From positions 120,001 through 152,000 of the forward strand of contig RQZE01000001.1 in assembly GCA_003858585.1 (NCBI GenBank): DNA of 32,000 nucleotides. Direction: 5' to 3'. Position 1 is the first letter of the stretch, and the number at the start of each line of letters is the position of its first letter. Below are positions 1 through 32,000 of this stretch, piece after piece. Made by a program: the position numbers and the translations under genes. The notes under the pieces are model-generated. The model had not been told where the DNA came from, searched no databases, and saw only the letters and a list, made by a program, of their open reading frames with translations. Source of the DNA: Erysipelotrichaceae bacterium OH741_COT-311 (lineage in GTDB: Bacteria; Bacillota_I; Bacilli_A; Erysipelotrichales; Erysipelotrichaceae).

Positions 1-2229
<2,229 letters not shown>

Positions 2230-2237
<8 letters not shown>

Positions 2238-3249
2238 CTTTCGCTCCATTTCTATATAATCGTTCAATTGAATCTGAAATATATTCTAGTAAGCCCACAA
2301 TACGATCATAATCCATACGTGATGGACCAACCACCATAAGTTTTCCTTCTTCTGCATCATTTAATCGAAAACGACTTGTTACTACAGCAACATCATCCAT
2401 CCATACTAATGAAGAGCCTGAACTGGTTTTAATCATAAGCTCGTTGGAAGGACTATCAATTTGTCTCCAAAGAGAACTATCATTCAACATTTTCATTAAA
2501 CTTCTTAGTTTTTCAATATCTGAAAACTCCGGTTGATACAACATATTGTTTGTTCCTGCAAAATATACGTTGTCACTTGCAAATTTGATAAATGCTTTTA
2601 AAAAGGCATTAAATAAGACTTCATGACGTTTTACACTCTGTGCTAAAATCGGTTTTAAAGACTGCATCTTTTCCACTAAGTCTATAATTCTTGTACCCCT
2701 CAAACGATCATTTAATATTTCACAACAACTTTGTATATCTTCCAAAGAAACTTCGGTATGAAAATCAAATGTTCGATTTTCCGTATGTCCACAATCTGTG
2801 ATAAACACACATACAGCTTTTTTGCTATCTAGTGGAAAGAGTTTAATATGTTCCAATAATTGATTGGAAGCATCCGGTCCTAACACTCCACTTGCAAGAT
2901 TAGTCATTTGCGATAAGATTTCGCAACTTTCTTTTATTGCTTCATCTATATTTGACTTACGATCAAAGATATTTGCTACAGCATATTCGACACGCTCATC
3001 AATATGGGTTTGCATTAAATGTTCCACATAGAAACGATACCCTTTTGTTGATGGCACACGTCCACTTGAAGTATGCGTCTTTTCTAAATATCCAATATCT
3101 TCTAAATACATCATGTCATTTCGAATGGTCGCACTTGAATATGGCAAGTTATACTTTTCCATAATCGTTTTTGAGCCAACAGGTTCTGCCGTTTGAATAA
3201 ATTCATCAACAATACATTTGAAGATTTCTAAACGTCGTTTCGTTAACAC
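2230..3249 (-). CDS. hrcA: Heat-inducible transcription repressor HrcA
   Basis: 339 aa with a GTG start after AAGGAGGTG. N-terminal winged helix: LTKRRLEIFKCIVDEFIQTAEPVGSKT...SSATIRNDMMYLEDIGYLEKTHTSSGRVPS. First gene of the hrcA-grpE-dnaK order, with CIRCE elements upstream. Confidence 0.95.
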
Positions 3250-3261
3250 TTTGCCACCTCC

Positions 3262-3288
3262 TTAGCACTCATAACTGATGTCTGCTAA
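3262..3288 (-). promoter_or_regulatory. CIRCE operator 1 (HrcA binding site), between the -10 box and the hrcA RBS
   Basis: TTAGCACTC-N9-GTCTGCTAA against the consensus TTAGCACTC-N9-GAGTGCTAA (2 mismatches in one arm). Confidence 0.8.
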
Positions 3289-3289
3289 A

Positions 3290-3318
3290 ATCATATAACA
3301 CATTTTTAGCACTGTCAA
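3290..3318 (-). promoter_or_regulatory. Sigma-A type promoter of the hrcA operon
   Basis: On the minus strand: TTGACA (3318..3313), a 17-nt spacer, then TATGAT (3295..3290). The -35 box lies inside the spacer of CIRCE 2. Confidence 0.7.
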
Positions 3319-3332
3319 CAAAAAAGTGCTAA
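3306..3332 (-). promoter_or_regulatory. CIRCE operator 2, overlapping the -35 box
   Basis: TTAGCACTG-N9-AAGTGCTAA (2 mismatches to the CIRCE consensus). Confidence 0.8.
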
Positions 3333-3355
3333 TTTCTTTCAAAAAATTTACAAAT

Positions 3356-3380
3356 TAAAAACTAAGTCCTAAAACTTAGC
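3356..3380 (-). terminator. Short intrinsic terminator after the GT4 gene
   Basis: Minus strand: CTAAGT-loop-ACTTAG followed by TTTTT, 3 nt after the stop at 3383. The stem is only 6 bp. Confidence 0.45.
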
Positions 3381-3382
3381 CT

Positions 3383-4387
3383 CTATTTCTTATATAATAC
3401 ACGTTCATACACTTCTTTTAATTGCTTACCAACATTTTCAATTGATCTGCTTTTTGCAACTTTATATCCTTCTTCTGTAAGATTTGGTAGTGTATTTTCT
3501 ACGGAACCTCTTACTAACTCAACAAAATCTTCAATGGTTTTTCCTTTATAACAATTCACTTTATCTTGTAGCCATGGATCAAAAGCCCCTATATCTCTTA
3601 AAACAACTTTCTGCTTACTTGCAAGTGCTTCAAGTACTACAATCCCTTCCGTTTCTTCATTAGAAGGAAAAAAGAAACAATCTGCATTCAAATATGCTCC
3701 ATCAATAATAGCACCTTTTACATAGCCGGGTAAAATGACATTGCTTGGACATTGATCAATCGCCTCACGAATAACTCGTGGTACAGAATATAACGGCGTA
3801 TCTCCAAACCAAATAAATTTATATTCAGGTAAACGTCTAGCTACTTCAAAAAAATCCAATAAACCCTTTCGTTCAAAATACAAACCAACGGATAATACAA
3901 CTTTATCATCTTCTTTTAAACTAAAGTATTTACGATACGCTTTTACTTTCTCGGCATTATATTGAAAGCGAGTTAAATCAATACCATTACTAATTGCAGT
4001 AATTGGTAAATCAATTCCATAACCCTCTAACAACATCTTTGAATATGGCGTCGGTGTGATAATTTCATCTGCCAAGCGATATAGCGAAACAATAATCTTC
4101 TTAAATGCAGGAGCTAATTGATTCGATAAAATAAAAGAATTTCGAAAATCTTCTTCAGTAGAATGCGCATGATAAATAACCGGTTTATTTTCCTTACGTG
4201 CTTTATTAATCATTGAATTGGAATTTAATCCATACGTATTAATATGTAATATATCATAATCATCAAATGGATCTGTTGTATATTCAATCCCTTGGCTCAT
4301 CAATGCTTTAATCTGATGCTTCTGGGCACGTCCAATCCCAGAAGTACTTATAAAATTTTCACCTTCAAAATACAACAATACTTTCAT
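3383..4387 (-). CDS. Glycosyltransferase family 4 (diacylglycerol glucosyltransferase-like)
   Basis: 334 aa with GT-B/GT4 features: N-terminal GIGRAQ loop, and a C-terminal E-x7-E motif EETEGIVVLEALA preceded by ILPGYV. Confidence 0.85.
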   Translation of the reverse strand: MKVLLYFEGENFISTSGIGRAQKHQIKALMSQGIEYTTDPFDDYDILHINTYGLNSNSMINKARKENKPVIYHAHSTEEDFRNSFILSNQLAPAFKKIIVSLYRLADEIITPTPYSKMLLEGYGIDLPITAISNGIDLTRFQYNAEKVKAYRKYFSLKEDDKVVLSVGLYFERKGLLDFFEVARRLPEYKFIWFGDTPLYSVPRVIREAIDQCPSNVILPGYVKGAIIDGAYLNADCFFFPSNEETEGIVVLEALASKQKVVLRDIGAFDPWLQDKVNCYKGKTIEDFVELVRGSVENTLPNLTEEGYKVAKSRSIENVGKQLKEVYERVLYKK

Positions 4388-4551
4388 ACAATCACCTTTT
4401 TTATTATACTAAAATAACCATCTAACGTATAGCATCCTAAATGATTTTTATCCTTTCAATTCATTATTCCATAAAATAGTATATTACATTGATAATTCTA
4501 TTACGAATTATTTTATCATCTTTCTTATTAAAAATGAAGATATCCCCACAT

Positions 4552-4582
4552 AAAAAGAGTGTTGAAGTTCAACACTCTTTTT
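4552..4582 (-). terminator. Intrinsic terminator of the PFOR gene
   Basis: Perfect inverted repeat AAAAAGAGTGTTGAA / TTCAACACTCTTTTT, 10 nt downstream of the stop at 4593, with a T-run on the minus strand. Confidence 0.85.
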
Positions 4583-4592
4583 CTTTAAAAGA

Positions 4593-7500
4593 TTAGTCTT
4601 TTGATAAACGTACTAGACGATTATAACGCTTAATTGAGTCATTTTTACTTCTTTCAAATAGCTCATAAGCTGTTTCACCTTTTAACTTAGGTAATTGTGA
4701 ATAACGTGTTTCACTTAAGATAAAGTCATTAAACAATTCAAAGTTTGGTGCTTTTGAGTCAATTGTTAATGGTTTTTCTTTACGTGGATCAAAACGATAC
4801 AATGTGAAGTATCCACATTCAACCGCTTTTGCTTGTGTACGTTGATGGTTCATTAACCCACCCTTAATACCATGTTCAATACATGGAGAGTAAGCAATGA
4901 TTAATGATGGCCCTGGATAACTTTCAGCTTCTTTGAAAGCATTTAATGTTTGTTGCTTGTTTGCACCCATTGCTACTTGAGCAACATAAACATGTCCATA
5001 AGCCATTGCAATTTGTCCTAAGTCTTTTTTACCAGTTGGTTTCCCGCCAGCAGCAAACTTCGCAATTGATGATAGTGGTGATGCTTTTGAAGATTGACCA
5101 CCTGTATTTGAATATACTTCCGTATCTAAAATTAACACGTTAACATTTATGTCATTTGCAATTACATGATCTAAACCACCAAAACCAATATCGTAAGCCC
5201 AACCATCTCCACCGATGATCCATACAGATTTACCTACTAAATCACGTTCATACTCAAGTAATTCTTTTACAGCTTCATTACTTGATGCTTTTACGGCAGC
5301 AATAACTTCATCTTTGCATTGACGTTGTAAATCACGATTTTCTTTTGCTTCTATATATTTTGTAAAGGCTTCTTTACAGTCTGATTCTAAATTTTCTTCC
5401 ATAATTTGTAAGATACGTGCTTCTTTATAGTTTTGAGCTAATGCCATACCATAACCATATTCTGCATTATCTTCAAACAATGAGTTCCCCCAAGCAACCC
5501 CTTCACCATTTTTATCTGATACGAATGGACTTGTTGGTACAGATGAACTGTAAATCATTGAACATCCTGTAGCGTTAGCCACTAACATATCACGACCATA
5601 TAGTTGAGTGACTAATTTATAATATGGAGTTTCTCCACATCCAGGACATGCCCCTGATACTTCAAAGTAAGGCATTTGGAATTGAGATCCTTTTACTGTT
5701 GTTGTTGGGAATAAATCTGTCTTATAATCTAACTCTTTATACATATAATCTGCAAGAGGCTCTTCATGAATGACTGTATGTGTGTCTACCATAGTTAAGG
5801 CTTTATTGCCACCTTTACCTGGACATTCAACCACACATAAACTACATCCAACACAGTTTGCTGGAGATACTTGAATACGATATTTTAAGTGATCAACACC
5901 CTTACCAGCACCTTTTAATGTAGCAAATTCCATTGGTGCATTGGCTACTTCTTCATCTGTTAATAAGAATGTACGAATTGTTCCATGTGGACATACATAC
6001 GAACAGAAACCACATTGAATACAGTTATCCGGATTCCAACTTGGAACTTGTGGTGCTGTAGTACGTTTTTCTTTAAAGGCAACATTACTATGTAATGAAC
6101 CATCTAAGATATTGTAATCAAGGAATGTACTTACCGGTAAATCATATCCTTCCATTTCATTAATTGGTGTTACATAGTTATCAAAATATTCATCCCCGGT
6201 TGTTTCACGTTTTGTGTTATAAGTTAAGTCTTTCCAACTTTCTTTCACTTCAACTTCAACTAAACCGCCTTTACCTGAATCAATGGCTTTGTAGTTTAAT
6301 TCAACAATTTCATCACCTTTTTTAGAATATGCCTTTTTCGCCATATACTTCATCAATTCTACCGCTTTTTCATAAGGCATGATTTGTTCATTTAAAGCAA
6401 AGAACGCAGATTGTAAAATCGTATTTGTTCTACGACCCATACCAATTTCATTGGCAATCTTTGTAGCATTAATAATATAGAATTTTGCTTGTTTATCCGC
6501 CAGTTTCTTTAATAGACGATTTGGCATACGACTTTCAATTTCTTCAGCCGTATAACTTGTATTTAATAAGAATGTTCCACCCTTCTTTAAATAGCGAATC
6601 ATATCATATTTTAATACATACGTATCTAATGAACATGAAATAAAGTCAGCATAGTCTACATAATAGGTTGATAATATCGGACTCTTCCCAAATCTTAAGT
6701 GTGATTTTGTAACTCCACCGGCTTTTTTAGAGTCATATTGGAAATAGGCTTGTGCATACTGATCCGTATTATCACCAATAATTTTAATAGATGATTTATT
6801 GGCAGACACTGTACCATCTGAACCTAAACCATAGAATAAACATGCTGTACTGTCACTTTTAATATAGAAATCCGGATCTACTTCTAAACTTAAATGCGTT
6901 ACGTCATCTACAATACCAATTGTAAATTCTTCTTTTGGTTGTTCTTTATTTAATTCATCATACACAGCTTTAATTTGATTTGGTGTTGTATCTTTTGAAC
7001 TTAACCCATAACGACCACCAATAATCACTTTACCAGTATTCTTAAATGCTTCTGTAATATCTAAGTATAATGGTTCACGAGCACCCATTTCTTTTGTACG
7101 GTCTAAAACAGCAATCTTTGTACATGTCTTTGGGAACACCGCTTTTAAATATTTCACAGAGAAAGGACGATATAGGTGTACTTTAATTAAACCTACTTTT
7201 TCACCTTCACTATTTAAACGATTTACTACTTCTTTAATTGTTTCAGTTACAGAACCCATCGCAACAATAACACGTGTTGCATCACTTGCTCCATAGTATG
7301 TAAATGGTGCATACTCACGTCCTGTATGTTCGCTAATTTTCTTCATGTATTCATTTACAATGTCAGGAATGGCATTGTAATGTTTATTTTGAGCTTCACG
7401 TGTTTGGAAGAAAATATCATCGTTTTCAGCTCCACCACGTGTAACCGGATTACTATGTGGGTTTAAAGCGCTTGCTTTAAACTTGTTTAACGCTTCTCTA

Positions 7501-8087
7501 TCTAATAAACTCTTTAAAAATTCTTGATCCATTACTTCAATTTTTTGAATTTCATGTGATGTTCTAAATCCATCAAAAAAATGAATAAATGGAGCTGAAC
7601 CTTTAATCGCACTTAAATGAGCTACCCCAGCTAAGTCCATAGCTTCTTGCACAGAATGTGATGCCAACATACAAACACCTGTTTGTCTTGCAGCATAAAT
7701 GTCCTCATGATCTCCAAAGATACTTAAAGCACGACCAGCAATTGCACGCGCAGCTACATGAATTACTCCCGGTAATAGTTCCCCAGCCATCTTATAGATA
7801 TTTGGAATCATTAATAATAAACCTTGTGATGCAGTAAATGTTGTTGATAATGCTCCACCTTGTAAAGCACCGTGAACTGCCCCTGCAGCTCCACCTTCTG
7901 ATTGCATTTCTGTAACCTTCACTACTGAATCAAAAATGTTTTTACGTCCGCTTGATGCCCAAGCATCCACTACTTCTGCCATTGTAGAAGATGGTGTGAT
8001 TGGATATATCGCAGCAATCTCAGTAAAAGCATAGGCACAATGCGCAGCAGCATTGTTACCATCCATAGACATATATGTTTTTGTCAT
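4593..8087 (-). CDS. nifJ: Pyruvate:ferredoxin (flavodoxin) oxidoreductase
   Basis: 1164 aa. Two ferredoxin-type clusters (CIQCGFCSYVCP and CVGCSLCVVECP), TPP-binding GGDGWAYDIGFGGLDH, and an N-terminus MDGNNAAAHCAYAFTE typical of single-chain PFOR. Confidence 0.97.
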   Translation of the reverse strand: MTKTYMSMDGNNAAAHCAYAFTEIAAIYPITPSSTMAEVVDAWASSGRKNIFDSVVKVTEMQSEGGAAGAVHGALQGGALSTTFTASQGLLLMIPNIYKMAGELLPGVIHVAARAIAGRALSIFGDHEDIYAARQTGVCMLASHSVQEAMDLAGVAHLSAIKGSAPFIHFFDGFRTSHEIQKIEVMDQEFLKSLLDREALNKFKASALNPHSNPVTRGGAENDDIFFQTREAQNKHYNAIPDIVNEYMKKISEHTGREYAPFTYYGASDATRVIVAMGSVTETIKEVVNRLNSEGEKVGLIKVHLYRPFSVKYLKAVFPKTCTKIAVLDRTKEMGAREPLYLDITEAFKNTGKVIIGGRYGLSSKDTTPNQIKAVYDELNKEQPKEEFTIGIVDDVTHLSLEVDPDFYIKSDSTACLFYGLGSDGTVSANKSSIKIIGDNTDQYAQAYFQYDSKKAGGVTKSHLRFGKSPILSTYYVDYADFISCSLDTYVLKYDMIRYLKKGGTFLLNTSYTAEEIESRMPNRLLKKLADKQAKFYIINATKIANEIGMGRRTNTILQSAFFALNEQIMPYEKAVELMKYMAKKAYSKKGDEIVELNYKAIDSGKGGLVEVEVKESWKDLTYNTKRETTGDEYFDNYVTPINEMEGYDLPVSTFLDYNILDGSLHSNVAFKEKRTTAPQVPSWNPDNCIQCGFCSYVCPHGTIRTFLLTDEEVANAPMEFATLKGAGKGVDHLKYRIQVSPANCVGCSLCVVECPGKGGNKALTMVDTHTVIHEEPLADYMYKELDYKTDLFPTTTVKGSQFQMPYFEVSGACPGCGETPYYKLVTQLYGRDMLVANATGCSMIYSSSVPTSPFVSDKNGEGVAWGNSLFEDNAEYGYGMALAQNYKEARILQIMEENLESDCKEAFTKYIEAKENRDLQRQCKDEVIAAVKASSNEAVKELLEYERDLVGKSVWIIGGDGWAYDIGFGGLDHVIANDINVNVLILDTEVYSNTGGQSSKASPLSSIAKFAAGGKPTGKKDLGQIAMAYGHVYVAQVAMGANKQQTLNAFKEAESYPGPSLIIAYSPCIEHGIKGGLMNHQRTQAKAVECGYFTLYRFDPRKEKPLTIDSKAPNFELFNDFILSETRYSQLPKLKGETAYELFERSKNDSIKRYNRLVRLSKD

Positions 8088-8195
8088 AATCTTCCTCCTA
8101 CTTCCTTGTCTATATTATTATAATCTATTCCTGGATTGAATAAAAGTGCCCAAAGGACACTTTATTAATTTTTTAATATTTTTCACAAAGATTTT

Positions 8196-8702
8196 TTATA
8201 AAATTACCACTTTATCTTCTAAATCATGTTCTAGAAGCATGACTTTTACAACTTCATCTTTACTTGTAGGAACATTTTTACCAACATAATCAGCCTTAAT
8301 GGGAAGTTGACGATGACCACGATCTACTAAAACTGCCAAATGAATTTCACGTGCTCTACCATAATGCATTACTCCATCCATCGCAGCTCTTGTTGTTCTT
8401 CCTGAAAACAAAACATCATCCACTAAAATCACAATCTTATCTTTTACATCAATACCTAAATCCATTGTTGGTATTATTTCTCTTACATCATCTCGCCATG
8501 GTTGAATATCAATACTACCACAAAGTATATTACAAACTTCAAAGGATTCAATGATTGTTTTTAAACGTTTTGCTAAGTAAATACCTCTTGTTTTAATACC
8601 CACTAATACTAAATCTTGTGTTCCTTTATTTGTTTCAATAATTTCATGAGCAATACGCACCAACGAGCGTTTCATCATGGCTTCATCCATTATTATTTTC
8701 AT
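8196..8702 (-). CDS. pyrR: Bifunctional pyrimidine regulatory protein PyrR / uracil phosphoribosyltransferase
   Basis: 168 aa with the PRPP-binding loop VILVDDVLFSGRTTRAA, a PyrR-type N-terminus (MDEAMMKRSLVRIAHEIIE) and a C-terminal ADYVGKNVPTS. Confidence 0.93.
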   Translation of the reverse strand: MKIIMDEAMMKRSLVRIAHEIIETNKGTQDLVLVGIKTRGIYLAKRLKTIIESFEVCNILCGSIDIQPWRDDVREIIPTMDLGIDVKDKIVILVDDVLFSGRTTRAAMDGVMHYGRAREIHLAVLVDRGHRQLPIKADYVGKNVPTSKDEVVKVMLLEHDLEDKVVIL

Positions 8703-8755
8703 AGTTCACCTCACGTAAATTATATACCAAAATTTTAGTTTCACCTACTATTATC

Positions 8756-8782
8756 ATAAAAAAGGAATCCCAAAGGATTCCC
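8756..8782 (-). terminator. Intrinsic terminator after the flavoprotein remnant
   Basis: GGAATCC-CAAA-GGATTCC hairpin followed by TTTTTT on the minus strand, immediately after the stop at 8787. Confidence 0.8.
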
Positions 8783-8786
8783 TAGT

Positions 8787-9350
8787 TTATTTACTTACAT
8801 TTGTACCAGCAATACGACCAAATACGATGATATCTGTAATCGCATTACCACCTAAACGGTTTGTTCCATGGATGCCACCAGTTACTTCACCAGCTGCAAA
8901 TAATCCTTTGATTACATTTCCATTTGTATCAATAACTTCCGCATGTTCATTGATCTTTAATCCACCCATTGTATGGTGTGTACTTGGAACTACTTTTTGA
9001 ATGTAGAATTTACCTTCACTAATTGGACGTAATTTACCACCTTTATTAAAGTCTTCATCTACTTCATCTTTAATTGATTCATTATATGCAGCAATTGTTT
9101 CTTGTAATTTTGTAGCATCAATACCATAGTGGTTTGCTGCATCTTCAAGAGTTTCAGCAACATAAATCAAATCATCTTTTTGCCATTGTTCAAATTCAAC
9201 TTTATGAAGTTGTGTCATATTTCCAACTGTTTCAATTTCTTGACCCCACACTAAATAAGCCACTTGACCGGTTTGGTTTAAAATCGCATTTGAAATATCA
9301 TCTCTATACACTTTTGCACTAGAGTCTCTAAAAAATATTTGTCCAAATAC
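8787..9350 (-). pseudogene. C-terminal ~190 aa remnant of an FAD flavocytochrome-c / fumarate (urocanate) reductase-type flavoprotein
   Basis: The ORF track's 174 aa start at a GTG. The same frame stays open upstream to 9488, but recognisable homology starts near 9350 (GQIFFRD...). Family motifs are HHTMGGLKIN and GLFAAGEVTGGIHGTNRLGGNAITDIIVFGR. The expected N-terminal FAD GxGxxG domain and ~300 aa are missing, and there is no RBS or promoter. Confidence 0.8.
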
Positions 9351-9359
9351 AGACTCATC

Positions 9360-9394
9360 TAGGCTTAATTTTTCTTGTATAACTTTTAAGCCTA
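9360..9394. other. 9-bp perfect stem-loop at the left island edge
   Basis: TAGGCTTAA-N17-TTAAGCCTA, 25 nt downstream of the stop of the 9419..9913 gene. No adjacent T-run, so it could be a terminator-like structure or a junction element. Confidence 0.4.
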
Positions 9395-9418
9395 ATCTCT
9401 CTGTTAAAACTTCATGAT

Positions 9419-9913
9419 CTACACTGTTAGCTTGTACATAGGCTTCTTTATAATATTTTTTATTATACTTGCTGCAATATCCTCTAGTTCATCTTTCTTA
9501 ATATACCTAACTAGCGAGTCACTCATAGGTGCAGCACTATTACTTTTACAAGAATACATTTCAACTTCATTAACTTTTAGGGAGTCAAGGTTATCTTTTA
9601 AATCCCCTTCACAATTTAACTTAAACCAAGCACAAGTAGATTCTTCTTTATCGGTATGATATCTATCCTTATCATAAACAGTAAACTCCACCTCACAAAC
9701 AATATCAAAAGCAATGCATGTTCCAGGTCTATCATCAACACTTACATATTTGACATTTATATCTTCTATATTAATTTCTCCTGGAGCAGTTATATTATAT
9801 AGTCTCAATGAAAGGTCATCTGCATCTTTATCATAGCAAAATTTCTCAATTTCACTCCAAATCAAATTATCAAATTTATTTTTAACATATTCGGTAAAAG
9901 ACCTCTTTTTCAT
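9419..9913 (-). CDS. Hypothetical protein (164 aa), first gene inside the island; possibly 3'-truncated
   Basis: Clean ORF with AAGGAG 10 nt upstream of the ATG. Acidic and Cys-containing, with no motif I can name. Its stop lies at the presumed island junction. Confidence 0.55.
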   Translation of the reverse strand: MKKRSFTEYVKNKFDNLIWSEIEKFCYDKDADDLSLRLYNITAPGEINIEDINVKYVSVDDRPGTCIAFDIVCEVEFTVYDKDRYHTDKEESTCAWFKLNCEGDLKDNLDSLKVNEVEMYSCKSNSAAPMSDSLVRYIKKDELEDIAASIIKNIIKKPMYKLTV

Positions 9914-10002
9914 GCAACATGACTCCTTACTTGTATATATCTATAATACATATATTGTACTAGATACATTTGATTTTGTCTTTAAGAATGAAATATAAAT
10001 TT

Positions 10003-10063
10003 GTATATGCGAATTTATGTTGTTCAGTATATGCAAAACTGATATAATTTACATAAACTGATA
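10003..10063 (+). promoter_or_regulatory. Promoter and candidate C-box region of the HTH-endonuclease operon
   Basis: Extended -10 TGATATAAT at 10040..10048. Direct repeats GTATATGC at 10003..10010 and 10027..10034. Direct repeats AAACTGATA at 10036..10044 and 10055..10063. TCAGT-N9-ACTGA dyad at 10024..10042. Confidence 0.45.
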
Positions 10064-10087
10064 AAAAAACTTGTAAAGGATTATTCA

Positions 10088-10294
10088 ATGAAAATTCAAT
10101 ATAACAAACTGTGGAAAATACTAATAGACAAAGAAATGAATAAAGTCGATCTAATCAAATCAGCTAAAATCAGTACCAGCTCTATGGCAAAGCTAAGCAA
10201 AAACATGTATGTTCGAATGGATGTTTTGATGAAAATCGCTGAAACGTTAGATTGTAAAATTGAAGATTTATTTGAAACTATAGAGGAGGAATAG
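10088..10294 (+). CDS. Small XRE/HTH_26-type DNA-binding protein, probable R-M controller (C) protein
   Basis: 68 aa with HTH MNKVDLIKSAKISTSSMAKLSKN. The stop TAG lies 2 nt before the endonuclease ATG, with GAGGAGGA inside its 3' end acting as the RBS (translational coupling). Confidence 0.7.
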   Translation: MKIQYNKLWKILIDKEMNKVDLIKSAKISTSSMAKLSKNMYVRMDVLMKIAETLDCKIEDLFETIEEE

Positions 10295-10296
10295 CT

Positions 10297-11487
10297 ATGG
10301 CATTCACAAATGGAGAAAAATCAAAGCATGGTAAAAACGCTCAATCCAATATAGAAAGCCTTTTGGAACACTGCAAAAATAAAGGCTATATTAAAGATTA
10401 TCAAAAAGACTTCCGTATAGGAAAAACAGGGTTTTCAAATTCAGGACAATTTTACGCACCTTTCTATGTTTCACTTAACAACTCTAAACATTGGCTAATT
10501 TATTCCACTACTTCCATGCGTACAGATAGAATAAAAGGACAACAATGGGATTCACTAAATATCAAGTTAATTGATAAATCTGTAGATAAAGTGTTTTTAG
10601 TATACTCTGACGGCATTGCTCAATCAGAAATAGATTCGTTCAAAAAACAAAATGATAAATACTTAACTAAATCCGAGTTTTCGTCTATAGATTCGATAAT
10701 TAGTCAAAATGAATTGTATAATTTACTTGAAGCATCTGCGACTTCATCGCTTACAAGTGGACAAATTAAAGATTTACAAGGAAGAAATTTTGAAAGTCTT
10801 GTTGCTACTACATTATCCAATACAGATAATTTACACAAATGGAAAACTAATAATAAAGTATCAACAGGTATGCATTATAATATTTTTAAAGCTATCGTTT
10901 CTTACCTAAATCTAGATAGCTCAGTTATAGAAAAAATTAAAGCAACTTCTGATAGTAAAGTTATAGGAAAACTCCCGTCAGGAGGCAATCCTAAAACAGA
11001 TGTAATGATGGATATTATATTTAAAGATAGCACACAATCAAGAGTGACGATAAGCTGTAAAAGATCCAGTGACAAAAAAGTAAGTGTTCATGAATATTCT
11101 GCTGAGTCATTTGCAAACATCTTAGATTCTAAAAATTCTAGTCTAAGATTGCTATTAGAGAATTTTCAAGCCACTCCTTCCCTATCAAGCTTTGGCGAAA
11201 CTAATATTGACGCTCTTACAAAAGAACTTGCTCCTTATTCTGATAAATTATCTCAATGGGTACTTGCTGGAATACATGGATACGGAGATAAAAATAAACA
11301 TTGGGCAAGCCATATATTAACATATGACAATAATGACAACACAATATCCTTTCATGATATAAATACCTATATTGAATTACTTAAGAATAATGGTGGTAGT
11401 GGTCATTTTGGCACATTATTTACTTGGACTTATCCTTCAAAAAAACGTGGCAAGAGTATTCAACTTAAATGTAAAATCTTAAAATAA
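10297..11487 (+). CDS. Putative type II restriction endonuclease (MspI/HpaII-like active-site spacing)
   Basis: 396 aa, convergent with a C5-MTase and preceded by a C-protein-like gene. The motif GGNPKTD-X17-S-C-K (D..SxK) has the same spacing I recall for the MspI D99/N117/K119 site. The N-terminal part has an STTSMRTDRIKGQQW segment, as in several REases. Confidence 0.6.
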   Translation: MAFTNGEKSKHGKNAQSNIESLLEHCKNKGYIKDYQKDFRIGKTGFSNSGQFYAPFYVSLNNSKHWLIYSTTSMRTDRIKGQQWDSLNIKLIDKSVDKVFLVYSDGIAQSEIDSFKKQNDKYLTKSEFSSIDSIISQNELYNLLEASATSSLTSGQIKDLQGRNFESLVATTLSNTDNLHKWKTNNKVSTGMHYNIFKAIVSYLNLDSSVIEKIKATSDSKVIGKLPSGGNPKTDVMMDIIFKDSTQSRVTISCKRSSDKKVSVHEYSAESFANILDSKNSSLRLLLENFQATPSLSSFGETNIDALTKELAPYSDKLSQWVLAGIHGYGDKNKHWASHILTYDNNDNTISFHDINTYIELLKNNGGSGHFGTLFTWTYPSKKRGKSIQLKCKILK

Positions 11488-11494
11488 CTTTGTA

Positions 11495-11537
11495 TAAAAA
11501 AATGCGACTTTTTTGGTTTAAAAGTCGCATTTTTTTC
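11495..11537. terminator. Bidirectional intrinsic terminator between the convergent R and M genes
   Basis: AAAAAAATGCGACTTTT-TTGGTTT-AAAAGTCGCATTTTTTT, flanked by A/T runs on both strands. Confidence 0.85.
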
Positions 11538-12733
11538 TATACAGTTTTTCTAATATTGGAAATCGCATTTTTCATAGCATCAGCTACTTCCTTCATCATA
11601 GGAACTGCTACAGAATTCCCAAATTGTCTATACATTTGTGTTCTAGAAACTGGAATAATAAAATCATCTGGAAATCCCATTAACCGTTTCAATTCAAGTT
11701 CACTAAATAGACGAACACCTGTATCGCCATCTTTTACGAATGTTCCTGTTAATCTCTGTATCTTATGATAACTTGCACAAAGTGTATTTACTTGTGTTTC
11801 TGAATCAAATCCAATAAGCTGAGGTCTTCCATCATCTTTTTTAAACAAATAACTTTCTTGTAAATGTTTTGATATAGAATATCCCTTAGGATTGTGTTCA
11901 AGAATAGAATTTACTGGTATTCTATGATTTCTGTCTCCCTCAGGAAACGAAAATTTTTCAATTCCAAGATCCTTCCTAAACCCTACAATAACGATACGCT
12001 CTCTTCGCTGAGGCAACCCAAAATCTTGTGCATCCAAAACCTTATAAAAAATAGAATAATCTAAATGGTTAAGATTATCCAATATTACTTTAAAAGTTCT
12101 GCCTCCATCATTTGTTAGTAAGCCCTTTACATTTTCTAACAAAAACATTTTAGGCATCTTCTTTTTTAGTATTCTTAAGACATCAAAAAACAAAGTCCCT
12201 TGAGTTTCATGAGCAAATCCCTGTCTTTTACCTATGTTACTAAACGGTTGGCATGGAAAGCCTGCTAATAAAACATCATGGTCTGGTATATCTTTTTCAT
12301 CTATTTTAGTTATATCACCAAAAGGAACTTCACCATAATTTGCCTCATAAGTTTTTGCAGCATACTTATCCCACTCAGAGCTAAACACACACTTTGTATT
12401 AGCATCTTCAAATCCTTTTCGAATTCCTCCAATTCCCGCAAATAAATCTATAAATGTTAGTTTGTCTGTATTATTCTCAAAAACTTTTTCGTTTTTTGCT
12501 CGTCTCTCTATTGGTTTCATATTTTCTGCTGCATTTGCTTTAAGTTGTTCCAACCCAGCACCAATTAATTCTACACATTTTTGACTAAATGTATTTGCAC
12601 CTTCAATATTTAATTGCATAATTTCTTCTATCTGATCTTCTGATAAGTATACATTACGCCCTTTTTTCTTATCAGAATTGGGAATAGATTTTCTTCCAGC
12701 CCCTTCTCTAAGTCCACCACGCATAGTTTTCAC
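11537..12733 (-). CDS. DNA (cytosine-5)-methyltransferase with a ~90-aa RHH-like N-terminal extension
   Basis: Motif I FIDLFAGIGG, IV GFPCQPFS, VI ENVKGL, VIII QRRERIVIVGF, X GNSVAVPMM. N-terminus: GGLREGAGRK...RNVYLSEDQIEEIMQL. The ORF track starts at GTG 12733; ATG 12724 (after GGAGAGG) is the more likely start. Confidence 0.95.
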   Translation of the reverse strand: MKTMRGGLREGAGRKSIPNSDKKKGRNVYLSEDQIEEIMQLNIEGANTFSQKCVELIGAGLEQLKANAAENMKPIERRAKNEKVFENNTDKLTFIDLFAGIGGIRKGFEDANTKCVFSSEWDKYAAKTYEANYGEVPFGDITKIDEKDIPDHDVLLAGFPCQPFSNIGKRQGFAHETQGTLFFDVLRILKKKMPKMFLLENVKGLLTNDGGRTFKVILDNLNHLDYSIFYKVLDAQDFGLPQRRERIVIVGFRKDLGIEKFSFPEGDRNHRIPVNSILEHNPKGYSISKHLQESYLFKKDDGRPQLIGFDSETQVNTLCASYHKIQRLTGTFVKDGDTGVRLFSELELKRLMGFPDDFIIPVSRTQMYRQFGNSVAVPMMKEVADAMKNAISNIRKTV

Positions 12734-12757
12734 TACCTCTCCTATAATCTTACGGAT

Positions 12758-12786
12758 ATTATACTATATTTTCATTGATTTTTCAA
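12758..12786 (-). promoter_or_regulatory. Near-consensus promoter of the methyltransferase gene
   Basis: Minus strand: TTGAAA (12786..12781), 17 nt, TATAAT (12763..12758). Confidence 0.65.
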
Positions 12787-12824
12787 GTTGTTTTATCAAT
12801 ATTCTCCCGTCCTATTTTCGTTTT

Positions 12825-12840
12825 ATTAGATGCATCTAAT
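12825..12840. promoter_or_regulatory. 16-bp perfect palindrome, candidate operator
   Basis: ATTAGATGCATCTAAT lies between the divergent MTase and XRE genes. It overlaps the -35 position of a plus-strand TATAAT at 12858..12863. Confidence 0.45.
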
Positions 12841-12908
12841 CCATTTTCCTCCCAAAATATAATAGAGAGTATTTTTTACTCTAAATATAAAAATGGAGGT
12901 AAAAACAT

Positions 12909-13265
12909 ATGATAATTGATTACTTACTCATTGGTATGAGGGTTCGTGAGATAAGGTTAAGTGCTAAGTTCACGCAGGAGATGCTTGCAGAACTATCGGA
13001 TTTATCACCAGTATATATATCAAACATTGAAAACAACAAGAAAAAGCCGAGTCTAGAATCTGTAGTAAAAATAGCAAATGCCCTTGGCATTACAGTAGAC
13101 GAACTGTTAACTGGAAATCTACTGTCTCACCCATCTGACTATCAGACAGATATCGATGCACTTATGTATGACTGTGACAAATATGAAAAGCGTTTATTTT
13201 ACGAAATTCTAAAGTTCACAAAGCATATCATCCGTTCCAACCAATGGTATATAGGTAAAAGATAA
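12909..13265 (+). CDS. XRE-family HTH transcriptional regulator
   Basis: 118 aa. HTH_3 core IREIRLSAKFTQEMLAELSDLSPVYISNIENNKKKPSLESVVKIANALGITVDELL, with GGAGG 9 nt upstream of the ATG. Confidence 0.85.
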   Translation: MIIDYLLIGMRVREIRLSAKFTQEMLAELSDLSPVYISNIENNKKKPSLESVVKIANALGITVDELLTGNLLSHPSDYQTDIDALMYDCDKYEKRLFYEILKFTKHIIRSNQWYIGKR

Positions 13266-13280
13266 GCCTATTTATCAAGA

Positions 13281-13327
13281 AACCATAAACCGGGGGATAG
13301 TCTCTTAACCTCTGGTTTATGGTTTTT
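13281..13327 (+). terminator. Hairpin with T-run after the XRE gene
   Basis: AACCATAAACC-N22-GGTTTATGGTT followed by TTT. An 11-bp stem with a large loop, sitting 55 nt upstream of the recombinase start. Confidence 0.5.
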
Positions 13328-13381
13328 CCATTATGAAAATAATATGATAAATATAAATTTCATAGGAAAGGAATCACGCTA

Positions 13382-15241
13382 ATGAACGAAAATGAAGTAA
13401 GACTTAAAACAACTGCAGACAAAAAACAAAAAATAAGAGAAAGGTATAAGGGAATCGACTTGGATAAACTTGATGTAATTCCAGCTGTTCCTGTAGAGGA
13501 TATTTTCAGCTTAACTGCGTCTAAAAGAGTTGCTGTCTATGCTAGGGTATCTACCGATGATCCAAACCAGACTTCATCCTATGAATTACAGAAAAATCAT
13601 TACACCGATATGATAAAAAGATACCCTAATTGGAGTCTTGTAGATATTTATGCTGATGAAGGAATCTCAGGTACTTCACTTCAGCATCGAAATTCTTTTA
13701 TGCGAATGATGGATGATTGTAATAATGGAAAAATAGACCTTATCGTAACAAAAAGTGTATCCAGATTTGCAAGAAATATAGTTGACTGTATTGATTATGT
13801 GAGAAAACTTAAGAATATGAATCCGCCTATAAGTATATTCTTTGAGTCAGAAAATCTTCATACTTTGGACTCTCATAGCGAAATGACCCTTGCCTTCATG
13901 GCCACCATCGCCCAAGAAGAAAGTCATACTAAAAGTGAAGTCATGAACTCATCCATAGAAATGCGTTTTAAGAGAGGCCTTTTCCTAACTCCCCCGCTAC
14001 TTGGTTATGACCATGATGAAGATAGAAACCTAGTCATAAATGAAGATGAAGCGAAAGTTGTCCGTCTCATCTTCTTTATGTACCTATACGGATATAGCTG
14101 TCAAATCATAGCAGAAACACTAACGCAATACGGATGTAAAACTAAAAAAGGAAATACAAGTTGGTCTTCCGGTAGCATCTTACAAATTCTTCAAAATGAA
14201 AGACACTGTGGTGATGTTCTTGCTAGAAAAACCTATACACCAAACTTCTTAGACCATAAATCCAAGAAAAACAAAAAGAACAGAAATCAGTATAGGCAAG
14301 TAGGTCATCATGAAAGTATCGTATCAAGAGATGACTTCATAGCTGTTCAGCATCTCATAAACAACTCAAAATATGGAAACAAGGGTATTCTCCCCTCTCT
14401 TCATGTTATAAAAGAAGGATCACTTCTCGGATTTGTATCTATCAATCCCAGATGGGCAGGATTTAAGCCCGAGGAGTACACTGAAGCCTGCTTATCAGCT
14501 TATGAAGAATTAGATGGGGAATATATCCAAAATAACAAGATAACTGCTCTAGAGGGCGATTTCGACCTTAGAGGATATGAAATAGCACATGGCCAGTTCT
14601 TCAATTCAAGTGGTCGAGCAGCAATCAATATTTCTTCAAGTGAGATTACCTTTTCTGCAGAAACTGTAAGAAAGTTTGGAGATATTTCTCATGTAGAACT
14701 TCTGATACATCCTGAAAAAATGATACTTGCTGTAAGAGCTTCTACCCCATCCAATAATCAAGCTGTTATATGGTCAAAAAAGAAAAATGGGAAAACACTA
14801 CCAAAGATTATTCGTGGCAAAGCATTTCTCCCTACCATATTCAGACTGTTAAACTGGAAAACAAAATGTAAATATAAAATGCTTGGCATCCTTCATGAAA
14901 AGGAGAATGAGAAAGTTCTCCTTTTTGACCTAAAAGACACGGAGATAATAATGCCCAGTTCTTTTGTAACACCATCAAAAGAAACCTCCATGAAACCTTT
15001 TACTTCCGATACAGGGCAGAAAGTACTTGCATATCCTGCAGACTGGAGTGAGGGTTTCGGCAAAAAATACTATAGCCATGCAAAAGAAAAGGAAATCGAA
15101 GAAGACGCTTTATCCGAATGGGATGTTACTACAGAAGGTTTGCCATATAAAGAACCGGAACTAAAGGTAACGGACAGAAATACCTTAGATAAAGAAATCA
15201 AAAATATCATGAGCGAAATGGAGGTTAATACTGATGCTTGA
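13382..15241 (+). CDS. Large serine recombinase (resolvase/invertase N-domain plus recombinase domain) with an atypical C-terminus
   Basis: 619 aa. Catalytic region RVAVYARVSTDDPNQTSSYELQ, then LIVTKSVSRFARN. Recombinase-domain motif LQNERHCGDVLARKTY. There is no CxxC pair anywhere, so no canonical zinc-ribbon domain. Confidence 0.92.
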   Translation: MNENEVRLKTTADKKQKIRERYKGIDLDKLDVIPAVPVEDIFSLTASKRVAVYARVSTDDPNQTSSYELQKNHYTDMIKRYPNWSLVDIYADEGISGTSLQHRNSFMRMMDDCNNGKIDLIVTKSVSRFARNIVDCIDYVRKLKNMNPPISIFFESENLHTLDSHSEMTLAFMATIAQEESHTKSEVMNSSIEMRFKRGLFLTPPLLGYDHDEDRNLVINEDEAKVVRLIFFMYLYGYSCQIIAETLTQYGCKTKKGNTSWSSGSILQILQNERHCGDVLARKTYTPNFLDHKSKKNKKNRNQYRQVGHHESIVSRDDFIAVQHLINNSKYGNKGILPSLHVIKEGSLLGFVSINPRWAGFKPEEYTEACLSAYEELDGEYIQNNKITALEGDFDLRGYEIAHGQFFNSSGRAAINISSSEITFSAETVRKFGDISHVELLIHPEKMILAVRASTPSNNQAVIWSKKKNGKTLPKIIRGKAFLPTIFRLLNWKTKCKYKMLGILHEKENEKVLLFDLKDTEIIMPSSFVTPSKETSMKPFTSDTGQKVLAYPADWSEGFGKKYYSHAKEKEIEEDALSEWDVTTEGLPYKEPELKVTDRNTLDKEIKNIMSEMEVNTDA

Positions 15242-15890
15242 GCAAACACTTCCGGAAAATATCGACAATAAAAAGAAACTTCCGAAAATAGAAGTAACTG
15301 AGACAGAATCTTTTAACTATGATGGATTTCAGGTAGTACGTGGAGAATTCTTCTCGCACATCTTTGAACCATCATTTACCCTAAATAAAAGCAAGGTTTC
15401 TGTAAATAAAGCGTGCATCCGCAAATTACCCGATATATAGTATGTTCAGATTCTTGTTAATTCTGCAGAAAAGAAACTGGCTGTAAGACCATGTCTTGAA
15501 GAGGAGAAAGACTCTGTGAAATGGTGCTCTTCCGGAGAAAAGAAAAACCCCAAACAAATAACCTGCAGAATCTTCTATGCCAAAGTTATAGAGCTGATGG
15601 GTTGGAATCCTGACAACAGATATAAACTGCTTGGAAAACTAATGAAATCAAATGATGAGTACCTTTTTATCTTTGATTTAAATAACCCTGAAATATATAA
15701 GCCAAAGGTAAGAAACGATGGTAAATCTGTTATATCAAGAACACCCTCCTACCCTTCAAGCTGGCAAAATCAATTCGGTGTTACAGTTGAAGAACATAAA
15801 AAGAATCTACAAGTAAATATATTTGATGGGGTTGCTGTATTTGGAATTTTAGAAAATAGCAATGAAGCACCATCAGGAAGCGAGGTATAA
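15234..15890 (+). pseudogene. Paralog of the recombinase C-terminal domain, interrupted by one in-frame TAG (15438..15440)
   Basis: ORF-track entries 15234..15440 and 15516..15890 share a frame with no other stop between them. The start overlaps the recombinase stop (ATGCTTGA). The joined product aligns with recombinase residues ~395-530. Confidence 0.6.
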
Positions 15891-15891
15891 C

Positions 15892-16263
15892 ATGAATGCT
15901 TATGAAAATCAAAAGCCTATTGTATGTATAGATCTGAAGAAAGACAGGATCAGAATTCACAAAACCACTCTTCATATGATTGGCGATCCTTCTTTTATAA
16001 ATCTTTTAGTAAATCCTAAAGAGAAACTTATCGCTATAAAAAAATCCTCTGCTAAAGACAAATCAGCACTTAGGATAAGAAGTAACCAATTAGATGATGG
16101 AAACTGTGTGGAATTCGGATGCAGAGACCTTATTTTACTTCTAAAGGATATAGATAATTCATGGCAAATAAACTCCTCTTATAGAATATATGGAAAATAT
16201 AACAAAGGAGAATGCTTGGCACAGTTCTCTATAAAAGATTCCATACCAACGGAGGAAATATAA
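15892..16263 (+). CDS. Second free-standing paralog of the recombinase C-terminal domain
   Basis: I prefer ATG 15892 (GAGG 6 nt upstream, one nt after the previous stop) over the ORF-track start at 15862. GDPSFINLLVNPKEKLIAIKKS aligns with GDISHVELLIHPEKMILAVRAS of the recombinase. Confidence 0.65.
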   Translation: MNAYENQKPIVCIDLKKDRIRIHKTTLHMIGDPSFINLLVNPKEKLIAIKKSSAKDKSALRIRSNQLDDGNCVEFGCRDLILLLKDIDNSWQINSSYRIYGKYNKGECLAQFSIKDSIPTEEI

Positions 16264-16267
16264 TCCT

Positions 16268-17206
16268 ATGAATAATGTAGAATGGAATTTACCAAAACTG
16301 GAAAAAGATGAAGAATTCATGTTTCTCATACAGCCTTGCTCAGAATCTGCTTATACAAAACTTGAGGAAAGTATCGTTGATGATGGCTGCCTATCTCCAA
16401 TCACTATATGGAATGGAATTATAGTTGACGGTCATAAAAGATATGATATTTGTAAAATATGGGGTATCCCCTTTAACTTAAAACAAATACAGGCATCTAC
16501 AAAGGCAGACGTATATTATCAGATATGTTCTGAACAGCTAAAACGGGAAGACCTCACACGAGAAATGCGTAAATATCTCATAGGAAGATCCTATCAAGCT
16601 GAGGTTAAAAAGAACGCAAATTTATATGTGCGTTCTAACGAAATGAAAGATAGCAAAAGTCATCCCTTTATTCCTCCTAAAGCCTACAACAAACAAGAAA
16701 TATCCCATAAGATTGGAAATACATTTCATATAGCACCCGGCACAGTTTTTAAATATGAAACCTATACCAAAATAATAAATAGTCTAAGAGACAAAGACCT
16801 TAACTTAGCAGAAAATATACTATCTGGTAAAATACGAGTTTCTCATGAAAATATGGTAGAACTTAATAGACTTCCTTCTCATGAAGTAAAAAGTCTAAAT
16901 CAATATATCACTGAAAATGGTATTGCACATATAAATTATGCTGTAATAAGGCAGTCACTTAAATGGAAATATACTTATACGGAAAAGTCTGAATCCCGAA
17001 GAAGAAAACAGGAGTCATCAAAGCTTGCTGCAATAAAAAAGATGCCTGCATATGATCCTGAGCCAATCTATCAAGTGTTTCTTTCACCTCCCCATCTTGG
17101 CGAAGTATTATTGACCGAGCAAGGCTTAATACAGATTTTTCAAAGGCATCTAAAAATATTAAAGAGAAAACACTATATCAGCTTAGACTACTTAAGTTGT
17201 CGATAA
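16268..17206 (+). CDS. ParB/Srx-superfamily N-terminal domain protein
   Basis: 312 aa. DGCLSPITIWNGIIVDGHKRYDICKIWG matches the ParB-like GxxxP(I/V)xV...DGhxR core. The remainder is helical and basic. Confidence 0.7.
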   Translation: MNNVEWNLPKLEKDEEFMFLIQPCSESAYTKLEESIVDDGCLSPITIWNGIIVDGHKRYDICKIWGIPFNLKQIQASTKADVYYQICSEQLKREDLTREMRKYLIGRSYQAEVKKNANLYVRSNEMKDSKSHPFIPPKAYNKQEISHKIGNTFHIAPGTVFKYETYTKIINSLRDKDLNLAENILSGKIRVSHENMVELNRLPSHEVKSLNQYITENGIAHINYAVIRQSLKWKYTYTEKSESRRRKQESSKLAAIKKMPAYDPEPIYQVFLSPPHLGEVLLTEQGLIQIFQRHLKILKRKHYISLDYLSCR

Positions 17207-17242
17207 AAGAATTAGAAGATGTTATAAAGGAGGATACTACAA

Positions 17243-18100
17243 ATGGAAGACCTACTGAATTATGTGCCGAATGTTCACTTCGAACAGATACCAATAAAGA
17301 ACCTGGTTTCTAACCAAAATTATCAAAGGAATTTATCCACTAGGCACGTTCAACGAGCCGCTGCTAACTTTGACTTATATCAGGTAAATCCTGTAAAAGT
17401 AAGCCGTAGAGATGGAATAAATTATGTCTTTAATGGTCAACACACCATAGAAATTATTGCCCTTGTTTCAGGTTCTAGAGAAACTCCTGTATGGTGCATG
17501 ATATATGATGAGCTGGAGTATACCGAAGAAGCTGATATTTTTGCAAACCAAATGAAATATGTAAAGCCACTACTGCCCTATGAAACTTTTATAGCAAGTA
17601 TAGAGGCTGGAAGTGATAAGCATCTCATCATTCAGGATTTAGTCGAATCCTATAACCTTACTCTATCATCAGCCAAAATACCCGGTGGCATCTGTGCTAT
17701 TTCCACTTTAGAAACAATATATGATAAACATGGCTTTCATGTCTTAGACCATGTCCTAAGGCTCCTAATTGGCACTTGGGAGGGTGAACCTAATTCCCTT
17801 AGTGCAAATATGCTAAATGGTGTAGCAAGACTTGTGGTGGCTTATGGAGACCAAATAAAGGATACCATTTTTAAAGAAAGACTTGGCAGAGTATCCATCA
17901 AAACTCTAAGTCAGACCGCCAAAGACAGACGTGTTGGCTCTCTTGGCTATGCTGAAGCTATCCTCATTTTTTATAACAAACGTTCCAAAGTTCATCTCAC
18001 TTGGGATAAGCTATATGCAAAAAAGACTCCGAGGAAAAACAAGGCTGAAGATTTGATGGAATATGAACCACCTGATGATTCTGATGATGAAACCATCTAG
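17243..18100 (+). CDS. Second ParB-like / DGQHR-like domain protein
   Basis: 285 aa. IPIKNLVSNQNYQRNLSTRHVQRAAANFDLYQVNPVKVSRRDGINYVFNGQHT resembles ParB/DndB-type DGQHR cores. Acidic C-terminal tail, with AAGGAGG as RBS. Confidence 0.6.
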   Translation: MEDLLNYVPNVHFEQIPIKNLVSNQNYQRNLSTRHVQRAAANFDLYQVNPVKVSRRDGINYVFNGQHTIEIIALVSGSRETPVWCMIYDELEYTEEADIFANQMKYVKPLLPYETFIASIEAGSDKHLIIQDLVESYNLTLSSAKIPGGICAISTLETIYDKHGFHVLDHVLRLLIGTWEGEPNSLSANMLNGVARLVVAYGDQIKDTIFKERLGRVSIKTLSQTAKDRRVGSLGYAEAILIFYNKRSKVHLTWDKLYAKKTPRKNKAEDLMEYEPPDDSDDETI

Positions 18101-18122
18101 TATAGTTAAATATGTAATAATA

Positions 18123-18160
18123 AAATAACAGGGATTATTTTTTCTATTCCCCTGTTATTT
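18123..18160. terminator. Bidirectional terminator between convergent operons
   Basis: AAATAACAGGG-N16-CCCTGTTATTT, lying between the stop at 18100 (+) and the stop at 18166 (-). Confidence 0.7.
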
Positions 18161-18165
18161 TATCG

Positions 18166-19149
18166 TTATTCGTTATTCATTCTTTGTTTGGAAATTTCAC
18201 TAGCTTCATGAATCGTATCAGCAGTCAATAATGTATCAAGCATTGCCCATTTGCGACCAGATGCGTATATGTTTCCTGTCTTAACGACTTTTGATGGTAT
18301 AATTGGTTTCCCAAGGCTGTACACAAAATGCTCATATTTATCTTCCACATTAGGCATTTCCTCAATCTCATCATGAAGATTTTTTACTATCGAATAGCTT
18401 TCAATATGATAAATTGACTGTAATCTTCCTCCATACCGAAAACCTATATAATTAGGTGGTTCTTTAGGCCAACCATTAATTCCAAATGGGTGAAAATATT
18501 TCATTTTCTTTTCTACTAATTCTATCCATGTCAGATCACAATTTTCTGGTTTTGCAGTTGAAAGTGAAACCACATATACCCAATTTGATTCTTTTGCCTG
18601 CATAGTCATTATTCCTCCCAAATATCTCATTAATTCTTTTAACAAATTTTTTTGTGATATACTAGAACCAACTTTTGCATAATTTGCTAGTTCATATATT
18701 CTCTTCCAGGACAAATGATTTACTGGAATATCATTTATAACCTTAAAAGGCAAATATGCATTTACATAATCTTCACTACACTCTGACATTGAAATAATAG
18801 CTTTATATGAGACTGGACTTTCTATAATATTTCGTCTTTGTGAATATAAAGCAAGTTGCTCAGCACCTGGTAAAATCCAGCCCCTTTTGGCTTCAATAAT
18901 TATATAAAATGAAGTATCATCAGTTATTTCCAAATCCGTTATACCTTTATTCTTCTCAAATTCCTGGTACTTAATCCTAACATTTTGTGTATTAATCTCT
19001 AACGACATCACTTCATTGATTACTGCTTTAAGAAATTCGGGACAGCGTGCTAATGCCCAAGCAATACTTTTAGTTATGTCATTCTCAAGATTTCCTATTA
19101 ACTGAAAAACACTACTTACTTCAGTTCCATATGCAACTAACTCTGACAT
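18166..19149 (-). CDS. PD-(D/E)XK-fold nuclease-like protein with an unassigned C-terminal domain
   Basis: 327 aa. GITD72LEITDDTSFYIIIE86AK88RGW gives D-X13-E-x-K. C-terminal ~140 aa: YFHPFGINGWPKEPPNYIGFRYGGRLQSIYHIESY, with no family I can name. Strong RBS GGAGAAGGAGAT. Confidence 0.6.
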   Translation of the reverse strand: MSELVAYGTEVSSVFQLIGNLENDITKSIAWALARCPEFLKAVINEVMSLEINTQNVRIKYQEFEKNKGITDLEITDDTSFYIIIEAKRGWILPGAEQLALYSQRRNIIESPVSYKAIISMSECSEDYVNAYLPFKVINDIPVNHLSWKRIYELANYAKVGSSISQKNLLKELMRYLGGIMTMQAKESNWVYVVSLSTAKPENCDLTWIELVEKKMKYFHPFGINGWPKEPPNYIGFRYGGRLQSIYHIESYSIVKNLHDEIEEMPNVEDKYEHFVYSLGKPIIPSKVVKTGNIYASGRKWAMLDTLLTADTIHEASEISKQRMNNE

Positions 19150-19172
19150 ATCTCCTTCTCCTTGAATACCTC

Positions 19173-19685
19173 TTAAAGCTTGGGCTTTGGCAAATCAATA
19201 TCAAATTTACCACCTAACGCTGCGGCACCTAATCCTACGATTGAAATCACAGCTACTGTCCCTGCACCTATAACTTTCCAATAAAACGCTTTATTTTCAC
19301 TATCTTTCTTTTCTGCCATCCGAGCAATTTCCATCATATTATCCAAATAATATTTTTTCTCTTCAAAAGAAATCTCCTCTTGAGAAACACATTTTTCTAG
19401 TGCGGAAAGTACCTTGTCATATAAATTAAAACAATCTTTGCTACTTTCTTTGCTTGCATCTAATGTTTTCTCTAAAACTGTTCTATATTCCTTAAAAGCT
19501 TCTAATGACATCTTCGCAAATTCAGGGAACTGTTCAATTGCTTTTTTTGCAACTTCTGGATCCATATTTTGTAGCATTGATGCGAAGTTAATAACTTTAT
19601 CTTTAGTCATATGCCTAAAATCTGGTATATCTAATTGCTTTAATACTTCCACTTCACTAAGTTGTTTACTCATATTCTTCCTCAC
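19173..19685 (-). CDS. Helical protein with a single C-terminal transmembrane anchor
   Basis: 170 aa from GTG. The likely real start is ATG 19673 (GAGGA upstream), overlapping the upstream stop as ATGAGTAA. The TM segment is FYWKVIGAGTVAVISIVGLGAAALGG near the C-terminus; the rest is charged and helical. Confidence 0.6.
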   Translation of the reverse strand: MRKNMSKQLSEVEVLKQLDIPDFRHMTKDKVINFASMLQNMDPEVAKKAIEQFPEFAKMSLEAFKEYRTVLEKTLDASKESSKDCFNLYDKVLSALEKCVSQEEISFEEKKYYLDNMMEIARMAEKKDSENKAFYWKVIGAGTVAVISIVGLGAAALGGKFDIDLPKPKL

Positions 19686-20148
19686 CTTCTATAGGATTTA
19701 CATTAATTTCTTCAAAATTAAATGCCCCCATTGGATATTCGCTTATGTATCCTGAAACACGAAATTGTCTACCACAATTTTTGCAGTAATTATCTTCTGT
19801 ATCAAATTCATATATGGTTTCTGGACCCATTTGCCTCTCATAGGAACTTTCATCACATTCATCAACTAAATCTATTTTATTTTTACTTGAACAATATGGG
19901 CAGTCAACAATACGTTCCAAACTAATACCTTCAGCATATTCTTCATAATAAGAGTCTTGATTTTCATTCATATCAAACTCTCTCATCCTGAGCATACCAT
20001 ATGCTTCTTTCAAAGCTGCACGAAAAACATCTGATTTATTTTTTAATTCTTTTCTATCACATACATACTGCAACATCTGTTCTTCTTCATCATTAACCCG
20101 AACACGATACATTTTGTCTCTAGCATCATCTATTTTAGGTCTCGCCAT
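19666..20148 (-). CDS. Ribbon-helix-helix (CopG/MobC-like) N-domain fused to a CxxC...CxxC zinc ribbon
   Basis: 160 aa. RPKIDDARDKMYRVRVNDEEEQMLQYVCDRKELKNKSDVFRAALKEAY has the RHH pattern. The zinc ribbon is CPYC-X41-CKNC. Acidic tail, with AGGAG 10 nt upstream. Confidence 0.65.
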   Translation of the reverse strand: MARPKIDDARDKMYRVRVNDEEEQMLQYVCDRKELKNKSDVFRAALKEAYGMLRMREFDMNENQDSYYEEYAEGISLERIVDCPYCSSKNKIDLVDECDESSYERQMGPETIYEFDTEDNYCKNCGRQFRVSGYISEYPMGAFNFEEINVNPIEGEEEYE

Positions 20149-20173
20149 TGTAACAAACTCCTTTCTTTATTAT

Positions 20174-20215
20174 TGTAGCCACACTTATTATAAATGTAGC
20201 TACAATAATTGTCAA
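20174..20215 (-). promoter_or_regulatory. Consensus sigma-A promoter with two palindromic operator-like sites
   Basis: Minus strand: TTGACA (20215..20210), 17 nt, TATAAT (20192..20187). The perfect palindrome TGTAGCTACA (20195..20204) sits in the spacer, and the near-copy TGTAGCCACA (20174..20183) sits at about +1. Confidence 0.65.
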
Positions 20216-20235
20216 GTTTTTGTTGCCACAAAAAC
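20216..20235 (-). terminator. Hairpin directly after the SymE-like stop
   Basis: GTTTTTGT-TGCC-ACAAAAAC, an 8-bp stem abutting the -35 box of the downstream promoter. Confidence 0.5.
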
Positions 20236-20424
20236 TCAATTTGTATTTTTCTTTATAGAAATAATCAATTTCCCATTCTGACAATCAACATTATATTTCT
20301 GCCCTACTTTAAATCCAAATTCCTCTAACCATTTACCTTTCATCATGATGGTAGGTGTATCATTATATTTATTTCCACTCATTCCATAGACCTTCAAAGT
20401 TCTATTATTCCTCTCCATAATCAA
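20236..20424 (-). CDS. SymE-family (AbrB/SpoVT fold) type I toxin-like protein
   Basis: 62 aa. PTIMMKGKWLEEFGFKVGQKYNVDCQNGKLII matches the SymE signature (L.G.WLeeaGF..G..v.V....G.L.I). Confidence 0.72.
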   Translation of the reverse strand: MIMERNNRTLKVYGMSGNKYNDTPTIMMKGKWLEEFGFKVGQKYNVDCQNGKLIISIKKNTN

Positions 20425-20590
20425 CTCCTTTTCTAAAATGCTATCGTTAAATTATGCACCCTATTAAAAATTTTCACCTGTGTAATTTATATGTAATTAT
20501 TTTTGTTTTACGATTTTTAGCTATTTTATGCTCATTAAACTTCCTAAAATCTCTTGAAATACAGCTATTTCACATACGCACCCTAAAATA

Positions 20591-20740
20591 TCATTGTATC
20601 CATTTGCGTGTGGCGTTGTTTCCTTGTCCACTACCAGCGTATGTACCATCTTTTATACCACTACTTTTCGTTGTTGTATTACAAGCAACAAGTGAGATTA
20701 GCATAAAAAACGATAGTAAACCTACTACAATTTTTTTCAT
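20591..20740 (-). pseudogene. N-terminal stub of a lipoprotein / FMN-bind flavoprotein, probably the 5' end of the gene whose 3' end is at 8787..9350
   Basis: My translation is MKKIVVGLLSFFMLISLVACNTTTKSSGIKDGTYAGSGQGNNATRKWIQ*. GGAGGAAAGG is the RBS. It has a lipobox LVAC, and DGTYxGxGxG is the usual start of FMN_bind domains. The sequence diverges after GNN (about 20610). Confidence 0.5.
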
Positions 20741-20852
20741 TTCCTTTCCTCCTGAGCAGTATTTTAACACTATTGTTTAAAAAAAATTAATACAAATTTA
20801 CTTTATTAAATATTAAAATATTGTTAAAATATTATCAAGGAGGATTTTATAT

Positions 20853-22004
20853 ATGTCGAATCGCATTATCTTAAATGAACGTTCTTACCACAAAGCTGGA
20901 TGCATTCAAGAAATTGTCAATGAAATCAAAGCACGTGGATTCAAAAAAGCATTTGTATGTACCGATCCGGATTTAGTCAAATTCAATATATCAGCAAGAG
21001 TTACAAATCTTTTAGATGAACATAATCTAAAATATGTAATGTTTACAGACATTAAAGCAAATCCAACAATCGAAAATGTTAAAAATGGTGTAGAGGCTTT
21101 TAAACAATCAAAAGCAGATTACATCATTGCCATTGGTGGAGGATCAAGCATTGATACAGCAAAAGCCATTGGTATTATTCTAACAAATCCCAAATTTAAA
21201 AATGTAAGAAGTTTAGAAGGACTGGCACCAACTAAGAATCCTTGTGTTCCAATTATGGCTATTCCAACAACAGCCGGTACAGCTGCAGAAGTTACGATTA
21301 ACTATGTAATTACTGATGTTGCGAAAAATCGTAAAATGGTATGTGTAGATCCTAACTGTTTGCCAATTGTTGCTTTTGTTGATAGTGAAATGATGGAATC
21401 TATGCCAAAATCTTTAACAGCAGCAACAGGTATGGATGCTTTAACACATGCGATTGAAGGATATATCACTAAAGGGGCTTGGGAAATGAGTGATATGTTC
21501 CATTTAAAAGCAATTGAAATCATTTCCCGTTCATTACGCAAAGCAGTAAAGAATAATAAAAAAGCTTATGAAGATATGGCATTAGGACAATATTTAGCCG
21601 GTATGGGATTCTCTAATGTCGGTTTAGGTATTGTACACTCTATGGCACATCCATTAGGTGCTTTATATGATACACCTCATGGTATTGCAAATGCGATTAT
21701 TCTACCGACTGTTATGAAATACAATGCATCTGCAACAGGAAGTAAATATCGTGAAATCGCAAGAGCTATGGGTGTAAAAGATGTAGATGCTATGAATCAA
21801 AAACAATACCGTAAAGCTGCATGTGATGCAGTTAGACAATTGGCAATGGATGTAGGTATTCCAACTACATTAAAAGGCATTGTAAACATAGAAGATCTTG
21901 ATTTCTTAACACAATCTGCAATGGATGATGCATGTCGACCGGGAAATCCAAAAGATCCAACATTTGAAGATATTAAGAATTTATATTTAGAATTATTAAA
22001 ATAA
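20853..22004 (+). CDS. fucO: Lactaldehyde reductase (iron-containing group III alcohol dehydrogenase)
   Basis: 383 aa, collinear with E. coli FucO as I recall it: RIILNE..., ADYIIAIGGGSSIDTAKA, VRSLEGLAPTKNP, IPTTAGTAAEVTINYVITD, GMDALTHAIEGYITKGAW, GFSNVGLGIVHSMAHPLGA. Confidence 0.9.
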   Translation: MSNRIILNERSYHKAGCIQEIVNEIKARGFKKAFVCTDPDLVKFNISARVTNLLDEHNLKYVMFTDIKANPTIENVKNGVEAFKQSKADYIIAIGGGSSIDTAKAIGIILTNPKFKNVRSLEGLAPTKNPCVPIMAIPTTAGTAAEVTINYVITDVAKNRKMVCVDPNCLPIVAFVDSEMMESMPKSLTAATGMDALTHAIEGYITKGAWEMSDMFHLKAIEIISRSLRKAVKNNKKAYEDMALGQYLAGMGFSNVGLGIVHSMAHPLGALYDTPHGIANAIILPTVMKYNASATGSKYREIARAMGVKDVDAMNQKQYRKAACDAVRQLAMDVGIPTTLKGIVNIEDLDFLTQSAMDDACRPGNPKDPTFEDIKNLYLELLK

Positions 22005-22030
22005 AAAATAACGTCACTGACGTTATTTTT
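22004..22030. terminator. Bidirectional terminator between fucO and the b5-like gene
   Basis: Perfect inverted repeat AAAAATAACGTCA-C-TGACGTTATTTTT. Confidence 0.75.
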
Positions 22031-22424
22031 AGTGTGCTAATTTACCAACGATTGGTAAGTCTTTTAAAACAACTTCACCATGAGGAGATTTTGTAATCTC
22101 TTCACTTAAATCTAAACCAGCGGTATATCCGTTGTGTTGACCGTCAATCCATAATGGATGATCCGTTACATCATAAATGACACCATTTACTGCAATATAC
22201 GCTTTTTCTCCATCTTTTCCATTAAACGTAGCAAGTTCTTCTACGGTTAATGTTACTTCTTCACTTGCAGTAGTTGTTTCTGCTTCTGTTGAACTTTCTA
22301 CAGTTGTTGTTTCATTTGTTGGCATGGTTGTTACTTCTGTTTCTTTTACTTCTTTCAAGCTACAAGCCGTTAAAGCAAGTAAAGCAATTATACTAATCAT
22401 TAATTTTTTCATGTTTACCTCCAA
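22029..22424 (-). CDS. Lipoprotein with a cytochrome b5-like heme/steroid-binding domain
   Basis: 131 aa. Signal peptide with lipobox LALTAC, a Thr/Glu-rich linker, then FNGKDGEKAYIAVNGVIYDVT...GQHNGYTAGLDLSEEI..SPHG. Confidence 0.8.
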   Translation of the reverse strand: MEVNMKKLMISIIALLALTACSLKEVKETEVTTMPTNETTTVESSTEAETTTASEEVTLTVEELATFNGKDGEKAYIAVNGVIYDVTDHPLWIDGQHNGYTAGLDLSEEITKSPHGEVVLKDLPIVGKLAH

Positions 22425-22486
22425 AAATTTAACAATGAGGTTTTATCATACTTCTTTTTTTAAAATAAATCAATCCATATGTTTAA

Positions 22487-22512
22487 AAACACTTCCAAAT
22501 TTGGAAGTGTTT
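22487..22512 (-). terminator. Intrinsic terminator of the yjjI-yjjW operon
   Basis: Perfect 26-bp palindrome AAACACTTCCAAATTTGGAAGTGTTT overlapping the yjjW stop, followed by TTT on the minus strand. Confidence 0.75.
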
Positions 22513-23302
22513 AATTAATCACTACAATGTGTTGTAAACCTATGCCTTTAGCATATTCAGCAAGTGCTTCATGTTCCTGTACACTTGGCATTTTACTTGT
22601 AATAAAAGCCTCATCTCGTGCACCTTTCCCATGTACCCGAATTAGTTTAAATAATACTTCAGGATAGTCTTTGACCACACATGCAATGGCATCGACTGTC
22701 TTATATGCATCGTAAAATCCTTTGATATGAACTAATCTTACTTCTTCAATTTTTCCTAATGGTAAAAGCTTCCCTAAATTTTCAATGTTTTGACTCATAT
22801 AGGATGGCTTTTCTACTTCGTTTTTGCTTTCTTCACCTTTTACATTTTTCAAATCAAAACATAAATGTTCTAAGCCCCTACCAACACCTTTAATATCAAA
22901 TAGAAATTTATCTGTTACTTCAATTAACTCTTTTATCTTTTCAAAGTCAAAGAAACCATTTGAATCCAAATAACATGTTAAACCTAACTTTCTAACTTCT
23001 ATAAATAAAGGCACTAACTTTTTATAATGTAAGGTTGGCTCTCCACCTGACACGGTAATGCCTCGAATAAATGGCATTGACTTTTTTATTTCGTTTAAAA
23101 TATAAGCCAAACTAACCACCTTAGCATGTTCATCATCTGCTGGAATGGTTTCTGGATTATGACAGTATAAACAATTGATGTTACAACCTTGAAGAAATAT
23201 ACTACAACGATTCCCTTGTCCTTCAACATTAGAAAACGGAATAATGCGATGCAATTTTACATAGATTTCTTCTAGCTTACTTTCCGGCAACATTAGCCTC
23301 AT
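22511..23302 (-). CDS. yjjW: YjjW-family glycyl-radical enzyme activase (radical SAM)
   Basis: 263 aa. CNINCLYCHNPE (CxxxCxxC) cluster and GITVSGGEPTL. The gene overlaps the 3' end of the YjjI-like gene by 26 nt. Confidence 0.88.
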   Translation of the reverse strand: MRLMLPESKLEEIYVKLHRIIPFSNVEGQGNRCSIFLQGCNINCLYCHNPETIPADDEHAKVVSLAYILNEIKKSMPFIRGITVSGGEPTLHYKKLVPLFIEVRKLGLTCYLDSNGFFDFEKIKELIEVTDKFLFDIKGVGRGLEHLCFDLKNVKGEESKNEVEKPSYMSQNIENLGKLLPLGKIEEVRLVHIKGFYDAYKTVDAIACVVKDYPEVLFKLIRVHGKGARDEAFITSKMPSVQEHEALAEYAKGIGLQHIVVIN

Positions 23303-24815
23303 CTCTTAAAGAACGATCAAATACTTGAGCATTGTCATCTGTTTGTGAACCATACCAAGTAGTGTCACGTAAAACAACTTCACCTTTACGATATTTTTCT
23401 ACTTCACTTTTTTTCACTAAGTAACCTGTTACACGTATTAAATCTGTATTCTTCAAATAAGTTGTAATATAACGATACCCCAAAGCAAAAGCTCCATCAA
23501 TAATATCAACAACTGCATCTAAATGATCTACATACGTTTGATCAAAGGCGAATAAATCACCTGTTCCTGATGGAAAATACTTATGGAATGGTGCAGATTG
23601 TTTTAAATGATCTAACAACATTGGTTCTTGCCCTACTTTCACACGATGAGCCGGAGTATTGTTTTTGTCTTCTTCATGTAAGCCTGCTCCAACTTGAGCA
23701 TGTAATAAATAACGATTCTTTGTTCTTTCTACATAAACACCTTCATGATTATCATTCACTTCTTTCAGTTTTTCCATAATCATTGTTGCAATTTCATCTC
23801 CACGAGTAGATGAACCGAATGTTTCAGAAATGCCTTCTAAGGCTAAAAAGTGATTTACAGCATCCGCTAAACCAACAATGGCAATCATACTTGTAAAATT
23901 ATCACGTTTTAAGAAGCCCTCTTTTGTTAAGAAATCTGTCTTAAAGTAATTTGATTTTTCTACCAAGAAACGATGTCTTTTATCCATAGTTGATAGGGCA
24001 AGCTTTGCTACTTTAGGTAATAAATGATTTACCATATCTTCAGTAGAACTTGCTCCTTTTGCAATCGTACCTAAACGTAAACGAGTAAGGGTGTAAGCTC
24101 CTCCTGCAAGTGGTAAGGCATTATAACAACTTGCTAAAGCATAGTCACCTAAATCACTCTTGTAATATTCATCATTTGCAAACGATGGTTTTGAAACTAA
24201 TAAACATGCTTTTGCTGCAAGTTCTGCAAATTCTCTTGATGTAGTTTCTTTATTATACTTAATCGACATATTCGGTGTTGGATTTTGAAGTTCAATCACT
24301 GCTTTTAAAATCAAACGACCTGCTAAGGTATCCTTAGGTCCTACATTGGCATGACAAAACGAATCTGGAATCATTTTATCAATATGATTTAAAAAACGTT
24401 TAATCTTTATATAATCTTGTTGTTCATCTTTTACAAATGGATCTAAAAGCATATCTAAATGTCCAATGAATACTGGATAGGTTGTAATTGACGGAACATG
24501 AGAGTATAAAATTAATAAACCATCTAATGCTTCATCTAAATCCTTTGGTGCTGGTAAGTCTAAAAACTTACAGCCATTTTTCATATATACACTATAATCC
24601 GGAATAATATAACGAGGGCGATAAATCGCATATCCTTCATTTAAATCACAAATCATTTGATTATTAATATAATCCCATTCTTCTTGCGTATAGCCTAATA
24701 ATTCCATTGGATTAAACAAGCGTTCTGCCGCATTTCCTAAACTCATTAATTTTTGGTGATACGTCAACGTATCAGAGGTGATAATGTTGTATAAATCTTC
24801 TTTATTTGCTAACAT
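23277..24815 (-). CDS. yjjI: YjjI-family putative glycine radical enzyme (DUF3029-type)
   Basis: 512 aa. The C-terminal glycyl-radical-like motif is DLIRVTGYLVK (RVxGY). Its size and pairing with a YjjW-type activase fit the yjjI/yjjW pair. Confidence 0.8.
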   Translation of the reverse strand: MLANKEDLYNIITSDTLTYHQKLMSLGNAAERLFNPMELLGYTQEEWDYINNQMICDLNEGYAIYRPRYIIPDYSVYMKNGCKFLDLPAPKDLDEALDGLLILYSHVPSITTYPVFIGHLDMLLDPFVKDEQQDYIKIKRFLNHIDKMIPDSFCHANVGPKDTLAGRLILKAVIELQNPTPNMSIKYNKETTSREFAELAAKACLLVSKPSFANDEYYKSDLGDYALASCYNALPLAGGAYTLTRLRLGTIAKGASSTEDMVNHLLPKVAKLALSTMDKRHRFLVEKSNYFKTDFLTKEGFLKRDNFTSMIAIVGLADAVNHFLALEGISETFGSSTRGDEIATMIMEKLKEVNDNHEGVYVERTKNRYLLHAQVGAGLHEEDKNNTPAHRVKVGQEPMLLDHLKQSAPFHKYFPSGTGDLFAFDQTYVDHLDAVVDIIDGAFALGYRYITTYLKNTDLIRVTGYLVKKSEVEKYRKGEVVLRDTTWYGSQTDDNAQVFDRSLRDEANVAGK

Positions 24816-24877
24816 AACAATCTCCTTTTATATATTAAAAATAACATAGAATTATAGCGTTTACAAACCATATACTT

Positions 24878-25426
24878 CTATTTATTTGTTTCTTTTAAAA
24901 ACTCTTCTTTTAGAATATCTAACACCATTGTATCGTAATAATTTCCTTGATGATATTTACCTCTACGATAACTACCTGCATCTTGAAAGCCTAAACTACG
25001 ATAAAGAGCTAACGCTTTTTTATTATAAGCAAATACTTCAATACGAATAAAATTATAATTTAAGGTTTTAAAAGCATATTCAAGTAGTAAGGTAATCGCT
25101 TGTTTTCCATAACCCTTTCCTCGATAAGCTTCATCAATATAAATACCTAAGGTCGCACCATTTTCAATTTTACGATAATGAAATAAACTGATATGACCGA
25201 TAAATGCATCGTTATCCTTTGTAACAATGGATAACGCACAATCGCCATTTGACCAATCTTCCAACAATTTAAATACTTTTTCATTTGTAAAGATGGTTTG
25301 ATAAAAACTGTTATTATAGGCGATATCATAATCTTCATTTAGCCATCTTGTTACCACATCTACTTCATTTTTATAATCCATTGGTGACAAATAAATGTCT
25401 TCTCCGACAATTTTCTTATAATACAT
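24878..25426 (-). CDS. GNAT-family N-acetyltransferase (RimJ/RimL-like)
   Basis: 182 aa. Acetyl-CoA motif A is YRGKGYGKQAITLLLEYAF, with NKKALALYRSLGF. It lies 11 nt downstream of tex. Confidence 0.88.
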   Translation of the reverse strand: MYYKKIVGEDIYLSPMDYKNEVDVVTRWLNEDYDIAYNNSFYQTIFTNEKVFKLLEDWSNGDCALSIVTKDNDAFIGHISLFHYRKIENGATLGIYIDEAYRGKGYGKQAITLLLEYAFKTLNYNFIRIEVFAYNKKALALYRSLGFQDAGSYRRGKYHQGNYYDTMVLDILKEEFLKETNK

Positions 25427-25437
25427 ACATATCCTCC

Positions 25438-27609
25438 TTACACTTCCATAAGACTTAATTGTACTTTTTCACGTTGTGTATCAATTTGATATACCCATAC
25501 ATCAACAATATCATTAACCGATACCAATTCACTTGGATGCACCACTTTTTCTTTACTCATTTTTGATATATGAACCAATCCATCTTCATGTAAACCGATG
25601 TCTACAAATGCTCCAAAGTCTACTACATTACGAATTACACCTTGTAACTTCATCCCTACGGTTAAATCTTTTAAATCTAAGACATCACTTTTTAAAAGGG
25701 GGCCATCATAACTATCTCGATAATCTCGTAGTGGCATTTTTAAAGCATCTAAAATATCTTCCAAGGTATAACGATCTACATTAAATTCTTTCATACAGTC
25801 TTCTATATTTAATTTTGAAATAGCCAATTGTATAGCTTCACTACCAAGAGGATGATTTCCAAGGGCATCTAGAAGTTTATATGCAAGTGGATAACTCTCC
25901 GGATGGATACTGGTTTTATCTAGTATTTCTAAAGAATCATTAATACGTAAAAATCCTGATGCTTGCTGAATGGCTTTTGGACCAAGTTTTTTTACTTTTG
26001 ATAATTCCAAACGATTTTGAAAGCGTCCATGTTCATTACGATAATCAATAATGGATTTGGCTGTCGCTTTGGTTAAACCTGAAACGTGCATCAACAATTC
26101 ATTGCTTGCCGTATTTAAATCAACCCCTACTCTATTTACGCTTTTTAAAACTGCAAAGTCCAAACGTTCATTAAGTTGTTTTACTGCCAGATCATGTTGA
26201 TATTGTCCTACACCTATACTCTTTGGATCAATTTTAATTAATTCCGCTAATGGATCTAATAGACGTCGTCCAATGGAAATAGCACTTCGTTCTTCTACAT
26301 TTAAATCCGGAAATTCACTACGTGCAATTTCACTTGCACTATATACAGAAGCACCCGCTTCAGAAACAATGGTATATTGTAAATCTAAGTGATGTTTACG
26401 AATGACTTCTGCTACAAAATGTTCAGATTCTCTTGAAGCTGTACCATTTCCAATCGCAATGATTTCAATTGGGAATTCTTTAAATAAACCTAATAAAATC
26501 ATTTCAGCTTCTTGTTTCTTATTGATTGGAGCATGAGGATAAATCTTTTCAATTTTTAACATCTTTCCGGTAGAATCTAATACTGCTAACTTACACCCAG
26601 TACGAAAAGCCGGATCAAAACCTAAGATATATTTTCCTTTCAATGGTGGCTGAAGTAATAATTTCTCAACATTTAAACTAAAGACTTCAATGGATTGTTT
26701 CTCAGCTTTTTCTTCCAATTCACTACGTATTTCACGTTCTACTGAAGGAAATGCCAAACGCTTTAATCCATCTTCTACGGCATTTACAATCCGTTCTTTT
26801 GCAATGGTTTCCTTATCCTTCATCAATCCATATACGGCATATTTAATTAAGTAAGCTTGATTATAATCCATAGAAATCGTTAAGACTTTTTCTTTTTCAC
26901 CACGTTTCATTGCCATAATACGATGTGGCATAATCGTTGAAATTTTTTCACTATAATCATAATACATTTTATAAACTTGTTTTTCATCGCTATGTGTCTT
27001 TTTTACTTTGCTTACAAGACGACCATAGTTATAGATAGAATCTTTTATTTTCCATCTTAGCTTTGCTTGATCACTCACTACTTCTGCAATAATATCACTT
27101 GCACCTGCTAAAGCATCTTCAACCGATGTTACCTCTTCATTTAAGTACTTTAATGCCTCTTGATTTAAATCTCCTGTTTTAGGTAACGTTAATATCCAAT
27201 CCGCAAGTGGTTTTAACCCTTTACGAGTTGCTTCGGTAGCTCTTGTTTTGCGTTTTTGTTGATATGGTCGATAAATATCTTCTACTTGTGATAATTTTGT
27301 ACATTGATGAATTGCTTCAACAATTTCCGGTGTTAGTTTTCCTTGTGTTTCAATGATTCTTAAAACATCTTCTTTGCGTTTTGCTAAGTTTACTTGATAT
27401 TCATATTGTTTTTGAATATATAAAATTTGTTCTTCATCTAACCCTTTAGTCATTTCTTTACGATAACGTGCAATAAAAGGTACAGTATTCCCTTCTTCCA
27501 GTAATTTCAACGTGTTATTGATTTGTTCTACTTCTATCTTCAATTCTTGTGCAATGGGCTTAATTAATTGTTCCATAGTTAACTCCTTTAATCTTCTATA
27601 GTTTATCAT
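25438..27609 (-). CDS. tex: Tex-like transcription accessory protein (S1 RNA-binding domain)
   Basis: 723 aa. N-terminus TVPFIARYRKEMTKGLDE, YqgF/RuvC-like ILGFDPAFRTGCKLAVLD, an HhH region, and a C-terminal S1 domain GVIRNVVDFGAFVDIG...DGLVHIS. Confidence 0.95.
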   Translation of the reverse strand: MINYRRLKELTMEQLIKPIAQELKIEVEQINNTLKLLEEGNTVPFIARYRKEMTKGLDEEQILYIQKQYEYQVNLAKRKEDVLRIIETQGKLTPEIVEAIHQCTKLSQVEDIYRPYQQKRKTRATEATRKGLKPLADWILTLPKTGDLNQEALKYLNEEVTSVEDALAGASDIIAEVVSDQAKLRWKIKDSIYNYGRLVSKVKKTHSDEKQVYKMYYDYSEKISTIMPHRIMAMKRGEKEKVLTISMDYNQAYLIKYAVYGLMKDKETIAKERIVNAVEDGLKRLAFPSVEREIRSELEEKAEKQSIEVFSLNVEKLLLQPPLKGKYILGFDPAFRTGCKLAVLDSTGKMLKIEKIYPHAPINKKQEAEMILLGLFKEFPIEIIAIGNGTASRESEHFVAEVIRKHHLDLQYTIVSEAGASVYSASEIARSEFPDLNVEERSAISIGRRLLDPLAELIKIDPKSIGVGQYQHDLAVKQLNERLDFAVLKSVNRVGVDLNTASNELLMHVSGLTKATAKSIIDYRNEHGRFQNRLELSKVKKLGPKAIQQASGFLRINDSLEILDKTSIHPESYPLAYKLLDALGNHPLGSEAIQLAISKLNIEDCMKEFNVDRYTLEDILDALKMPLRDYRDSYDGPLLKSDVLDLKDLTVGMKLQGVIRNVVDFGAFVDIGLHEDGLVHISKMSKEKVVHPSELVSVNDIVDVWVYQIDTQREKVQLSLMEV

Positions 27610-27710
27610 TTTTTAAAAGATATGAAAGTCTTGACAATGATTTTTACACATTACAAAAGTGTTATATTTAAAAGAATATATTATGCTATAATTACTTTTG
27701 GAGGAAGTAT

Positions 27711-29909
27711 ATGAAAAATAATACAACTAAAATTTTATTGATTATTACAGGAATTTTAGGCACATTCGTTGTGGCAGCATTAGCGTTCTTATTTTTTTCA
27801 CCACAATTAAAAGCAGAAGATTTTGTAAATAAAAATATTGCGGAAGTAATTGCTTGGCAAGAAAAACATAAAGTGAAAAGTGATAAGATTGAAATTCTCT
27901 ACGAATTTAGTGAAACCATCGAAAAAGACATTGTAATAAGTCAATCTATTGAAAAAAACAAACCAATTAAACAAAAGATTAGCTTTACGGTTTCAAAAGG
28001 AAGTGACCCTGATAAACTAGTTGATCTTATTGACTTTAAAGATAAAACAGAAGCAGAAATTACAGCATGGTTTAAAGAACAATTATTTACAGATGTAACT
28101 GTAGAGTACATTCCTCATCAAGAAATTGCAAAAGGAAAATTTGTTAAATTAAACATTACCGGTAATCAAGCAAAACGTAGTGAAGTTATTTTAGTTTCCA
28201 TTTCTGCCGGAACAGATTCTGTGGGTTTACCAATTATCATTCCGGACTTTAAAGACTTTACAAAAGAAAATATTCAAGCATGGGCAAAAACAAATAATAT
28301 GAGTGTTTCCTTTACAAGTGAAGCCTCTGATAGTATAGCTGAAGGTAAAGTAGTATCACAAAATCCGAAGGCTAATGAAGCTTCTACAACTGGTTCTAAA
28401 GTAAAAGTTGTATTATCTAGTGGAAAAGGCATTGTCTTAGAAAACTTTAATGGAAAAGAAAAAGCGACTTTATCAAAATGGGCAAAAGCCAATAAAATTT
28501 CTGTTACCTTTGTTGATTCTTATAGTCCAACTGTAGCAAATGGATTAATTATTTCTACGAATCCAAAAGCCAACTCTAAGATTAAACCCAACAGTAAACT
28601 CACTGCCTATATATCTATTGGTTTTGTACCATTAAATAATTATGTAGGAAAATCAAAAGCAGATTTTGAAAGTTACATTGCAAAATTGAATAAGAGTAAC
28701 AATGAATCTGCAAATATAAGCGTTGAATATATCAACGAAGTAAACAACAAAGTTGCAGAAAACAATATTATCTCTATGATTGTTGATGGAAAAGAAATTG
28801 ATAAACCAACAACAAAATTAAATAGTATTAAACCAGGTAGTAAAATTAAAATTAAAGTTAGCAAAGGACAACTTATTAAAGTAGATAGCTATGTTAATAA
28901 ACCTGAAAATGAATTTATTACCTTCTTAAAGAAACAAGGACTTGTACCAAATAAAACTGGAGAATCTTATAGCTCTTATGCAAAAGGTAACATCGCTACC
29001 AATGCTACAGGAGAATTTAAAAAAGGATCTTCTATCAACTATACAACATCAAAAGGACAATATAAATTTGATCCAAAACAATTCGAGAATAAAACCGAAG
29101 AAGCGGCTAGAGCCACTTTAGCAACTTTAAACAATCAAGGTGCTGGTTTAACTTTAAATAAACCTATAGAGGAATATTCAAATACTGTTGCTGTAAACTT
29201 ACTTTATGATTGTAAAGTAACCGGTAATACAATTGGTTGTAAAAAATCAAAAGGTGTAGGAATTGTTGTAGGTAATTATATTGGAAGTCAAAAACCATGT
29301 GCCAATACTGGATGTAGTGTAAATGATTTAAAATTCAAATTTGTATCTGAACCAAATTGGAGTAATAAACCAAAAGATGAAGTTATTAGCCAAAGTATTG
29401 AAGCAGGTAAAATGGTTGACAAAAACACAGAAATAACGCTTATTCTATCACGTGGACCTATGCCACTACCACCAATTAATGCAGCTGATTTCAACGGTAA
29501 AACCAAAGAACAAGCAAACCAACACTTAACAACACTTAATAATCAAGGTGCTGGATTAACATTAAACTTTGTAGATGAATACTCTGATACAATTGCAAGT
29601 GGAATCACTTACGATTGTTCTATATCTGGAAAAGCTGTTTCATGTAAAGCATCTTTAGGCAAGAAACCTGTAGAGAAAATTACGATTATTGATGTACAAA
29701 TAAAGATTATTAATTCCACTTCTGCGGATGAATCAAAAACGATTATTACAAATTACTTAAAATCTTTAGATGTTCCGGATAGTCAAATTCAAATTGAATT
29801 AGTACATTCAGATGTAAATGTCGGACAACTAGTTGGAGACTACCCTGGTCCTGGAGACTATGAACCAAACACTGTATTCAAATTTCAAATTTCAAAAGGA
29901 CCACAATAA
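27711..29909 (+). CDS. Membrane-anchored multi-PASTA-domain protein with no kinase or transpeptidase domain
   Basis: 732 aa. N-terminal TM segment ILLIITGILGTFVVAALAFLFF, followed by about 9 units of ~65-75 aa, each ending ...V(S/L)(K/S/R)G. Extended -10 TGCTATAAT at 27683..27691. Confidence 0.78.
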   Translation: MKNNTTKILLIITGILGTFVVAALAFLFFSPQLKAEDFVNKNIAEVIAWQEKHKVKSDKIEILYEFSETIEKDIVISQSIEKNKPIKQKISFTVSKGSDPDKLVDLIDFKDKTEAEITAWFKEQLFTDVTVEYIPHQEIAKGKFVKLNITGNQAKRSEVILVSISAGTDSVGLPIIIPDFKDFTKENIQAWAKTNNMSVSFTSEASDSIAEGKVVSQNPKANEASTTGSKVKVVLSSGKGIVLENFNGKEKATLSKWAKANKISVTFVDSYSPTVANGLIISTNPKANSKIKPNSKLTAYISIGFVPLNNYVGKSKADFESYIAKLNKSNNESANISVEYINEVNNKVAENNIISMIVDGKEIDKPTTKLNSIKPGSKIKIKVSKGQLIKVDSYVNKPENEFITFLKKQGLVPNKTGESYSSYAKGNIATNATGEFKKGSSINYTTSKGQYKFDPKQFENKTEEAARATLATLNNQGAGLTLNKPIEEYSNTVAVNLLYDCKVTGNTIGCKKSKGVGIVVGNYIGSQKPCANTGCSVNDLKFKFVSEPNWSNKPKDEVISQSIEAGKMVDKNTEITLILSRGPMPLPPINAADFNGKTKEQANQHLTTLNNQGAGLTLNFVDEYSDTIASGITYDCSISGKAVSCKASLGKKPVEKITIIDVQIKIINSTSADESKTIITNYLKSLDVPDSQIQIELVHSDVNVGQLVGDYPGPGDYEPNTVFKFQISKGPQ
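29097..29659 (+). repeat. Intragenic duplication: two ~52-aa Cys-pair modules (29097..29255 and 29505..29659)
   Basis: The two modules align: EEAARATLATLNNQGAGLTLNKPIEEYSNTVAVNLLYDCKVTGNTIGCKKSKG and KEQANQHLTTLNNQGAGLTLNFVDEYSDTIASGITYDCSISGKAVSCKASLG. Confidence 0.8.
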
Positions 29910-29932
29910 AAAGCTATTTTACAATAGCTTTT

Positions 29933-31411
29933 TTACTTTTTATGATTATAGAAAATTAATTTCATTTCCGGATTTAATTTAAAATATTTTTTGAATACTT
30001 CTTGATGATAAGTATCATTTAATTCTATATCATATGAGTGAATTAATTCAGAAGGCATGCGTACAAGCCATGCTTCTTTTTCATTTGGATTATCTTGATA
30101 ATACTGAATTTGTTGCATACGCATATGATGAAAGTGGCTAACTGTTTGATATATTTTAATATAATTGATAGTCTTTATACCAATAATGCCTATAGAAATT
30201 ACTACAAAGATTGGATAAATAATTTTTACTTTTAACTCATTCATCAGAAGTAACACAACTAATACTAATAAATAATACGTATACAAACTGGAACGAGCTG
30301 CAAAAATTGGACTCATCATCATAACAGCATTGCTAACTCCTGCAAGAACAATATACACACTCACTTCTATAAATAAGGTTCTTTTTAAAACATGATAAAG
30401 TATATAAAAGATGCTGATTACATAAATAAAATAATAAACAGTAAGGAAAACTACGATGCGTATATCTTTCATATCCACTAACCAAGATATGTGTAATTTT
30501 TCAGCATAAATGAATATAAAACTCATTATAATAATCAAAGCCATTATACTCTTTACATATTTATTCTGTTTCCAACTCGTAAATATATGCATTAAACTTA
30601 CAATATTAAAAAACGAAAATAAAATAGGACTACTTAAGAATGTGTAATACATAAAATGCTTCCAGTTGATACTTATCTTCTCAAAAACAGATAATGAAAC
30701 CCAATCAGCATGATCCCTCAATAGTCTTTGTGAAGAACCCGGTGCAAAGAATAATATCGCAAAAGCTACAAGATTAAAGATAAAAATAAGAAAAAAGATT
30801 TTAAAATATTCTTTTTTATAGATGTATGCATAGACTAAAACACTCATATTTAAAAGCACTAAAATAATAGCTGCATTTTCCATACTCATCGATATTTGTA
30901 CATTGCATAAGATTGCGATTAGAATACGATACAGATTAAATTGTTTTTTATGTAGTAAGACACTTTTAATGATGTATAGATACACTAATAAACTTAACAA
31001 GGCTATTGTATAAAACCCTGTACCGGTAAGCCATGTGTAAGTTTGCATGCGCATGTGATTGGATACACTTAACATGAACATAAGTACTCCAACATAGATG
31101 ACATAAGATTTCTTATTTATAATTTTTATTAACACATAATAAATAAGCAGAAATAACAAAGGATTAAGTAGATTCCACAACCACTTCTGAGGTATGACAG
31201 TTAAACTGTAAAACTCACTAAAAACTCTGCCTGACCAATTCGTATAGAAATGAGATATTGTGCGAAAAATATTATCATTTAATCCATTAAAGGCATAACC
31301 CCAGTCATCACCTGCCAATGGTGTTTGCTTAGAAATATAATAAAATAACACATAAATAAATACTCCACCTATCAACATTAATAGTTTATCTTTATTTAGT
31401 ATTTTATTCAT
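29933..31411 (-). CDS. Polytopic membrane protein, GT-C-like (DUF6056-like) putative glycosyltransferase
   Basis: 492 aa with at least 10 hydrophobic segments. An acidic motif PLAGDDWGYA follows TM1, as in GT-C enzymes. The start overlaps the stop of the upstream YfhO gene (ATGA). Confidence 0.55.
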   Translation of the reverse strand: MNKILNKDKLLMLIGGVFIYVLFYYISKQTPLAGDDWGYAFNGLNDNIFRTISHFYTNWSGRVFSEFYSLTVIPQKWLWNLLNPLLFLLIYYVLIKIINKKSYVIYVGVLMFMLSVSNHMRMQTYTWLTGTGFYTIALLSLLVYLYIIKSVLLHKKQFNLYRILIAILCNVQISMSMENAAIILVLLNMSVLVYAYIYKKEYFKIFFLIFIFNLVAFAILFFAPGSSQRLLRDHADWVSLSVFEKISINWKHFMYYTFLSSPILFSFFNIVSLMHIFTSWKQNKYVKSIMALIIIMSFIFIYAEKLHISWLVDMKDIRIVVFLTVYYFIYVISIFYILYHVLKRTLFIEVSVYIVLAGVSNAVMMMSPIFAARSSLYTYYLLVLVVLLLMNELKVKIIYPIFVVISIGIIGIKTINYIKIYQTVSHFHHMRMQQIQYYQDNPNEKEAWLVRMPSELIHSYDIELNDTYHQEVFKKYFKLNPEMKLIFYNHKK

Positions 31412-32000
31412 ACCCGTTTTTCCCTTCTTTTGTTATATTTATGATGCAATACAACTATAATAACATAACTTACAATCGCTATAACACTCAATAACATCCC
31501 CTTTTTCAAACCACTTGGTATAAACGTCAAGGTAATCTCGTGATGTCCTTCTTGCAAATAAATGGCCATAAACCCTTGGTGAGCTTTTTGAATCGGTGTT
31601 ACTTTTCCATTGACATAACATGTCCAACCTTCATCATAAGGAATCGAAAAGAATAAGTATTGATTCCCGTTGACATCAATATTGCCTTTAATGGTGTTTT
31701 TTTGAATTTGAAAATCTTTTAGGTAGCTGCGTGTTCCACTCAGTGGTTGTTGTTGATTGGTAACTAAGCGGTTTTTCATGTGATGAAGTTGTGTATAGTA
31801 ATCATATTGATGCAACTCTTCAAACGGAATGGTATCTACATACGTATACCCCACAGGAAGATACTGTTGATCTTCAAAGAGTAAATACTCACTCTTACCC
31901 AAACTTCCTAAAGGTGTAAATTGTTCATGCGGTAATTCATTTTTATCTTTTACAATATAATACTTTGTACTTAACATCTGTAAAGCATCATAGTCAACAA
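31408..32000 (-). CDS. YfhO-family membrane protein, C-terminal part (the 5' end runs off the right window edge)
   Basis: The frame stays open upstream of the ORF-track Met at 31977 (...VDYDALQMLSTK), so the gene is partial. It has a C-terminal beta-rich domain and a final TM (GFMAIYLQEGHHEITLTFIPSGLKKGMLLSVIAIVSYVIIV), as in YfhO. Confidence 0.65.
   Translation of the reverse strand, partial: VDYDALQMLSTKYYIVKDKNELPHEQFTPLGSLGKSEYLLFEDQQYLPVGYTYVDTIPFEELHQYDYYTQLHHMKNRLVTNQQQPLSGTRSYLKDFQIQKNTIKGNIDVNGNQYLFFSIPYDEGWTCYVNGKVTPIQKAHQGFMAIYLQEGHHEITLTFIPSGLKKGMLLSVIAIVSYVIIVVLHHKYNKRREKRV

Follow-up and report, generated by a model that had tools for sequence, protein, structure and literature searches.

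A large serine recombinase without a zinc ribbon is encoded next to two free copies of its own C-terminal domain

A genomic island of Erysipelotrichaceae bacterium OH741_COT-311 (GCA_003858585.1, contig RQZE01000001.1) carries a module consisting of an XRE regulator, a serine recombinase, two small genes (ORF2 and ORF3) and two ParB-like genes (ORF4 and ORF5). The whole stretch of DNA analysed, here called the window, spans 32,000 nucleotides (positions 120,001 to 152,000 of the contig, forward strand), and the coordinates given below refer to it. The island and the module comprise the following features:

9302..9303, no strand: left junction of the island, from the alignment of the sister genome G001 with the window
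12909..13265, + strand: XRE-type HTH regulator, heading the module (Pfam HTH_3, E 8e-18)
13280..13325, + strand: hairpin between the XRE and recombinase genes (inverted repeat I17)
13382..15241, + strand: serine recombinase, 619 aa (Pfam, structure matches, AF2)
residues 1-48: N-terminal extension of the recombinase
residues 50-199 (13529..13978, + strand): catalytic domain (Pfam Resolvase, E 1e-25)
residues 221-327 (14042..14362, + strand): recombinase domain, PF07508 (Pfam Recombinase, E 4e-24)
residues 328-394: conserved linker
residues 395-560 (14564..15061, + strand): domain X (AF2, profile searches)
residues 561-619: acidic helical tail
15234..15890, + strand: ORF2, free-standing domain X protein, 218 aa in relatives (BLASTP, hhalign)
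15892..16263, + strand: ORF3, short free domain X core, 123 aa from the conserved start (BLASTP, hhalign)
16268..17206, + strand: ORF4, ParB-like, weak matches only (PHROG ParB-like families, E 1e-4 to 5e-3)
17243..18100, + strand: ORF5, ParB/Srx fold, DUF6551 (Pfam DUF6551, E 8e-32; PHROG ParB-like, E 1e-17)
20593..20620, + strand: intact right end of the island, from the comparison of five flanks

In 75 of 80 loci the recombinase is closely preceded by a homologue of the XRE gene and, in relatives, there is frequently a second, divergent HTH gene, giving a cI/Cro-like layout (pairs occur in loci L001, L004 and L010). The hairpin downstream of the XRE gene is followed by a T-run and then by a promoter-like TATGAAAA...TATGATAAAT; other module lineages have a hairpin at the same place, with different stem sequences and the pairing kept. 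Probably, one transcription unit ends at this hairpin and the recombinase operon starts there. The coupling of the reading frames that had been predicted is found in the sequence: the ATG of ORF2 (15234) overlaps the recombinase stop codon (15239-15241), a single base separates the ORF2 stop from the conserved start of ORF3, which is the ATG at 15892 and not that at 15862, and ORF4 starts 4 nt past the ORF3 stop. Homologues of ORF4 and ORF5 are present in 78 and 75 of the 80 loci, respectively; phage DUF6551 fusions bind CTP or ATP (bioRxiv 10.1101/2025.10.10.680097). None of the module proteins matched a known defence system in PADLOC.

The catalytic and recombinase domains that the original prediction had recognised are both recovered by Pfam, at residues 50-199 and 221-327. 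Residues R55, S57, R128 and R131 are invariant across 36 members of the recombinase family, and the catalytic domain of the enzyme is intact. Its best structural matches are 3g13, 9dxh/9dxd (SPbeta), 9iu2 (Bxb1) and 3bvp, and the closest solved catalytic domain is 3g13 (E 2.5e-41 in PDB), which belongs to a recombinase from a Clostridioides difficile conjugative transposon. It had also been proposed that the protein contains no CxxC pair and that the zinc-ribbon/coiled-coil region is absent, and both proposals are borne out. The recombinase has seven cysteines in total, with no CxxC and no Cx2-4C pair, and neither Zn_ribbon_recom (PF13408) nor DUF4368 matched it in Pfam even at E 0.1. Likewise, the alignment with two zinc-ribbon recombinases from a related locus (BLASTP, 35-43% identity) stops at residues 315-323, and in the AF2 model the place of the zinc ribbon is taken by another domain, rich in beta structure. 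Together, our results indicate that the zinc-ribbon/coiled-coil region of this recombinase is replaced by domain X.

Domain X of the recombinase is beta-rich, with two helices, and basic (pI 9.5), and was modelled by AF2 with a pLDDT of ~80-87 across residues 410-520. As originally proposed, it is repeated in the next two genes. With its internal TAG codon (see below) read through, ORF2 aligns with the C-terminal region of the recombinase both in BLASTP (E 4e-24, 26% identity over 183 aa) and in profile-profile comparisons (hhalign probability 99.7%, E 2.5e-27), and ORF3 is related to the recombinase (BLASTP E 2e-6; hhalign 95.8%) as well as to ORF2 (BLASTP E 8e-7; hhalign 95.4%). The shared domain had been placed correctly, at residues ~395-530, but its extent had been underestimated, because the region common to the recombinase and ORF2 reaches a YPxxWxxxFG motif near residue 560; ORF3 carries only the ~100-residue core. 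The three copies, all of them basic (pI 8.9-9.5), are encoded by separate, diverged genes (22-28% identity), and the two free ones have only domain X in common with the enzyme, without any catalytic part. ORF2, whose structure model is of moderate confidence (pLDDT 66), has a conserved tail of its own and is the best conserved of the three proteins, with 60-67% identity versus 45% for the domain X of the recombinase.

Domain X defines a large family (3194 clusters at 50% identity). Most of these are free-standing, with lengths of 200-300 aa, and some are fused proteins of 610-640 aa. It had no match in Pfam, PHROGs, NCBIfam, PADLOC, PDB sequences or a fold search; consistent with the prediction, the profile searches returned no zinc ribbon. 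The pattern ITFSAETVRKFG..VELLIHPEK.ILAVRA in domain X prompted the idea of an AbrB/MazE-like (AbrB/SpoVT/MazE swapped-hairpin) fold, which was not supported: hhalign comparisons with the AbrB N-domain gave probabilities of 0.4% and 0.1%, neither AbrB nor MraZ appeared among the fold matches, and there was no Pfam match at E 10. Matches to the PCNA/beta-clamp fold do recur, but they are too weak (E >= 0.04, TM ~0.13) for a clamp-like fold to be accepted. Domain X also gave no sign of being built from a duplicated beta-beta-alpha-beta-beta unit.

Hundreds of gut bacteria and their phages, the Ca. Heliusvirales gut phages among them, have conserved the module, and at least 222 species genomes encode domain X. 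The full five-gene set was present in 69 of 80 species genomes; in the remaining 11 loci, either contig ends cut the locus or the recombinase gene is broken. The small paralogues had been predicted to be conserved beside homologous recombinases, and they were found in every locus that could be checked. These include a distant Subdoligranulum replicon, which keeps the recombinase, ORF2 and ORF3 together, with an ORF2 of only 24% identity; homologues of ORF4 and ORF5 were not detected in this locus by phmmer. Lachnospiraceae loci show strict linkage between the ParB-like genes and the module. Values of dN/dS for the recombinase, ORF2 and ORF3 are 0.03-0.12, indicative of purifying selection. In all, the recombinase, ORF2, ORF3 and the two ParB-fold genes are inherited as a unit, under purifying selection. 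In the literature on zinc-ribbon-less serine integrases, phi1207.3 orf2 and DUF6551 we found no functional study of the module, and the domain X arrangement is uncharacterised to date.

The copy in the window is damaged. An in-frame TAG at 15438-15440 interrupts ORF2, whose closest orthologues have GAA (Glu) there; a recoded TAG was discarded, because TAG ends 5 of 22 well-defined genes of the window, grpE among them. Alignment with the sister genome G001, in which the site is empty (...GGACCATTGTTTCC...), shows that the left junction lost 1126 bp of a host flavoprotein gene together with the left end of the element itself; this junction is the scar of a deletion and not an attachment site. 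The right end is intact and consists of the 19-bp half-site ATTGTATCCATTTGCGTGT, followed by the 7 bp GGCGTTG and then by TT at the host junction; the same right end adjoins five different flanks, in the window and in loci L004, L005, L006 and L014. No inverted copy of the half-site occurs in the window. With ORF2 broken and one end of the island lost, the module in this genome is probably inactive. The island appears to be a remnant of a temperate mobile element related to phi1207.3 and to the Ca. Heliusvirales phages, namely of its cargo-carrying arm.

Elsewhere the right-end half-site is part of a complete inverted-repeat site (19 + 16 + 19 bp), found in L004 and in genome KG125. The 54-bp site of L004 (11117-11170) reads ATTGTATCCATTTGCGTGT-GGCGTTGTTCATTGGG-ACACGCAAATGAATACAAT, and in size and layout this putative attachment site is as expected for a large serine recombinase. 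KG125 contains the full site a second time, with no domain X gene nearby, and no left-end repeat was found in this genome within 42 kb of the right end. Other integrases usually accompany the module: the Heliusvirales and phi1207.3 elements also contain two zinc-ribbon recombinases, the KG125 element encodes an additional 647-aa serine recombinase, and a 19.5-kb Anaerostipes element inserted in tadA/cpaF combines the module with three tyrosine recombinases, in a genome where we found no other large serine recombinase. Insertion of the element, therefore, may be the work of an enzyme other than this recombinase, and the attachment-like site could belong to one of the other integrases. The island junctions may or may not have been made by this recombinase. 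None of the 25 related genomes searched contained the empty site of the L013 island, and among the elements examined (Anaerostipes, L013 and KG125) we did not delimit any island that has this recombinase as its sole one and both ends known.

The best explanation for these observations, to which we assign a probability of around 0.45, is that, in this module with a zinc-ribbon-less recombinase on a relic arm, the free copies of domain X assemble with the enzyme at its DNA sites as accessory or regulatory subunits. Domain X would take the role of the zinc ribbon, binding the outer part of the recombination site, linking subunits, or both. ORF2 and ORF3 would join the recombinase on DNA through their own domain X and set the timing, direction or sites of recombination, a role comparable to that of a directionality factor but arisen by duplication of a part of the enzyme. 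Once the regulator is released, the module would become active and recombine sites of the arm that carries it. Accessory subunits are consistent with the tight co-inheritance of the genes, with purifying selection and with the natural split form of the system in phi1207.3. A more far-reaching version is doubtful, if conceivable: domain X and its copies would constitute an undescribed form of multi-subunit serine recombination, in which site reading and directionality are spread over the enzyme and two partners, with the ParB-fold proteins possibly acting as nucleotide switches that gate assembly.

Instead of assisting the recombinase, ORF2 and ORF3 might hold recombination down, by occupying its sites or by capping the domain X of the enzyme. 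Truncated transposase-derived regulators inhibit in this way (IS1 InsA, IS3-family OrfA and Tn5 Inh), so the principle is established for transposases, and the copies described here also share only the non-catalytic domain X with an enzyme that is encoded together with them. However, ORF2 is the most conserved of the three proteins and has a conserved tail of its own, which suggests a positive and specific role, and an inhibitor produced from one operon in a fixed ratio to its target would afford little control; we consider inhibition rather unlikely, although the data fit both roles. The lack of a known DNA-binding fold in domain X, and the strict linkage of the ParB-like genes to the module in Lachnospiraceae, would both fit a protein-docking domain, for the ParB-like proteins or for a host factor, with the free copies as adaptors or competitors. 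This is quite improbable, given that all three copies are basic and that the recombinase, ORF2 and ORF3 of Subdoligranulum, as well as Orf2 and Orf3 of phi1207.3, occur without a detected ParB-like pair.

Rather than moving the element, the whole module might serve the maintenance of an excised or replicating circle, where the recombinase would resolve multimers or rearrange the cargo arm at internal sites. Carrier elements have integrases of their own, those of the phi1207.3 type also encode replication genes, and the cargo beside the module differs between elements that are otherwise 86-95% identical, with the similarity beginning at a palindrome (12826-12839). Nevertheless, a repeated internal site, a ParA partner and a parS-like array were looked for and none was found, the sole recombination-type site found is the end of the element, and in the window, L001 and L013 the module lies on short islands with no replication genes nearby; maintenance is a rather weak candidate. 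In such a role, the domain X proteins would be architectural site binders, as in the accessory sites of resolvases, and the ParB-fold NTP-binding proteins would organise or partition DNA, in keeping with the two ParB-fold proteins that accompany the module and with the nucleotide binding of DUF6551 fusions.

Large serine recombinases are major tools for genome engineering, and their direction and choice of site are understood through the zinc-ribbon/coiled-coil region. If ORF2 and ORF3 are indeed accessory subunits, a large natural clade that dispenses with the zinc ribbon and uses free copies of a domain would represent another route of control. Control might then be more modular, with separate, swappable subunits. 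In the more far-reaching version, some very widespread human gut phages would possess an additional way of setting directionality in large serine recombinases, independent of the first. The module is common and resides in Heliusvirales phages and in the phi1207.3/Tn1207.1 arm; its function, therefore, bears on the upkeep or movement of the cargo arm. For this particular genome the practical message is modest, as its copy is a decayed remnant.

Among the closest known systems is that of the streptococcal phage phi1207.3 / Tn1207.1 (AY657002), whose Orf2 aligns at 41% identity with residues 14-358 of the window recombinase and shares with it the N-terminal extension, the catalytic and recombinase domains and the linker motif (G..L..F....P.W), but ends before domain X. 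Its Orf3, encoded 14 nt downstream of Orf2, is a domain X protein (hhalign 97%, E 3e-11). Thus, unlike in the window, enzyme core and domain X are separate proteins, which indicates that domain X can exist as its own chain beside the core; the split form might, however, have decayed and no longer work. Also in contrast to the window, phi1207.3 has a single free domain X gene and no ParB-like pair, and resistance genes come directly after Orf2 and Orf3. Both genes lie in the left, cargo-rich arm near one end of the prophage, with two further serine recombinases, of the zinc-ribbon kind, at the other. In the original description, Orf2 is annotated only as a resolvase, Orf3 is given no function, and orf56 and orf57 are the likely integration enzymes (PMC4260502). 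We found no experimental work on these two proteins in the literature. Tn1207.1 is what remains of an arm of the phi1207.3 prophage, and the window island appears to be a similar remnant. The phi1207.3/Tn1207.1 arm carries macrolide-resistance genes.

The TT junction and the five flanks of the island end resemble those of multi-targeting serine recombinases, for which TT junctions and varied flanks have been reported (Durrant et al. 2022, PMC10083194). With TnpX and TndX (the DUF4368 clade) the window enzyme shares a similar catalytic domain (3g13), although it lacks DUF4368. Both TnpX and TndX work on their own and have no partner genes paralogous to them. IS1 InsA and the OrfA proteins of the IS3 family resemble ORF2 and ORF3 in being non-catalytic proteins with one domain of an enzyme, encoded together with it. 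This analogy is functional only, because they derive from the same gene as a DDE transposase, by frameshifting or alternative starts, whereas those of the window are separate genes next to a serine recombinase. Finally, the serine integrases SPbeta SprA, Bxb1, phiC31, A118/LI and TP901-1 have the same catalytic and recombinase domains as the window enzyme, together with the zinc ribbon and coiled coil that it lacks, and with these they read the outer motif of the site and set directionality in a single chain. A small partner protein that controls the reaction is an established model for these integrases; to our knowledge, none of the directionality factors described is a copy of an integrase domain, and no sequence family defines them. 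The system in the window differs from the serine integrases in that its partner proteins are paralogous to the C-terminal domain of the enzyme itself.

The recombinase belongs to a module of six genes, situated in the window as follows.

12909-13265, XRE regulator gene
13382-15241 (+), 619-aa serine recombinase, with domain X at residues ~395-560
15234-15890 (+), ORF2, free-standing domain X protein
15892-16263 (+), ORF3, free-standing domain X protein
16268-17206, ORF4, ParB-like/ParB-fold protein
17243-18100, ORF5, ParB-like/ParB-fold protein

Pfam searches at E 0.1 assigned Resolvase to residues 50-199 and Recombinase to residues 221-327 of the enzyme, and retrieved no further family besides a sub-threshold match to DUF5889 (14 bits, versus a cut-off of 27 bits); they found no normal zinc ribbon, with no match to Zn_ribbon_recom or DUF4368. 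Likewise, the integrases, CcrB/CcrC and XisF of PHROGs and NCBIfam were matched by the first ~330 residues only, the closest solved chain was 3g13, the catalytic domain of a C. difficile conjugative-transposon recombinase (E 2.5e-41), and structural searches with the recombinase model gave matches limited to the catalytic and recombinase domains of known enzymes. Its seven cysteines form no CxxC or Cx2-4C pair, and 36 homologues share no conserved cysteine cluster, while the catalytic residues R55, S57, R128 and R131 are invariant over them. The enzyme is 35-43% identical to two zinc-ribbon recombinases situated beside a homologous module in the comparison locus L010, with alignments that stop where the recombinase domain does (residues 315-323). 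The missing pair, the missing profile match and this alignment end bear out the original prediction of a recombinase devoid of CxxC pairs and of the zinc-ribbon domain. The enzyme looks active and has a new domain where the zinc ribbon would stand.

The C-terminal 239 residues of the recombinase matched the 15234-15890 frame, read through one TAG, with E 4e-24, and ORF3 with E 2e-6; ORF2 and ORF3 also matched each other directly (8e-7). In hhalign comparisons of family alignments, the recombinase C-terminus and ORF2 scored 99.7% (E 2.5e-27), and ORF3 scored 95.4% with ORF2 and 95.8% with the recombinase, upholding the proposal that the C-terminal domain recurs in the two downstream genes. With these family alignments, the deduced paralogy of the three is firm. 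The recombinase and ORF2 have about 180 residues in common, beginning at an RG.FF strand and ending with a YPxxWxxxFG motif, and ORF3 comprises only the ~100-residue core; all three copies are basic (pI 8.9-9.5). Domain X had no match in Pfam, even when 21 members were searched at E 10, nor in PHROGs, NCBIfam, PADLOC or PDB sequences. AlphaFold2 models it as beta-rich with two helices, with moderate confidence for ORF2 (pLDDT 66) and good confidence for recombinase residues 410-520 (about 80-87), and Foldseek with the ORF2 model retrieved nothing at E < 1e-3 from PDB or BFVD. An AbrB-like hairpin, a pattern-based lead, failed a direct test; because of this, and of the lack of family, sequence or fold matches, domain X is left without a fold assignment.

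A domain X profile retrieved 3194 clusters (50% identity) at E <= 1e-3, mostly free-standing proteins of 200-300 aa, with some fused forms of 610-640 aa; those members of odd length that we checked proved to be truncated recombinases or, probably, merged gene calls. One protein, P0384 (834 aa), combines a phage minor-tail (tape-measure-like) domain (residues 191-390) with domain X (630-819), which reflects either a genuine fusion or two genes merged in calling. Scanning one genome per species, we confirmed 222 ORF2 loci, mainly in Lachnospiraceae, with some in Oscillospiraceae and other Clostridia. Among the best 80 of these, with every ORF scored with our own profiles, the complete set (recombinase with domain X and ORF2 to ORF5) was present in 69, so the small ORFs are indeed kept beside homologous recombinases; the remaining 11 were cut by a contig end or had a disrupted recombinase gene. 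The XRE gene was also present in 75/80. Even a distant locus on a Subdoligranulum replicon (ORF2 24% identical) retains recombinase, ORF2 and ORF3 in order. Pairwise dN/dS values were 0.03-0.12 for these three genes, and the module is thus under strict co-inheritance and purifying selection. The module was absent from all 60 genomes searched in the order to which the window belongs, and therefore reached this genome by transfer; an ORF2 query of the genome found no domain X beyond the three genes of the window. The genome also contains a second large serine recombinase (contig C20, 103160-103609; 625-aa frame).

The longest ORF3 frame begins at 15862, within ORF2, and the Met matching 15892 is the start in about two-thirds of the aligned homologues; this start lies one base past the ORF2 stop and is preceded by a GAGG box. 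A hairpin occupies the gap between the XRE and recombinase genes (13280-13325), as in L001, L010, L046, L054 and other loci. It is present in all module lineages, with stems that diverge yet still pair (for instance, AAACCATAAACC/GGTTTATGGTTT versus AATAGACTATAGG/CCGTATAGTCTATT), and is followed by a T-run and then by a TATGAAAA...TATAAT-like box; the arrangement resembles a terminator with a promoter of its own behind it, or else an RNA element with a regulatory role.

The module lies in an island whose span, 9303-20615, stands in for 1126 bp of a ~590-aa flavoprotein gene that is intact in the sister genome G001. The right-end sequence, ...ATTGTATCCATTTGCGTGTGGCGTTGTT, is common to the window, L004, L005, L006 and L014, with a different flank each time, and is a true element end; the host site at this junction is TTGTTT. 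There is no inverted copy of it within the window and, therefore, the left junction (9302/9303) is a deletion scar. ORF2 is interrupted by a TAG (15438-15440), a normal stop in the window, where its closest relatives have GAA. Apart from this codon, comparison with L014 gave a dN/dS of 0.055, with no relaxed selection, so the break is either recent or a sequencing error. The window's copy of the module is a relic. In L015 (4739-7978), L034 (1507-3524) and L072 (1678-2997) the recombinase gene is split or truncated and ORF2-ORF5 are intact, which is decay in the opposite direction.

The palindrome TTAGATGCATCTAA (window, 12826-12839; L014, 5593-5606; L004, 5454-5467) lies within about 12 bp of the start of similarity among the window, L014 and L004-L006, and each locus carries entirely different cargo to the left of it, an MspI-like R-M system in the window and other R-M systems in the other loci; the palindrome could serve as an operator and also mark a cargo-exchange boundary. 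From ORF5 to the right end (18166-20620) there are genes of 327, 170 and 160 aa and then a SymE-like gene; this cassette is swapped for other genes in L004-L006, with only the last ~380 bp alike, and is a second cargo slot inside the element.

In L004 and in a second place in the comparison genome KG125, the right end stands opposite an inverted copy across 16 bp, giving 54 bp with a central TT.

L004 11117-11170, 19 + 16 + 19 bp inverted-repeat site
L109 1466-1519 (KG125 918756-918809), 19 + 16 + 19 bp inverted-repeat site

Its layout is that of a serine-recombinase attachment site. In it, the island's right end meets an arm resembling a left end, and the sequence is conserved to either side; the site may represent an attachment site that has not recombined, or a tandem junction. 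Multi-targeting enzymes are reported to have TT cores and to use many targets (PMC10083194). The KG125 site lies 128 kb from that genome's only domain X module; because of this second site without a domain X gene, and of co-resident integrases, we do not assign the site to the domain X recombinase.

The KG125 module is 95% identical and its element has phi1207.3-like replication genes; the region 797000-826000 (L112/L113) encodes a family A polymerase, a primase, an SNF2 helicase, SAM synthetase-like and small-terminase-like proteins and a ParB-methylase. A 647-aa serine recombinase lies at its far side, and no structural genes were found in the 34 kb examined, so that it may be a satellite-like derivative. 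A second module type, from Anaerostipes, is in a 19.5-kb insert (G063 C1, about 457480-476980; L116 + L037) that interrupts the Tad-pilus ATPase gene tadA/cpaF at the conserved DMLQA-coding stretch, a target used across many genera (Blautia, Dorea, Coprococcus, Anaerostipes); its left part carries a Tn554-like set of three tyrosine recombinases, DUF6262 and TnpV. Among phage records, 19 had the module when ORF2 was the query and 20 when the recombinase C-terminus was; nearly all are Ca. Heliusvirales infecting Lachnospiraceae, in which its neighbours are two zinc-ribbon recombinases and lysis genes. Because the carrier elements have other integrases, the module recurs as an additional recombinase unit in the cargo arm, and its DNA reaction could consist in moving the arm, in resolution or in rearrangement. 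Domain X would be a site-binding and/or subunit-linking part, and its free copies would join the enzyme to serve as accessory or regulatory subunits.

Serine recombinases are already a known enzyme family. Our literature search found no functional description of an enzyme built in this way and accompanied by paralogues, and publications label the proteins simply "resolvase" and "hypothetical protein". The arrangement is of real interest for recombination specialists. Phage phi1207.3 has three serine recombinases, with integration assigned to orf56/orf57, at the other end, and no role given to orf2 and orf3 (PMC4260502). Its Orf2 (370 aa) aligns with residues 14-358 of the window's enzyme at 41% identity and terminates in the linker; the next gene, 14 nt downstream, encodes Orf3 (138 aa), a domain X protein (97% hhalign probability). 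Phage phi1207.3 contains a natural split version, with the recombinase core and domain X on separate chains.

Follow-up and report, generated by a model that had tools for sequence, protein, structure and literature searches.

The locus described here lies in a window of 32,000 nucleotides (the whole stretch of DNA that was analysed) and is formed by three tightly packed open reading frames of the minus strand, located where a first-pass annotation had claimed them. The first gene, g1 (19666-20148, minus strand), encodes a protein of 160 aa whose N-terminus is RHH-like and which carries a zinc ribbon of four cysteines; the second, g2 (19173-19673, minus strand), encodes a tail-anchored membrane protein of 166 aa that has no family annotation; and the third, g3 (18166-19149, minus strand), encodes a protein of 327 aa with a nuclease domain and a PUA-like barrel. 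At the g1/g2 junction, ATGAGTAA, the start of g2 overlaps the stop of g1 by 8 nt, whereas the stop of g2 and the start of g3 are separated by a gap of 23 nt and g3 is preceded by a strong ribosome-binding site, AAGGAGAAGGAGAT; both arrangements had been correctly noted before. A sigma-70-type promoter, TTGACA-17-TATAAT (20187-20215, minus strand), is located 39 nt 5' of the g1 start codon. Its hexamers match the consensus in 12/12 positions, it is the sole perfect site in a 3-kb scan (17900-20900), and it is kept across related loci. Where g3 and a convergent ParB-like gene face each other, directly 3' of the g3 stop, there is a terminator-like hairpin (18119-18164, minus strand) with a minimum free energy of -17.6 kcal/mol versus -5.7 +/- 2.1 in shuffled sequences (z -5.8; 0/200 shuffles as good). 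The three genes probably form a single, co-transcribed operon.

An inverted repeat that spans the -10 box of this promoter (20169-20209, no strand assigned), with two 20-nt arms that are 90% complementary, constitutes a palindromic candidate operator. Like the promoter and the hairpin, it was absent from the first-pass annotation. The arms covary in loci L027/L097 and L098, where their complementarity is retained or better, and the palindrome is the putative binding site of g1. Farther 5' on this strand, beyond the promoter of the operon, lies a SymE-like gene (62 aa; 20236-20424, minus strand), which had been reported next to the trio as a SymE toxin gene; its match to PF08845 SymE_toxin (E=5.9e-14) exceeds the curated cut-off. 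This SymE-like gene accompanies the trio as a conserved block in L010, L027, L098 and L127. In a SymE/SymR type I toxin-antitoxin module, the SymE-family protein is accompanied by an antisense SymR RNA; an Rfam scan of the entire window gave no RNA family at the gathering score. The cargo position previously assigned to the trio was also borne out, given that the three genes are at the right (cargo) end of a mobile island with a large serine recombinase. This island encodes an MspI-type m5C methyltransferase together with an MspI-family partner.

The probable regulator and the membrane protein

The zinc ribbon of g1 consists of two conserved CxxC pairs, CPYC (residues 83-86) and CKNC (residues 122-125), and none of the four cysteines (C83, C86, C122, C125) varies in 14 g1 homologues. 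The earlier description of g1 as a protein of 160 aa with a CPYC...CKNC ribbon and an acidic tail stands as far as the length, the cysteines and the acidic character of residues 56-160 (28 D/E versus 8 K/R) are concerned, but the terminal acidic tail itself is variable among the homologues. The pattern R..YRVRVN..E..ML.Y is likewise invariant, with YRVRVN as a conserved strand motif, and the basic N-terminus (residues 1-55) matches phrog_876 'transcriptional repressor' (E=2.3e-5). A Pfam search of g1 gave no match to an RHH family and zinc-ribbon matches that were all below the cut-offs, and only chance-level matches were obtained with sequence and profile searches against the PDB. The protein is rare, with 19 homologous clusters in 5.8 billion proteins, and it is probably the autorepressor of the operon.

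The mechanical open reading frame of g2 begins at a GTG at 19685; nevertheless, the ATG at 19673 is favoured as the start because all the 120 homologues listed have approximately 166 aa. The family includes 415 homologues, nearly all of 166 aa, with a mean column identity of 70% across phyla, and a Pfam domain is present in none of the 120 listed. As proposed earlier, the protein has one membrane segment; this is the only hydrophobic stretch (residues 134-152, Kyte-Doolittle 19-residue mean of 2.1). Searches of Pfam, NCBIfam, PHROGs and the PDB gave no family or usable match for g2, and PADLOC-DB 2.0.0 gave sub-threshold noise (best E=0.002, GajB, in a coiled region). The deposited phage genomes contributed two g2 homologues, both weak. 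The g2 genes form a separate family; they occur in mobile elements and prophages, next to defence genes of many kinds, and most g2 loci are devoid of g3. The tight partners of g2 belong to 15 upstream and 13 downstream clusters, all different.

The first two genes resemble a type II toxin-antitoxin module with an RHH antitoxin, with which they share the gene order (antitoxin first), the overlap of stop and start codons, the RHH-like N-terminus, here followed by an acidic C-terminal region, and an operator that is likely autoregulatory. Moreover, the pairing persists in L219, where g1 and g2 are 50% and 30% identical, and elsewhere varied DNA binders tightly precede g2 (HTH_3, HTH_17, a zinc-ribbon membrane protein). 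Type II systems are known to mix and match their partners, and the varied binders upstream of g2 echo that behaviour. However, a tight upstream gene on the same strand was detected in only 41 of 113 g2 loci (from the 15 clusters mentioned above), and many of these genes do not encode DNA binders but GmrSD, PDC-M33C or radical SAM proteins; on many contigs g2 is solitary beside IS200-type transposase genes, and g1 also occurs without g2. In contrast with type II toxins, g2 matches no toxin family in Pfam, PADLOC or the PDB, and it often lacks an upstream partner. A toxin-antitoxin relationship between g1 and g2, in the form of an addiction pair of a DNA-binding antitoxin and a membrane toxin that stabilises the island, with g3 as unrelated cargo, seems to us rather improbable.

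The nuclease and its C-terminal barrel

The N-terminal half of g3 (residues 1-185; 18595-19149, minus strand) is a PD-(D/E)XK nuclease domain with E22, D72 and E86-A-K88. These four acidic and lysine residues are invariant in 50 relatives with 32-48% identity to g3, the core is predicted to adopt the alpha-beta-beta-beta-alpha order, and the fold matches include EcoT38I, the nuclease domain of Cap4, Nt.BspD6I and EcoO109I, all of which agrees with the D72/E86/K88 core recognised at first sight. Viral entries named 'PD-(D/E)XK nuclease superfamily protein' also match g3 (E=2e-7 and 1e-5). A homology search returned 1670 matches, and none of the 120 listed carries a Pfam domain; the family comprises 930 clusters at 50% identity, and almost all of the 150 listed have the full length of approximately 325 aa. 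Its members are distributed in Firmicutes, Actinobacteria, Acidobacteria, Planctomycetes, Omnitrophica and Dehalococcoidia, including plasmids and prophages; homologues were absent from the deposited phage genomes searched. No Pfam, NCBIfam, PHROG or PADLOC model covers g3, and its single-sequence and profile searches against the PDB gave chance-level matches only. In PADLOC-DB 2.0.0 there were no families at E<=1 for g1 and g3, as had been anticipated, and none of the three proteins matches a named system.

The C-terminal part of g3 (residues 186-327; 18169-18594, minus strand), suspected to be a sensor but left unplaced in the first-pass annotation, folds as a PUA-like beta-barrel of the ASCH/YTH/EVE type according to Foldseek, and it is a predicted reader of modified bases. 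The model of this domain alone has a pLDDT of 91.5, and the annotated proteins among its best 50 fold matches in the PDB are ASCH, YTH, EVE, TRIP4 or the sensor domain of CMoRE, with probabilities up to 1.00 and TM scores of 0.42-0.51. The matched readers include the m6A-binding YTH domain, the 5mC-binding EVE domain of THYN1 and the 5hmC-sensing domain of CMoRE/PD-T4-3. Residues Y218, R238 and D305 are invariant in the 50 relatives. The similarity is at the superfamily level only (E of 5e-3 or worse, TM around 0.5), with no sequence-level match in the PDB, Pfam or NCBIfam; therefore, the ligand could also be RNA or a free nucleotide.

This latitude bears on a different reading, in which g3 would be a ligand-gated abortive-infection nuclease, whose PUA-like domain binds a free nucleotide or a nucleotide-derived danger signal (a modified dNMP or an ADP-ribose derivative) or a modified RNA, and thereby triggers indiscriminate cleavage. 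ASCH proteins include nucleoside amidohydrolases such as YqfB. They also include RNases, as is the case of ZmASCH (PMC5615036), and a PUA-Cal-HAD defence module senses free m6-dAMP (PMC12871103). In addition, the nuclease half resembles in fold the ligand-gated effector Cap4, and in a clade with 51-53% identity the neighbours of g3, 8-10 nt away, are DUF6508 proteins (one of them carrying a fused Macro domain) and a nucleotide-binding protein of the YpsA-SLOG type. Nevertheless, partners of this kind are missing from most loci, a cyclase or signal generator is never a conserved neighbour, and the characterised single-protein fusions of a nuclease and a reader target modified DNA (PMC6765204, PMC12923530). 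Hence, we regard a ligand-gated g3 as unlikely, and recognition of a modified base in DNA as the function to be preferred for the barrel.

Distribution of the three genes

The trio had been proposed to be one undescribed three-component system, and this proposal was not supported: judged by the refuting condition that the first-pass annotation itself had set, co-occurrence fails beyond near-relatives of the island end, and g3 is usually alone. The g1 gene was found in 8 of 215 loci, and g2 and g3 follow it in all six that have enough downstream contig. In these trio loci g3 is 82-99% identical where it can be cleanly scored, and two of them are frameshift-ridden assemblies of close relatives; these two, L121 and L127, had been taken as distant trio loci (g3 identity of 50-58%) and were discarded as such upon six-frame inspection. 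The DNA block shared with an element of a Solobacterium MAG (L027) extends from 17871 to 20629 as judged by blastn breakpoints (no strand assigned), and its right end coincides with that of the island. The extents of the other relatives overlap with it, with breakpoints at 17710-20630 for L121 and 18166-20629 for L127, and with an end at 20621 for L010.

In 79 species-representative g3 loci, g1 is present in two and g2 in three, one of which has a different order, and 76 have neither. The exception in order is L024, in which homologues of g2 and g3 with 47% and 60% identity are 1.7 kb apart and a different DNA binder precedes g2. It could be argued that g1, g2 and g3 are obligate parts of one new defence system, in which, for instance, the membrane protein g2 senses infection and licenses g3. 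The single promoter, the overlapping or near-abutting genes, the single terminator, and the constant order and spacing of the trio in all the block relatives, including the tight g2-g3 gap, are consistent with this idea, and so are the renewed proximity of g2 and g3 in L024 and the fact that g2 adjoins other nucleases, e.g., GmrSD in L096. However, the trio does not extend beyond a single block of close relatives, in which g3 is at least 82% identical, and the separate lives of its members, i.e., the 76 of 79 g3 loci just mentioned, the many g2 loci without g3, and diverged g1 genes that are alone or beside an unrelated 133-aa protein, make such an obligate system quite improbable. In Atopobium, a g3 gene with 93.5% nucleotide identity is alone, and the homology detected with blastn is limited to the open reading frame and 18 nt.

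A survey of the surroundings of g3 in 101 loci, which grouped 679 neighbouring open reading frames in 464 clusters, revealed no conserved partner. The gene is solitary on plasmids of Paenibacillus and Mycobacterium marinum, and elsewhere it adjoins Pycsar-like genes, R-M genes and integrases. In five lineages or more, it also recurs directly 3' of a methyltransferase gene of the RumA family. A functional pair of both proteins was considered and rejected, given that these methyltransferases are 25-50% identical versus 60-84% for the adjacent g3 copies; since the divergence of the methyltransferases exceeds that of g3, an insertion hotspot is a better explanation for this adjacency. The repeated site recalls a site preference and, together with the gene-sized transfers with breakpoints at the ends of the open reading frame, it could indicate that g3, instead of being a defence protein, serves the element in repair, recombination or mobility (as a resolvase-like or homing-type nuclease). 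We consider this very improbable. No transposase, relaxase, resolvase or homing-endonuclease family was matched in Pfam, PHROGs or NCBIfam; furthermore, the second domain reads bases or nucleic acids, as is typical of restriction enzymes, and g3 is found in defence islands, at prophage ends and on plasmids, with no fixed flanking repeats. A defence role is the best reading of the locus.

Proposed mechanism and comparison with known systems

From the evidence described above we favour, with moderate confidence, the view that the locus is an accessory cassette with a stand-alone predicted type IV-like nuclease, a regulator and a membrane protein. The strong promoter would give rise to one transcript with g1, g2 and g3 that terminates at the hairpin 3' of g3. 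The g1 protein, as a putative dimeric RHH-type DNA binder with a zinc ribbon, would bind the -10 palindrome and repress its own operon. The g3 protein would be a self-sufficient effector, its N-terminal PD-(D/E)XK domain cleaving DNA while its PUA-like barrel most likely senses a modified base (a methylated, hydroxymethylated or otherwise decorated C or A) in incoming phage or plasmid DNA. Cleavage would thus be restricted to DNA bearing a foreign modification, as in type IV modification-dependent restriction enzymes. What the sequences show are the gene layout, the promoter, operator and terminator motifs, the sizes of the families, the invariant catalytic residues, the folds and the statistics of the gene neighbourhoods, whereas the repressor role of g1, the dependence of g3 on a modification, the modification that it targets and any effect on phages are inferred. 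The g2 protein would act independently of g3, travelling in defence and prophage accessory regions, and probably has a separate function, e.g., exclusion or abortive infection.

In modification-dependent restriction enzymes, sensors of the PUA superfamily (YTH, SRA, EVE, ASCH) are fused in a modular fashion to PD-DExK, HNH, GIY-YIG or PLD nucleases (PMC12191111, PMC6765204). The g3 protein shows three of the features of a type IV enzyme: an intact catalytic motif, a PUA-like domain (at the fold level only) and no obligatory methyltransferase. The combination of a nuclease with a PUA-like reader therefore makes g3 a predicted modular type IV restriction enzyme, of a known kind and not of a new logic. 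Two observations count against the stand-alone reading, namely the constant g2-g3 spacing in the block relatives and the DUF6508/SLOG flanks found elsewhere. Against modification-dependence it can be counted that m5C methyltransferase genes are within four genes of g3, near but not adjacent, in 13 of the 101 loci, and that its own island carries one, whereas PUA-type modification-dependent enzymes are reported to be seldom located near methyltransferases (PMC6765204). The possibility that g3 is the nuclease of a type II R-M system was discarded, since the local m5C methyltransferase is already paired with the MspI-family partner and most g3 loci are devoid of an adjacent methyltransferase.

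The enzymes PvuRts1I and AbaSI have approximately 300 aa, with an N-terminal PD-(D/E)XK-type nuclease and a C-terminal beta-barrel that reads flipped modified bases, and they work without a methyltransferase partner. Like g3, these 5hmC/ghmC-dependent type IV enzymes (PMC4027163) have the nuclease and the reader in one polypeptide. Nevertheless, g3 has no sequence match to them, neither is among its best 50 Foldseek matches, and its reader is nearer to ASCH/YTH than to SRA; g3 is not a member of the PvuRts1I/AbaSI family. CMoRE (PD-T4-3), a 5hmC/ghmC-dependent restriction enzyme encoded by one gene, also unites an N-terminal nuclease and a C-terminal sensor of modifications as a single-component defence (PMC12923530), and the C-terminal domain of g3 aligns with it (9u75) with a probability of 0.87-0.93 over approximately 100 columns, although weakly (TM 0.37-0.38 on the query); however, the nuclease of CMoRE is of the GIY-YIG type, in contrast with the PD-(D/E)XK domain of g3, and g3 has no match to PD-T4-3 in PADLOC. 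TspA15I and VcaM4I (EVE-HNH) and YenY4I (EVE-DUF3427-PD-(D/E)XK) resemble g3 in being fusions of a PUA sensor and a nuclease encoded by stand-alone genes (PMC6765204, PMC7897488). In these PUA-superfamily endonucleases the sensor is N-terminal and the nuclease, mostly HNH, is C-terminal, so that the order in g3 is reversed; the ASCH/YTH-like barrel of g3 has no Pfam match. A screen of PUA endonucleases contained one example of PUA with PD-(D/E)XK, with the extra DUF3427 domain (PMC6765204, PMC7897488), and in the literature no characterised example of a PD-(D/E)XK domain followed by a PUA-like domain was found.

Regarding its organization, the operon is reminiscent of another type of restriction locus. 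In C-protein restriction operons a small DNA-binding regulator comes first, a palindromic operator lies over the promoter and the nuclease is downstream. The g1-g3 operon has a comparable layout, with g1 as the putative regulator and the palindrome as the candidate operator, but the C protein has an HTH whereas g1 has an RHH-like N-terminus and a zinc ribbon, and here there is no methyltransferase and a membrane protein is located between the regulator and the nuclease.

If g3 is modification-dependent, the type IV repertoire would gain a very large family, of about 930 clusters at 50% identity, that is named in no database. Such enzymes are of use in mapping epigenetic bases, and they account for obstacles that DNA transfer and phage therapy meet in gut and oral anaerobes. 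The analysis also corrects the attractive idea of a three-gene system, which was overstated. A more speculative scheme, to which we give little credence, is that g2 would be a promiscuous membrane-anchored adaptor that ties varied DNA-targeting defence effectors (the PUA-nuclease, GmrSD, the PDC-M33 candidate system and AbiJ-like proteins) to the cell envelope, the entry point of foreign DNA; g1 would set the expression level, the operon would be one case of 'anchored' type IV restriction as a new class, and the g3 family would represent an untapped and very large pool of nucleases that depend on modifications and read them with a new specificity. Apart from this scheme, the preferred reading of an accessory cassette leaves g2 flagged as a conserved, unannotated protein that is repeatedly found beside defence genes. 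As a minor observation, the flanking of g3 by DUF6508 and YpsA-SLOG proteins in one clade hints at accessory partners.

Operon layout and the surrounding island

The three minus-strand reading frames described in the first-pass annotation were all found in their places: g1 (19666-20148; 160 aa), encoding an RHH-like/zinc-ribbon protein, g2 (19173-19673; 166 aa), encoding a putative tail-anchored protein, and g3 (18166-19149; 327 aa), encoding a predicted PD-(D/E)XK nuclease. The mechanical call of g2 begins at a GTG at 19685; nevertheless, the ATG at 19673 was preferred since the homologues are almost all 166 aa long. Inspection of the g1/g2 junction, which reads ATGAGTAA, revealed that the start codon of g2 overlaps the stop of g1, and the g2-g3 spacer of 23 nt contains AAGGAGAAGGAGAT 5' of g3; the overlap and the gap reported earlier are both seen in the junction sequence. 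The signals added here, which that annotation did not include, are a perfect TTGACA-17-TATAAT promoter on the minus strand (20215-20187, 39 nt ahead of g1), the sole 12/12 site in a 3-kb scan; a 20-nt inverted repeat (20169-20209) that straddles the -10 box and whose arms covary across related loci; and a hairpin 3' of the g3 stop (18119-18164; dG -17.6 kcal/mol, z -5.8). Taken together with the gene junctions, these signals make g1-g2-g3 look like one regulated transcription unit. The palindrome over the promoter resembles an operator, and on this ground g1 is most simply read as an autorepressor. A stem of 9 bp, perfectly paired and closed by a 4-nt loop (AGTTTTTGT GGCA ACAAAAACT, 20215-20236), begins at the stop codon of the adjacent SymE-like gene and runs up to the -35 box of the g1 promoter; possible roles are those of a weak terminator or of an insulator separating this gene from the operon.

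Housekeeping genes (grpE, hrcA, pyruvate:ferredoxin oxidoreductase) extend to ~9.3 kb. The island includes the gene of an MspI-family endonuclease (10297-11487; PF09208, E=7e-59), convergent with that of an m5C methyltransferase (11537-12733; TIGR00675, E=1.5e-98). These form a complete type II R-M pair, and host DNA is therefore probably m5C-methylated at its sites. An HTH gene comes next, followed by a 619-aa serine recombinase (13382-15241), two adjacent ParB-like genes (16268-18100) convergent with g3, and the operon with the SymE-like gene beside it. One ParB-like protein (312 aa) has ParB-type PHROG matches and the other (285 aa) matches DUF6551 (E=8e-32). Homology breakpoints in four loci place the right end of the island at ~20625 (range 20621-20630), within an ORF of 59 aa (20591-20770) that bears a lipoprotein signal and corresponds to a truncated lipoprotein/flavoprotein gene. 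The cassette is therefore at the cargo end of a mobile element, in agreement with the first-pass annotation. A C-terminal fragment of a FAD_binding_2 flavoprotein was observed at 8790-9311, and a single gene may have been split, or partly replaced, by the ~11-kb island. In the metagenome locus L121, the cassette block (17710-20630) directly abuts a stretch that corresponds to window 12845-12992. Segment 12992-17710, which holds the HTH gene, the serine recombinase and the two ParB-like genes, is missing from this locus and so behaves as a separable module.

Distribution of the three genes

The proposal that g1, g2 and g3 constitute a single three-gene system was not borne out by their distribution. 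When 79 species-representative genome loci with g3 relatives were searched for the other proteins of the window, g1 was present in two, both 97-99% identical relatives, and g2 in three, namely these two and L024, where 1.7 kb separates the g3 homologue from the g2 homologue downstream, which stands behind a different DNA binder. Pooling of genome, metagenome and viral-contig loci gave a set of 215, of which eight carry g1, always followed by g2 and, wherever the contig continues, by g3; the trio is confined to close relatives. L121 and L127 were considered as distant trio loci and rejected, as they are frameshift-ridden assemblies of close relatives; the extents of their shared blocks are similar to that of a Solobacterium MAG, which matches window 17871-20629 at 97% in nucleotide comparison, and the right end of the shared block is constant (~20621-20630). 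The Atopobium genomes (Actinobacteria) share only window 18169-19167, at 93.5% nucleotide identity, that is, g3 and its ribosome-binding site. The matching stretch (L011/L013, 5983-6981) runs from 18 nt before the g3 start codon to the last sense codon and the flanking operon is absent, which makes it a gene-sized transfer between phyla. An obligate three-component system, to which the tight linkage in the window had pointed, is contrary to these data and very improbable: g1-g2-g3 is a real, tidy operon but no new three-gene system.

The cassette downstream of the g3 homologue in L024 (7629-10118) is another small one with four ORFs: a 76-aa protein that by eye looks similar to an AbrB/SpoVT-type DNA binder, with no Pfam match, a 160-aa HTH_17 protein with a membrane segment, the g2 homologue, whose start overlaps the preceding stop, and a 305-aa multi-pass membrane protein.

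The g3 family of predicted nucleases

No model in Pfam, NCBIfam, PHROG or PADLOC matched g3, nor did any PDB sequence, even with the family profile. The family has 1670 matches in a 90% identity collection, the closest a hypothetical protein from an Erysipelotrichaceae oral isolate, and clustering at 50% identity gives 930 groups; of the 150 listed, almost every one is ~325 aa long and aligns end to end. Among 50 relatives with 32-48% identity, E22, D72, E86 and K88 are invariant, as are Y218, R238 and D305 in the second half. The full-length AlphaFold2 model (pLDDT 80) shows an alpha-beta-beta-beta-alpha core with D72, E86 and K88 on its strands, and Foldseek matched this N-terminal half to EcoT38I, the Cap4 nuclease domain, Nt.BspD6I and EcoO109I. 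Viral proteins named PD-(D/E)XK nucleases also match g3 (Foldseek, E=2e-7 over 308 columns). The C-terminal half, which the first-pass annotation could not place, was modelled separately (pLDDT 91.5), and PUA-like domains dominate its best 50 PDB fold matches: Zymomonas ASCH (probability up to 1.00, TM 0.42-0.51), TTHA0113, AF2351, TRIP4 ASCH, YTH m6A readers, THYN1 EVE bound to 5mC DNA, and the 5hmC-sensing C-terminal domain of CMoRE/PD-T4-3. The predicted topology, a strand, a helix and then four to five strands, agrees with the description of the PUA/ASCH barrel (PMC7641849). These matches and this topology indicate that the domain is a divergent PUA-like reader, and on the models the family is one of predicted PD-(D/E)XK plus PUA-like restriction enzymes, uncharacterised and very widespread.

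Sensors fused to PD-DExK, HNH, GIY-YIG or PLD nucleases have been described, the sensor being most often of the PUA superfamily, i.e., YTH, SRA, EVE or ASCH (PMC12191111; PMC6765204). An N-terminal nuclease and a C-terminal sensor in a single protein, the order predicted for g3, are established in CMoRE (PMC12923530) and PvuRts1I (PMC4027163). However, no sequence similarity of g3 to the described sensor-nuclease families was detected, neither PvuRts1I nor AbaSI is among its best 50 fold matches, and the PUA enzymes of the screen by Lutz et al. have the opposite domain order (PMC6765204), with PUA and PD-(D/E)XK together in one example only, which carries an extra domain (PMC6765204). The modelled g3 fits the sensor-nuclease kind but belongs to no described family.

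The neighbourhoods of 101 g3 loci contain 679 ORFs in 464 clusters, none of which is a conserved neighbour; they include R-M genes, regulators, integrases, housekeeping genes, a Pycsar-like cluster and IS elements, and on plasmids of Paenibacillus and Mycobacterium marinum the copies are lone hypothetical genes. The lack of a conserved neighbour in these loci and the lone plasmid copies argue that g3 is autonomous. The best-supported account, which we consider modestly probable, is that g3 would be a stand-alone, type IV-like modification-dependent nuclease, placed in this island under a g1-controlled promoter, with g2 as an independent accessory protein of the same cassette; g3 would accordingly represent an uncharacterised family of a known kind rather than part of a new three-gene system. 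Since m5C methyltransferases lie near some family members, including in the window's island, a dependence on 5mC, if any, would need to be specific to sequence context. The main rival, an unlikely one, is that g3 is gated by a ligand; it draws on a precedent for a PUA module sensing m6-dAMP (PMC12871103) and on another three-gene arrangement that recurs with this nuclease at its centre, DUF6508(-Macro)/g3/YpsA-SLOG. The latter belongs to a clade at 51-53% identity (L031-L038, L051-L064, L085-L087, L208), in which DUF6508 proteins of 133 aa or ~335 aa, one with a fused Macro domain, are encoded ~10 nt upstream of g3 and, in five loci, a YpsA-SLOG protein 8 nt downstream.

Other settings were also observed. 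RumA-family (TRAM plus U5 methyltransferase) genes lie directly upstream of g3 homologues in at least five lineages (L011-L014, L019, L022-L025); these neighbours are mutually 25-50% identical whereas the adjacent g3 copies are 60-84% identical, which points to the RumA-adjacent site as a candidate recurrent insertion hotspot. The rumA gene is a known integration site of streptococcal elements. A homologue with 68% identity (L005-L009) is present on more than 200 contigs beside split serine-recombinase fragments. After these, ~1 kb downstream of the homologue, come genes for a PycTM protein, two proteins resembling cyclases and one resembling an ADP-ribosyltransferase toxin, a set that has the look of a Pycsar-type island. 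In L026, a recombinase-ParB-ParB module similar to that of the window precedes the g3 homologue.

The g1 and g2 proteins outside the operon

Homologues of g1 form only 19 clusters among 5.8 billion proteins; invariance holds for R..YRVRVN..E..ML.Y, the N-terminal motif, and for the four cysteines but does not extend to the acidic tail. Over residues 1-55 the protein matches a phage repressor family. Copies that have diverged to 50-59% identity were seen by themselves with portal and terminase genes on either side, paired with a g2 homologue (200 aa, 30% identity), or together with an unrelated protein of 133 aa close to GmrSD and serine recombinases. For g2, 415 homologues were found (mean column identity 70%), with no Pfam domain among the matches listed, from Clostridium, Oceanobacillus, Hypnocyclicus, an Ignavibacteria MAG and Faecalicoccus, as well as on 30 IMG/VR viral contigs and in Clostridium innocuum phage NatCom_9291 (PV036421.1). 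Its single hydrophobic segment, at the C-terminus, marks it as a putative tail-anchored protein. A tight same-strand upstream gene is present in only 41 of 113 loci (15 clusters) and a tight downstream gene in only 30 of 98 (13 clusters); these partners include GmrSD, the complete PADLOC candidate system PDC-M33, an AbiJ-like protein, a PDDEXK_5 protein, HTH_3 and HTH_17 regulators and SEC-C proteins, and looser neighbours include terminase, portal, serine and tyrosine recombinases and an IS200-type transposase. That g1 and g2 form an addiction pair is contrary to such distributions and distinctly improbable. With neighbours as varied as these, g2 is often at home in accessory regions of defence and prophage type but has no fixed partner, and it is an interesting unannotated membrane protein travelling beside g3.

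In L191 (2137-6500) and NatCom_9291 (2137-6506, beside the phage integrase end), the g2 homologue lies 12-16 nt downstream of PDC-M33 A, B and C (E=1e-97 to 1e-206). In Hypnocyclicus thermotrophus (L096, 3288-7450), a GmrSD-type (DUF262) type IV enzyme is encoded 7-9 nt upstream of the g2 homologue and a 643-aa SEC-C/TPR protein ~15 nt downstream, with a serine recombinase and an HNH gene further upstream.
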